Shown here: positions 1 through 33,966 of the stretch, piece after piece
Position numbering within the stretch: position 1 is the stretch's first letter
Layout: every line of letters starts with the position of its first letter
Assembly: GCA_036476995.1 (NCBI GenBank)
Contig: JAZGCO010000012.1
Span: 1 to 33,966, forward strand
Direction of reading: 5' to 3'
Length of the DNA stretch: 33,966 bases
Source: Gemmatimonadota bacterium
GTDB taxonomy: Bacteria > Gemmatimonadota > Gemmatimonadetes > Palauibacterales > Palauibacteraceae
The notes under the pieces: generated by a model
Told to the model about the DNA's origin: nothing
Databases searched by the model: none
What the model saw: the letters and a program-made list of their open reading frames with translations, nothing else
Translations under genes and position numbers: made by a program

Positions 1-204
1 AGGATCTGACGCGCGCCGTTTCCTTCATCCAGGACGAGCACGGTATCGGCGGGAGCGGCGCTGACCGTATCGACCGCGATGTCATACTGGTCCGTCTCGT
101 TCCCCTCCGTGTCGAGCTTGCTCACCAGGAGCAGGCGGCGGCCTTCGAGGTGCTGGATCTTGATCGTCGCGACGACGGATCCGACGACCTTGCCGAGATA
201 CACG
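1..204 (-). CDS. BMC vertex (pentamer) protein, EutN/PduN/CcmL family; 3' end truncated by window edge
   Basis: Reverse-complement of 1..204 translates from GTG at 204 as VYLGKVVGSVVATIKIQHLEGRRLLLVSKLDTEGNETDQYDIAVDTVSAAPADTVLVLDEGNGARQI..., a clear paralog of the two other BMC-P ORFs. It abuts the stop of the 205..477 gene. It is not in the ORF track because it runs off the window. Confidence 0.7.
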
Positions 205-477
205 TCAGGCCGTCCTGTGGACATCGTCCACGATTCCGGTAATCGCCAAATCAACGGGGACGAAGAGCTCGGGCATGGCCTGCGCGGCCTCGCGGCTGGC
301 GACGGTGAAGACCAGGCTCCCGGGCCCGGCCTGAGCGGTGGCGTCGGCCGCGACCTGAGCCGTGCCGCGCGGTGCCAGGTCCCGGTCCAAGGGCTGAACC
401 AAGAGGAGTTTGACCCCCTCGAGCCCCTCGTACTTATGGCTGGCCACCACCGTTCCTATCACGCGCGCGAACTTCAT
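205..477 (-). CDS. BMC vertex protein (BMC-P), EutN/PduN/CcmL family
   Basis: 90 aa MKFARVIGTVVASHKYEGLEGVKLLLVQPLD... has the typical EutN/CcmL fold signature. Its stop is adjacent to the GTG start of the next BMC-P gene. Confidence 0.85.
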   Translation of the reverse strand: MKFARVIGTVVASHKYEGLEGVKLLLVQPLDRDLAPRGTAQVAADATAQAGPGSLVFTVASREAAQAMPELFVPVDLAITGIVDDVHRTA

Positions 478-1115
478 GCGGTTTCCACCGCTTGTGTGCC
501 GGCCACGGCCGGTGCGGACGCCACGGACGGTCTGGCGCCGCCGACACGCTCGCTGAACGGCGTGGCGTCAGAGATATTGTCCCAAATCTCGGGATGCAGC
601 TGCGGGATGATCACCTGGTTCACCAGCAGACCAGGTTCGACCGCACCGCTGCCGCTCTCGACGGCTATCTCCACGTCAGCTACGACGCCTGAATAGAGCA
701 CGATTCCCTTGCCGCCGAGACCGTCTGCGAGACGAATCTCGACGAGTTGCACCAGCGCGCTCTTGATGCCCGCGTCGGCGGCATTGATGGCGGCAGCGGC
801 AGTGTTGGTCTCAACGACGCCCAGCGCGTCGGTAGGGGCGGGGGCGCGGCTACCCACGATGGCCTCCACAACCTCCGGGTGAACACTTGGCAGGAACACA
901 TGCCCGAGTACGCTCGAGCCTCCGATAGTACGCCCGGCGGATAGCGCTTCCTCGACGTCTGCCACCTCTCCGCCGACGAGCACCAGGTACCGGCCGGGCT
1001 GAACCGTTCCGGCCCGAATCGTGCCTACCGGGGCCCGCTTCACCATTGCATCCGCGGCCTGAATGCCGGACGCGATGCTGGAGAAGTCGATCAAGGCCAA
1101 GGCCGGTTCGATCAC
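474..1115 (-). CDS. BMC-T shell protein, tandem canonical BMC domains (PduT-like)
   Basis: 213 aa with two repeats of the BMC (Pfam00936-like) motif: IEPALALIDFSSIASGIQAADAMVKRAPV... and ALGVVETNTAAAAINAADAGIKSALVQLVEI... Confidence 0.8.
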   Translation of the reverse strand: MIEPALALIDFSSIASGIQAADAMVKRAPVGTIRAGTVQPGRYLVLVGGEVADVEEALSAGRTIGGSSVLGHVFLPSVHPEVVEAIVGSRAPAPTDALGVVETNTAAAAINAADAGIKSALVQLVEIRLADGLGGKGIVLYSGVVADVEIAVESGSGAVEPGLLVNQVIIPQLHPEIWDNISDATPFSERVGGARPSVASAPAVAGTQAVETA

Positions 1116-1122
1116 GCGCGCG

Positions 1123-2592
1123 CTAAACGATCCGGAAATAGTCTTTGAGGACGCACCGCCGGATGCGGCTGAAGCTGACCGGACTCGTCACTCCCTCACC
1201 GGTGGGACTGGCGATCGTGAACGAGCAGTAGCCCTCGCCGCCGTAGCCCAGGCCATCGAATGAAGCCCCGTTCTTGACGAAGATGCTGCAGTTCATGACG
1301 CGGGCCATGCGGCTCAGGCTGTCGAGGTTCTTCGAGTGCATCACGGCGGTATGACGGAACCCGTGCTCCGCCACCTTGCTGAGGTCGATTCCTTCGTTTG
1401 CGTCCCGGACACGCACCACGGGGTGGACCGGCATCATCTGCTCAGAGAACACGAGCTGATCGTCCCGTTCGACCTCGGCCACGATAAGCCGCACCTCGTC
1501 TCCCGCCTCGATACCTATCGCGCGCAGGAGCACGTTGGCGTTCTGGCCGATGAACTCGCGGTTCATGGTGCCGTGCCGTCCGCGGGGCGGGACTTCCGTG
1601 AAGATCGATGGCTTGAGGCGTTCAAGCTGAGCGGAATCAATCTCGACCGCGCCGTGCCGGCACATGGCTCGCTTCAGGTCGTCGGCGATAGAAGCGACCG
1701 CAAAGGTCTCCTTCTCATCCGTACAAATGATGTTGTTGTCGAAGGACGCGCCACGTACGATGTCGCGTCCGGCCTGCTCGATGTCAGCCGTCTCATCCAC
1801 TACCACCGGCGGATTTCCTGGCCCGCCGCAGATGGCCCGCTTCCCGCTCGCCATCGCAGCCTTCACAACTCCAGCGCCGCCAGTGACCGTAAGGAGATTG
1901 ATGTCTTTGTGGGTCATGAGTCCGTTGGCCGTGTCGATTGTGGGTTCTGCCACGGCCGAGACCAGGTTGGCCGGGCCACCGGCCTCGATGATCGCGTCGT
2001 TAATGAGCTGCACCGTCTTGTTGGAGCACGTCGTGGCTCCGGGGTGAGCGTTGAATAGGACCGCGTTCCCAGCCGAGACCATGCATATCGTGTTCGACAC
2101 CACGGTAGATATCGGATTGGTGCTGGGGATGATCGAGCCGATGAGTCCGTGCGGCGCGTACTCCACCACAGTGAGGCCCCCGTCTCCGGTCCACGCGGTG
2201 GTGTTGAGGGATTCCGGGCCGGGCGACTTGTCGGCGTTGAGGAGCACCTTCTCGATCTTGTCCTCGAAGCGGCCCATCCCTGTTTCCTGCCACGCCTCGT
2301 ACGCCAGTGGCTGCGCGTTCTCGCGCATTGTGCGTCGGACGTGGGCGATCATGCGCTCGCGCACGGAGAGCGGCAGATCCTGAAGCTGGGCGAACGCTTT
2401 CCGCCCGGCGCTCACCGCGCTGTCCACGTCGGGAAACAGGTTGTCTCCGTGCTTGGGAGACGTTGAAGGAGGCGGTGGGGAAGGGCTGATCACGGGTGTC
2501 GGCCGCGGGCCGTGCGCGCCCGCCTCCGGATGATGGAGCTCGGACATGACCCGGTCGATCACGCCCTCAATCTGCGTGTCGGTGATCATCAT
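1123..2592 (-). CDS. CoA-acylating aldehyde dehydrogenase (EutE/PduP-like) with N-terminal encapsulation peptide
   Basis: 489 aa. The aldehyde dehydrogenase core runs to the C-terminus. The N-terminus [19 protein letters not shown] is a predicted amphipathic helix followed by a Pro-rich linker [19 protein letters not shown] 4-nt overlap with the upstream BMC-P stop suggests translational coupling. Confidence 0.85.
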
Positions 2593-2888
2593 CCAACCCC
2601 GGCCTTGTCGTACGTCACCTCGCCGTCCACCTCGAGCGTGTCCACAATGGCCATGATCACTCCATCACACGGCCGGTTCTGGGTCACCTTGGTTTGACGG
2701 GCCGAACTGCCGGTGGCGTACAGCACCACCTCGCCCAGGCCAGCGCCCACAGCGTCCGCCGCGACCAGGTTGCCTCCGGTCTCATTACCCTCGACATCGA
2801 GCTGCTTGAGCAGCAGAAGTTTCAGCCCTTCCAGGGACGGCTCCTTCTGGGACGCTACGACCGTCCCGACCACCTTTCCTACCAGCAT
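2589..2888 (-). CDS. BMC vertex protein (BMC-P), EutN/CcmL family
   Basis: The track ORF 2589..2972 has an unlikely Arg-rich N-terminus. The internal Met [31 protein letters not shown]... matches the other BMC-P N-termini and has GGGAG about 8 nt upstream. That start gives a 99-aa product. Confidence 0.8.
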
Positions 2889-2904
2889 TGGCGGCTCCCT
2901 TCGG

Positions 2905-3228
2905 CTACTTCTTGGCGGCCTTGGCTCCTTCAGCCGACCGGCTGACCGGAAGCGTGTTCTCGACGTTCGCATGCGGACGCGGAATGACGTGGATCGCCAC
3001 GAGCTCGCCGATCTTCTCAGCGCCCCGAGCGCCCGCGTCCACCGCCGCCTTTACGGCGGCCACATCGCCCCGCACAACGGCCGTGACGTACCCGCCTCCG
3101 GTCTTCTCGTACGCAACGAGCTCGACTCTGGCGGCCTTGACCATCGCGTCGGCCGCCTCGACCATCGCCGCGTAGCTCCGGGTCTCGATCATGCCCAGTG
3201 CTTCAATCGCGCCGTACTCTTCAGCCAT
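2905..3228 (-). CDS. BMC-H hexameric shell protein (PduA/EutM-like)
   Basis: 107 aa [71 protein letters not shown]... is the canonical BMC-H signature. An AGGAGG Shine-Dalgarno sits 6 nt upstream of the ATG, the strongest RBS in the locus. Confidence 0.9.
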
Positions 3229-3319
3229 TGTGTCCTCCTGATGACATGGAATGCGCGGTCCTCCCGCGCCGTGTTCGCTCGATCACCTGCTGCATCTCGT
3301 TGCTCCGCACTAGCCCCAG

Positions 3320-3964
3320 CTAGCGCTTCTTGGCCTCGATTTCTCTACCATCGATGCCCTCAATGGCGGCCACGGCCGCTCCGTAGCCCGCCATGATGTC
3401 CTGTTCTTCACCACCCAGGTACACGCGCCCGAAGCTTCCGAACGCGCGAACCTCCAGGATGTTCAGATTGGATGCTTTCTCAGCCTCATTCGCTGCCAGG
3501 GCGGCATATCCGGCCGGTTCGACTTCCAGTACGTAGAGGGTCTGGCCGGCCAGCAGCATGTGGCCGAAGCGCATCCGGTTCACCAGCTGCACCTGATGCG
3601 GGTCGATGTTGCGAATGATCTGGCTCGAGATCACCCGCGGCTTGAGCCGCTCCGTCTCCTCGACGCCCAGTGCTTGGAGGATGGCCGCTCCGGCCGCCCG
3701 GACCTCGGCCTGAATCTCGTGATGCACCTCCAGGAGACCGAACAGCCGCTCCACGATCTGCATCCCGGGACGCACCCGGGTGGACTTGAGTGCGATGTCC
3801 GTGATCCTGTTGACCTCGATGCCCGGGGAGATCTCGATCCACAGCGACGTGTCGCCGGGCAGCGGCAGGAACCCGCGGGCCACCGTGCCGAGGTAAGCCG
3901 CGTGCTGCGGCTGAAGGCTGTCGAGAAAGGCATATGTGCGAAGGTCAATCTGCTTCTGCGTCAT
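3320..3964 (-). CDS. BMC-T shell protein, tandem permuted double-stacking type (CcmP/CsoS1D-like)
   Basis: 214 aa. The N-terminus [55 protein letters not shown]... matches, from memory, the cyanobacterial CcmP sequence (..LRSYVYLDNLQRQHASYIGT...[16 protein letters not shown]...). Its start overlaps the DeoC stop. Confidence 0.75.
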
Positions 3965-4833
3965 GTCTTGGCTCCCTGAACGATCTTCACGCTGGCGCTG
4001 GCGCCGATCCGGCTGGCTCCAGCGGCGATCATCTTCTCTGCATCGGCGAGAGTGCGAATACCTCCGGACGCCTTTACGCCCAGATTCGGCCCGACGACCC
4101 GTCTCATCAGCGCCACGTCCTCTGCGGTCGCTCCCCCCGGCCCGAACCCGGTGGACGTCTTCACGAAGTCACCTCCCGCAACCTTCACGAGCTGGCAGGC
4201 TGCGACTTTCTCCTCGTCGGTAAGCAGCGCGGCCTCGATAATCACCTTGAGAATCGAGCCCCCGGCATGGGCGGCGCGGGCCACCGAGGCGATATCCCGC
4301 TCGACCAGCTCATAGTCCCGGGATTTGAGGGCCCCGACATTGATCACCATATCGACCTCGGTGGCGCCGTCCCGAATCGCCTTCTGGGCCTCGAATACCT
4401 TGGTTTCCGTGGAGGTGGCGCCCAACGGGAAACCGACCACGGTGCACACGCGAACCGGCGAGTCTTTGAGGAGGTCCGAGCAGAGCTTCACGTGCGATGG
4501 ATTGACGCACACCGAGGCGAACTCACATTTCCGGGCCTCGTAGCAGAGCTGCGCGACCTGGTCCTGAGTCGCGTCCGGCTTCAGAAGCGTGTGGTCGATC
4601 AACGGGGCGAGGCTGCCATCGGTCGGAGCCACGCCTAGAGTGGCGGCGATTCGGTCCGCACCGGCCCGAACGACCGGCTGGACACGGTCCACATAGTTCT
4701 GGGCCGAGAGGGCAGGGGCGCGGCCGGGCTGGCCCTGGCTCGGGAGCGTGCCCCCCCGCACGAGGACCAGGACCTCGTGCGTGATCTGCTCAATGATCCG
4801 CTCCAGCGCGGCGTTATCCAGGCTCATGTTCAT
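3961..4833 (-). CDS. deoC: Deoxyribose-phosphate aldolase (DeoC/DERA family) with N-terminal encapsulation-peptide-like extension
   Basis: 290 aa. The DERA core runs from ...[20 protein letters not shown]... with the class I aldolase Lys region. An extra N-terminal helix [25 protein letters not shown] precedes a Gly/Pro linker. Confidence 0.85.
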
Positions 4834-4849
4834 CGTTTGAGGAGCCGGT

Positions 4850-5680
4850 TCATGGTCTCAGAAACCTCTGCTCGATATCCATGATCTTGTTCACGCGGCG
4901 CTCGTGTCTGCCGCCGCCGGCCGGGGTCTCGAGCCATGTCCGGACGATCTGCCGTCCGAGCTGCGGACCGATGAGTCCGGCCCCGAGCGTAAGCACGTTG
5001 GCGTCGTTGTGTTCGCGGCTGTTGACGGCCGTGGCCTCGTCATAGCACATGGCGGCCCTGACCCCGGGAACCTTATTGGCCGCCATGCAGGAGCCGATGC
5101 CGGCGCCATCTACCAAAATGCCGCGCCAGGCGCGGCCCTGAGCTACGAGCTGCGCCGCGGCGAAAGCGAAATCAGGGTAGTCGACGGAGTCGGAACTGTC
5201 GGTGCCGCAATCGATCACCGAGTAGCCAAGCTCCCGGACGTGAGATTTGAGCATCTCCTTCAGCTCGTACCCTCCGTGGTCGGCTCCCAGCGCCACCACT
5301 TTCGCTCCCGTGGCCGCGGGTTTCGGCCCTGAATCGGCGGTGGTCAGCACGGTGGACTGCCGGGCCGGAACAGCGCTCTCTTCGACGACCGAAATCCCTC
5401 TGTTGGCCGCCGCTTCCCGCGCCAGCGGCGAAACGAGCGAACCCGGCGGGATCTCGAGCGTGCCGCCCGCCGGAATGCCCGCCACGTCGGTTTCGGTCAC
5501 CAGTCCCCGCTCTGACCGTCGCTTGGGCCCGCCGCCCGCCGGCCGTGTCCGAATCTGGCCGTACCCCGCCGATCCCGAGACGCCGACCGTGCGCAGCACT
5601 ACGCGCCGCACCATGTCCCTGATTCTCGCTTCCTCCGCCGGTGCCAGGACTCGAGCCTCGCTCATTACCAGGCCCGCCAT
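4850..5680 (-). CDS. Ribose-5-phosphate isomerase B / LacAB-family sugar-phosphate isomerase fused to a ~130-aa N-terminal extension
   Basis: The C-terminal ~150 aa [34 protein letters not shown]...[29 protein letters not shown]...[10 protein letters not shown] is RpiB-family. The N-terminal part begins with a predicted amphipathic helix ([24 protein letters not shown]) and contains a conserved-looking block [40 protein letters not shown]. An alternative start, ATG at 5665, overlaps the TetR stop as TAATG. Confidence 0.8.
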
Positions 5681-6363
5681 TCAAACTGGTCCTCAGCATC
5701 AGCGCCGTTCTCCTCGGCTGTCTGCGGTTCGCCAACCATGACATCGTGGGATGCGCCCGATTTGTAGTGGCTGCGTGCCGCCAAGAGCTCGATGGACGAT
5801 CGCAGCTGGGCCACGGAGGCGTCGAAGGGCTCGAGGGACTCGGCCGCTCGCGCCTGCATGATTCCGCCCTGCGCCACCGCCAGGACGTGATGCGCCAGAG
5901 CCGCCCGGTCCAGGCTGGCCGGAAGACGGTCACCAGCCGCCACCAACCAGGCTAGGACCTGTGCTACCCAGATAGAGAAATACTCCTCGATCAGCTTGCG
6001 CACGCGTGGCATTTGGCCCCCGACCTCCAGCGCCAGGTTGCCGACCGGGCATCCTTGTGTCGAGCCTGAAATCAGCAGCCCGCGGCGATATACCCCGAGC
6101 AACGAGAACACGTGCTCGAGCGGATCGTCCGTCACGCTGTCCGCGACGGCACGCTCGATGATCATCGGCCGCAGCCTATCCAGATGTCGCTGCATTACCG
6201 CCGCCAGAAGATCTTCCTTGCTCGAGAAGAAGTGATACAGACTGCCGCTCTTTACGCCCGCAGTGCGCAGTATTGTCGCCACGCCGGTAGCGTGGTAGCC
6301 GCGCTCCTCGAACACCTGAGCCGCTACCTCTAGAATCCGTTCCTTCGTGTGCTTGGCCATCAT
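5665..6363 (-). CDS. TetR/AcrR-family transcriptional regulator, first gene of the BMC operon
   Basis: The N-terminal helix-turn-helix MAKHTKERILEVAAQVFEERGYHATGVATILRTAGVKSGSLYHFF is the classic TetR_N motif. The track start at 6381 is a TTG inside an upstream palindrome, so the ATG at 6363 (MMAKH) is preferred. Its stop overlaps the RpiB-fusion start. Confidence 0.85.
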   Translation of the reverse strand: MMAKHTKERILEVAAQVFEERGYHATGVATILRTAGVKSGSLYHFFSSKEDLLAAVMQRHLDRLRPMIIERAVADSVTDDPLEHVFSLLGVYRRGLLISGSTQGCPVGNLALEVGGQMPRVRKLIEEYFSIWVAQVLAWLVAAGDRLPASLDRAALAHHVLAVAQGGIMQARAAESLEPFDASVAQLRSSIELLAARSHYKSGASHDVMVGEPQTAEENGADAEDQFEWRAW

Positions 6364-6365
6364 TG

Positions 6366-6385
6366 TTGATTGTCCACTCAATCAA
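6366..6385. promoter_or_regulatory. Perfect inverted repeat TTGATTG-N6-CAATCAA abutting the TetR start, a candidate TetR operator. A TTGACA -35 lies at 6399..6404 on the minus strand.
   Basis: The repeat was read directly from the sequence. On the minus strand, TTGACA is followed about 13-17 nt later by the palindrome, then CA, then ATGATG. This suggests an operator overlapping the -10 region and a short or leaderless transcript. Confidence 0.4.
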
Positions 6386-6542
6386 CTTCTGGGCCATCTG
6401 TCAAGCCCTACGACCGAATTCCCGACAATGTTCCTCGGATGCGCCTCCGAGGATCGACTGAGAGAGCTCCGAGAGGAACGTGACAGACATCCACGACTGG
6501 TGCAAGTGGAACGATCAATCTAATCGCCGGTCAGGAGAGCGG

Positions 6543-7268
6543 TCAGGAGAATAGGTTGCCCTGTTCCGGAGCCGGAAGAATACAGTCGGGAGAGTCGAAC
6601 GAGGTGCGGTTCACACGCGGGTCTACGGCTCGCACCCGAATGAGGTCTGACGGATAGGGCGCGAACAGGTCCCTCACGTCCGCGGGCTCAGTGATAGTGG
6701 GATCCAGCCACCGCTCGTGGTCGGCGGGGTCCAAGATTACCGGCATGCGCCCGTGGATAGGCCGCAAAACATCGTTGGCCCGGGTGGTGAGGATGGTGCA
6801 GCTGTACAGTGGCTGCCCGCTCGGGGCCGTCCAGGAGTCCCAAAGGCCGGCCAAGGCGAAGGGTCGTTCGCCGGCCTGATGGATCCAGTGCGGCTGGCGG
6901 AGGTTTCCCGCCGCCGCCCACTCGTAGAAGCCGTCGGCCGGGATCAGGCAGCGCCGGTGCCGCAGGGGCTCTCGAAAAGCGGGTTTCTCGGCCGCCGTCT
7001 CGGACCGAGCGTTGAAGGTGCTGGCCTGCAACTGGGAGCCCTGGGCCCAGAACGGAACGAGCCCCCAGCGAAGCTCCACCACCTGGCGGGCCGGCTCACT
7101 GCCGGGACCGCCGCCAGTGCCAGGTCCGCCACTAGCCGTACCGGCTCGCACCGCTAACACATCTTGGGTCGGCGCTATGTTGTAGCGAGGCCCGACTTCC
7201 GGTGCCTCCACCTTGAACAACGCCGCCCACTCTTTGGCCGGCGTGGCCAGGGAGAAGCGACCGCACAT
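6543..7268 (-). CDS. yedK: SOS-response-associated peptidase (SRAP/YedK/HMCES family), abasic-site DNA-protein crosslink enzyme
   Basis: The track ORF begins MTVMCGRFSL, and the family requires Cys at position 2 (MCGRF..). The start is therefore placed at the ATG at 7268. The conserved SRAP core is present (..NIAPTQ..., ..WGLVPFW..., ..PADGFYEW...). Confidence 0.8.
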   Translation of the reverse strand: MCGRFSLATPAKEWAALFKVEAPEVGPRYNIAPTQDVLAVRAGTASGGPGTGGGPGSEPARQVVELRWGLVPFWAQGSQLQASTFNARSETAAEKPAFREPLRHRRCLIPADGFYEWAAAGNLRQPHWIHQAGERPFALAGLWDSWTAPSGQPLYSCTILTTRANDVLRPIHGRMPVILDPADHERWLDPTITEPADVRDLFAPYPSDLIRVRAVDPRVNRTSFDSPDCILPAPEQGNLFS

Positions 7269-7399
7269 GACGGTCAACTAACGTTTCTGTGAGTGGAACT
7301 GTCAAACGCACGAAGTGTTGTTAGATTGGATTTGCCGTATGCGGCCAGGGCGCCCGAAGGACGCCGGAAGCCCGGTCTTACGAAAACCGGAGGAAGAGG

Positions 7400-7942
7400 A
7401 TGATGGGAAAGCGAGCGGAGGCTGATCGGACGTTCAAGCGCGCCCTGTGGGCCGTACTGGCCGTTTCCGTCGCGTTACACGGCGCCCTGTTAGCGTTTGG
7501 GAACCTGTCGATACCGGGCTATGGGGACGCTGACGGCAGTACGCCAGTGCTCGTCTCGCTTCCGGACGAAATCGACACCGACTCGCCACTGGAGGTCGTG
7601 AACGTGGAGCCTGTCGAAGCCACCTCCTTGGCGACCGGCGGCTCGGCTGCGGCGAGCGCCGCGCTGGCCAGGCTTCCCAGTCTGAACGCAGCCCTTACGG
7701 CGGCAATCCTATCGCCGGGTGCGATCATGGATCTCATCGACTTGCCTGATGAGGAAGAGCCGGTGGCCGTGACGTACGCGGCGGCAGGCGGTTTCGGCGC
7801 CAGCGATTCGCCGGCCCGCAGCTACCGATCCATTGACGGCCGATCCGTTTCTGTGCTCGCCGCGATCGGCGGTGAAAGGGGCCGCGGCCGTGGTGGTATT
7901 GGAATCGGCGGTGGGCACTGTCCGCCTGGAGGCTTTAACTAG
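7400..7942 (+). CDS. Hypothetical membrane-anchored protein (one N-terminal TM helix; Ala/Gly-rich, low-complexity, acidic)
   Basis: GGAGGAAGAGG lies upstream of ATGATG. A TM segment ALWAVLAVSVALHGALLAF is present. No recognisable catalytic motif was found. GC3 bias is consistent with coding. Confidence 0.45.
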   Translation: MMGKRAEADRTFKRALWAVLAVSVALHGALLAFGNLSIPGYGDADGSTPVLVSLPDEIDTDSPLEVVNVEPVEATSLATGGSAAASAALARLPSLNAALTAAILSPGAIMDLIDLPDEEEPVAVTYAAAGGFGASDSPARSYRSIDGRSVSVLAAIGGERGRGRGGIGIGGGHCPPGGFN

Positions 7943-8010
7943 GTCTCCAAGTATCGCCGGCCAGGGGCCGGGGTAGGAGAAGAGGTCTCGGTCCTCGCGA
8001 CCGCACGAAG

Positions 8011-8055
8011 CCGGTGTTCCCCGCAAACGGGGCGCCGGCTTCTCGCTGTTCTTGC
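8011..8055 (+). terminator. Candidate intrinsic terminator after the 7400..7942 gene: GC-rich nested hairpin CCGG..CCCCGcaaaCGGGG..CCGG followed by a T-rich tract
   Basis: ccggtgttccccgcaaacggggcgccgg is followed by cttctcgctgttcttg, read from the sequence. Confidence 0.35.
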
Positions 8056-8111
8056 CTGTAGATACGTTCAGCCGTCACCTTGCGTGACCCTTCGGCGTTC
8101 TCACACCTCGG

Positions 8112-8675
8112 ATGACGATGAGCAAGCTGGCTGACGACAAACGCCGCGACTTCGAGCAGGAAGCGCTGGTGCACCTGGACGCCCTGTTCGGCCTGGCTCT
8201 CCGCCTCACCGGCGGTGATGAGCCCCGGGCCCAGGATCTGGTGCAGGACGCCGTTTTGAAGGCGTTCCGTTCGTGGGATAATTTCGAACGGGGCACCAAC
8301 TGCCGGGCCTGGCTGATGACCATTCTCCGCAACACGTTCATCAACGAGTTTCGCAAGCACAAAGCCCGGCCCGTACCGGTCGAGTATGACCTCCTGGCGG
8401 ATCGTCCTTCCTCCGCCGACCTTTTCGTGGCGGATCCCTCGGGGGAACTGTTCGACCGCATGATCGATGGCGACATCGTCCGGGCCGTTCAGGATCTGCC
8501 TGAAGCGTTTCGTATTCCGATCATTCTCTCCGACCTTCAGGGGCTCAGTTACCAGGAGGTCGCCGACCTCATGGACATACCGGTCGGAACCGTGAAATCG
8601 CGCCTTTTTCGGGCCCGAAAGCGGCTGCAGCAGGCTCTGTATGAGTACGGCGTGGAGATGGGGTACGTCCGATGA
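8112..8675 (+). CDS. ECF-type RNA polymerase sigma factor (sigma-70 family, group 4)
   Basis: 187 aa with a sigma-70 region 2 (..DLVQDAVLKAFRSWDNFERGTNCRAWLMTILRNTFINEFRK..) and region 4 (..LSYQEVADLMDIPVGTVKSRLFRARKRLQ..). Confidence 0.85.
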   Translation: MTMSKLADDKRRDFEQEALVHLDALFGLALRLTGGDEPRAQDLVQDAVLKAFRSWDNFERGTNCRAWLMTILRNTFINEFRKHKARPVPVEYDLLADRPSSADLFVADPSGELFDRMIDGDIVRAVQDLPEAFRIPIILSDLQGLSYQEVADLMDIPVGTVKSRLFRARKRLQQALYEYGVEMGYVR

Positions 8676-8968
8676 GACCCTGGCCCTGGCGCCGACGAGG
8701 CTCCCGGGCCCAGACCGGCCCGGTGCCGGACGCGTTCAGCTGCGCTGAATGCCTCGAAGTCCTGTACGAATTTCTGGACGGAGAGTTGGATTCGGCCGAG
8801 CGGCCCCGCGTCAAGGCGCATCTCGACAGCTGTGCAGAGTGCTTCAGGCACCTCAATTTTGAGCAGCGCTTCCTGGATCAACTCCGGTCAGCCGCGGCCC
8901 ACGACGACGTCCGAAGCGAAGGCCTGCGGCTTCGCCTCCTGGAGCTACTGGAGCGCGAGGCGTTCTGA
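8672..8968 (+). CDS. Zinc-binding anti-sigma factor (ZAS family, RsrA/ChrR-like), cytoplasmic
   Basis: The ATGA junction overlaps the sigma-factor stop. It contains the H-x3-C-x2-C ZAS motif (HLDSCAEC) and an upstream C-x2-C (CAEC). It has no TM segment. 98 aa. Confidence 0.7.
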   Translation: MRPWPWRRRGSRAQTGPVPDAFSCAECLEVLYEFLDGELDSAERPRVKAHLDSCAECFRHLNFEQRFLDQLRSAAAHDDVRSEGLRLRLLELLEREAF

Positions 8969-9007
8969 ATCGAGAGGTCCTGACATGAAAGGAAACCAGG
9001 ACAACGT

Positions 9008-10078
9008 ATGGAACCAGAACTACGTGAATCTCTAGTCAAACTGCTTGACGCCAAGGGGCCGTCGGGGTTCGAAACGGCCGCTTCCGCGGTGTGGCGGGAC
9101 ATTGCGGGCGGTTTCGCGGCTGACATTTGGGGTGACGTGCACGGAAACAGCTTCGCGTCCATCAACGCCGAGGGAGCGCCGACCGTCATGCTGGCCGGTC
9201 ACATCGACGAAATCGGCCTGATGATCCACCACATCGACGATGACGGCTTTCTCTACGTTAGCGGGGTTGGGGGCTGGGATCCGCAGGTCCTGGTAGGCCA
9301 GCGGGTGGAGATCCTCGTGGACGATTCGACCGTAGACGGGGTGGTGGGCCGTCGGGCCGTACATCTGCTGGAGCGCGAGGAGATAGGAAAGGCGGTCAAG
9401 CTGAAGGAGTTGTGGATCGACATCGGGGCCGAGGACGGAGAGCAGGCCCGGTCCCGAGTCACGATCGGAGATGTGGCCGTCGTGCGCTCGGACACCCTCG
9501 AACTGTCCGGTGGCACAGTGGCCGCCCGTTCGGTGGACGACCGCGCGGGCGCTGTCGTGGCGCTGGAGGCTCTCAGACGAGCCAAAGAGGCGGGCTGCAC
9601 GGCGCGGGTCATTGCCGCCGCGACCGTACAGGAGGAAATCGGATACGCGGCCAGCGGTGGCGCCCGGACGGGCTCATACGGCCTCGATCCACACGTCGGG
9701 ATCGTCATCGACGTCACACACTCCACCGACCATCCGTCGATCGAGAAAAAGGAACATGGCGATGTGCGCCTCGGGGGCGGGCCGGTGCTGGCCCGAGGCG
9801 CGGCAATCAATCCGGTCGTGTACCGCCACCTGCTCGCGGCGGCCGAAGCGGAGGGCATCACCGTGCAGATACAGGCTCTGCCAGCCATGACGGGCACGGA
9901 TGCGGACGCCATCCGCCTCGCCAAATCGGGAGTGGCTACGGCCATCGTATCGATTCCCAATCGTTACATGCATTCTCCGAATCAGATCGTTTCGTACGCT
10001 GACCTCGACCAGTGCGCCAGCCTGATCGCCGCCTTTCTGTGCCGGCTGACGGAGGGCGAGTCTTTCCTCCCGATGTGA
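9008..10078 (+). CDS. M42-family metallo-aminopeptidase (FrvX/YsdC/glutamyl-aminopeptidase-like)
   Basis: 356 aa with ..MLAGHIDEIGLMI.., ..DDRAGAVVALEAL.. and ..ATVQEEIGYAAS.. His/Asp/Glu metal-ligand motifs typical of M42/M20 peptidases. Confidence 0.8.
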   Translation: MEPELRESLVKLLDAKGPSGFETAASAVWRDIAGGFAADIWGDVHGNSFASINAEGAPTVMLAGHIDEIGLMIHHIDDDGFLYVSGVGGWDPQVLVGQRVEILVDDSTVDGVVGRRAVHLLEREEIGKAVKLKELWIDIGAEDGEQARSRVTIGDVAVVRSDTLELSGGTVAARSVDDRAGAVVALEALRRAKEAGCTARVIAAATVQEEIGYAASGGARTGSYGLDPHVGIVIDVTHSTDHPSIEKKEHGDVRLGGGPVLARGAAINPVVYRHLLAAAEAEGITVQIQALPAMTGTDADAIRLAKSGVATAIVSIPNRYMHSPNQIVSYADLDQCASLIAAFLCRLTEGESFLPM

Positions 10079-10088
10079 GCGCGGACTG

Positions 10089-10769
10089 ATGCCAAAGGCC
10101 CTACACAGCCGTGCTGTGGAGGACTACCTCAAGGCGATCTACAAGCTCGGAGGCGACTCGGAGGCGGTGGCTACCTCCGCCCTGGCCGAGGAACTGTCCC
10201 GAACCGCGGCCTCGGTGACCAACATGGTCAAGGGTCTGGCGGACCGCGGGTTGCTCGAGCACACGCCATACCACGGCGCCCGGCTGACCGAAACTGGGCG
10301 CAGCGCCGCGCTACGGATCATCCGCCGCCACCGAATCCTCGAGACCTACCTCATCGAGCGGTTGGGATTTGGCTGGGATACCGTGCACGAGGAGGCCGAA
10401 CGCCTGGAACACGCCGCGTCGGCTGCTCTTATCGAAAGCATGGCGATCGCGCTCGGGAACCCGGACGTGGATCCGCACGGCGCGCCGATCCCCTCCCAGG
10501 AAGGCCGCATCGCGAGCAGACTCCTGGAGTCTCTGGCGGACCTCCCCCCCGGCGCTGGGGCCGTGATCCGAGAGGTGCCGGACGAGGACCCCGATCGGTT
10601 GCGACTTCTCTCATCCAAGGGTCTCTTGATCGGCACCCCGGTGGTGGTCGTGAGGGCCGTTCCGGCCGGAAGCTCGGATGAGATTCTCGTGAGTGTGTCC
10701 GGTACAAGTACGGAGGTGGGGGCGGACCTCGCCCGTCTCATTCAGGTGGAGCGAACCATAGAGAAATGA
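10089..10769 (+). CDS. DtxR/IdeR/MntR-family metal-dependent transcriptional regulator with C-terminal FeoA/SH3-like domain
   Basis: The N-terminal wHTH ...EDYLKAIYKLGGDSEAVATSALAEELSRTAASVTNMVKGLADRGLLEH... plus a metal-binding/dimerisation region, a linker and a C-terminal SH3-like domain. Confidence 0.85.
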   Translation: MPKALHSRAVEDYLKAIYKLGGDSEAVATSALAEELSRTAASVTNMVKGLADRGLLEHTPYHGARLTETGRSAALRIIRRHRILETYLIERLGFGWDTVHEEAERLEHAASAALIESMAIALGNPDVDPHGAPIPSQEGRIASRLLESLADLPPGAGAVIREVPDEDPDRLRLLSSKGLLIGTPVVVVRAVPAGSSDEILVSVSGTSTEVGADLARLIQVERTIEK

Positions 10770-11017
10770 CGACTTCGATACGGGCCGACGGCGATACGTG
10801 GACCTTGCGCATGAGTGAGGAAGCCCCACAGGACGGCTACGCCGCAGTCGTGTTTTTCTGCACAACCAACGATCAGCGCCCATACCGGGTGGGCCTGATC
10901 GAACAGGCTCGGGCCCGAACCGATACTGACTTGGAAGCGCTATCGGCGGAGGAAGTGCGGGGACTGTTCGAGTCCTCCGGGTCCATGGCCCGGCCGGGCG
11001 GACAGGGCGGCGGCTGA
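10766..11017 (+). CDS. Hypothetical small protein (83 aa)
   Basis: ATGA overlap with the DtxR stop and GC3-rich codons. No recognisable domain. Confidence 0.4.
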   Translation: MTTSIRADGDTWTLRMSEEAPQDGYAAVVFFCTTNDQRPYRVGLIEQARARTDTDLEALSAEEVRGLFESSGSMARPGGQGGG

Positions 11018-11076
11018 ACAAGGTAGATCTTCATCTCCATTCGACGGCCTCCGACGGTGTTCTCGAGCCGCGTGCG

Positions 11077-11847
11077 GTGGTTCAGGCGGTGGCCAGCGCC
11101 GGCGTAGTGGGTCTGTCTTTGACCGACCACGATACCGTTGAGGGATTAGAAGAAGCCGCCATGGAGTGCGAGCGGCTTGGGATACGGCACGTCGCGGGTT
11201 CGGAGATCAGCGCCAACGAGCCCGGCGTTTCGATTCACCTGCTTGCGTACGGGTTCGATCCTCGGCACGCCGGACTTCTGGCTTTCCTGGCTGGGGTACG
11301 CGAGGCACGGTGGACCCGCGTTCATGAAATGATCAGGCGTCTCAACGGGATCGGGATCCCGATCACGGCGCAAAACGTTCTCGATCAGTCCGGAGCCGGC
11401 TCCGCCACCCGGGCTCATGTGTCGCGGGCCCTCATCGCCGGGGGATGGGTGCGCGACACCCGGGAGGTGTTCAGCCGACACCTCGGGCGCGGCTGTCCCG
11501 GCTTCGTTGAGAAGCCTCCGACTCCCCCGGCCGGAGTGATCCAGCTGGTTCGCGAGGCGGGAGGGGTCACGATGCTCGCCCATCCCGGTGATTCGTACGC
11601 GGAGGCGGACATCGAGCGCTGGGTGGCCGACGGGCTGGACGGTATCGAGATCATGCACTCTCGGAACGGACCCCAGGAACGGGCTATGCTGGAGCGGCTG
11701 GTTGAGCGACACGGGCTGCTGCGGGGTGGTGGATCCGACTGGCACGGGCCAGATTCTGGAGGCGCTCCGCCGGGTACTGAGAACGTACCGGAAGAGTGGC
11801 TGGATGCGGTAGTTGCCAGGTGCGAGAACAGAGATTGCACCCCGTAG
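11077..11847 (+). CDS. PHP-domain phosphoesterase (TrpH/YciV / RNase AM-like); true start probably upstream (see findings)
   Basis: A PHP fold with ..HVAGSEISA.., ..HLLAYG.., ..LAHPG.. and ..GGSDWHG... The first canonical start is the GTG at 11077. The in-frame upstream sequence encodes the expected N-terminal KVDLHLHSTASDG motif. Confidence 0.75.
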   Translation: MVQAVASAGVVGLSLTDHDTVEGLEEAAMECERLGIRHVAGSEISANEPGVSIHLLAYGFDPRHAGLLAFLAGVREARWTRVHEMIRRLNGIGIPITAQNVLDQSGAGSATRAHVSRALIAGGWVRDTREVFSRHLGRGCPGFVEKPPTPPAGVIQLVREAGGVTMLAHPGDSYAEADIERWVADGLDGIEIMHSRNGPQERAMLERLVERHGLLRGGGSDWHGPDSGGAPPGTENVPEEWLDAVVARCENRDCTP

Positions 11848-11880
11848 ATCCGGGGTTAGCGGGATGAGGATAGAAAATCG

Positions 11881-12879
11881 ATGGAAGTAAGTGACCACAA
11901 ACTGATTATCGTCGGCGCCGGCCCAGCGGGCCTGTGCGCGGCGCTCTATGCGGCCCGGTCAGAGATGGACGCAGTGCTGCTCGACCGGGGGCCGGCTGGC
12001 GGACAGCTGCTGCTCACCGACCGGGTGGACGATTATCCAGGCATCAAGACGATCGGCGGGATGGAGCTGGCCGACGCCATGGCGGAGCATGCCGAGTCAT
12101 TCGGCACGGGTCTCACGCGCGGGGATGTCCGGTCGATAGAGCGCGATTCCGAGGGCCGCTTCGTGGTGCAGACGGCGGAAGGCGATACATTTCGTGCTCC
12201 GGCCTTGATCATGACAGCGGGCGGCACGCACAAGCTGCTGGATGTGCCGGGTGAGGCCGAGTACTCGGGCCGCGGCGTTTCGTACTGTGCGATCTGCGAC
12301 GGCGCCTTCTTCAAGGGCGAGACAATCGCCGTCATCGGCGGCGGCGACGCTGCGGTCGAAGAGGGCGAATTCTTGACACGTTATGCAGAAAAGCTCTACG
12401 TAATCCACCGGCGAGACGAATTCAGGGCCCAGAAGATGCTGCAGGAGCATCTCCTGGCGAACCCGAAAGTCGAAGTCATCTGGGACACGGTCGTGGATGA
12501 GATCGTTGGACAACCCACTGGGGTGAGCGGCCTCAAACTGAGAAACCTCAAGACCGACGCAGAATCGGAACTAAACGTGACGGGTGTGTTTATATTCATT
12601 GGGTTTACGCCCAACACCGGTGTGCTGAAAGAACACGTGGATCATGACGAGTCCGGATACATGGTGACGGACTACGATATGCGGACATCGATCCCCGGCT
12701 TATTCGCGGCAGGAGATTTGCGGTCTCAGCTGGTTCGGCAGATCACGACGGCGGTGGGCGATGCCACAACCGCGGTGTTTGCTGCGGATCGGTACCTGAA
12801 GGAGCGGCACGGGTCCCAGAACGAGACCCAGAACGGGTCCGAGAGCGGGTTCCAGAGCATGGTGGAGAGTCAGACATGA
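11881..12879 (+). CDS. trxB: Thioredoxin-disulfide reductase (low-Mr TrxB)
   Basis: 332 aa with the FAD motif IVGAGPAGLCAALYAA, the redox-active SYCAICDGAFF and the NADPH motif IGGGDAAVEEG. Confidence 0.9.
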   Translation: MEVSDHKLIIVGAGPAGLCAALYAARSEMDAVLLDRGPAGGQLLLTDRVDDYPGIKTIGGMELADAMAEHAESFGTGLTRGDVRSIERDSEGRFVVQTAEGDTFRAPALIMTAGGTHKLLDVPGEAEYSGRGVSYCAICDGAFFKGETIAVIGGGDAAVEEGEFLTRYAEKLYVIHRRDEFRAQKMLQEHLLANPKVEVIWDTVVDEIVGQPTGVSGLKLRNLKTDAESELNVTGVFIFIGFTPNTGVLKEHVDHDESGYMVTDYDMRTSIPGLFAAGDLRSQLVRQITTAVGDATTAVFAADRYLKERHGSQNETQNGSESGFQSMVESQT

Positions 12880-13241
12880 GTGATACAGCAGAGGCCCGCA
12901 CCGGCGGAGCCATGATTTCCCTATCCGAGTTGGCCGCGGACCAGGTCCGCGAGTTTTTCGAGGCTGAGAACCTGACAGCTGAGACGGCGGGCCTCAGGGT
13001 CAGCGTACTTCCGGGCGGATGCTCCGGCTTCGAGTATGGCCTGGAAGTAGAGGAAGAGGTTCTGGACGATGATTTCGTGTTGGAATCTCAGGGGCTCAAG
13101 CTCTACGTAGATCCGTTCAGCGCCCAGTATCTGACCGGCGTGGTGATCGACTATCAGAGCAGTTTCCAGGGTTCGGGCTTCACGTTCAACAATCCGAATG
13201 CCACGGGAGCCTGCGGCTGCGGCACCTCCTTTTCGGTCTAG
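12876..13241 (+). CDS. A-type iron-sulfur cluster carrier (IscA/ErpA/HesB family)
   Basis: Conserved Cys in ..LPGGCSGFEY.. and the C-terminal CGCGTSF motif. ATGA coupling to trxB. An alternative internal start, MISLSE, lies at 12912. Confidence 0.8.
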   Translation: MSDTAEARTGGAMISLSELAADQVREFFEAENLTAETAGLRVSVLPGGCSGFEYGLEVEEEVLDDDFVLESQGLKLYVDPFSAQYLTGVVIDYQSSFQGSGFTFNNPNATGACGCGTSFSV

Positions 13242-13914
13242 CCTTTCCGAACTCATCCTGAGCGGAGAAGGCGGGCTCGAGACGGCTTCCCTCTCACTGG
13301 GGGCCTTTCAATCCAACTGCCACCTCGTGCGGCAGCCCGGATCCACTGAGGCCGTGGTCATCGACCCAGGCGCCGAGCCGGACCGCGTGCTGGAGGCGTT
13401 GAGCCGATGGGGAGCGGTTCCCGCCGCGATCCTCCTCACGCACGCTCACCTGGATCACATCGGAGGCGTCGCGGGTGTCTTGGACCGCTATCCGGTTCCG
13501 GTGTATCTACACGACGAAGACCGGCCGTTGTACGACAATGCCGCTCAGCAGGCGCTGATGTTCGGCCTGGAGATGCAGCAACCGCCGCTGCCCGAGCACT
13601 CCCTGGCGCACGGCCAGGAGCTGAATCTTGCGGGCGTCCGGCTGGAGGTGCGTTTCACACCCGGGCACTCGCCGGGACACGTCGTGTTCGTGGGTCCAGG
13701 ATTGGCGTTCGTGGGAGACTGCGTGTTCGCCGGTTCGATCGGCCGCACGGATCTTCCTGGCGGAAACGCCCTCACGCTATTGACCTCGATCCGCGACCAG
13801 ATCCTGAGTCTTTCACCCGAAACGAAACTTCTGACGGGCCACGGACCGGCCACGACGGTGGCTGTCGAGGCGGCCAGTAACCCGTTCCTGCGGGACACGT
13901 CGTGGGCGACCTGA
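13198..13914 (+). CDS. MBL-fold metallo-hydrolase (glyoxalase II / hydroxyacylglutathione hydrolase-like)
   Basis: Contains THAHLDHIGG (the HxHxDH motif), plus downstream His and Asp ligands (..FTPGHSPGH.., ..GDCVFAGSIGRTD..). The first canonical start overlaps the IscA gene by 44 nt, so the true start is uncertain. Confidence 0.75.
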   Translation: MPREPAAAAPPFRSSLSELILSGEGGLETASLSLGAFQSNCHLVRQPGSTEAVVIDPGAEPDRVLEALSRWGAVPAAILLTHAHLDHIGGVAGVLDRYPVPVYLHDEDRPLYDNAAQQALMFGLEMQQPPLPEHSLAHGQELNLAGVRLEVRFTPGHSPGHVVFVGPGLAFVGDCVFAGSIGRTDLPGGNALTLLTSIRDQILSLSPETKLLTGHGPATTVAVEAASNPFLRDTSWAT

Positions 13915-15032
13915 GCCGAGACCAGGCAGAGGACGCGCAGACGGATGCACAGATCGACGCACCGGCCGAGCCCGGCCCGCAGAACCCGCGGCGGCCCACG
14001 GCGGAACAGACCGCGCGTCTGTCTGAACTGCTGCGCGCCGTCGAGGGGACGGACCGCGTGTACGTGCTCACACACGACAACCCCGACCCCGACGGGATCG
14101 CCTCTTCCGCCGCTCTGGCCTACCTCCTCGAGCACGTGGCCGGCAAGCAGACTTCTGTGCTGTTCGGTGGCATCGTAGGCCGGGCCGAGAACCGGGCTCT
14201 GATGGATGAGCTCGGGATCGAGTTCAGCCGGATGGAAACGACCGAACTGGAGCCCTCCGCGCTGGTGGCCCTGGTGGATACACAGCCTAGAAGCGGCAAC
14301 AACTCGCTTCCCGAGGGCCGGATCGCCACGATCGTGATCGACCACCATCCTGAGACGCCGGCCAGCCGGGCGGCCGCCTTCGTGGATATTCGGCCCGAGT
14401 ACGGCGCCTGCTGCTCGATGATGACGGAGTACCTTCGTATCGCGAAGCTCGAGCCGGACCGCCGCCTGGCCACCGCCCTGTTCTACGGGATCCAGACCGA
14501 GACTATGGATTTGGGCCGAGAGGTCTCAGAGGCGGATGTCAGCAGCAGCCTGTTCCTGTACCCGCGCTCCGACCCGGCGGCTACATCGCGAATCCGTCAC
14601 CCCAGCCTTCCGCTGGCACTGTTCCATGCGATTCACTATGGACTCGAGCACGGGTGGCGCCGGGAAGGGGTGGTCTGCATCCCGTTGGGCCGCCTCGCCT
14701 ACCCCGATCTCGGAGCTCAGCTGGCGGACCTGTTCGTGCGCGGCGTTGGCGTGACCTGGTCGGTAGTGGCGGGACGATACGGCGACCAGTTGTTGCTGTC
14801 TCTGCGAACGTTCGAGCCGACGGCGCACGCGGGAGAGTTGGTCCGCGAGGTGGTGGGCGAACGAGGTTCGGCCGGTGGGCACGGAACGATGGCCGGCGCT
14901 AGCCTGGACGTCCGCACGCTTTCGGAGGCCGAGTACGACACCCTGCTGGAATCGCTATTCGACGACCTTTGCACTGTTCTGGGTGCAGAGTCATCAGACA
15001 GCATCCCGCTCATTGGCAAGGACGAAGGATGA
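13902..15032 (+). CDS. DHH/DHHA1-family phosphoesterase (NrnA-like nanoRNase / pAp phosphatase)
   Basis: DHH motifs ..VLTHDNPDPDGIASS.. and ..IVIDHHPE.., and a DHHA1 region ..GGGHGTMAGAS... The GTG start overlaps the MBL gene. Confidence 0.8.
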   Translation: MGDLSRDQAEDAQTDAQIDAPAEPGPQNPRRPTAEQTARLSELLRAVEGTDRVYVLTHDNPDPDGIASSAALAYLLEHVAGKQTSVLFGGIVGRAENRALMDELGIEFSRMETTELEPSALVALVDTQPRSGNNSLPEGRIATIVIDHHPETPASRAAAFVDIRPEYGACCSMMTEYLRIAKLEPDRRLATALFYGIQTETMDLGREVSEADVSSSLFLYPRSDPAATSRIRHPSLPLALFHAIHYGLEHGWRREGVVCIPLGRLAYPDLGAQLADLFVRGVGVTWSVVAGRYGDQLLLSLRTFEPTAHAGELVREVVGERGSAGGHGTMAGASLDVRTLSEAEYDTLLESLFDDLCTVLGAESSDSIPLIGKDEG

Positions 15033-16333
15033 TCCGGATCGGCCTGACCGGGACGATTGGAGCAGGCAAGAGCGCGGTCGGAAGCCTGTTCGAGTCCTGG
15101 GGAGCGACACGGATCGACGTGGACCACCTGGCGCGCGAGGTCGTGGCGCCTGGGACGAAGGCGCTGGGTGAGATCCGAGATGCCTGGGGCGAGGACGTCA
15201 TGGCTGATGACGGGAGCCTGAACCGGGCCGAACTTCGGCGGCGGGTGTTTGCCGATCCGCGTCAGCGCCTGCGGCTAGAAGAGATCGTCCACCCGGCGAT
15301 CGAAGAACTCCGCCAGCGCCGGACCTCCGAGGCCGCTTCGAGCGGGGCTGAAGTGGTGGTGTGTGAGATCCCGTTGCTGTTCGAGAAAGGGCTGATGGCC
15401 GAGTTCGACGCCATAGTGACTGTCGATGCGGCCTCTGCGGTGCGCCGGGCTCGGGTATTGGAGCACCGAGGCGTGGAAGCCGGCGAGTTTGCGGCCATGG
15501 AAGCGGCTCAGTGGACCGGCGAAGCCAAGCAGAAGGGCGCTGATTACGTCCTTCACAACGAGGGCGAGCTGGATTCGCTCGAGTCTCAGGCCCGGAAGGT
15601 GTGGGAGGCGATTCTGCACTCTGCGCGCGAGCAAACACAGCCCCTGCCTGCCTCGCAGGGCACGGCCGGGAACGGCAGACTGTGGGACGTAGACTTGCAC
15701 ATGCACACCAGTCATTCCCATGACTGCCTCGTGTCGCCGCTCGAGGTCGTCAGCCACGCACGGACAGCCGGCCTCCACCGCATCGCGATCACTGATCACG
15801 ACCAGATCGACGGAGCCTTCGAGGCGCGCGATGCGGCTCCGGAGCTGGTGATCGTGGGCGAAGAAGTGTTGACCTCGGAAGGACTCGATCTGATCGGACT
15901 GTTCCTGTCCCGGCACATCGCGCCCGGCCGCCCTTTTCGTACGGTAGCACAAGAGATTCGCGATCAAGGCGGGATCGTATATCTGCCCCATCCGTTCGAT
16001 TCCCGGCGCGGAACCACGGCGCAGTTTCTGGCTGGGGTTATCGATTGCATCGACGCCGTGGAGGGATTCAACGCCCGCATCCACGACTCGTCCAGGAATC
16101 GGCGGGCACAGGCGTGGGCGGAGAAACATGGGCTTCCCGTCGGCGCGGGCAGTGACGCGCACTTGGGCCGCGAGATCGGGCGGGGAAGGGTGCGCGTGCC
16201 GCCATTCACGGGTGCATCCGACTTCCTGGACTCGCTCCTGGAGGGGTGGGTCGAGGGCCGGCCTTCCAGTCATCTGGTTCACGTTGGCTCGACCTGGGCC
16301 AAGTGGCGAAAGCGCTTTGCCAGATCAGCCTAA
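15029..16333 (+). CDS. coaE: Fusion protein: dephospho-CoA kinase (CoaE) N-terminal domain + PHP-domain phosphoesterase C-terminal domain
   Basis: A CoaE P-loop MIRIGLTGTIGAGKS and core (..EEIVHPAIEE.., ..CEIPLLFE..) are followed by a linker. Then comes a PHP domain, DVDLHMHTSHSHD...ITDHD...YLPHPFD...GSDAH, in the same frame. The ATGA junction with the DHH stop places the start at 15029 rather than the track's 14969. Confidence 0.8.
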   Translation: MIRIGLTGTIGAGKSAVGSLFESWGATRIDVDHLAREVVAPGTKALGEIRDAWGEDVMADDGSLNRAELRRRVFADPRQRLRLEEIVHPAIEELRQRRTSEAASSGAEVVVCEIPLLFEKGLMAEFDAIVTVDAASAVRRARVLEHRGVEAGEFAAMEAAQWTGEAKQKGADYVLHNEGELDSLESQARKVWEAILHSAREQTQPLPASQGTAGNGRLWDVDLHMHTSHSHDCLVSPLEVVSHARTAGLHRIAITDHDQIDGAFEARDAAPELVIVGEEVLTSEGLDLIGLFLSRHIAPGRPFRTVAQEIRDQGGIVYLPHPFDSRRGTTAQFLAGVIDCIDAVEGFNARIHDSSRNRRAQAWAEKHGLPVGAGSDAHLGREIGRGRVRVPPFTGASDFLDSLLEGWVEGRPSSHLVHVGSTWAKWRKRFARSA

Positions 16334-16337
16334 TCGC

Positions 16338-16366
16338 TTGACACGGCTAGCGAAGGACAGCTAGCG
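16338..16366 (+). promoter_or_regulatory. Candidate promoter -35 (TTGACA) followed by a tandem GCTAGCG...GCTAGCG repeat upstream of the NSS transporter gene
   Basis: TTGACA at 16338..16343. Two copies of GCTAGCG (palindromic core GCTAGC) lie at 16346..16352 and 16360..16366. AAGGAGG sits 7 nt before the GTG start at 16438. Confidence 0.25.
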
Positions 16367-16437
16367 TTCGGCGCCGCTGGCCCCGTGGTGCGCGGCGCAA
16401 CCGACTGGAACACAGGCGCGAACAAGGAGGTCAGCGG

Positions 16438-17994
16438 GTGACCATCGAGAAACACACCCAGGAGCGTTGGGGATCACGGATTGGCCTGATCCTGGCCATG
16501 GCAGGCAACGCCGTGGGTCTCGGCAACTTCCTCCGCTTTCCAGTTCAGGCCGCCCAAAACGGCGGCGGTACCTTCATGATCCCGTATTTCATCTCCTTCC
16601 TCGTCCTGGGCATTCCGCTCATGTGGATCGAGTGGGGGATCGGCCGCTTCGGGGGAACCCGCGGCCACGGTACGATCCCGGGCATGTTCGACGCCCTCAC
16701 GGACGGGAAGAAGAAGTGGGCCAAGTACGTCGGCGTGCTCGGACTGGTAATGCCGCTGGTCATCTTCATCTACTACACATACATCGTGTCGTGGATGCTC
16801 GGATTCAGCTTCTTCAGCATCACGGGCGGCTATTTCGGACTGGAGAGTGTGGAGGGGATGCGCGGATTCCTGGGCTCCTATCAGGACATCTTCGATTCCA
16901 GCGTGCACGGCCCCGCCATTACGATAGGCTTCTTCCTGGTCACGATCGCGTTTCTCGGCTGGGTGCTTTCGAAGGGCATCAGCGGCGGGATCGAGAAGTT
17001 GGCCCTGATCGGAATGCCGATCTTATTTCTGTTTGCCTTCGTGCTTCTGTGGCGTGTTCTGACGCTCCCCGAGGCGCTTGCAGCACCTGTAGACGGCCTG
17101 AACTTCATCTGGAATCCGGAGTGGAGTAGCCTGAGCGATCCGGGTGTGTGGCTCGCCGCGGCAGGTCAGATGTTCTTTACGCTCTCGCTCGGGGTGGGGT
17201 CTATTCACACCTACGCATCCTATCTGCGAGAAAAGGACGACGTCACGCTGACCGGACTGTCCACCGCAGCCACCAACGAGTTTGCCGAGATTGTCCTTGG
17301 CGGCACCATCGCCATTCCGGCCGCCGTGGTCTTCTTCGGCGTGTCCGGAGCGCAGGAAATAGCGGCCGGTGGAACATTTGATCTGGGTGTGGTCGCGATG
17401 GGCGTCGTGTTCCAGGGCCTCCCGGGGCCTGAATATGGAGCGAGAATCTTTTCTTTCCTGTGGTTCTTCCTGTTATTTATCGCGGGAATTACGTCCTCTG
17501 TGGCCCTGGCGAGTCCGTCGATCGCGTTTCTGCAAGAGGAGTACAACTTCGACCGCAAGAAGTCGGTACGGACGATCATGGCCGTGGCCTTCGTGTTCGG
17601 CGTTATGAACATGGCGTTCTACCGGCACGGCTTCCTCGGTGAGTGGGACTACTGGGTCGGCACCTTCGGGCTGGTGATCTTCGCCGCCGTCGAAATCGTC
17701 CTGTTTTCCTTCATCTTCGGAATCGACCGAGGCTGGGACGAGATGCACAAGAGCGCAGATCTGCAGATACCACGCATCTTCAAGCCGATCATGCACTGGG
17801 TCACGCCGCTATTCCTGTTCGTGCTCCTGCTCTGGTGGGGGATCGACCAGGCGCTTCCGGTGTTGCTGATGGATGGAAAACCGCCGGAGGACATCCCGTA
17901 TCTCTGGCTCAGCCGAGGCATGATGGTGCTGCTGACCGTTGTTGGCCTCGTGCTGATCAAGAAAGCGTGGGCCCGAAAGGCGCCGGTCGCTTGA
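16438..17994 (+). CDS. Sodium-dependent transporter, NSS (neurotransmitter:sodium symporter / LeuT-like) family
   Basis: 518 aa with ~12 TM helices. The NSS TM1 signature is RWGSRIGLILAMAGNAVGLGNFLRFP. A strong SD is present. Confidence 0.9.
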   Translation: MTIEKHTQERWGSRIGLILAMAGNAVGLGNFLRFPVQAAQNGGGTFMIPYFISFLVLGIPLMWIEWGIGRFGGTRGHGTIPGMFDALTDGKKKWAKYVGVLGLVMPLVIFIYYTYIVSWMLGFSFFSITGGYFGLESVEGMRGFLGSYQDIFDSSVHGPAITIGFFLVTIAFLGWVLSKGISGGIEKLALIGMPILFLFAFVLLWRVLTLPEALAAPVDGLNFIWNPEWSSLSDPGVWLAAAGQMFFTLSLGVGSIHTYASYLREKDDVTLTGLSTAATNEFAEIVLGGTIAIPAAVVFFGVSGAQEIAAGGTFDLGVVAMGVVFQGLPGPEYGARIFSFLWFFLLFIAGITSSVALASPSIAFLQEEYNFDRKKSVRTIMAVAFVFGVMNMAFYRHGFLGEWDYWVGTFGLVIFAAVEIVLFSFIFGIDRGWDEMHKSADLQIPRIFKPIMHWVTPLFLFVLLLWWGIDQALPVLLMDGKPPEDIPYLWLSRGMMVLLTVVGLVLIKKAWARKAPVA

Positions 17995-18025
17995 GCGGCC
18001 GGCCTGCCAGGCAGGAGGAGACGAA

Positions 18026-18160
18026 ATGACAGATTTCGCGTTGGGATTCATGCTGGTCAGTATTCTCAGCGTCACAGTGCTGGTCGTGTATTGCTATTAC
18101 CGAATTCTCAAACCGGGTTCGTCCGACACCGAAACGGAGAATGCCGATCCAGGAGCCTGA
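18026..18160 (+). CDS. 44-aa single-pass membrane micro-protein downstream of the NSS transporter (candidate small transporter subunit)
   Basis: AGGAGGAG lies 7 nt upstream of the ATG. The product is MTDFALGFMLVSILSVTVLVVYCYYRILKPGSSDTETENADPGA, one hydrophobic helix plus a charged tail. It overlaps the next gene's start by ~20 nt. Coordinates are +/-1 because my reading near 18000 is off by one relative to the ORF track. Confidence 0.45.
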   Translation: MTDFALGFMLVSILSVTVLVVYCYYRILKPGSSDTETENADPGA

Positions 18161-19145
18161 TCTCCGCCGGCAGGAAGGACTACACCGAATTCGGCTGGAG
18201 CTTCTCGCCAGCCGACATGTTGTTCTCACCACGCATCTGAACGCGGACGGCGACGGCGCCGGAAGCGAGGCAGCGGTCGCGCACTATCTGCGCCGCAACG
18301 GCATCGCTTCTACCATCATCAACCCGACTCCCTTCCCGGAGAGTTTCCGGTTTCTTCTGGGGAAGACCGAGGCCTGGACGCCGGCAGACGATGAAGGTCG
18401 GAGCGCCCTCGGTGACGCCGACAAGGTGCTCATCTTGGACACGGCGGAGCCGGCCAGGATTGGCGCCGTGATGGGGCACCTGGAGGGCAAGCACCTCCTC
18501 GTCCTCGACCACCATCCTCCTGTCGGCCCCGACTTCGGTGATCCTGCGGTGCGCGACGCGCGGGCCTGCGCGACGGGAGAACTCGTCTACGATCTCATAA
18601 CCGCCGATGGCGGTGGCGTGACCGAGCAGGAGGCGGCGGGGATCTACGTGGCGATCGTCACGGACACTGGATCGTTCCGCTTCTCCAACACATCCCCCCG
18701 GGCGCTCGAGATCTGCGCCGAGCTGCTCCGGCAGGGCGTAGACCCGGAGGACATGTTCAGACGCCTGTTTGGCCAGGGAAGCCGGGCGGGACTGGCGATC
18801 CTCCAGCGGGCACTGGCCTCTCTCCAGGTGGACGCGGAGCATCCGATCGCCTGGATTCGTTTGACCCACCAGGATCTCGTCGAGTCCGGCGCCAGTTCCG
18901 AAGACCTAGAGGGTATAGTGGACATTCCGCGGCAACTGGCGGGCATCGAGGTAGCCGTGTTCCTCAGAGAGCTGCCGGACGGAAAGACCAAGGCCTCCCT
19001 GCGCTCGAACGGACAGGTCAGCGTCGCCGCCGTGGCCCGGGACCTGGGCGGGGGCGGGCACGAAAAAGCGGCCGGCGTTCTTCTCTCCTGCGGCCTGGAC
19101 GAGGCCGAGCAGCAGGTGTTGGCTCTCCTGAGAGCCGCTCTTTGA
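18141..19145 (+). CDS. Second DHH/DHHA1-family phosphoesterase (NrnA-like)
   Basis: ..LTTHLNADGDGAGSEAA.., ..LVLDHHPP.. and a DHHA1 region ..GGGGHEKAAG... Confidence 0.8.
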   Translation: MPIQEPDLRRQEGLHRIRLELLASRHVVLTTHLNADGDGAGSEAAVAHYLRRNGIASTIINPTPFPESFRFLLGKTEAWTPADDEGRSALGDADKVLILDTAEPARIGAVMGHLEGKHLLVLDHHPPVGPDFGDPAVRDARACATGELVYDLITADGGGVTEQEAAGIYVAIVTDTGSFRFSNTSPRALEICAELLRQGVDPEDMFRRLFGQGSRAGLAILQRALASLQVDAEHPIAWIRLTHQDLVESGASSEDLEGIVDIPRQLAGIEVAVFLRELPDGKTKASLRSNGQVSVAAVARDLGGGGHEKAAGVLLSCGLDEAEQQVLALLRAAL

Positions 19146-19254
19146 CGACCCCTGTACCCACAGCGGAATCCCTCATAGATTTGTTCGTCCAGCCCGTCCA
19201 CACGCCGCCTCACAGCGGCGCCTGATCCGCATACTCTCGTTTCGCGAGGATGGA

Positions 19255-19653
19255 ATGGACGCACCAGGCCCTGAGCTCGAAACCGACGTCGTGCATAAGC
19301 TGCGCGAACTCGGCCGCGCCGTCTCGCCGATAGAGATTTCCGATCTGTGGATTTTCCCGCCGCTCGCTAATCTGGCATCTTCGACGGAGTTCTTTCTGTT
19401 CACCCGGTTCCTGTCTGCCGACACGCGGCGCCTGTGCTCGGCACGGATCGAAGTGGGGAACGGGCACGCTCAGCCGTCGGTTGAAGAGGTAACGGAATTT
19501 GGTGTCGTCCCGAATAGCCGCCTGGAGCGGCTGATAGAAGGGTTCAAGCGACGCCTCGGAGAAGAGCGCGAGCCCGTGTATTACCAGCTCGATGGCTGTC
19601 CACAGATGTGGGATCGCCTCGTGTCGCTGGAGACTGCGCCGGCCCCAGGGTAG
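19255..19653 (+). CDS. Hypothetical protein (132 aa)
   Basis: Third-position GC is ~70% on the plus strand. The stop lies 10 nt before the TTG start of ccdA. The overlapping minus-strand ORF 19210..19680 is judged to be a shadow ORF. No domain recognised. Confidence 0.35.
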   Translation: MDAPGPELETDVVHKLRELGRAVSPIEISDLWIFPPLANLASSTEFFLFTRFLSADTRRLCSARIEVGNGHAQPSVEEVTEFGVVPNSRLERLIEGFKRRLGEEREPVYYQLDGCPQMWDRLVSLETAPAPG

Positions 19654-19662
19654 GAGAATTGT

Positions 19663-20403
19663 TTGGAAGGCTTCGAACACATCGGCTTTACCGTCGCGCT
19701 GTTAGCCGGGACCCTCTCGTTCCTCTCACCCTGCGTGCTTCCACTCGTCCCATCGTACCTCTCGTTCGTGACTGGTATCGGTGCCGAGGAGCTGGAACGT
19801 GGGGGAGCTGCGGTGCGGCGGACCTCCTTCATCCATTCCATGTTCTTCGTACTGGGTTTCAGCCTGATCTTCATCGCGCTGGGGGCCGGAGCCACTCTGG
19901 TCGGCACGTTCCTGCGGCAAAACGCGATCTGGGTGTCACGAGTCGGCGGTGGGATCGTGATCCTGTTCGGGCTGTACCTTCTCGGGCTTCGGCCCGGGCT
20001 GTTTCTGGCCCGAGAGCGCCGGTTCCATCTTCGGGACAAACCGGTCGGATACCTGGGTACCACGCTAGTCGGAATCACCTTCGGCGCCGGCTGGACTCCG
20101 TGCATAGGCCCCATTCTGGGCGGGATTATGACCCTCGCCGCGAGTACTGGGACCGTGTATCAGGGCGTGTTGCTTCTGACTTTCTATTCGGCAGGTCTGG
20201 CCATCCCGTTCCTGCTCGCTTCGCTGGCCTTCTCCTGGTTTCTCAGTACCTTTTCGCGTTTCAAGCGATTCATCCCGTGGGTCGAGAGAGCCAGCGGCGC
20301 ACTACTGGTTCTGGTCGGAGGCTTGCTTCTTACCGGGCGGTTTACTCAGCTGGCGGTCTGGGCGGCGCGCTTCACGCCCGAGTTCATCTTCGACCGCATC
20401 TGA
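19663..20403 (+). CDS. ccdA: Cytochrome c-type biogenesis / thiol:disulfide interchange membrane protein CcdA (DsbD family)
   Basis: Six TM helices. The two conserved Cys are in LSPCVLPLVP and GWTPCIGPILG. Confidence 0.85.
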   Translation: MEGFEHIGFTVALLAGTLSFLSPCVLPLVPSYLSFVTGIGAEELERGGAAVRRTSFIHSMFFVLGFSLIFIALGAGATLVGTFLRQNAIWVSRVGGGIVILFGLYLLGLRPGLFLARERRFHLRDKPVGYLGTTLVGITFGAGWTPCIGPILGGIMTLAASTGTVYQGVLLLTFYSAGLAIPFLLASLAFSWFLSTFSRFKRFIPWVERASGALLVLVGGLLLTGRFTQLAVWAARFTPEFIFDRI

Positions 20404-20432
20404 GCCGTTCTGCGATTGGGCCGGCAGATTCC

Positions 20433-22190
20433 CTAGACTGGAGCCTGGGCGATTTCCTCGACTAGTAACTGCCGTTCCAGCAGTCGTGCATACACACCAC
20501 GGCGCGCCAGCAGCTGCGCGTGCGTGCCCTCCTCAACGATCTGCCCCTCCTCGAGGACCAGAATCCGATCCGCGCCAGAGACGGCCGATACGCGGTGTGA
20601 GACGATCACCGACGTACGTCCGCGCATGAACCTCCGCAGTCCGCCCAGTATGGCCTCCTCGGTCACCGTATCAACGGCGGACAGCGAGTCGTCCAGGATC
20701 AGCACCGGCGTGTCGCGGTACAGCGCCCGGGCCAGCGTGGCGCGCTGCTTTTGACCTCCGGACAGGTTGATGCCCCGCTCTCCAAGGCGAGTCTTGATCC
20801 CGTCCGGCAGGATATCCAGGGTCTCGACTAGCTGCGCGATTTCAAGAGCCGTCTCGAGCCTCTGTTCCTGGACTGAAAACTCGTTTCCGTTTCGGAGGGT
20901 CAGGTTGCTATCCAGCCGTTCGCTGAACAGAAACGGTTCCTGCGGCACCACGGAGACCGCGTTCCTCAGCGCTTCAAGTCGCAGCTCCCTGACATCCACG
21001 CCGTCGATTCGCACCGAACCTTCCGTGGCGTCATAGAGACGCGGGATAAGCCGAGTCAGCGTTGTCTTACCGCTTGCCGTCGACCCCACGATGGCGACCG
21101 TCTCACCTGGTTCGATGCGGAACGAAATGTGCCGGAGAATCCAGCGTTCCGTTCCGGGATAACGGAATGACACATCGCGGAACTCGATTTCTCCCCGGAA
21201 CCGCTCCAGAACGACCGCCTCAGGGAGATCCACTATCTGCGGCGGCTCGGAAAGCAGCGCATTGATTCGGGCCATCGATGCCGACCCACGCTGGAACAGG
21301 TTGGTGACCCAGCCGAGCGCGATCATGGGCCACATGAGCAATGTCAGGTAGAACCCGAAGGCCACGAACTCACCGAGCGTGATCGCGCCCGCGATCACCT
21401 GCCGTCCACCCACCCACAGAACAATGATCGAAGCCACCCCGCCCAACAGATGCAAAACAGGGAAAAATGCCCCCCATACGCGGGCCAGGGCCATGTTTCG
21501 GCCCAAGTATTCCCGGTTCAGGGTTCCAAACTTGCCCACGTGATCTGATTCCCTGGCGTAGGCTTTCACGATGCGTATGCCGGCCAGGTTCTGCTGCGCG
21601 AAATTCGACAGCTCCGAAAACTGGCTCTGGATGCGCTCAAAGCGCGTGTGAATTCGGCTTCCGAACTGGACCATGGCCACCGGTAGGAGAACCATGGGAA
21701 TCATGGCGAACACCGTGAGGCGCAGGTCTATCCAGACCATCAGGCTCAGCGCCAGAATCGACACTGTGAATGTGTTCACGAGGTACATGATTGCCGGACC
21801 AGCTACCTGCCTGACGGCCAGAATGTCGTTAGTGGACCGGCTCATCAGATCGCCCGTACGCCACCGGTTGTAGAACTCAGGCGACAGCCTCAGCAGATGG
21901 CTGAACACGCTGTTGCGAAGATCCGCCTCGATTCGCCGGCTGATCCCATTCATCAGCTCGCGCATGCCGTACCTGGTCACGCCGGCCAGCAGCGCCACGC
22001 CGACGAGAAGCTGGGCGTACCGGACGATGGCTTCCCGCGTTACTTCCTCCCTCAGTCCATCGATCGCCAGCTTCAGGATGTAGGGTCCGGCGATCGTGAA
22101 GAAATTGCTGATGACCACGAGCAGCAGGCCGAACGCCAGCCCGCGGAGGTAGGGGCGAAAATAGGGACGTAGTGAGAGAAGCTCTTTCAT
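20433..22190 (-). CDS. ABC transporter, fused permease/ATPase exporter (MsbA/multidrug-like type I exporter)
   Basis: An N-terminal six-TM domain. The NBD has Walker A GSTASGKTT, the LSGGQKQR signature and Walker B VLILDD. The start is placed at the internal Met MKELLSLRPYF, because the longer track ORF would overlap the divergent lipoprotein gene. Confidence 0.85.
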   Translation of the reverse strand: MKELLSLRPYFRPYLRGLAFGLLLVVISNFFTIAGPYILKLAIDGLREEVTREAIVRYAQLLVGVALLAGVTRYGMRELMNGISRRIEADLRNSVFSHLLRLSPEFYNRWRTGDLMSRSTNDILAVRQVAGPAIMYLVNTFTVSILALSLMVWIDLRLTVFAMIPMVLLPVAMVQFGSRIHTRFERIQSQFSELSNFAQQNLAGIRIVKAYARESDHVGKFGTLNREYLGRNMALARVWGAFFPVLHLLGGVASIIVLWVGGRQVIAGAITLGEFVAFGFYLTLLMWPMIALGWVTNLFQRGSASMARINALLSEPPQIVDLPEAVVLERFRGEIEFRDVSFRYPGTERWILRHISFRIEPGETVAIVGSTASGKTTLTRLIPRLYDATEGSVRIDGVDVRELRLEALRNAVSVVPQEPFLFSERLDSNLTLRNGNEFSVQEQRLETALEIAQLVETLDILPDGIKTRLGERGINLSGGQKQRATLARALYRDTPVLILDDSLSAVDTVTEEAILGGLRRFMRGRTSVIVSHRVSAVSGADRILVLEEGQIVEEGTHAQLLARRGVYARLLERQLLVEEIAQAPV

Positions 22191-22318
22191 CAGGACTCTG
22201 TTGGGGACGGCTACCGGCTCCACCCTGCCTTTGTGTATACTGATTATCGGGGCGCAAGGTACCATACTTGCATCGCCGCATCGAGTGCAGTGCAAACAAC
22301 GAACTCGAACGATGGAAC

Positions 22319-23143
22319 ATGACGATGAGACAGGTCAGACGCTGGAGTTTACCTCTTGTGCTCGCGCTGGTGATGGTCGGCGCATCATGCAGCGGGGACA
22401 GCATGGACGATGCTCAGGACGCAGTGGATCGGGAGCTGGAACTTGCCATGGCGGGGGATTCCGCCGCGGAGCTCAATGACGCAGCTACAGAGACCGAAGC
22501 AGCCCCGGATCCGGCCCCCGAGCCGGCGCCCACCCCGGCGCCCCGGCGGACCGCTCCGAGGGCCGCTCCTCCGCCAGCCCCGGAGCCCGAGCCGGCCGGT
22601 CCGACCTACGAAGAGCTGGTGGTCGCCAGTGGTACGGCGATCAGCTCTACCCTGGACCAGGAACTGAGCACGAAGAACAACCAGGTCGGCGACGTGTTTA
22701 CGGCGACTGTGACCACGGCGGTCACGGACGGACGGCGGGTGCTGATTCCGGCGGGCGCTAAGATCCGCGGCGAGATCACGGCCGTTCAGGTGTCCGGAAG
22801 CTCCGGCGAGGCGGCCGTCCTCAATGTGGCGTTCGACGAGATCTCGTTCGACGGGATGACGTATCCGCTGGATGCCACGATCACACGCGTCGAGCCCACG
22901 ACCGAAGGGCGCTCGTCCACAGGCGGAAAAGCCGCCAAGATCGGCGGCGGGGCCGTCGTGGGAGGCATTCTCGGACGCGTCATTGGCGGGAATAAGACCG
23001 GAACGATCATCGGAGCCGTAATCGGCGGTGCGGCGGGTACGGCGATAGCTTTGGGTAATGAGGACGTGGACGCTGTTCTGGCCCAGGGCTCGCCGATGGA
23101 TATCGAGACCAACGGTGTTCTGGTGATCCGGCGGGAGCTTTAG
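22319..23143 (+). CDS. Putative lipoprotein with Pro/Ala-rich linker and C-terminal glycine-zipper domain
   Basis: Signal peptide MTMRQVRRWSLPLVLALVMVGASC with a lipobox-like GASC. A low-complexity stretch APDPAPEPAPTPAP... The C-terminus has GGAVVGGILGRVIGGNKTGTIIGAVIGGAAGTAIALG, a GxxxG-repeat glycine zipper. Confidence 0.55.
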   Translation: MTMRQVRRWSLPLVLALVMVGASCSGDSMDDAQDAVDRELELAMAGDSAAELNDAATETEAAPDPAPEPAPTPAPRRTAPRAAPPPAPEPEPAGPTYEELVVASGTAISSTLDQELSTKNNQVGDVFTATVTTAVTDGRRVLIPAGAKIRGEITAVQVSGSSGEAAVLNVAFDEISFDGMTYPLDATITRVEPTTEGRSSTGGKAAKIGGGAVVGGILGRVIGGNKTGTIIGAVIGGAAGTAIALGNEDVDAVLAQGSPMDIETNGVLVIRREL

Positions 23144-23174
23144 CTCACGACGGCTTTAGCACCAGAGCGCAGTC

Positions 23175-23201
23175 GGGGGAGCCGGCACGTCCGGCTCCCC
23201 C
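23175..23201. terminator. Perfect 11-bp GC-rich hairpin (GGGGGAGCCGG-cacgt-CCGGCTCCCCC) between the convergent lipoprotein and GGT genes; candidate bidirectional terminator
   Basis: Read directly from the sequence. It is followed by TTCC on the plus strand. The U-tract is weak, so this may be a stability hairpin or a factor-dependent terminator. Confidence 0.5.
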
Positions 23202-23204
23202 TTC

Positions 23205-25025
23205 CTAGTAGCCCAGAGCTTTGCCATCGCGCCGCCGGTCCGCCGCTCCCACCAGGGTTCCATCCGGCCGCACATGAATCGTCATCACGTCACCGGAGAT
23301 GCCGTCCCGTTCCCGCACGTTATGTCCGCGGGACCTGAGCGCCCGGACGACATCGTCGGATAATCCCCCCCGCTCGTACCGGATCAGGTCCGGTAGGTTC
23401 TGGTGGTGGAAGCGCGGACTGTCCACGGACTCAGTCGGCGACAGCCTGAAATCGATGTGGTTGGTTACGATCTGAAACACGGTGCTGATGATAGTGCCGC
23501 CGCCGGGGGTGCCGGTTATCAGCTCGGTACGCCCGTCCGGCGCAATGACGATCGTCGGCGTCATCGCCGACAACATTCTCTTGCCCGGTTCAATCGCGTT
23601 CGCGGAGCCCTGAACGAGCCCGTAGACGTTCGGAACTCCGGGCTTCGCGGTGAAGTCGTCCATCTCGTTGTTAAGCAGGAAGCCAGCGCCACGGACAACT
23701 ACCTTCGATCCGTAGCCGCCGTTGAGGGTGGTCGTGACTGCGATAGCGTTGCCGGCCGAATCTACCACCGAGAAATGGGTAGTCTGAGTAGACTCGAGCG
23801 GCACCTTGTTGAACTCCTCCGACAGGGAGGCGTGCCCGGGATCAATCGTGTTCCGGAGCGAATCCGCGTACGCCTGCGACAGTAGTAGATCGATTGGAAC
23901 CTCTACGAAGTCGGTATCTCCCAGGTAGTAGTTCCGATCGGCATAGGCGCGCCTCATGGCTTCGACGGCGAGGTGGATCGCTTCCGCGGAGTGCCACTCG
24001 TGAGACCCGAGGTCGAACCCTTCCACGATGTTCAGCAGTTCACCGAGCGTGATCCCGCCGGAGGACGAGGGCGGCATGGAGATGACCTGGTAGCCCCGGT
24101 AGTCCACCTCCACGGGATTTCGCCATACCGGTTGATAATCGGCCAGGTCTTCGTGGCTGATGAGTCCGCCGCCCCGCTTCATCTCCGCCACGAGTGAATC
24201 CGCGATCCAGCCTGTGTAGAATCCGGCCGGACCGTTCTCGGCGATGGCTCTGAGCGAGCGGGCAAGGTCCGGCTGCCGCAGCGTATCGCCCACCTGCGGC
24301 GCAGATCCGTTGGGCAGGAAGACGGCGGCCGTAGAGGGGAAACGGCGCAGCCTGGTCTCATAACTGGCCAGGGAACGAGCATGCTGTCCCGCGATCTCGA
24401 AGCCACGTGCCAGTCGAATGGCCGGATCCAGCAAGTCAGCCCAGGGAAGCGTGCCGTGACGCTCCCAGGCCGCGTACATGCCGGCCACCGACCCTGGAAC
24501 GCCGGCGGCGCGGTGTCCGACTAGACTGGCCTCGGTGACCTTCCCGTCTTCGTCGAGATACATATCACGGGAAGCCCCACCGGGGGCCTTCTCCCGGAAG
24601 TCCAGCGCGAAACGCGTATCGTCGGCAAGGCGGGCCAACCAGAACCCACCGCCGCCTATGTTGCCGGCGGAAGGCTGAACCACGGCCAGCGCGAACTGGA
24701 CCACGATCGCAGCGTCTACGGCGTTGCCGCCGGCCTTGAGAGTGGCCAGGCCCGCCGCGCTGGCCAGAGAATCTGTGGACACCACCATACCGCGGCGGCC
24801 CAGGGCAGGCGCTCGGCCGGCCGGGTAGCGCCAAGTCGCGGGAAAGGAGACGCCGGCTTGGCCGACTGCGGCGGCCGGATCGAGGGCCGCAGGACCCATT
24901 CCGGCTCCCGCGCCGCAGGCCCAGGCGAACAGGGCGGCGAGGGCGAAAATAGCTCCGCGATGACCCGATCCAGACCGCACCTGCACCCCGTGATTCACAC
25001 GCTGTCGATGCCTCAGAGCCGTCAT
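23205..25025 (-). CDS. ggt: Gamma-glutamyltranspeptidase (GGT), secreted
   Basis: 606 aa with a signal peptide and an AWA|C cleavage-type site. Motifs ..AGNIGGGGFWL.. and catalytic Thr TTHFSVVD. A C-terminal small-subunit GG motif ..GTPGGGTII.. is present. The start may be a downstream GTG (see rejected/notes). Confidence 0.85.
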   Translation of the reverse strand: MTALRHRQRVNHGVQVRSGSGHRGAIFALAALFAWACGAGAGMGPAALDPAAAVGQAGVSFPATWRYPAGRAPALGRRGMVVSTDSLASAAGLATLKAGGNAVDAAIVVQFALAVVQPSAGNIGGGGFWLARLADDTRFALDFREKAPGGASRDMYLDEDGKVTEASLVGHRAAGVPGSVAGMYAAWERHGTLPWADLLDPAIRLARGFEIAGQHARSLASYETRLRRFPSTAAVFLPNGSAPQVGDTLRQPDLARSLRAIAENGPAGFYTGWIADSLVAEMKRGGGLISHEDLADYQPVWRNPVEVDYRGYQVISMPPSSSGGITLGELLNIVEGFDLGSHEWHSAEAIHLAVEAMRRAYADRNYYLGDTDFVEVPIDLLLSQAYADSLRNTIDPGHASLSEEFNKVPLESTQTTHFSVVDSAGNAIAVTTTLNGGYGSKVVVRGAGFLLNNEMDDFTAKPGVPNVYGLVQGSANAIEPGKRMLSAMTPTIVIAPDGRTELITGTPGGGTIISTVFQIVTNHIDFRLSPTESVDSPRFHHQNLPDLIRYERGGLSDDVVRALRSRGHNVRERDGISGDVMTIHVRPDGTLVGAADRRRDGKALGY

Positions 25026-25042
25026 TAGGTTACCCGTCCCAT

Positions 25043-26236
25043 GTGGAGCCTACGAGAGTCATCCGGCGTCAAGCTAGGAGCGGCCTAATCGCGCAGCAAA
25101 CCGCGGAGCTGTATGCCGGAATCATGTCCGGCACGTCGCATGACGGAATCGATGTGGCACTGGTGGCCCTGAGGGGCGCCGACGAGCGGCCCGACGCTGC
25201 TGAACTGGTCAGCTTCACCTTCACACCCTATGAGGACGGACTGCGGCGGCGGCTGCGATCCCTGGCGGAGAACGAGGCCGGCGTACCCGAGCTGTGCGCC
25301 GTCAACTTCGAACTGGGGGCCGTCTTCGCCGAAGCCTTGACCAAGGCTCTCGCCGTTGCCGGGGTATCACCCGGCGACATGGTGGCCGCCGGATGCCACG
25401 GCCACACGGTCTGGCACGTCCCGCCCGCTTCCGGAGCCGGCGGAGGATCGACGCTGCAGGTGGGTGAAGCAGCGGTCATTGCTGAGCGGACGGGCCTTGC
25501 CGTCGTGGCGGACTTCCGGGTGCGCGATGTAGCAGCGGGCGGGCACGGGGCGCCTCTCGCCCCGTACTTCGACCACCTGCTCTTCCGCTCCGCAGGCGCG
25601 GGACGGGCGATTCAGAACATCGGCGGCATCGCCAACGTGACGGGCCTCCCGGCTGACCCGAGCGCGCGGCCGATGGCTTTCGACACGGGACCGGGGATGG
25701 CCCTCATCGACGCCGCGGTCGAGATCCTTACCGGCGGAGAGGCCACGTTCGACGCTGGCGGAGAGCTGGCGGCTCGGGGAGCGGTACTCGAAGCCGCCGT
25801 GAGCGAGTGGCTGTCCGACCCGTTCTTCGCGCAGCGTCCCCCGCGCAGTACCGGGCGCGAGCGGTTCGGCTCCGGGCGGGCGCGCGCCTGGCTCGAAGCG
25901 AATGCGGACCATGCGTCCGAGGATCTGGTGGCAACTCTGACCGAAGTTACGGCCCGTTCCGTGGCTCAAAGCTACGAGTGGCTAGAATTCGGTGTGGACG
26001 AGGTGTTCGTCTGCGGCGGCGGGGCACACAACCGCCATCTCATGGCGCGTCTCGGGAGCCTTCTGCCCGTTACGCGGGTCAGCGTGCTCGATGACTTGGG
26101 CTGGCCAGTGGACTGCCGGGAGGCCGCGGCCTTCGCGCTACTGGCCCGCCAACACGTCCTCGGCATCCCGGTGGATCTTGGCTGGGCCACCGGCGCCCCG
26201 GCGCCGAGGCTTCTGGGGAAGATGGTTCCGGCGTGA
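25043..26236 (+). CDS. anmK: Anhydro-N-acetylmuramic acid kinase (AnmK)
   Basis: N-terminal signature GIMSGTSHDGIDVALV (family consensus G.MSGTS.DG.D). The start is uncertain between GTG 25043 and ATG 25124. Confidence 0.8.
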   Translation: MEPTRVIRRQARSGLIAQQTAELYAGIMSGTSHDGIDVALVALRGADERPDAAELVSFTFTPYEDGLRRRLRSLAENEAGVPELCAVNFELGAVFAEALTKALAVAGVSPGDMVAAGCHGHTVWHVPPASGAGGGSTLQVGEAAVIAERTGLAVVADFRVRDVAAGGHGAPLAPYFDHLLFRSAGAGRAIQNIGGIANVTGLPADPSARPMAFDTGPGMALIDAAVEILTGGEATFDAGGELAARGAVLEAAVSEWLSDPFFAQRPPRSTGRERFGSGRARAWLEANADHASEDLVATLTEVTARSVAQSYEWLEFGVDEVFVCGGGAHNRHLMARLGSLLPVTRVSVLDDLGWPVDCREAAAFALLARQHVLGIPVDLGWATGAPAPRLLGKMVPA

Positions 26237-27729
26237 TCGGGCCCGATTTACTGGAGCCAGGCCTGGTGTTCCTCCAAGCGCTGCGCTTCGACCAGGGTTC
26301 GCTCGCCTCGGTTCGTGACCGGGCGTTCGAGGCGCTGGAACAGAGCGTGGGCGGCTTCGTCCTGTTTGGCGGGGAAGCGGAATCGGTGGCCAGTCTGACT
26401 GAAGACCTGAGCACTGAAGCTGGCCGGGCGCTGTGGTTCGCTGCGGACCTCGAACGGGGCGCAGGGCAGCAGTTCGCGGGACTCCCGACGCTCCCGCCTC
26501 CCGCTGCCCTGGCGCGGCATCAGGCGCCCGACAACGCGGTGCGTATCGCAGCCGGCCTGACGGCGCGGGATGCCCGCTCCGTAGGGATCAACTGGGCGCT
26601 GGCGCCGGTGCTGGATCTGGACGTGGAGCCAGCCAACCCGATCGTGGGTACCCGCTCCTTCGGCTCCGACCCGGAGCTGGTGGCGCGGCTGGGCGCTGTG
26701 TGGATCGAAGCGTGCCAGGCCAGCGGGGTCGCTGCCTGCGCCAAGCATTTTCCGGGACACGGCCGTACGACGGGAGACTCGCACTCCGAGCTGCCCAGCG
26801 TAGACTCAGCCCGCGAAGACCTGGAGGCGGACTTGACTCCGTTCCGGGCCGTGATCCGGGACGTGGCCTCGGTCATGACCGCTCACGTGGCCTACCCGGC
26901 CCTCGGGTCGTCCGGCCCTGCCACCCTGTCTCCGGCCATCCTCCGGACACTGCTCCGCTCGGAGATGGGATTCGACGGTCTGGTTGTCTCCGACGCCATG
27001 AACATGGCGGGTTTCTCAGGTTCTTCCCCGGCCTCCGCCCTGCTGGCCGGCTGCGATCTTCTGCTCTATCCGACCGATCTGGCGATCGCCGTCCGGGGCC
27101 TGCAGGAGGCCGTCCGGAGATCGGAGCCGCTGGCCCGCCGGCTGCAGGAGGCCACCGCCCGCTCCGCCCGGCAGCTGGCGCGATTCTCGGGTCCCGGGCT
27201 CGCCTCAGCCGGAGGGCCGCAGGCGGATACCTCCTCCGCCGACCTGGACAGTCTAGCGGCGGAGTGCGTGACCCAGGTGGGAGCGCCGGTGGAGCAGATC
27301 CTCGACCCCACGCTGCCTCTGGACGTCTGCGGCGTCTGGGATGACCGAGAGGAACCGGGCCGGCCGGCCTGGGGCGCCGCCTTCAGGGCCGAGCTGGCCG
27401 CCGCCGGGTGGAAGATCCGCGAGCCCAAGTCCGACGCCGAGTCCGCGGCCCGGCCCGAGGCTTACGGCAATACCCAGCGGATCGTGCTGATCGCGGCCAC
27501 GCCGCAGGCCTGGAAGGGCCGCCCGGGACTGTCGGAAGAGGCGGCTGCCGAGGTCGGGCGCCTGCTTGCCACCGGAAACTCCGGCAAGGCGTATCCCATC
27601 ATGTTCGGGCACATCAGAACTCTCGAGAGTCTAGGTATGCCCGGTGCGTCGGCAGCCTGCGCCTGGAGCGCTGAGATCGGCGCAGAGCGCTCCGCCGCGC
27701 GCTGGCTCAACCTACGGGTTCGGGGTTAG
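26233..27729 (+). CDS. nagZ: Beta-N-acetylhexosaminidase NagZ (glycoside hydrolase family 3) with C-terminal extension
   Basis: GH3 motifs ..GINWALAPVLDLD.., ..KHFPGHGRTTGDSH.. and ..VVSDAMNM... A GTGA overlap with the anmK stop. Confidence 0.85.
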   Translation: MIGPDLLEPGLVFLQALRFDQGSLASVRDRAFEALEQSVGGFVLFGGEAESVASLTEDLSTEAGRALWFAADLERGAGQQFAGLPTLPPPAALARHQAPDNAVRIAAGLTARDARSVGINWALAPVLDLDVEPANPIVGTRSFGSDPELVARLGAVWIEACQASGVAACAKHFPGHGRTTGDSHSELPSVDSAREDLEADLTPFRAVIRDVASVMTAHVAYPALGSSGPATLSPAILRTLLRSEMGFDGLVVSDAMNMAGFSGSSPASALLAGCDLLLYPTDLAIAVRGLQEAVRRSEPLARRLQEATARSARQLARFSGPGLASAGGPQADTSSADLDSLAAECVTQVGAPVEQILDPTLPLDVCGVWDDREEPGRPAWGAAFRAELAAAGWKIREPKSDAESAARPEAYGNTQRIVLIAATPQAWKGRPGLSEEAAAEVGRLLATGNSGKAYPIMFGHIRTLESLGMPGASAACAWSAEIGAERSAARWLNLRVRG

Positions 27730-27732
27730 TAA

Positions 27733-29502
27733 GTGCGCTCGATCGATTGGTGGATCGTAGCGTGCTATCTGGCCGGTACCCTGGCGGTCGGGATATGGCT
27801 GGCACGTCGGGCCAGCGGCAGCCTGGAGGACTTCTTCGTCAGCGGTCGCTCTCTACCGTGGTGGCTGGCCGGCACCTCCATGGCGGCGACGACCTTCAGC
27901 GTGGATACGCCACTATACGTGACCGGTCTGGTCGCCCGCCGCGGAATCGCCGGCAACTGGGAGTGGTGGTCCTTCGCACTGTCTCATCTCCTGCTCATCT
28001 ATCTCTTCGCCCGCCTGTGGAGGCGGGCCCGGATCGTGACCGATGCCGAGCTGACCGAAATACGCTACTCGGGCCGGCCTGCGGCGATACTTCGTGGATC
28101 ACGGGCCTTCCTGTTCGCGATCCCGATCAACTGCATCGCTATCGGCTACGTCATGCTGGCCATGCGCAAGGTGGTGGAGGCTCTGGGGCTGTTCGACGGC
28201 CTCTCCGGCTGGCTGCCCGGCGACGAGCGGTTCTGGATTGTTGTCGCCATGTCGATTTTCGTTCTCGTCTACGCCGGCCTGTCAGGTCTCTGGGGCGTAG
28301 TGGCAACCGACTTCTTTCAGTTCGTGCTGGCCATGGCCGGGGCGCTGCTGGTGGCGGGTTTTGCTCTGGCCGACATCGGCGGGATCGCGGAACTCAAGAA
28401 CATGCTGGCCGAGGCCGGCCGCAGCGACGCCCTGCGAATAGTGCCCAGGCCGGGTTCACTGGACCTCCCGATGGGGACGTTTCTGGCCTATCTCGGCATC
28501 CAGTGGTGGGCCTTCCGGCGCTCAGACGGCGGCGGCGAATTCGTGCAGCGTATGTCGGCCTGCAAGACCGAGAAGGACGCCGAGTGGGCCGCCTGGCTGT
28601 TCAACTTGCTGCACTATGTGCTTCGGGCGTGGCCGTGGCTCCTCGCGGCGCTCATCGCGCTGGCCGTCTTTCCGAACCTGGAAGACCCCGAGCAGGGGTA
28701 TCCGCTCCTCATGATCAAGTACCTGCCGACCGGTGCTCTGGGGCTTGCTGTGGCCGGTTTCTTCGCGGCCTTCATGTCCACTGTATCGACGCAGATCAAC
28801 TGGGGCGCGAGCTACGTCGTCAACGACATCTATGCCCGCTTTGTGAAGCCCGACGCCTCGCAAGCGCGGCTCGTGGCCGTCGGCCGGCTGGCGTCCGTCG
28901 TCATCGTGGCGCTGGCCGCGGTCGCGGCGTTCTTCGCCAACGACATCGGAACGGTGTTCCGTTTCATGATCGCCATCGGCACGGGGCCTGGAGCCGTACT
29001 GATACTCCGCTGGTTCTGGTGGCGCGTGAACGCCTGGGCTGAGCTTTCCGCGATGCTGGCAGGTTTCGTGATCGCGCTCCTCACCTATCTTCCCGAGCTG
29101 GAGGCCATCGGGCTTCCGCAGCTGGCCAACATGGGATTCGGTCTCCGGCTAGCTATCACGGCGGGAGGTTCTACCGCGGTGTGGCTGCCGGTGATGCTGC
29201 TCACGAAACCGGAGTCCGACGAAACGCTGGACTCGTTCTACGCCAGGGTTCGGCCGGCCGGTAGCGGGTGGGCTCGTCAGCGGTCTCGAGTGGGACTTGA
29301 ACCGGACAGCCCGCTGCGAAGAGATCTGCTCCGGACGCTGTGGGCAGCGTTCGTACTGTTCGGCTGCATGTTCGGGCTGGGCGGCGTTGTGCTCCTGGAG
29401 TGGAGGATGGCCGCCTTCTCACTGGTAGCAGCGGCTTTGGGCCTGACGGGACTGATGCGCTCCCGGCGTAACGTGACGGTTACCGAGGTGGGGACGACTT
29501 GA
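27733..29502 (+). CDS. Sodium:solute symporter (SSS family) transporter embedded in the peptidoglycan-recycling cluster
   Basis: 589 aa with ~13-14 TM helices. SSS N-terminal pattern ..DFFVSGRSLPWWLAGTSMAATTFSVDTPL... GTG start. Confidence 0.85.
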   Translation: MRSIDWWIVACYLAGTLAVGIWLARRASGSLEDFFVSGRSLPWWLAGTSMAATTFSVDTPLYVTGLVARRGIAGNWEWWSFALSHLLLIYLFARLWRRARIVTDAELTEIRYSGRPAAILRGSRAFLFAIPINCIAIGYVMLAMRKVVEALGLFDGLSGWLPGDERFWIVVAMSIFVLVYAGLSGLWGVVATDFFQFVLAMAGALLVAGFALADIGGIAELKNMLAEAGRSDALRIVPRPGSLDLPMGTFLAYLGIQWWAFRRSDGGGEFVQRMSACKTEKDAEWAAWLFNLLHYVLRAWPWLLAALIALAVFPNLEDPEQGYPLLMIKYLPTGALGLAVAGFFAAFMSTVSTQINWGASYVVNDIYARFVKPDASQARLVAVGRLASVVIVALAAVAAFFANDIGTVFRFMIAIGTGPGAVLILRWFWWRVNAWAELSAMLAGFVIALLTYLPELEAIGLPQLANMGFGLRLAITAGGSTAVWLPVMLLTKPESDETLDSFYARVRPAGSGWARQRSRVGLEPDSPLRRDLLRTLWAAFVLFGCMFGLGGVVLLEWRMAAFSLVAAALGLTGLMRSRRNVTVTEVGTT

Positions 29503-31433
29503 ACGCGAGAACGACAATCCCAGGACGCTGTTCCCCGGCCTTGGTGACAGCCGCCGTGGCCGCCGCGGCCACGCTGACCGGCTGTGCGGGAGCCCCGCCC
29601 CAGACGGCGCCGGGCGAGGACCTGTTCGGGCCCGGCTTGAATCAAAGTGCGTTGCCGCCCATTCCGAGTCAGATCGGTCCACTCTCGCTCCACGTTCAGT
29701 ATCCCGATTCCCTCCAGGAAGTGGCGCCGGATTCCAATTTTGTTTTCGGAACAACCGGTACCGGCGATGCGGCCCTGATCATCGATGGGGAATTCGTGCG
29801 GGTCGAGGCGAACGGGACGTTTCTAGCCTGGCTTCCTACGCCGGAGAGCACCACGGGCGACACCGCCTGGTACCGGCTGATAGCCAGCCGCGGTGAGGAA
29901 CTCGATACGCTCAGTTTCCCGGTGCTGCGGCCTACTCCGGCGTACGACGGCGACGGCGCCGAAATCTGGATCGACACCACCTCACTCCCGGGCGCCGAGG
30001 AGCGCTGGGCCCTGCCTGACGAGGAGATAGTGTTGAGCGCTCGAGTGGCTCCCGCCAGCGAGGCCTGGATTCAGGCCGGAAGAGCGCGGATCGACATGAC
30101 CCGGGGCGCCGGTCCGGAAGATCGGGAGGCCAGGATCTCCGCCGGGCTGCTCCACGCCGCTGCCTGCCGTTCCAGACAGCGCTGCGAGTGGAAGGAAACG
30201 GCGGACTCGCTCTCGCTGAGCCTGATGGTTCGCCTCGGCGACGAGAGCGCCGAGCGCTCGTTCCCGATCTGGCTTCGGGTCCTGGAGCCCGGCAGCCTCC
30301 CCGTTGCGGAGCTCCAGCAGGATCCGAGCCCGGTTCACGGTGCGAGCGGGGTCGTGGTTGGCCGCCCGGTCCCGTTCGGGCCCTACCGGTGGCGGTTTCC
30401 CAACGGCATGCGCGCCGTAGTGACCGGCCGTAGCGGATCCCGCCTGCGTCTGCGACTGGGAGCGGCACTGTCGGCCTGGGTGCGCGAGCAGGACGCAGCA
30501 ATACTCCCGGCGGGGACGCCGCCTCCGTCTGCCGTAGTCGGAGATCTGAGGTTTACGGACCGTGGTGGCCGGCTACGGCTCGACATCCCGCTCGCGGCGG
30601 CGGTTCCGGTGACCGTCTACGAGCCGGACCCCCACACGCTTCGCCTCACCCTGTTCGGGGCCAGGGGGAATACCAACCGCATCGCCCTGGGGGAGGGAAG
30701 TCACCGGATCGAGGCAGCAGACTGGAGCCAGGAACCAGGCGGGCGGTACGTGCTTTCGGTTCGTATGAGGCAGCCCGTATGGGGATACCGGATCAGCTAC
30801 CTGCCCCGGGCCACCGGGTCCACCCTGCGCCTCGAGATCAACCGAGCTCCTTGGATCGACCCGGTGCGGCCGCTCGCAGGACGCCGCATCGCGATTGACC
30901 CCGGGCATCCGGGCGCCGGGGCGCACGGCCCGGGCGGGACGTACGAAGGCGATGCGAACCTCGCCATCGCCTTCGCGCTCGACAGTCTGCTGCGAGAAGC
31001 GGGCGCCGATCCCGTTCTCATGCGCGCGGATACTCTGCCGCTGGGCCTGTACCATCGGACCAACCGGGCGATCGAGGAGGATGCGGAACTGTTCGTCTCC
31101 ATTCATAACAACGCCTTGCCTGATGGCGTGCGGCCTTTCGGCCGCGAGGGGACGAGCACCTACTACTATCATCCGCACGCCGCTGCGCTGGCGAGGCACG
31201 TGCATCAGGGTCTCCTCACGAGCATGGGACTTCGGGATCTCGGCGTGTTTTGGGCAGACCTGGCGGTCGCACGAATGTCCTGGATGCCAGCCGTCCTGGC
31301 CGAGGGGGCCTACATGATGATGCCCGCCCACGAGGCGGCCCTTCAACAGCCCGGTTTTCAAGAGGCGTACGCCCGGGGTGTGCTTATCGGCATACGCACG
31401 TTCCTGGCGGAACGTGCGGGCGGTACTCCATGA
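29499..31433 (+). CDS. Lipoprotein with large N-terminal domain of unknown function and C-terminal N-acetylmuramoyl-L-alanine amidase (Amidase_3, AmiC/CwlV-like) domain
   Basis: The TTG start overlaps the transporter stop. Lipoprotein signal AATLTGC. The C-terminal ~220 aa has RRIAIDPGHPGAG...NLAIAF...FVSIHNNA...EGAYMM, the zinc amidase_3 signature. Confidence 0.8.
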   Translation: MNARTTIPGRCSPALVTAAVAAAATLTGCAGAPPQTAPGEDLFGPGLNQSALPPIPSQIGPLSLHVQYPDSLQEVAPDSNFVFGTTGTGDAALIIDGEFVRVEANGTFLAWLPTPESTTGDTAWYRLIASRGEELDTLSFPVLRPTPAYDGDGAEIWIDTTSLPGAEERWALPDEEIVLSARVAPASEAWIQAGRARIDMTRGAGPEDREARISAGLLHAAACRSRQRCEWKETADSLSLSLMVRLGDESAERSFPIWLRVLEPGSLPVAELQQDPSPVHGASGVVVGRPVPFGPYRWRFPNGMRAVVTGRSGSRLRLRLGAALSAWVREQDAAILPAGTPPPSAVVGDLRFTDRGGRLRLDIPLAAAVPVTVYEPDPHTLRLTLFGARGNTNRIALGEGSHRIEAADWSQEPGGRYVLSVRMRQPVWGYRISYLPRATGSTLRLEINRAPWIDPVRPLAGRRIAIDPGHPGAGAHGPGGTYEGDANLAIAFALDSLLREAGADPVLMRADTLPLGLYHRTNRAIEEDAELFVSIHNNALPDGVRPFGREGTSTYYYHPHAAALARHVHQGLLTSMGLRDLGVFWADLAVARMSWMPAVLAEGAYMMMPAHEAALQQPGFQEAYARGVLIGIRTFLAERAGGTP

Positions 31434-31562
31434 GCATCTCGAGCTCGATCAGCGCCTCGAGCAGGCGTTCCCGGCCGGAACGCTGGGGCCCGGAGTAGGC
31501 GGGACATAAAGTCCCGATGGTCAAGGAGTTAGACGACAGCCAGAACGGCAGGAAAACAGGGG

Positions 31563-31614
31563 TTGACCACAACATATGGTGCTATTATTCTAACGGAGCC
31601 CCAAGATATTGGGG
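31563..31614 (+). promoter_or_regulatory. nrdJ promoter (-35 TTGACC 31563..31568, 17-bp spacer, -10 TATTCT 31586..31591) overlapped by two NrdR-box-like 16-mers centred 32 bp apart
   Basis: Box 1, ccACAACATATGGTGc (31567..31582), matches 12/16 to the remembered NrdR consensus acaCwAtATaTwGtgt. Box 2, CCCCAAGATATTGGGG (31599..31614), is a 14/16 self-palindrome. The 32-bp spacing is the canonical tandem NrdR arrangement. Confidence 0.5.
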
Positions 31615-31822
31615 CCGGGGAGAGGTGCCGGACTCACCGGCGGAATTTCCCTCCCTGGTCTTAGCTGGGCTGATCCCGCCCGAGAAGTTCGCGTAACCTG
31701 AAATACTGAGCGATTTGAAGAGGGTGGCCGGCACCCCTAGAGGAATATTTCGTCGCTATTTTCTTGGCGGCAGACGGGCAGAAGTGGCATCTTTTCATCA
31801 GCGAAAATCATGAGGCGCTCGA

Positions 31823-33966
31823 ATGCAGCGAACTGACGTGGCGATGGTATCCCCAGAGCTGGCCGAAATTCCGACGGAGCTCTCCGCTCCGCAGCTCACC
31901 GAAAACGCCGGTACCGTTCTGGCCCGGCGATATCTGAAGAAGGACGACACAGGGGAGCCGATTGAGGAGCCACGGGACATGTTCTGGCGCGTGGCACGGG
32001 TGATAGCAGAGGGCGATAGGAGCTACGGGGCGAGCGCAGCACAGGTGGAGGAGACCGCTACCGGGTTCTACGAAATGATGGCGCTCGGGGAATTTGAGCC
32101 CAACAGTCCGACTCTAATGAATGCGGGACGGCCCCTCGGCCAGCTCAGCGCCTGCTTCGTCCTCCCCGTCCCGGACAGCCTGGAAGGCATCTACGAGACT
32201 CTTCGGGACATGGCCCTGATTCATCAGTCGGGTGGTGGGACCGGATTCGGTTTCAGCCGGCTGAGGCCGACAGGCGATGTCGTAAAGTCGACCATGGGGG
32301 TGGCAAGCGGCCCGGTTTCCTTCATGGAAGTGTACGACGCCTCGACGGAGGCGGTGAAGCAGGGTGGGACGCGGCGCGGAGCGAACATGGGCATTCTCCG
32401 TGTCGATCATCCAGACATTCTGAGTTTCATCGACTGCAAGCAGGACACGTCGAAGATCACGAACTTCAATATCTCCGTAGGCGTGACCGATGCGTTCATG
32501 GAAGCGGTCGACAAGGGTGAGTCGTACTCGCTCTTCAGTCCGCGGAGCGGCGATCGGGTAGGAGAGCTCGATGCCCGCGAGGTGTTCGACAAAGTGATCA
32601 GGGGTGCGTGGCGCAACGGTGAGCCCGGGGTCTATTTCATCGACGAAGCCAATCGGTACAACCCCGTGCCTCACCTGGGCGACTACGAGGCCACCAACCC
32701 GTGCGGCGAGCAGCCTCTGCTGCCGTACGACGTGTGCAACCTCGGATCGATCAATGTCGGACGGTTCGTAGCGGATCAGCGCATAGACTGGGACTCCCTG
32801 CGGGAGGCGGTTCACAAGGCGACGCATTTTCTGGACAATGTGATCGATCAGAGCCAGTACCCTCTGCCCCAGATCAATGACCTTTCCAAGAGGATTCGGC
32901 GCATCGGCCTGGGAGTCATGGGCTGGGCGGACATGCTCATCGAACTGGGCGAGCCGTATGGCTCAGCCCGTTCAGTGGAGCTTGGGCGGGAGCTGATGCG
33001 ATTTGTGGACGAGGAGTCCAAGGTGGCGTCTGAGAGACTCGCCAAGGGCCGTGGCGTATTTCCCGAGTGGGAACGTTCGATCTGGGGTGCCGACGAGTCG
33101 TGCGCCCGCAATGCGAACGGCGAGCGAATTCGTCCGGAGCGCAGACTCCGAAACTGCAACCTGACCACGGTTGCGCCCACGGGAACCATCTCGATCATAG
33201 CCGGGTGCTCTAGCGGCATAGAGCCCCTGTTCGCCGTGGCGTTCATGCGGAACCAGGCCGGAACACTGATGCCGGATGTGAATCCCAAATTCGTACGCTT
33301 GGCCAAGGCTCAGGGATGGTATTCCGAAGATCTCATGAGACGGATCGCCGACGAAGGCCATATCCACTTCGACGAGGTTCCGGCCGACGTCCAGGAGGTG
33401 TTCGTCACGGCTCACGACGTCACGCCGGAAGAGCACATTCGGATGCAGGCCGCGTTTCAGCAGTACACCGACTCGGCCATCTCGAAGACGTGCAACTTCC
33501 CCCAGTCCGCGACCGAGGACGATGTACGCCAGATCTACCAGCTCGCGTACCAACTGAAGTGCAAGGGGGTCACCGTGTATCGCGACGGCTCGCGGAACAT
33601 GCAGGTGCTTTCGACCGGAGCTACCGCCAGGCAGGTGACCCGCTCGGAGTTAGATGCGGAGGGGGAGCTGGAAATGCTCACGGCGGCGGAGAGCGCCGAG
33701 CTGGCCGACGAGCTGACAGCCTCTCTGGACCGGCTCGGCGAACTAGAGGAGCTAGTGCGTGAGAAGCAGGACAAGATCGCGCTGCTCGAAAGCGGAAAGA
33801 TGCGTCAGCCAGCAGTGCGCGAGCGACCGGCGTCACTTCGTGGAATCACCCGGAAGATCGAGACGCCCCTTGGAGTCATGTACGTCACGATCAACGAAGA
33901 CGAGCAGGGAAGGCCCTTCGAGGTCTTCGTGGCGCTCGGGAAGGCCGGCGGCCCGGCCATGGCGGA
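31823..33966 (+). CDS. nrdJ: Class II (adenosylcobalamin-dependent) ribonucleotide reductase NrdJ, 5' partial (runs off the right edge)
   Basis: Translating from the ATG at 31823 gives MQRTDVAMVSPELAEIPTELSAPQLTENAGTVLARRYLKKD...PTLMNAGRPLGQLSACFVLPVPDSLEGIYETLRDMALIHQSGGGTGFGFSRLRPTGD...NPCGEQPLLPYDVCNLGSINV...TCNFPQSATEDDV...GVTVYRDGSR..., which are hallmark class II RNR motifs. It is absent from the ORF track because no stop falls in the window. Confidence 0.85.
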   Translation, partial: MQRTDVAMVSPELAEIPTELSAPQLTENAGTVLARRYLKKDDTGEPIEEPRDMFWRVARVIAEGDRSYGASAAQVEETATGFYEMMALGEFEPNSPTLMNAGRPLGQLSACFVLPVPDSLEGIYETLRDMALIHQSGGGTGFGFSRLRPTGDVVKSTMGVASGPVSFMEVYDASTEAVKQGGTRRGANMGILRVDHPDILSFIDCKQDTSKITNFNISVGVTDAFMEAVDKGESYSLFSPRSGDRVGELDAREVFDKVIRGAWRNGEPGVYFIDEANRYNPVPHLGDYEATNPCGEQPLLPYDVCNLGSINVGRFVADQRIDWDSLREAVHKATHFLDNVIDQSQYPLPQINDLSKRIRRIGLGVMGWADMLIELGEPYGSARSVELGRELMRFVDEESKVASERLAKGRGVFPEWERSIWGADESCARNANGERIRPERRLRNCNLTTVAPTGTISIIAGCSSGIEPLFAVAFMRNQAGTLMPDVNPKFVRLAKAQGWYSEDLMRRIADEGHIHFDEVPADVQEVFVTAHDVTPEEHIRMQAAFQQYTDSAISKTCNFPQSATEDDVRQIYQLAYQLKCKGVTVYRDGSRNMQVLSTGATARQVTRSELDAEGELEMLTAAESAELADELTASLDRLGELEELVREKQDKIALLESGKMRQPAVRERPASLRGITRKIETPLGVMYVTINEDEQGRPFEVFVALGKAGGPAMA

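Follow-up and report, generated by a model that had tools for sequence, protein, structure and literature searches.

Sugar-phosphate-utilising (SPU) bacterial microcompartment (BMC) loci have a published working model in which deoxyribose-5-phosphate is converted to glyceraldehyde-3-phosphate (G3P) plus acetaldehyde, the latter going on to acetyl-CoA. The SPU6 locus of Chloroflexi bacterium GWB2_54_36 has yielded the only biochemically characterised SPU enzymes (PMC11585597): its purified deoxyribose-5-phosphate aldolase (DERA) was active on deoxyribose-5-phosphate, its RpiB-like protein (RPI), in which the catalytic Cys is Asp, was inactive on ribose-5-phosphate, and the two formed a stable complex. 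In the same study, loci without a phosphotransacylase (PTAC) typically had a BMC-Tdp, and that of SPU6 fell in a clade other than CcmP. Archaeal SPU-type shells have also been reconstituted, with cargo recruitment depending on the encapsulation peptide (bioRxiv 2025, PMC12747264). A sequence-only reading of the locus described here had called the SPU type uncharacterised, which these enzymes and reconstituted shells make outdated; its statement that no such compartment had been purified still holds for native compartments, but its statement that no substrate had been demonstrated does not, given the activity of the SPU6 DERA (PMC11585597).

The window (the whole stretch of DNA analysed) comprises positions 1 to 33,966 of contig JAZGCO010000012.1 from Gemmatimonadota bacterium (GCA_036476995.1). 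Ten consecutive minus-strand ORFs within window positions 1-6404 form one tightly coupled operon, in which six genes code for shell proteins, three for cargo and one for a regulator (Table 1), transcribed in the order TetR, RPI, DERA, BMC-Tdp, BMC-H, BMC-P1, AldDH, BMC-Ts, BMC-P2, BMC-P3. Read from the sequence, junctions DERA/BMC-Tdp, BMC-P1/AldDH and BMC-Ts/BMC-P2 are 4-nt ATGA overlaps, while the TetR/RPI junction is either 16 nt or, if RPI starts at the alternative position 5665, a TAATG overlap with the TetR stop; remaining gaps are 1, 7, 16 and 16 nt, with a single 91-nt gap upstream of BMC-H. In profile searches all domain calls scored above curated HMM cut-offs. The earlier assignments of BMC-domain, DeoC and RpiB proteins, the tight coupling of ten genes (one of them the regulator) and the placement among SPU-class loci with a full shell set, DERA, RpiB-family protein and acylating aldehyde dehydrogenase (AldDH) were all upheld. 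The locus is an intact, well-preserved further example of an already catalogued SPU-type BMC operon. We consider it likely that it encodes a TetR-controlled metabolosome with a minimal core, taking deoxyribose-5-phosphate to G3P and acetaldehyde and thence to acetyl-CoA.

Table 1. Features of the BMC operon (window coordinates; E-values and bit scores from profile searches)
Feature	Position	Strand	Length (aa)	Evidence and remarks
BMC-P3, third pentamer (vertex) gene	1..203	-		PF03319, E 1.2e-17; GTG start at 203; cut by window edge
BMC-P2, pentamer	205..477	-	90	PF03319, E 2.8e-24
BMC-Ts, tandem-domain PduT-like trimer	474..1115	-	213	two PF00936 domains, E 2.6e-34
CoA-acylating AldDH	1123..2592	-	489	NF011927, 614 bits vs cut-off 403
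BMC-P1, pentamer	2589..2888	-	99	PF03319, E 1.4e-28
BMC-H, sole hexamer gene	2905..3228	-	107	PF00936, E 1.8e-30
BMC-Tdp, CcmP-like double-stacking trimer with large gated pore	3320..3964	-	214	NCBIfam CcmP NF053796
DERA, deoxyribose-5-phosphate aldolase	3961..4833	-	290	TIGR00126, 280 bits vs cut-off 117
RpiB-like protein (RPI)	4850..5680	-	276	PF02502, E 6e-53
TetR-family regulator, LmrA/YxaF-type C-terminal domain	5665..6363	-	232	PF00440, E 3e-17; PF21993, E 1e-13
Candidate promoter/operator	6366..6404	-		TTGACA hexamer + palindrome

Judged from sequence, the predicted shell set is complete, with a single gene each for BMC-H, BMC-Ts and a CcmP-like BMC-Tdp beside a BMC-P triplet. The nearest solved relative of BMC-H is that of Haliangium ochraceum (5DJB/5V74; E 3e-39). 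BMC-Tdp scored 365 bits against NF053796 (cut-off 340) and matched the structures of CcmP (4HT5, E 2e-90) and HO-5816 (E 9e-73). In BMC-Ts the Cys that ligates the Fe-S cluster of PduT is replaced by Gln39 (vCPGk vs vQPGr in alignment to 3NWG and 3PAC), and this position is Q or H in all loci with the same architecture; the change fits the absence of PduS at the locus.

DERA and AldDH both retain all catalytic residues. In DERA these are Asp161, Lys225 and Lys254 (invariant across 23 orthologs), and residues 74-289 match PDB 6D33 (E 1e-86), the core being ∼65% identical to solved enzymes as read off the alignment. AldDH keeps its catalytic Cys290, invariant across loci, and its best PDB matches are the BMC enzyme 4C3S (E 2e-118) and PduP 5JFL. 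All three cargo proteins bear an N-terminal amphipathic helix of the encapsulation-peptide type followed by a flexible linker: residues 6-25 of DERA (window 4759-4818, within a 73-residue extension), 14-31 of RPI (5588-5641) and 3-19 of AldDH (2536-2586, with a Pro-rich linker). Solved non-BMC homologs are without these helices, their alignments beginning at residue 74 (DERA), 118 (RPI) and 37-51 (AldDH). The helices are conserved across phyla in homologs of all three enzymes, the extensions of DERA and AldDH being kept across loci.

The RpiB domain of RPI (residues 128-273, window 4862-5299) is preceded by a conserved mini-domain of ∼40 residues (59-101, window 5378-5506) present in one to three copies among homologs, and the AF2 model has a mean pLDDT of 80. 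Membership of the RpiB family, as first read from the sequence, stands (PF02502), but not its identity as a canonical isomerase: alignment to Clostridium thermocellum RpiB (3PH3, 3HE8) places Asp191 at the catalytic Cys and Ala193 at the adjacent Thr, and the Cys-to-Asp replacement is common to all SPU RPIs. Most likely RPI does not serve as a ribose-5-phosphate isomerase but binds DERA as a subunit for assembly or scaffolding. The scaffold idea leaves unexplained a pocket of ten residues (Asp134, His135, Asp191, Ala193, Ser197, His224, Asn225, Arg258, His259 and Arg262) that is invariant in 24 orthologs of both architectures and also across 72 homologs, and whose invariance argues for a genuine ligand-binding or catalytic role; Cys198 is kept in 22 of the 24. 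Such a pocket looks like selection, not decay, and RpiB-family enzymes take C4 to C6 sugar phosphates (matches of RPI to the NCBIfam LacA/B and erythrulose-4-phosphate isomerase models all fell under cut-off); the substrate might be a different, possibly rare sugar phosphate, with RPI an active isomerase using Asp191 as base to prepare the aldolase substrate or convert its product, a possibility left open by Dwyer et al. (PMC11585597). We regard this as unlikely: the DERA core is canonical and scores far over its equivalog cut-off, the SPU6 DERA does act on deoxyribose-5-phosphate (PMC11585597), and neighbouring genes suggest no candidate. RPI would also gain a role if the pathway ran in reverse, as in the “aldehyde-sink” model proposed for Atribacteria and already in the literature for DERA- and RPI-containing BMC loci (Nobu 2016, as summarised in PMC6281690), where AldDH reduces acetyl-CoA as an NADH sink, DERA condenses acetaldehyde with G3P, RPI processes the product and carbon is stored as sugar phosphate. 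Both DERA and acylating AldDH are reversible; however, 2-deoxyribose-5-phosphate lacks the 2-hydroxyl, making aldose-ketose isomerisation impossible, an SPU RPI was inactive on ribose-5-phosphate in vitro (PMC11585597), and the model was devised with strict fermenters among the anaerobes in mind, whereas the window bears no sign of fermentation. Reverse operation is accordingly improbable here.

BMC-P3 terminates 70 nt past window position 1 (complete gene 90 aa, 15478-15750 on the source contig L081) and, after a spacer of 147 nt, a triosephosphate isomerase (TPI) without encapsulation peptide is encoded there in convergent orientation. The remaining 27 kb of the window holds no further BMC, PTAC or alcohol dehydrogenase (ADH) genes. 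The sequence-only reading had expected a PduL-type PTAC and an ADH just past the left edge, completing a canonical metabolosome; Pdu, Eut, SPU1, SPU4 and SPU7 loci do encode PTAC/ADH beside shell genes (PMC11585597). The contig beyond position 1 refutes such genes adjoining the operon, the flanks of 24 same-architecture loci agree (five to six TPI-matching ORFs and three class II aldolases, with no recurrent PTAC, ADH or PduS), and PTAC as a typical component is confined to SPU1, SPU4 and SPU7, types without BMC-Tdp (PMC11585597); a canonical arrangement is therefore very improbable, although a PTAC or ADH could lie elsewhere in the genome, beyond window and flank. The locus is a minimal-core variant without PTAC, ADH and PduS, and without the PduT Fe-S Cys in BMC-Ts. 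The order RPI-DERA-Tdp-H-P-AldDH-Ts-P-P is identical in ∼24 loci spanning Gemmatimonadota, Anaerolineae/Chloroflexia, Holophagae, Thermoanaerobaculales, Eisenbacteria and others, five related loci also having TPI after the cluster, and its recurrence in several phyla argues against a chance arrangement. The same distribution implies horizontal transfer, and AldDH is frameshifted in one related locus (L021), as might be seen if the cluster were a decaying, non-functional acquisition; with all ten ORFs intact and translationally coupled, catalytic residues kept and a GC content (63-67%) matching that of the rest of the window, this is scarcely credible for the present locus.

TetR leads the operon, its gene on the source contig being called from window 6363, and orthologs head at least six related loci. 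Upstream lie a TTGACA hexamer (6399-6404) and, immediately before the TetR ATG, a perfect palindrome, TTGATTG-N6-CAATCAA (6366-6385), with one exact match in the window. TTGACA with an AT-rich TGAxTGA...TCAA occurs upstream of TetR in six of the seven related TetR-bearing loci examined (L001, L002, L004, L006, L007 and L018), but was not found there in L003 or L008. From these motifs we infer a candidate promoter and operator, and TetR probably autorepresses the operon at the palindrome overlapping the promoter.

In the favoured reading, the chemistry first proposed from the sequence and in agreement with the SPU working model, deoxyribose-5-phosphate from DNA or nucleoside breakdown would enter the shell, probably via the pore of BMC-H or the gated one of BMC-Tdp. 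Its supply is assumed, as the window encodes no nucleoside phosphorylase, phosphopentomutase, deoxyribokinase or nucleoside transporter. DERA would cleave it to G3P and acetaldehyde; the latter, volatile and toxic, would be held in the shell and oxidised by AldDH to acetyl-CoA with formation of NADH, while G3P would exit to glycolysis. A cytosolic TPI is encoded convergently after the operon. With PTAC, ADH and PduS absent and the Fe-S Cys lost, CoA/acetyl-CoA and NAD+/NADH would have to cross the shell, most plausibly, we hypothesise, through the large BMC-Tdp pore. Biochemical support for this mechanism is borrowed from SPU6, a locus of different gene order, and applies here by analogy.

Compared with described systems, the locus shares with Eut and Pdu the logic of an aldehyde made in a BMC shell and consumed by an EutE/PduP-type acylating AldDH, and amphipathic encapsulation peptides on cargo, but its signature enzyme differs and is not B12-dependent, PTAC/ADH recycling is absent and a BMC-Tdp is present. 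The H. ochraceum shell supplies the nearest solved BMC-H (HO-5815) and second-nearest match for BMC-Tdp (HO-5816) and likewise combines a BMC-P triplet with one BMC-H; its main locus is without DERA or RPI, and it has two BMC-Tdp paralogs. SPU-type archaeal BMCs of Hodarchaeales (PMC12747264) have the DERA and AldDH core, the proposed route from deoxyribose-5-phosphate to acetyl-CoA and encapsulation-peptide cargo recruitment, whereas their flavoprotein-DERA fusion, PTAC, NADH dehydrogenase (MNdh/PduS), CPGK Fe-S motif in BMC-Ts and DNA-binding K/R-rich BMC-P tail have no counterpart here. SPU6 is alike in the N-terminal extension and catalytic triad of DERA, the Cys-to-Asp change and N-terminal encapsulation peptide of RPI, a PTAC-less minimal core, and the presence of three BMC-P beside one each of BMC-H and BMC-Tdp. 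SPU6-like loci in our set, however, have the order RPI-DERA-P-AldDH-H-Tdp-P-P, a divergent AldDH with a C-terminal rather than N-terminal encapsulation peptide, and neither the BMC-Ts nor the 40-residue RPI mini-domain present here. The locus is SPU2/SPU3-like, not SPU6, an assignment that does not separate SPU2 from SPU3. Differences from SPU2/SPU3 (Sutter et al. 2021 catalogue; Dwyer et al. 2024) are the absence of a PduS homolog, listed for all types except SPU6 (PMC11585597), separate DERA and RPI in place of the fusion of SPU3, and a TetR instead of a GntR/UTRA regulator. Shared with them are adjacent DERA and RPI, the N-terminal AldDH encapsulation peptide, a BMC-P triplet, at least one BMC-Ts, a CcmP-like BMC-Tdp, the lack of PTAC and, in some cases, nearby TPI and class II aldolase.

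Ten successive minus-strand open reading frames occupy the leftmost 6.4 kb of the window, and each was confirmed with Pfam and NCBIfam profiles. The sequence-only reading had described a ten-gene minus-strand operon with overlapping or closely spaced junctions, and both points stood: there are three ATGA overlaps and one TAATG overlap, and the remaining gaps measure 1 to 16 nt except for 91 nt before BMC-H. The same profile searches supported its bacterial microcompartment (BMC)-domain, DeoC and RpiB calls. A 4-kb stretch holds three PF00936-type genes (H, Ts and Tdp) together with three of PF03319, as in a BMC locus, and no further BMC genes were found in the window outside the operon. GC content of the operon is that of the remaining window. 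Scanning all of the window for Rfam families and tRNAs gave no matches, and the 91-nt gap before BMC-H was rejected as a structured RNA, its folding being no better than that of shuffled sequence (z = -0.67). The locus is a clean, compact Gemmatimonadota example of a sugar-phosphate-utilising (SPU) BMC locus, with ten genes in about 6.4 kb under presumptive TetR control.

Genes of the SPU operon, in order of transcription
Gene	Position	Strand	Profile support	Remarks
TetR regulator	5665-6363	minus		first in transcription order; gene start at 6363
RpiB-like protein (RPI)	4850-5680	minus	PF02502	second in transcription order
Deoxyribose-5-phosphate aldolase (DERA)	3961-4833	minus	TIGR00126, 280 bits vs cut-off 117	DeoC-type
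CcmP-like BMC-Tdp	3320-3964	minus	NF053796, 365 bits vs cut-off 340	
BMC-H	2905-3228	minus	PF00936-type	
BMC-P1	2589-2888	minus	PF03319	
CoA-acylating aldehyde dehydrogenase (AldDH)	1123-2592	minus	NF011927, 614 bits vs cut-off 403	
PduT-like BMC-Ts	474-1115	minus	PF00936-type	
BMC-P2	205-477	minus	PF03319	
BMC-P3	1-203	minus	PF03319	GTG start; window edge cuts gene

The sequence-only reading had expected a PduL-type phosphotransacylase (PTAC) and an alcohol dehydrogenase beyond the left edge of the window. An overlapping contig (L081; JAZHCF012126039.1, 35,193 bp, from assembly GCA_044345325.1), which encodes an identical RpiB-like protein, adds 363 bases to the left of position 1 and refutes this expectation. 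On L081, BMC-P3 is complete (90 aa, stop codon 70 nt past the window) and is followed by a 147-nt spacer and then, where the contig ends, by the C-terminus of a convergently transcribed gene, 47 residues of which match the C-terminus of the triosephosphate isomerase (TPI) at the equivalent position in the close relative L002. Because this spacer and the convergent TPI-like gene come next, BMC-P3 ends the operon and completes its BMC-P triplet. Neither PTAC (PF06130) nor an alcohol dehydrogenase was found on the 35-kb contig, which sets the locus apart from those with a canonical Pdu/Eut-type core. A 24-nt unit (GTTAGACAGCTGCGGCGATAACCA) is present three times in tandem at L081 15849-15921 (about 170-240 nt left of window position 1). 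It duplicates the end of the convergent TPI gene (the final seven codons plus the stop), through either a genuine micro-duplication or perhaps an assembly artefact.

To place the operon among its relatives, DERA was used to scan 185,579 species genomes (>535 confirmed matches, the closest being Gemmatimonadota MAGs at 94%, 87% and 81% identity), and all ten proteins were mapped onto 80 retrieved loci. Two architectures recurred. Type A, which has the gene order of the window (RPI-DERA-Tdp-H-P-AldDH-Ts-P-P), was seen in about 24 loci from Gemmatimonadota, Anaerolineae/Chloroflexia, Holophagae, Thermoanaerobaculales, Eisenbacteria and others; type B (RPI-DERA-P-AldDH-H-Tdp-P-P) has no BMC-Ts and occurs chiefly in Anaerolineales/Chloroflexia MAGs. 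Downstream of type A clusters a convergent TPI recurs (L002, L004, L008, L025 and L023) and a class II aldolase occurs three times. Upstream, loci of the Gemmatimonadota clade have a TetR regulator where others have GntR/UTRA. PTAC, Fe-ADH and PduS were not recurrent among the 78 flanking ORFs of type A loci (best 25 of 70 families). The locus is of a minimal-core kind that does without PTAC, alcohol dehydrogenase, PduS and an Fe-S BMC-Ts. In one Gemmatimonadota relative only, TPI is replaced as the convergent neighbour of the operon by the DNA-uptake channel ComEC (L003 7083-9479), a single sighting that is suggestive in fitting a DNA-scavenging role. In two further relatives (L021 12211-13680, and L068) the AldDH match is broken into three frames, through frameshifts or sequencing errors, so that decay of the cluster in some relatives is possible.

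SPU compartments rank with the most widespread of metabolosomes, and their proposed use is feeding on DNA debris while containing acetaldehyde. The class was named in 2014 (PMC4207490), was catalogued in 2021 at >280 loci from 26 phyla in seven subtypes, SPU1 to SPU7 (PMC8217296), and was curated by Dwyer, Sutter and Kerfeld in 2024 to 206 loci, with a proposed scheme, the one implied by the sequence-only reading, in which deoxyribose-5-P yields glyceraldehyde-3-P and acetaldehyde, the latter being converted to acetyl-CoA (PMC11585597). Assignment of the operon to this class by the sequence-only reading is correct, given the combination of DERA, RpiB-like protein, AldDH and shell set, with a DeoC-type (PF01791) DERA in a shell locus, the enzyme being unique to SPU, that matches TIGR00126 and retains Asp161, Lys225 and Lys254, together with an acylating AldDH of family PF00171. 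Its further statement, that comparative genomics alone defines the class, is out of date, although isolation of a native compartment and an in vivo substrate are still unreported: an SPU6 DERA, the only one for which such activity is shown, has been purified and is active on deoxyribose-5-P in vitro, a DERA-RPI complex has been demonstrated for SPU6 (PMC11585597), and Hodarchaeales SPU-type shells have been reconstituted, with cargo recruitment dependent on the encapsulation peptide (2025 preprint, PMC12747264).

Subtype was judged from the AldDH peptide, the trimers and the core. The AldDH encapsulation peptide is C-terminal in SPU6 and N-terminal in every other subtype (PMC11585597). The AldDH of the window ends in ...KDYFRIV with no extension, whereas a C-terminal AldDH helix is present in type B loci (L040, L045, L047 and L048); because the peptide is C-terminal there and N-terminal here, type B corresponds to SPU6 and the window locus does not. 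SPU1, SPU4 and SPU7 are excluded by the presence of BMC-Tdp and the absence of PTAC, and SPU5, which lacks RPI and has a CsoS1D-like BMC-Tdp, by the presence of RPI; BMC-Tdp here is moreover closer to CcmP (4HT5, E = 2e-90) than to CsoS1D (2e-63). A CcmP-like BMC-Tdp is a feature of SPU2 and SPU3 (PMC8217296, PMC11585597), and the locus combines it with RPI, an N-terminal AldDH peptide and no PTAC. We conclude that the locus is SPU2/SPU3-like, the separation of these two subtypes being a matter for the catalogue HMM or colour-clade assignment. It belongs to a catalogued and partly characterised class, being neither an uncharacterised organelle nor a new category, and its specific features (minimal core, Fe-S-less BMC-Ts, TetR regulator and RPI mini-domain) are variation within SPU.

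The alignment of DERA with solved enzymes of its kind runs end to end over residues 74-289 (6D33, E = 1e-86), and Asp161, Lys225 and Lys254, invariant in 23 orthologs, correspond by spacing to D102, K167 and K201 of the E. coli enzyme and to D165, K229 and K258 of the SPU6 enzyme (PMC11585597). Solved DERAs align from residue 74 on, leaving residues 1-73 as the N-terminal extension of about 70 residues looked for in an SPU DERA, which is kept in orthologs. AldDH is nearest to the BMC-associated acylating enzymes 4C3S and PduP 5JFL, with the catalytic Cys290 conserved. Amphipathic N-terminal helices were identified in DERA (residues 6-25), RPI (14-31) and AldDH (3-19, a 17-residue helix with a Pro-rich linker), each followed by a Gly/Pro-rich linker and with hydrophobic moments of 0.54-0.59, near the maximum of each protein. 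All three lie outside the regions aligning to non-BMC homologs and are conserved across phyla.

Among the shell proteins, BMC-H is closest to its Haliangium ochraceum counterpart in the 5V74 shell. BMC-Ts can be aligned to PduT-type trimers, in which a Cys ligates the 4Fe-4S cluster, with Gln39 in place of this Cys (vCPGk to vQPGr; codon at 999-1001); Gln or His occupies position 39 in every type A locus, and CPGK is kept in two Bacillota SPU loci of another architecture. Loss of the Fe-S Cys correlates with absence of a PduS-type partner, and without PduS there is no electron conduit across the shell in the type A lineage. In the absence of PTAC, alcohol dehydrogenase and PduS, NAD+/NADH and CoA/acetyl-CoA must cross the shell. 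Loci without PTAC have been suggested to rely on the large gated BMC-Tdp pore (PMC11585597), and passage of the cofactors through this pore would be the most plausible route here also. Compact and minimal in its core, the locus makes a convenient construct for studying CoA/NAD+ recycling or exchange without an encapsulated recycling enzyme, and it suits equally the question of what role the conserved RpiB-like protein plays.

Immediately upstream of TetR lies a perfect palindrome, TTGATTG-N6-CAATCAA (7-6-7, positions 6366-6385), the sole match in the window, and a TTGACA hexamer (6399-6404) lies 13 nt upstream of it. These elements were located by eye and by repeat search; a sigma-70 consensus scan found no promoter, and the lone terminator-like hairpin lies inside the RPI gene. 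Of the 7 related TetR-bearing loci examined, 6 have TTGACA followed by an AT-rich TGAxTGA...TCAA upstream of TetR; the arrangement was not found in L003 or L008. Judged from sequence, the palindrome and hexamer look like a candidate autoregulated promoter/operator. A second, similar AT-rich element, ATTGATCGTTCCAC, lies about 130 nt farther upstream (about 6505-6525) and is common to L002 and L003; this element and the palindrome are probably the TetR operator, or two such operators.

The adjacent gene upstream of the operon, also on the minus strand, encodes an SRAP protein (YedK-type abasic-site sensor; 6543-7277); an SRAP gene was 1 among 34 ORFs sampled upstream of related loci, and this gene probably lies outside the SPU system. 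No nucleoside-catabolic genes were found in the other 27 kb of the window, the functions of which are unrelated. On the plus strand are an ECF sigma factor and zf-HC2 anti-sigma pair (8112-8968), followed downstream by an M42 aminopeptidase, a DtxR/FeoA-type metal regulator and a thioredoxin-reductase-like flavoprotein. Two DHH/DHHA1 phosphoesterases (NrnA/RecJ-like; 13902-15032 and 14969-16333, plus) and CoaE-PHP, an unusual dephospho-CoA kinase fused to a PHP phosphoesterase domain (18141-19145, plus), might relate to nucleotide or CoA turnover, with no established link to the BMC. An apparent peptidoglycan-recycling cluster (25043-31433, plus) encodes AnmK, a GH3 (NagZ-like) hydrolase, a sodium:solute symporter and a large N-acetylmuramoyl-L-alanine amidase-domain protein.

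Functional RpiB carries catalytic Cys66 and Thr68 (E. coli numbering) or the M. tuberculosis-type Glu75. When the domain of the RpiB-like protein is aligned with C. thermocellum RpiB, the catalytic Cys corresponds to Asp191 and the Thr to Ala193 (Asp-Gly-Ala-Gly-Ile-Gly-Ser-Cys versus Cys-Gly-Thr-Gly-x-Gly), and on our own comparison with the M. tuberculosis sequence Ser stands at the Glu75 position, so that the residues of a functional RpiB are missing. Automatic annotation will say RpiB, because the score (145) passes the rpiB equivalog cut-off (139). The protein instead has the hallmarks of an SPU RPI, namely a PF02502 domain, the Cys-to-Asp replacement and an N-terminal encapsulation peptide (the helix at residues 14-31, predicted also in an AF2 model of mean pLDDT 80). 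Dwyer and colleagues found the same Cys-to-Asp replacement throughout the SPU RPIs and essentially no activity of the SPU6 protein on ribose-5-P (PMC11585597). Asp134, His135, Asp191, Ser197, His224, Asn225, Arg258, His259 and Arg262 are invariant among orthologs, and Cys198 is conserved in 22 of 24, a pattern that on alignment looks like a maintained ligand pocket and not a decayed pseudoenzyme. Since the pocket appears maintained, activity of RPI on another sugar phosphate was retained as an alternative, albeit one we regard as quite improbable.

After the encapsulation helix and ahead of the isomerase domain, RPI contains a hitherto undescribed mini-domain, about 40 residues long (residues 59-101; window 5378-5506, minus strand) with the consensus LVTxxDVxxVPxGGxLxVPxGALVTPLARQxAxER, which is conserved in type A RPIs and absent from SPU6-type RPIs. 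AF2 predicts a compact beta-alpha-beta-beta-alpha-beta unit with disorder on either side (pLDDT 88-95 in the full-length model, about 80 as an isolated unit). One, two or three copies occur in tandem among the best 120 homologs (P0005 and P0010 are further examples), with a period of 79 residues in 405-aa Anaerolineales proteins, and the unit is also found at the N-terminus of one class II aldolase (P0132) and inside another (P0126). These two aldolases were the sole useful result of a search of the 51-residue module against 1.8 billion representatives (28 matches), in which repetitive junk accounted for several matches (P0121, P0131 and P0135) and truncated or chimeric metagenomic gene calls for many. 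Eight of 17 members weakly matched the C-terminal 38 positions of PF15953, which we take to be the PduM family, with a best E of 7.8e-5, below the gathering score; matches to the E3-binding domain were weak (best E = 0.004), and the mini-domain profile against PDB sequences reached at best E = 0.8, to an E2 subunit-binding region. PduM is described as linking core and shell, and homologs of it are not known outside Pdu (PMC12108088); SPU RPI has been suggested to serve packaging (PMC11585597). A docking or scaffolding role for the mini-domain is an attractive, if unproven, idea that fits this published suggestion. Tentatively, since we consider it somewhat unlikely as a whole, RPI might be a modular core-assembly scaffold composed of an encapsulation helix, one to three mini-domains and a DERA-binding pseudo-isomerase domain. 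Were this true, the mini-domain would represent a portable module for docking to cargo or shell, common to different BMC types. Such a scaffold would resemble in its logic CcmM or CsoS2 of carboxysomes.

Follow-up and report, generated by a model that had tools for sequence, protein, structure and literature searches.

Probable encapsulation-peptide extensions on the three enzymes of a minimal SPU metabolosome in a Gemmatimonadota genome

Introduction

The closest described system to the locus analysed here is the sugar-phosphate-utilization (SPU) metabolosome (Axen 2014; Sutter 2021, PMC8217296; Dwyer, Sutter & Kerfeld 2024, PMC11585597). Encapsulation peptides (EPs) at the N termini of the SPU deoxyribose-phosphate aldolase (DERA), RpiB-like protein (RPI) and acylating aldehyde dehydrogenase (AldDH) were published in 2024, together with reports that DERA and RPI assemble into a stable complex, that an SPU6 RPI homologue has negligible ribose-5-phosphate (R5P) isomerase activity, that full-length SPU6 DERA is insoluble owing to its N-terminal extension and that automated annotation often misses such extensions (PMC11585597). 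In the SPU-type archaeal microcompartments of Hodarchaeales, DERA and AldDH are no longer recruited to the shells once their EPs are deleted (PMC12747264). Removal of residues 2–21 of EutE abolishes its targeting in Salmonella (PMC12487888).

Operon organization and comparison with known systems

We analysed a window of 33,966 nucleotides from a Gemmatimonadota MAG, in which positions 1–6363 (minus strand) form a single operon in the order TetR, RPI, DERA, CcmP-like BMC-Tdp, BMC-H, BMC-P, AldDH, BMC-Ts, BMC-P and BMC-P (Table 1). The stop codon of TetR and the start of RPI share bases (TAATG), an arrangement also found at loci L002, L003 and L005, the last of which lies on the same contig as the window; there, the BMC-P gene truncated by the window edge is complete (90 aa) and is followed by a converging gene. 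The operon is an SPU metabolosome. In common with described SPU loci, it encodes DERA, RPI and AldDH with BMC-H, BMC-T and three BMC-P proteins, and it shares with them the N-terminal amphipathic helix of DERA, the N-terminal EP of AldDH, the N-terminal EP, long spacer and Cys66-to-Asp replacement of RPI, and a CcmP-like BMC-Tdp. It is minimal by comparison, having no PduS homologue, which is reported in every SPU subtype except SPU6, and it may be of an SPU2/3-like subtype. No PduS homologue, PTAC, TPI or alcohol dehydrogenase was found on the contig. The operon differs further in that the RPI spacer holds a folded module undescribed in the SPU paper (PMC11585597), and in that its DERA linker is rich in Gly and Pro, in contrast to the 4-Cys motif borne in the extension of many SPU DERAs.

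Other systems share parts of this design. The EPs of Salmonella and E. coli EutE, EutC, PduP and PduD are likewise short N-terminal helices of alternating hydrophobic and polar residue pairs followed by a poorly conserved linker, but the signature enzyme here, unlike in Eut and Pdu, is a sugar-phosphate aldolase, and the operon helices are predicted from sequence. The Hodarchaeales microcompartments also combine EP-bearing DERA and AldDH; their DERA, however, is fused to a flavoprotein domain, their shells have no BMC-Tdp and they contain additional enzymes. Among shell proteins, BMC-H matches Haliangium ochraceum (HO) BMC-H 5DJB (HO-5815; E = 3e-39) at about 80% identity (a visual estimate from the printed alignment) and has an identical pore loop (EKTGGGY). 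BMC-Tdp matches carboxysomal CcmP (4HT5, E = 2e-90) at about 70% identity, estimated in the same way, and its ER gate motif (IVERLFG) lines up and is intact. The cargo differs from that of these systems, the carboxysome holding Rubisco.

Table 1 Features of the operon (residue numbers refer to the respective protein)
Feature	Position	Strand	Evidence
TetR-family regulator, operon head	5665..6363	-	PF00440 and PF21993 matches
RPI, whole gene	5665 (or 5680)..4850	-	numbering from ATG at 5665
RPI predicted EP helix, residues 9-26	5588..5641	-	AF2 helix; conservation; dN/dS 0.18-0.20
RPI linker 1, Gly-rich, disordered, residues 27-52	5510..5587	-	residues 31-51 pLDDT below 50; Pro+Gly 0.35
RPI folded module, residues 53-96 (~42 aa)	5378..5509	-	pLDDT 78-95, strand/helix fold
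RPI linker 2, disordered, residues 97-122	5300..5377	-	residues 99-115 pLDDT below 50
RpiB-like core, residues 123-271	4850..5299	-	PF02502 at 129-266 (276-aa form); NCBIfam RpiB models 123-266
DERA, whole gene	4833..3961	-	deoxyribose-phosphate aldolase
DERA predicted EP helix, residues 7-26	4756..4815	-	AF2 helix 7-26; dN/dS 0.07-0.30
DERA Gly/Pro-rich linker, residues 27-43	4705..4755	-	residues 24-40 pLDDT below 50; Pro+Gly 0.44; dN/dS 0.40-0.81
DERA pre-core helix, residues 44-74	4612..4704	-	AF2 helix 44-65
DERA TIM-barrel catalytic core, residues 75-290	3961..4611	-	TIGR00126 deoC at 75-286, 280 bits
BMC-Tdp, CcmP-like gated shell trimer	3320..3964	-	NF053796 CcmP 365 bits, cut-off 340
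BMC-H hexamer	2905..3228	-	PF00936 match
BMC-P pentamer 1	2589..2888	-	PF03319 match; 99-aa gene in same-contig annotation (L005)
AldDH, whole gene	2592..1123	-	acylating aldehyde dehydrogenase
AldDH predicted EP helix, residues 4-20	2533..2583	-	aligns with E. coli EutE N terminus; dN/dS 0.30
AldDH Pro-rich linker, residues 21-54	2431..2532	-	Pro+Gly 0.41; dN/dS 0.43
AldDH catalytic core, EutE/PduP type	1123..2430	-	PF00171 at 55-443; NF011927 614 bits
BMC-Ts, PduT-like tandem BMC	474..1115	-	two PF00936 matches; TIGR02526 PduT match below cut-off
BMC-P pentamer 2	205..477	-	PF03319 match
BMC-P pentamer 3, last operon gene, GTG start at 203, truncated by window edge	1..203	-	sequence read directly

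N-terminal extensions of the three enzymes

A first-pass annotation had described amphipathic helices followed by Pro/Gly-rich linkers at the N termini of AldDH, DERA and RPI and had interpreted them as EPs. The N-terminal sequences that it quoted were all found in place on the minus strand, and the helix-plus-linker architecture was borne out for each enzyme by a shared motif, by AF2 helices in RPI and DERA (the latter at low confidence, pLDDT 48–62) and by linkers with a Pro+Gly fraction of 0.35–0.44, as against 0.12–0.17 in the remainder of each protein. The motif, Phi-xx-PhiPhi-xx-PhiPhi within the first 25 residues, was present in exactly 3 of the window's 31 non-overlapping ORFs that reach 100 aa or more, namely these three enzymes (per-protein chance 0.047), a figure that is indicative only because the motif was defined post hoc, after the sequences had been seen. 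Amphipathic periodicity, evaluated against shuffled versions of the N-terminal 30 residues, was upheld for AldDH (P = 0.005–0.035) and for DERA (P = 0.02–0.04), in which the helix is the top-ranked muH window of the protein. For RPI it was marginal, with P = 0.05 for an 11-residue core only and no significance in 14- or 18-residue windows; conservation is thus the main argument for the RPI helix, as 32 homologues all keep V19, V22, V23 and G28 unchanged. The DERA motif is conserved across phyla.

All three N-terminal extensions are translated, and purifying selection acts on them. Relative to two orthologous loci, dN/dS was 0.07–0.30 in the helices, 0.35–0.81 in the linkers and 0.04–0.11 in the cores, and synonymous change was abundant in the helices. 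GC3 was 0.78–0.84 in the extensions and 0.80–0.81 in the cores, and the ATG of AldDH shares bases with the stop codon of BMC-P (ATGA). Structures and family models of related enzymes begin further downstream: Pfam and NCBIfam models start at residue 75 in DERA and 123 in RPI, the alignments of all 38 distinct PDB DERAs begin at residue 67 or beyond and those of all 22 PDB RpiB sequences at RPI residue 112 or beyond, so that no solved DERA or RpiB has the extension, and PDB chains of BMC-type AldDH align from AldDH residue 37–51. The AldDH N terminus aligns from position 2 onward of the PRK15398 model, and its helix aligns with that of EutE (DIEQVVKAVLLKM). In DERA, the pre-core helix (identity to orthologues 0.85–1.00, dN/dS 0.04 or lower) is kept in some homologues without the EP helix (tblastn matches starting at residues 45–54).

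In RPI, the proposed layout of helix and linker directly before the catalytic core did not hold: a folded module and a second linker intervene. Both linkers are variable (amino-acid identity to orthologues 0.41–0.55 with dN/dS 0.35 for linker 1, and 0.32–0.35 for linker 2), and the module contains the invariant residues G67, G75, P80, L81, A82, A86 and R89 (dN/dS 0.12–0.25). It is matched by PF15953 and by the NCBIfam PduM, TIGR02536 and EutQ models, resembling the C-terminal 40 residues of PduM, the TIGR02536 C terminus and the EutQ N terminus. Unlike in the structural proteins EutQ, with its H1/H2 shell-binding region, and PduM, the module is here joined to an EP helix and to an RpiB domain. 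A EutQ/PduM-like function of the module is weakly suggested by these matches, the statistical support from its single copy being weak. In the RpiB-like core, Asp186 occupies the position of the E. coli catalytic Cys66 (VICGTG in the PDB chain, LVDGAG here).

Association with shell genes

Among 80 species-representative DERA loci, which are phylogenetically non-independent, 51 of the 57 assessable EP-bearing loci had a shell gene within 10 kb (EP-like helix versus shell gene, 51/6/5/9; Fisher P = 8e-5). All seven Bacillales-type DERA loci start at the core, with no extension and no shell genes. The same N-terminal segment outside BMC loci had been named as evidence against the EP reading, and it was found in part: 5–7 of the 80 loci (L062, L066, L071, L078, L079 and possibly L067 and L074) carry an EP-like helix without a shell gene within their complete 10-kb flanks. 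By analogy with HO-type BMCs, in which satellite loci bearing EP-tagged aldolases are on record (PMC8217296), these may be satellite loci; they may also leave room for a shell-independent role.

Together, translation and selection of the extensions, their absence from canonical DERA and RpiB proteins, the co-occurrence with shell genes and the AldDH–EutE alignment support the reading of all three as EPs of a minimal SPU metabolosome, to which we assign a probability of roughly 0.85. The tags are confirmed, yet the operon is an ordinary member of a known system, since such tags had already appeared in print in 2024 for these three enzyme families; the EP interpretation already exists for the SPU family and is not new.

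Alternative explanations

Start-site error is a very remote prospect. In-frame GTG/ATG codons are present downstream (AldDH codons 11, 16, 34 and 56; DERA codons 25, 48 and 68; RPI codons 18, 19, 23, 56 and 123) and one public annotation (L002) begins DERA 78 codons late, as would be expected if longest-ORF calling had placed the starts upstream of the real ones and thereby created the helices. However, purifying selection despite abundant synonymous change, codon-position GC typical of coding sequence, start codons overlapping upstream stops and conservation of the helices across phyla all speak against an artefact, and annotation pipelines are already reported to miss such extensions. It is also improbable, though less so, that the DERA extension has a microcompartment-independent role in oligomerization, regulation or metal binding, with BMC co-occurrence incidental. 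The shell-less loci and the 4-Cys motif of many other DERA extensions favour such a role, whereas the predominance of shell genes at EP-bearing loci, the documented satellite aldolases, the absence of the extension from canonical DERAs and the lost recruitment of EP-deleted DERA in a related SPU-type system all count against it.

Two further proposals concern how the extensions act. The helices might chiefly be self-association or aggregation elements that nucleate an enzyme core rather than direct shell-binding signals, which we consider rather unlikely: the insolubility of full-length SPU6 DERA fits this, Pdu signal sequences target the core, not the shell, and mediate aggregation (PMC12108088), and the EutC EP binds the H3/H4 region of EutQ rather than the shell (PMC12487888), but PduP-type EPs contact a PduA helix according to work cited in PMC4827028, and no sequence feature separates the two modes, either of which still counts as encapsulation. 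More plausible, and a tentative suggestion falling somewhat short of even odds, is that RPI is a shell–cargo adaptor like EutQ, PduM or CcmM instead of enzyme cargo, which is compatible with the EP reading. On this view RPI would enter the cargo core through its EP helix, bind shell proteins through the EutQ-N/PduM-C-like module and hold DERA through its catalytically altered RpiB domain. The conserved, confidently folded module aligns with E. coli EutQ residues 2–46 (hhalign E = 4.6e-4); EutQ residues 9–41 bind the shell and residues 1–99 suffice for targeting (PMC12487888), and EutM binding requires the EutQ N terminus (PMC4827028). Its variable copy number (0 to 3 among relatives), its presence on PTAC, a class II aldolase, the EutQ cupin and a flavoprotein, and the Asp replacement, negligible R5P activity and stable DERA–RPI complex of the family point the same way. 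Against this, the single copy in the window scores 18 bits, below the Pfam cut-off of 27, hhalign gives a probability of just 33%, SPU6-like RPIs function in the absence of the module, and the RpiB phosphate- and sugar-binding residues are conserved, so that activity on another substrate is possible.

Proposed function of the compartment

Drawing on established EP biology and the SPU literature, we suggest that the hydrophobic face of each helix would drive its enzyme into the cargo core, onto the lumenal face of the shell, or both, the shell being built from HO-like BMC-H, PduT-like BMC-Ts, CcmP-like gated BMC-Tdp and three BMC-P proteins. 2-Deoxyribose-5-phosphate (Dr5P) would enter through BMC-H or BMC-Tdp pores and be split by DERA into glyceraldehyde-3-phosphate and acetaldehyde, and the trapped acetaldehyde would be converted to acetyl-CoA by the EutE-like AldDH. 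Because PTAC, PduS and alcohol dehydrogenase are all missing from the operon, passage of acetyl-CoA, CoA and NAD(H) across the shell would be required, most plausibly through BMC-Tdp. RPI, whose catalytic Cys is replaced by Asp, would more likely serve DERA as a packaging partner than act as a functional ribose-5-phosphate isomerase. Its EP helix and its EutQ-N/PduM-C-like module are two candidate devices for association.

Encapsulation of an aldolase and an isomerase had been taken to mean that the sugar phosphate itself must cross the shell, and permeability to a C5 sugar phosphate had been called unusual. RuBP passes the carboxysome shell. With this precedent, the CcmP-like BMC-Tdp found here and the proposal already in print that Dr5P enters through BMC-H or BMC-Tdp pores (PMC11585597), such permeability is therefore not unusual. 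The crossing argument stands for DERA and falls away for the isomerase: given the Cys66-to-Asp replacement and the negligible activity of the SPU6 homologue, it rests on DERA alone.

Operon organization and SPU identity

The three enzymes are encoded in a single tightly packed minus-strand operon that runs from position 6363 to the left edge of the window. Its gene content, with deoxyribose-phosphate aldolase (DERA, PF01791) and acylating aldehyde dehydrogenase (AldDH, PF00171) alongside genes for BMC-H, BMC-T and three or more BMC-P proteins, identifies it as a sugar-phosphate utilization (SPU) metabolosome, and its closest named relatives are Gemmatimonadota MAGs. The third BMC-P gene is complete in the same contig of a public MAG assembly (L005, JAZHCF012126039.1), where it is the final gene of the operon; the RpiB-like protein (RPI), DERA and AldDH therefore make up the entire enzyme complement. 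No PTAC, PduS, TPI or alcohol dehydrogenase gene was found in the operon or in the remaining 28 kb of the window.

Measured against the SPU subtypes, the locus is mixed. A PduS homologue has been reported in every subtype except SPU6, which is also the one subtype with a C-terminal rather than an N-terminal AldDH encapsulation peptide (EP) (PMC11585597); here, neither the operon nor the remainder of the contig contains a PduS-like gene, although AldDH has its EP at the N terminus. SPU2/3 is suggested by the CcmP-like BMC-Tdp (PMC8217296), and SPU loci without PTAC typically encode a BMC-Tdp, a possible exit for acetyl-CoA (PMC8217296, PMC11585597). The locus adds another, minimal example to the SPU family. 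Of the ten genes in its compact operon, three encode enzymes and seven encode shell proteins or a regulator; with its HO-like shell, the operon could be used as a minimal model of an SPU metabolosome. Two genes seen in related SPU operons do not occur in it: a 4HBT-family thioesterase straight after the last BMC-P, which could bear on CoA recycling where loci have no PTAC, and a GNAT acetyltransferase between BMC-Ts and BMC-P.

Features of the SPU operon, of related loci and of the rest of the window. Positions are those of the window unless a locus is named; L handles are genomic loci found by the DERA scan or related searches, and P handles are proteins matching the module profile.
Feature	Location	Strand	Remark
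TetR regulator	6363..5665	-	
RPI (RpiB-like)	5665/5680..4850	-	
Upstream in-frame ATG of RPI	5665-5680	-	would add MAGLV
RPI module	5378-5509	-	
RPI Asp186	5108-5110	-	
DERA	4833..3961	-	
BMC-Tdp	3964..3320	-	NCBIfam CcmP model 365 bits, above cut-off
BMC-H	3228..2905	-	
BMC-P (first)	2888..2589	-	
AldDH	2592..1123	-	PRK15398 614 bits
BMC-Ts, PduT-like	1115..474	-	
BMC-P (second)	477..205	-	
BMC-P (third)	starts 203	-	cut by window edge
DERA stretch missed by annotation	L002 10865-11123		
DERA 4-Cys motif	L032-L037, L039-L066, L071-L079		DERA upstream regions; absent at window 4705-4755
Module, other examples	P0005, P0032, P0245, P0251, P0310, P0360, P0388; L087 8001-8828		
4HBT-family thioesterase	L003/L004 15843-16271		related SPU operon
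GNAT acetyltransferase	L087 5376-5945		related SPU operon
DHH-family phosphoesterases	13902-15032; 18141-19145	+	NrnA/RecJ-like
Gamma-glutamyltranspeptidase	23205-25025	-	
Peptidoglycan-recycling-like cluster	25043-31433	+	

Three N-terminal helix and linker extensions

The first-pass annotation had assigned an N-terminal helix and a Pro/Gly-rich linker to each of the three enzymes, and the N termini that it quoted match the window sequence exactly. These extensions are translated and conserved, and have no counterpart in canonical homologues: all 38 distinct PDB sequences of solved DERAs align from query residue 67 or later, all 22 PDB sequences of RpiB align from RPI residue 112 or later, PDB chains of BMC-type AldDH align from residue 37-51, and the Pfam and NCBIfam models begin at residue 75 of DERA and 123 of RPI.

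AlphaFold2 models, built with 32-sequence alignments, placed a helix at residues 9-26 of RPI and 7-26 of DERA, with pLDDT <50 at residues 31-51 and 24-40, respectively. The linkers, in which Pro and Gly make up a fraction of 0.35-0.44 compared with 0.12-0.17 in the rest of each protein, are flexible and poorly conserved, as seen from this low pLDDT in RPI and DERA and from a dN/dS of 0.35-0.81 against 0.04-0.11 in the cores. A Phi-xx-PhiPhi-xx-PhiPhi motif (Phi, hydrophobic residue) occurs as IEGVIDRVM in AldDH and IRDMVRRVV in RPI, and is also carried by DERA. Within the first 25 residues it is found in 3 of 31 window ORFs, which are the three enzymes; the per-protein expectation of 0.047 is indicative only, because the motif was defined after the sequences had been seen.

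The amphipathicity proposed for all three helices held for two of them. On the Eisenberg scale at 100 degrees, the hydrophobic moment of the whole helix gave P = 0.05 for AldDH, 0.09 for DERA and 0.44 for RPI. When the analysis was repeated against shuffles on the Fauchere-Pliska scale using a max-window statistic, the AldDH and DERA helices were amphipathic (P = 0.005-0.04) and RPI was marginal, with P = 0.05 for an 11-residue core only and P = 0.38 for 14- and 18-residue windows. The RPI helix is strongly conserved among homologues.

Start sites and homologues without nearby shell genes

Two alternatives bear on the reading of these extensions as EPs. One is that the starts are mis-called and that translation really begins downstream of the helices; this was ruled out by codon-position GC, dN/dS, start/stop overlaps and conservation across phyla. 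In the extensions, GC3 is 0.78-0.84 and GC2 is lowest, and the pattern matches that of the cores. Two of the ATG codons share bases with the stop codon of the preceding gene, that of RPI at 5665 with TetR (TAATG) and that of AldDH with BMC-P (ATGA), and the DERA ATG lies 16 nt past the RPI stop. Comparison with two orthologous loci, L002 (74-96% protein identity) and L003 (59-83%), yielded a dN/dS of 0.07-0.30 for the helices, in which synonymous change is abundant. At L002, the public DERA annotation begins 78 codons late and loses the whole EP extension, despite an identity of 96-100% between the omitted part and the window protein, an example of automated annotation missing such extensions, which is a known problem in the SPU literature (PMC11585597). 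An upstream in-frame ATG would lengthen RPI by five residues, and many homologues are annotated with a MAGLVM start; as this stretch overlaps the 3′ end of TetR in another frame, its conservation may come from TetR. The RPI helix is intact with either start codon.

The other alternative is that the helices have a role outside the shell, in which case the same N termini would be expected on homologues outside BMC loci. Scanning a single genome from each GTDB species gave 80 DERA loci with flanks of up to 10 kb, which were searched with the window shell proteins; the frame preceding the DERA core was inspected and the helix called by regular expression. An EP-like helix and shell genes occurred together at 51 loci (Gemmatimonadota, Chloroflexota, Acidobacteriota, Verrucomicrobiota, Bacteroidota and other phyla), seven loci with Bacillales-type DERA had neither extension nor shell genes, and five had shell genes without a helix detected by the expression. 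At L060, L061, L069 and L073, the frame preceding the core is very long and looks like that of a fusion protein, perhaps one of the published RPI-DERA chimeras (PMC11585597); L042 has a short upstream frame and shell genes, and no helix by the expression. By the same criterion, six loci with complete flanks had a helix and no shell gene within 10 kb, and manual review put this number at 5-7 (L062, L066, L071, L078, L079, possibly L067 and L074); L068 was rejected as a false positive. The association of helix and shell is thus strong but not absolute (Fisher P = 8e-5, for loci that are phylogenetically non-independent): canonical DERA and RpiB lack the extension, but the 5-7 shell-less DERA loci keep the helix. 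The ORFs around L062, L066, L071 and L078 are unrelated neighbours. The 5-7 exceptions may be satellite loci, as described for aldolases with EPs in HO-type genomes (PMC8217296), or a sign of a shell-independent role, and are the main caveat on the EP reading. At the Acidobacteriota loci L071, L078 and L084, the neighbouring RPI begins directly with a EutQ-like module, without an EP helix.

In many SPU-type DERA extensions, a 4-Cys motif (for example, CNCSDGSCVAHC and CKFNCTDGLCVRTC) follows the EP helix and precedes the pre-core helix. It was found in 24 of 38 EP-bearing DERAs that are <70% identical to the window DERA and in only 1 of 28 from the clade at ≥70% identity, which has a Gly/Pro linker in its place. 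The motif might bind metal or an Fe-S cluster.

Comparison with known encapsulation peptides

The AldDH helix aligns to the E. coli EutE N terminus and to the EutE-type NCBIfam model from position 2, and in Salmonella, EutE with residues 2-21 deleted becomes cytosolic (PMC12487888). An amphipathic N-terminal helix has been described on all SPU DERAs and on none of the DERAs outside BMCs (Dwyer, Sutter & Kerfeld, Commun Biol 2024, PMC11585597); in the same work, SPU RPI bears a typical N-terminal EP and spacer, and the EPs of SPU AldDHs are N-terminal, SPU6 excepted. In Hodarchaeales SPU-type shells, recruitment of DERA and AldDH depends on EPs (2025 preprint, PMC12747264), and evidence on the necessity and sufficiency of EPs for packaging comes from experiments at the family level only (PMC12747264, PMC12487888). 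Sequence comparison thus bears out the reading of the three extensions as EPs, the same as that published for SPU DERA, RPI and AldDH. The finding of the first-pass annotation is real, correctly interpreted and, having been published for these enzymes (PMC11585597), already known; its value is that of an independent confirmation in an uncharacterised Gemmatimonadota genome.

Shell permeability and the RPI active site

With DERA encapsulated, deoxyribose-5-phosphate (Dr5P) would have to enter the shell and glyceraldehyde-3-phosphate would have to leave it. The first-pass annotation had considered such sugar-phosphate passage an unusual requirement, a view that did not survive comparison with known shells. 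Carboxysomes let RuBP and 3-PGA through. Judged by eye from printed alignments, the BMC-Tdp of the window shares ~70% identity with CcmP, and the ER gate motif falls in line between the two; its BMC-H and the structurally characterised H. ochraceum hexamer share ~80% identity and have the pore loop EKTGGGY in common. Passage of sugar phosphates via SPU BMC-H and BMC-Tdp pores has also been proposed by Sutter 2021 (PMC8217296) and Dwyer 2024 (PMC11585597).

RPI carries Asp186 at the position of the E. coli RpiB catalytic Cys66 (CGTG in PDB RpiB, DGAG in RPI), and D186 is invariant in 32 homologues. Ala replaces Thr68, and Ser192 stands at the position of Glu75, which we take to be the catalytic base of M. 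tuberculosis-type RpiB, so that neither base is kept. The residues equivalent to His99/Asn100, Arg133/137 and Asp9/His10, including the putative phosphate-binding Arg and His, are conserved; beyond Cys66 and His99, the equivalence to E. coli numbering is presumed. Cys193 is likewise invariant in the 32 homologues, and we found no discussion of it in the SPU RPI literature searched. All SPU RPIs have the Cys66 to Asp change, the R5P isomerase activity of the SPU6 homologue is negligible and DERA binds RPI in a stable complex (PMC11585597); together with Asp186, this makes a role in packaging or as an adaptor more plausible for RPI than isomerase activity.

A EutQ/PduM-like module in RPI

The helices had also been described as preceding the catalytic core. 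In RPI, the helix and its Gly-rich linker are followed by a conserved segment (residues 53-96) that is not part of the core. AlphaFold2 modelled this 42-residue module as a small strand/helix unit (pLDDT 78-95); its dN/dS is 0.12-0.25, and 32 homologues all share G67, G75, P80, L81, A82, A86 and R89. RPI relatives mostly carry one copy, one carries two and 405-aa Anaerolineales proteins carry three; SPU6-like RPIs have none, only a helix and a Pro/Ala spacer.

Against PF15953 (PduM; cut-off 27 bits), the window copy scored 18.1 bits, and homologues with two to three copies scored 27.7 and 32.7 bits at positions 111-153. These multi-copy proteins matched NCBIfam PduM and TIGR02536 at E = 6e-9, below the equivalog cut-offs, and also matched the EutQ N terminus; in PduM and TIGR02536, the related part is the C terminus. 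A profile of 28 modules aligned to residues 2-46 of E. coli EutQ (hhalign E = 4.6e-4, probability only 33%). Shell binding by Salmonella EutQ maps to residues 9-41, residues 1-99 are enough for targeting (PMC12487888), and EutM binding requires the EutQ N terminus (PMC4827028). The EutQ structure 2PYT covers residues 100-229 only (PMC12487888), and there is no solved structure of the EutQ N terminus or of PduM.

When the module profile was run exhaustively with HMMER against 1.84 billion representative proteins, it returned 385 matches at E ≤1e-3, superseding a word-indexed search of 5.8 billion proteins (only 81 candidates scored, 2 matches). Spot checks of the HMMER matches placed the module at the N terminus of class II aldolases and EutQ-type cupins and at the C terminus of a PTAC and of a flavoprotein; it also occurs on ACT-domain proteins. 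One module-bearing class II aldolase (L087) is encoded beside TIM, at the border of an SPU locus. Proteins of six or more families (RpiB, PTAC, class II aldolase, EutQ cupin, flavoprotein and PduM-like) carry the module at the N or C terminus, with 0-3 copies in SPU RPIs.

We tentatively propose, with a probability of about 0.4, that the module is a second mobile device for BMC association, distinct from the amphipathic-helix EPs and homologous to the shell-binding EutQ H1/H2 and the PduM C terminus, and that RPI acts as an SPU shell-cargo adaptor. A link between EutQ and PduM through this module was not found in the searched literature that mentions both. The RPI module with its occurrence on other BMC-linked enzymes, the DERA 4-Cys motif and the shell-distant EP-bearing DERAs are the results of possible wider meaning, and no report of the module, the motif or such DERAs appears in the literature searched.

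Neighbouring genes

Elsewhere in the window, a peptidoglycan-recycling-like cluster encodes an AnmK kinase, a GH3 (NagZ-like) hydrolase, a sodium:solute symporter and an Amidase_3 protein, and a gamma-glutamyltranspeptidase gene lies on the opposite strand. Two DHH-family phosphoesterases are encoded within 15 kb of the SPU operon, which is itself thought to use DNA breakdown products; that they are tied to it is only a guess.

Follow-up and report, generated by a model that had tools for sequence, protein, structure and literature searches.

The gene at positions 15029..16333 (forward strand) of the 33,966-nucleotide stretch analysed here, hereafter the window, is predicted from its sequence to encode a genuine two-enzyme polypeptide of a Gemmatimonadota bacterium. 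A dephospho-CoA kinase (CoaE) is followed by a disordered linker of about 12 residues and a complete PHP phosphoesterase, here termed PHP2, and both halves look catalytically competent. As a tentative best guess, to which we assign a probability of about 0.38, PHP2 would be a phosphomonoesterase whose target is the 3'-phospho-ADP moiety, either in 3',5'-ADP (pAp) or in CoA. A literature search found no publication on a CoaE-PHP fusion and nothing relevant on TM0559/PF13263, in line with an earlier interpretation of the same DNA (the sequence-only reading), which knew of no description of such a module.

The reading frame starts with an ATG at 15029, stays open up to the stop codon at 16331-16333 and encodes 434 amino acids, in which Pfam recognises CoaE (aa 4-181, E 1.4e-49), PHP (222-273) and PHP_C (356-406). 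The in-frame fusion described by the sequence-only reading is thus a single ORF, and the domain search that it had proposed returned PF01121 and PHP in one protein. The same reading had named two findings that would speak against it, a frameshift or stop between the domains and a PHP half lacking its metal ligands. Neither was found. The CoaE-PHP junction is identical in an independent contig (P0003, 99% identical), the best 120 of the more than 120 homologues that match over the full length (56-88% identity) carry CoaE, PHP and PHP_C in one protein in every case, and the PHP ligands are invariant in 30 sequences. An assembly or sequencing artefact that joined two genes might be imagined, since in related genomes the two genes overlap in different frames. 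However, P0003, an 88%-identical MAG that is also fused in a single frame, and more than 100 other fused clusters effectively rule this out.

Both halves are under purifying selection, with the CoaE P-loop, D32 and all PHP ligands invariant; mean pairwise identity is 67.6% for the PHP half compared with 59.4% for the CoaE half. The linker (aa 204-215; 15638..15673, forward strand) is unstructured and non-conserved, with AF2 pLDDT values below 50 and a mean pairwise identity of 23%. The AF2 model of the whole fusion reached a pTM of only 0.57, compared with 0.88 for the PHP half alone, and contains no confident inter-domain interface; substrate channelling is therefore not indicated. As modelled, the two halves fold independently with a flexible linker between them.

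CoaE catalyses the ATP-dependent phosphorylation of the ribose 3'-OH of dephospho-CoA. The E. coli enzyme reportedly has a side activity on AMP, giving pAp, a finding ascribed to Mishra et al. in 2001. In the fusion protein, the CoaE domain covers aa 1-204 (15029..15640, forward strand) and scores 168.6 bits against PF01121 (threshold 27) and 126.8 bits against the NCBIfam equivalog TIGR00152 (cut-off 65.55). The P-loop, GTIGAGKS, lies at aa 8-15 (15050..15073). Its residues G8, G11, G13, K14 and S15, which make up the GxxGxGK[ST] pattern, and D32, the acidic residue after beta-2, are invariant in the 30 sequences. PDB CoaE sequences match this half at 3e-35 to 1e-25, and the alignment with solved CoaEs runs from end to end. 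On these matches the N-terminal half is predicted to be a bona fide dephospho-CoA kinase.

The PHP2 domain (aa 219-434; 15683..16330, forward strand) is a short phosphoesterase domain of the PHP + PHP_C type, its match to PF13263 (PHP_C) reaching 53 bits at a gathering score of 21.3. Mapping based on the ligands of RNase AM (PMC9410882) places the metal ligands at H224, H226, D232, H257, E279, D287, H321, D376 and H378, all of them invariant in the 30 sequences. At the ninth ligand position, D287 (Glu in relatives) replaces a His. PHP2 is predicted to fold as the (beta/alpha)7 barrel of a PHP phosphoesterase and to hold all ligands of a trinuclear metal site.

The sequence-only reading had taken the fused PHP domain for a likely 3'-phosphomonoesterase, PHP-domain enzymes being known as pAp phosphatases. 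The fused domain does not belong to the PHP subfamily with established pAp hydrolysis. PHP2 scored 41.3 bits against the model for 3',5'-nucleoside bisphosphate phosphatase (NF041577, cut-off 400) and 34.1 bits against that for RNase AM (NF047791, cut-off 375), both below threshold, and both matches cover the N-terminal 55 residues only. The score against the CehA/McbA metallohydrolase model NF038032, 65 bits, also lies under its cut-off of 80. Proteins of the Cv1693/TrpH/RNase AM (YciV) family (PDB 2yb1, 7ug9, 9etk, 3e0f) contain an insertion domain of about 100 residues with an arginine triad that binds the nucleotide 5'-phosphate in Cv1693/RNase AM. PHP2 lacks both, having 14 residues in this region compared with 98 in PHP1, and carries Asp287 in place of one of the family's His ligands. 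PHP2 was thus rejected as a pAp phosphatase of the Cv1693/RNase AM type; the window's candidate for that type is PHP1.

By its sequence, PHP2 instead falls into a short PHP + PHP_C subfamily without a characterised member. The closest structures, TM0559 (PDB 2anu) and a two-domain PHP protein from Bacteroides (PDB 3e38), both stem from structural genomics, share 19-23% identity with PHP2 and, unlike it, are not linked to coaE. The PHP2 domains linked to coaE carry a signature of their own, consisting of D287 with a one-residue insertion, H352 and a conserved C-terminal helix with the motif VHLxSTWAK (also given as VHxGSTWAK). GT4-fused relatives and most of the standalone ones lack these residues, a pattern implying that the coaE-linked group has a substrate of its own.

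A phyletic survey, as the sequence-only reading had advised, revealed the CoaE-PHP fusion in more than 100 Gemmatimonadota sequence clusters and a coaE link confined to that phylum. Fusions also occur in Longimicrobiales, and a triple fusion, DedA/VTT-CoaE-PHP, was found in at least 70 clusters. The coaE-PHP2 arrangement recurs in all 21 Gemmatimonadota loci examined, each a 21-kb stretch, and is therefore not due to chance. The two genes are fused in 11/21 loci and separate, with a 4-nt overlap (ATGA/GTGA), in 10/21, counts that come from a contig scan with two exact peptide patterns (at least 599 stretches) and do not represent the true frequency of either form. The separate overlapping genes point to an origin of the fusion from a translationally coupled pair, in which the coaE stop overlapped the PHP start. 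Neighbour-joining (NJ) trees, which carry no support values, give a tentative count of two or more events of fusion or fission, and the fused form was probably gained (or lost) repeatedly. At two loci, L005 and L089, only coaE, PHP2 and nrnA are kept together and the upstream genes are different.

Upstream of the fusion lies DHH1 (13902..15032, forward strand; Pfam DHH, 2.9e-14), a divergent NrnA-like DHH/DHHA1 phosphoesterase. Its TGA stop overlaps the coaE ATG as ATGA (15029-15032), and this 4-nt overlap is present in 14 of the 21 loci. The motifs HDNPDPDG, DHH and GGH are visible in DHH1; its DHHA1 match is weak and below the gathering score, its PDB matches are weak, and it scores 27 bits against the NrnA model NF053633 (cut-off 350). 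Its homologues, among the best 120, are from Gemmatimonadota wherever named. Downstream, DHH2 (18141..19145, forward strand; Pfam DHH and DHHA1) is a homologue of the NrnA-family nanoRNases/pAp phosphatases that scores 94 bits against NF053633 and is matched by PDB NrnA sequences at 1e-27 to 1e-28. The two DHH genes noticed by the sequence-only reading are thereby confirmed. A tandem duplication as the origin of DHH1 and DHH2 was rejected, their similarity being at motif level only.

The second PHP gene of that reading, PHP1, is likewise present, although its start at 11077 did not hold. Start-codon analysis favours a CTG at 11014 as the probable start, giving 11014..11847 (forward strand), whereas a start at 11077 would remove the HxH motif. 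PHP1 is a probable TrpH/Cv1693/RNase AM-type phosphoesterase with the insertion domain, matching PDB entries 3e0f (1e-43), 2yb1 (4e-34) and 7ug9 (4e-30). Its match to NF041577 is full-length, at 181.6 bits (cut-off 400), and its arginines align with R107/R110/R141 of RNase AM.

PHP1 and coaE are separated by four unrelated genes, and the wider conserved block also contains TrxB, ErpA, a GloB-like MBL, an M42 peptidase and GGT, all unrelated housekeeping genes. The synteny of the 8 kb as a whole hence says little about function. A CoA/3'-phosphoadenosine-nucleotide module, as once proposed for this region, survives in part: the tight and conserved coaE/PHP2/DHH linkage with its 4-nt overlaps is real, but PHP2 is not of the established pAp-phosphatase type, and no phosphopantetheinyl transferase, other CoA-pathway gene or sulfate-assimilation gene is present in the window. 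Rfam RNA families were found nowhere in the window. Promoter and terminator scans of positions 8000-20500 did not rise above shuffled expectation, hence the operon limits rest on gene spacing and overlaps only.

Outside Gemmatimonadota, the closest relatives of PHP2 are standalone or fused to glycosyltransferases and do not adjoin coaE; no coaE was found within 10 kb of them. The standalone relatives P0127, P0131 and P0136 lie in gene contexts without a consistent theme. Partners of the subfamily elsewhere include GT4, GT2+APH and UbiA/LPG_synthase neighbours. The GT4-PHP fusions of Solirubrobacterales belong to the same PHP + PHP_C subfamily, with 41-48% identity and the same ligands. Their partner, however, is a GT4 rather than CoaE, encoded in an inositol-phosphate lipid cluster next to inositol-1-P synthase, CDP-alcohol phosphatidyltransferase and PAP2, and neither the signature residues of the coaE-linked group nor its C-terminal helix is present in them. 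In this context, the task of the GT4-PHP relatives appears to be to strip a phosphate from a secondary alcohol on a ring once a transferase has acted.

pAp is a by-product of phosphopantetheinyl transfer. In the function that we favour, CoaE would create the 3'-phospho-ADP moiety and the metal-dependent PHP2 would remove its ribose 3'-phosphate, and through 1:1 co-translation or fusion this clean-up or opposing activity would stay in step with CoaE. The likeliest substrate would be pAp, with CoA or acyl-CoA as the alternative; action on pAp-type substrates makes up the larger share of the probability given above and is, taken by itself, rather unlikely. Several observations support a 3'-phospho-ADP phosphomonoesterase: the conserved and tight association of two intact halves, the apparent repetition of fusion or fission together with the Longimicrobiales and VTT-CoaE-PHP fusions, the persistence of coaE-PHP2-nrnA at L005 and L089 despite differing upstream genes, the signature residues, and the chemistry suggested for the GT4-PHP relatives. 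A chemical precedent comes from COG0613-type PHP enzymes, which hydrolyse ribose 3'-phosphates with the same ligand set, Cv1693 acting on pAp, and RNase AM being a further example (PMC9410882).

Other observations argue against it. PHP2 lacks the insertion domain and Arg triad of the only characterised PHP pAp phosphatases, and PHP1 and NrnA are the better candidates for pAp removal in this cluster, so that a third such enzyme would be redundant. The link to coaE exists in one phylum only, and no confident domain interface was modelled. Without regulation, a CoA 3'-phosphatase joined to CoaE would burn ATP in a futile cycle, and the analysis found no element that might regulate it. Membrane-associated substrates are hinted at instead by the DedA/VTT fusion and by the lipid or envelope settings of the relatives.

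A somewhat less probable alternative is that the association serves co-expression only. The phosphoester cleaved by PHP2 would then have nothing to do with CoA, being for example a phosphate on a sugar, on a cyclitol or linked to lipid, or a short RNA, and the fusion would only reflect that coaE and PHP2 overlapped within a long operon of housekeeping genes. A single frameshift suffices to fuse overlapping genes, the linker shows no constraint, and the partners of PHP2 elsewhere are varied and exclude coaE. In addition, gene order is preserved in the phylum over the whole block from M42 peptidase to GGT, which includes TrxB, ErpA and the GloB-like MBL; as the position of unrelated genes is preserved too, synteny alone is uninformative. 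However, the adjacency of coaE and PHP2 outlasts the loss of the upstream block (L005, L089), the fusion has seemingly been gained or lost repeatedly and is kept in hundreds of diverged sequences, and the coaE-linked PHP2 domains stand apart as a group marked by conserved residues of its own.

Within the 3'-phospho-ADP reading, and counted inside its 0.38, is the unlikely case that PHP2 opposes CoaE as a CoA/acyl-CoA 3'-phosphatase and sets the CoA:dephospho-CoA ratio, by analogy with PFK-2/FBPase-2 or SpoT. PFK-2/FBPase-2, SpoT/Rel and T4 Pnkp each combine a phosphotransferase and a phosphohydrolase on one polypeptide. Their folds are unrelated to those of CoaE-PHP2, and for them reciprocal regulation, or action on different ends of one substrate, is established, whereas for CoaE-PHP2 it would be conjecture. 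Such a toggle would have PHP2 act directly on what its fused partner makes, in a role that neither PHP1 nor NrnA already fills, and an active site presumably more open without the insertion domain would suit a bulky substrate. Against it stand the futile-cycle problem, the absence of a sensor or regulatory domain, and a flexible linker that gives no sign of reciprocal control. The recently identified metazoan CoA 3'-phosphatase MESH1 (HDDC3) shows that a dedicated enzyme of this kind exists, and no bacterial one was known to that paper (PMC13221220). MESH1 would be a functional analogue if PHP2 dephosphorylates CoA; however, its fold is that of an HD domain, it carries no fused dephospho-CoA kinase and it is not homologous to PHP2. 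With equally low odds, PHP2 might be the first dedicated bacterial CoA 3'-phosphatase, present in fixed stoichiometry with CoaE. It would then govern both the pool of CoA and how much dephospho-CoA can be used to cap RNA, and the nucleotides or fragments of capped RNA that result would be processed by the flanking enzymes of NrnA-like and RNase AM-like type.

It is quite improbable that DHH1, PHP2, NrnA and PHP1 form an RNA 5'-end or nanoRNA module that degrades short or dephospho-CoA-capped RNAs, with CoaE recycling the released dephospho-CoA to CoA. Four such phosphoesterases do cluster around coaE, and 5'-3' nanoRNase activity is a property of both the NrnA and the RNase AM family. FAD caps are removed by the PHP enzyme RNase AM (PMC9410882), and the introduction of the same paper names dephospho-CoA as a known non-canonical RNA cap. 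The case is nevertheless circumstantial throughout. [quoted passage not shown]

Least plausible, short of an artefact, is a non-catalytic PHP2 that assists the folding or solubility of CoaE, by analogy with mycobacterial CoaE (Rv1631), which requires its C-terminal UPF0157 domain for folding (PMC2765170). Among PDB sequences, that of the mycobacterial protein (6n39), likewise a bacterial CoaE extended by a C-terminal domain, matches the CoaE half best (3e-35). There, however, the extra domain is a UPF0157/GrpB folding aid, whereas in the fusion its place is taken by a PHP metallo-phosphoesterase whose predicted active site is intact, whose ligands are invariant and whose conservation exceeds that of CoaE, and which, unlike the mycobacterial case, is encoded by a separate gene in sister lineages (10/21 genomes).

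Bacterial CoA biosynthesis is well mapped; CoA degradation and control of the CoA pool are not. The phylum-wide coupling of the final CoA kinase to a phosphoesterase offers a concrete, clonable candidate, whether for pAp clearance linked to CoA use, CoA dephosphorylation or a previously unsuspected step. It would also give a first functional handle on the short PHP + PHP_C subfamily, which has thousands of members and includes the unannotated structures TM0559 and 3e38. Were the coupling incidental, it would be a clean case of overlapping genes becoming fusions.

The position between PHP2 and nrnA is a variable slot, occupied in the window by an SNF/NSS-family Na+ symporter (16438..17994, forward strand; PF00209) and at L022 by a Na+:alanine symporter (PF01235). 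The slot is empty at L005, L010, L012, L015-L017 and L089. Where the transporter is absent, nrnA (DHH2) directly follows PHP2, and at L089 the two genes overlap by 4 nt.

The coaE–PHP gene (15029–16333, plus strand; G+C about 64%) is a single open reading frame of 434 codons. Its ATG shares bases with the TGA of the upstream gene (ATGA, 15029–15032), and MIRIGLTG is the common N-terminus of aligned homologues. Both domains named in the sequence-only reading were matched by Pfam: CoaE at residues 4–181 (E = 1.4e-49), followed by PHP (222–273) and PHP_C (356–406), together designated PHP2. The CoaE half scored 126.8 bits against the NCBIfam equivalog TIGR00152 (cut-off 65.6), and solved dephospho-CoA kinases match it at 3e-35 to 1e-25. 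No frameshift was found: the homologue P0003, encoded on another contig, shares 99% identity across 364 residues with a gap-free junction. The best 120 database homologues (56–88% identity, about 430 aa) each carry all three Pfam domains, the named ones being labelled 'dephospho-CoA kinase' from Gemmatimonadota.

In an alignment of 30 sequences, the P-loop (G8 to K14, S15) and D32 are invariant in the CoaE half. The PHP half, metal ligands included, is likewise invariant at D222, H224, H226, D232, D256, H257, E278, E279, D287, H321, N348, R350, D376, H378 and H418. Mean pairwise identity is higher in the PHP half (67.6%) than in the CoaE half (59.4%), and the linker lacks conservation (23%). 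AlphaFold2 modelled the full chain as two confident domains (mean pLDDT 89.8) with a disordered joint at residues 204–215; the whole-chain pTM was low (0.57), hence no fixed inter-domain packing is predicted. The PHP half alone gave a pLDDT of 92.5 and a pTM of 0.88. The product is a real bifunctional polypeptide, in which an orthodox CoaE is flexibly tethered to an apparently active trinuclear PHP hydrolase.

The fusion is real, conserved and unreported. Public databases list its proteins as 'dephospho-CoA kinase' and do not mention the PHP half, and no paper turned up by our literature searches mentions a CoaE–PHP architecture. Other two-domain dephospho-CoA kinases are known, namely PPAT–DPCK in eukaryotes and CoaE–UPF0157 in mycobacteria, where the partner domain is UPF0157 rather than PHP.

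A scan of species-representative genomes yielded 21 Gemmatimonadota loci among the matches listed. CoaE and PHP form one ORF in 11 of these and two ORFs in different frames in the other 10, in most of which the coaE TGA overlaps the PHP start codon, ATG or GTG (ATGA/GTGA). Two complete chromosomes are among the split loci, as is 'Ca. Kutchimonas denitrificans'. The fusion derives from a translationally coupled gene pair. In neighbour-joining trees, which carry no support values, one split clade (L022–L028) is sister to a mostly fused clade and a second split group (L019–L021) is nested within the fused clade, with a fused outgroup; these trees suggest that fusion or fission happened more than once. 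CoaE–PHP proteins also occur under the name Longimicrobiales, and all named fused or coaE-adjacent examples among the matches listed are from Gemmatimonadota. A DedA/VTT–CoaE–PHP triple fusion of 629 aa forms at least 70 clusters. It is common in another Gemmatimonadota lineage, with nrnA directly after it (L005, 10001–11890, protein P0137; relatives P0412–P0478), and its membrane domain implies membrane tethering of CoaE–PHP there.

The fused PHP is not of the pAp-phosphatase type that the sequence-only reading had in view. In the characterised PHP pAp phosphatase Cv1693 and in RNase AM, a three-arginine insertion domain holds the nucleotide 5'-phosphate and base (PMC9410882). PHP2 has 14 residues where PHP1, the separate upstream PHP protein (11014–11847, plus strand), has a 98-residue insertion; the two align in two blocks only, and PHP2 reaches 41 bits against the bisphosphate-phosphatase model (cut-off 400). 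Asp287 replaces one His ligand, where relatives have Glu. In contrast, PHP1, translated from CTG 11014, aligns end to end with Cv1693/RNase AM-type proteins (3e0f, 1e-43; 2yb1, 4e-34; 7ug9, 4e-30), and its arginines align with R107, R110 and R141 of RNase AM. The coaE-linked PHP2 domains have features that GT4-fused and most standalone relatives lack, namely an EG-x-D287 insertion, the residue H352 following the NAR motif and a VHLxSTWAK helix at the C terminus, which points to a substrate of their own.

Searching 1.8 billion representatives with the PHP half returned 6543 relatives. The closest outside a coaE context (40–49% identity) fall into two groups: standalone proteins of 215–240 aa, and domains at the C terminus of GT4 glycosyltransferases, along with a single GT2+APH protein. 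The matches listed include 59 GT4–PHP loci, with few exceptions from Solirubrobacterales or related Actinomycetota, in which the gene lies downstream of PAP2, CDP-alcohol phosphatidyltransferase and myo-inositol-1-phosphate synthase; since these loci nearly all share one order, they count as one evolutionary observation. The arrangement suggests that GT4–PHP may remove an inositol phosphate after the transfer step, making its PHP domain a candidate phosphatidylinositol-phosphate (or GlcNAc-inositol-phosphate) phosphatase. CoaE was found within 10 kb in none of the 59, and three other standalone gene contexts had no shared theme. The GT4–PHP cluster (L029–L087; for example L037, 4815–11615) starts with an uncharacterised 539-aa protein, followed by PAP2_3, the phosphatidyltransferase, the synthase, GT4–PHP and UDG.

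Essentially all coaE–PHP2 loci maintain the order M42 peptidase, DtxR, small ORF, PHP1, TrxB, ErpA/IscA, GloB-like MBL, DHH1, CoaE, PHP2, [transporter], NrnA, unknown, DsbD_TM, ABC (minus strand) and GGT. Several members of the block have ordinary housekeeping roles (TrxB, 362.9 bits, cut-off 343; ErpA, 119 bits, cut-off 117), so its conservation as a whole is no sign of a shared function. The window holds no further CoA-pathway gene, and neither a phosphopantetheinyl transferase nor a sulfate-assimilation gene was found in it. More informative is the DHH1–coaE–PHP2–nrnA core. In 14 of 21 loci the DHH1 stop and coaE start share 4 nt; in the remainder they lie 4–20 nt apart. The coaE and PHP2 genes are fused or overlapping. 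In loci lacking the transporter, no more than tens of bases separate PHP2 from nrnA; on the divergent contig L089, 4-nt overlaps join coaE to PHP2 and PHP2 to nrnA, and L005 has lost the upstream block including DHH1 with VTT–CoaE–PHP–nrnA still adjacent. The fusion is persistently linked to NrnA-type enzymes. Two NrnA-like neighbours had been proposed. DHH2 (18141–19145, plus strand) is an NrnA-family homologue, matching solved NrnAs at 1e-27, whereas DHH1 (13902–15032, plus strand) is a divergent relative with recognizable DHH motifs and only weak profile matches; a protein listed as 'DHH family phosphoesterase [Gemmatimonadota bacterium]' matches it at 100% identity, which makes the source a Gemmatimonadota MAG. 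Comparing the two rejected a recent duplication. Between PHP2 and nrnA, the window (16438–17994) and most fused loci encode an SNF/NSS Na+ symporter, and the split clade a non-homologous Na+:alanine symporter (PF01235; L022, 11340–13091); the slot is empty in seven loci (L005, L010, L012, L015–L017, L089). The pattern may reflect analogous displacement among transporters of small amino acids; any connection with beta-alanine or CoA precursors would be pure speculation.

Our tentative reading (probability roughly 0.38) is that PHP2 would be a phosphomonoesterase that takes the ribose 3'-phosphate off the 3'-phospho-ADP moiety of pAp or CoA. We favour it because the nearest characterised PHP enzymes perform this chemistry, because the CoaE half installs the very phosphate that PHP2 would remove, because fusion and coupling are a classical signature of a shared pathway, and because other contexts of the subfamily suggest hydrolysis of ring-bound phosphate monoesters. 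Taken singly, pAp (3',5'-ADP) is a rather doubtful substrate and CoA a somewhat more doubtful one. The main alternative, serious if somewhat less likely, is that coaE and PHP2 are linked by co-expression only and the PHP2 substrate is unrelated to CoA. A module processing nanoRNA or dpCoA caps is improbable. A non-catalytic folding domain, with the C-terminal domain of mycobacterial CoaE–UPF0157 as precedent (PMC2765170), is highly improbable and is contradicted by the invariant metal ligands and the split gene forms. The finding would be most consequential if CoA were the PHP2 substrate: in animals such an enzyme, MESH1, was assigned only in 2026, in a paper aware of none in bacteria (PMC13221220).

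Elsewhere in the window, the essential DLHLHS metal motif of PHP1 lies upstream of the first ATG, GTG or TTG (11077). All 17 homologous loci have such a codon at most about 25 codons upstream of the motif Asp, nine of them precisely 4 codons ahead; at that position the window has CTG (11014–11016), sharing bases (CTGA) with the TGA of a conserved 83-aa ORF (10766–11017). Either PHP1 is translated from a rare CTG, or this MAG carries a mutated PHP1 start codon. The 83-aa ORF and a 132-aa ORF (19255–19653) retain both sequence and position in the Gemmatimonadota loci, and neither has a Pfam or NCBIfam match. TrxB and ErpA overlap by 4 nt (ATGA). With the listed starts, ErpA (12876–13241) and MBL (13198–13914) overlap by 44 nt and MBL and DHH1 by 13 nt; the first 50 residues of DHH1 are of low complexity and poorly conserved. 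Translation of MBL and DHH1 may in fact begin further downstream. Finally, co-directional, overlapping genes at 25043–31433 encode AnmK, a NagZ-like GH3 protein, a sodium:solute symporter and a protein ending in an Amidase_3 domain, and look like a peptidoglycan-recycling operon.
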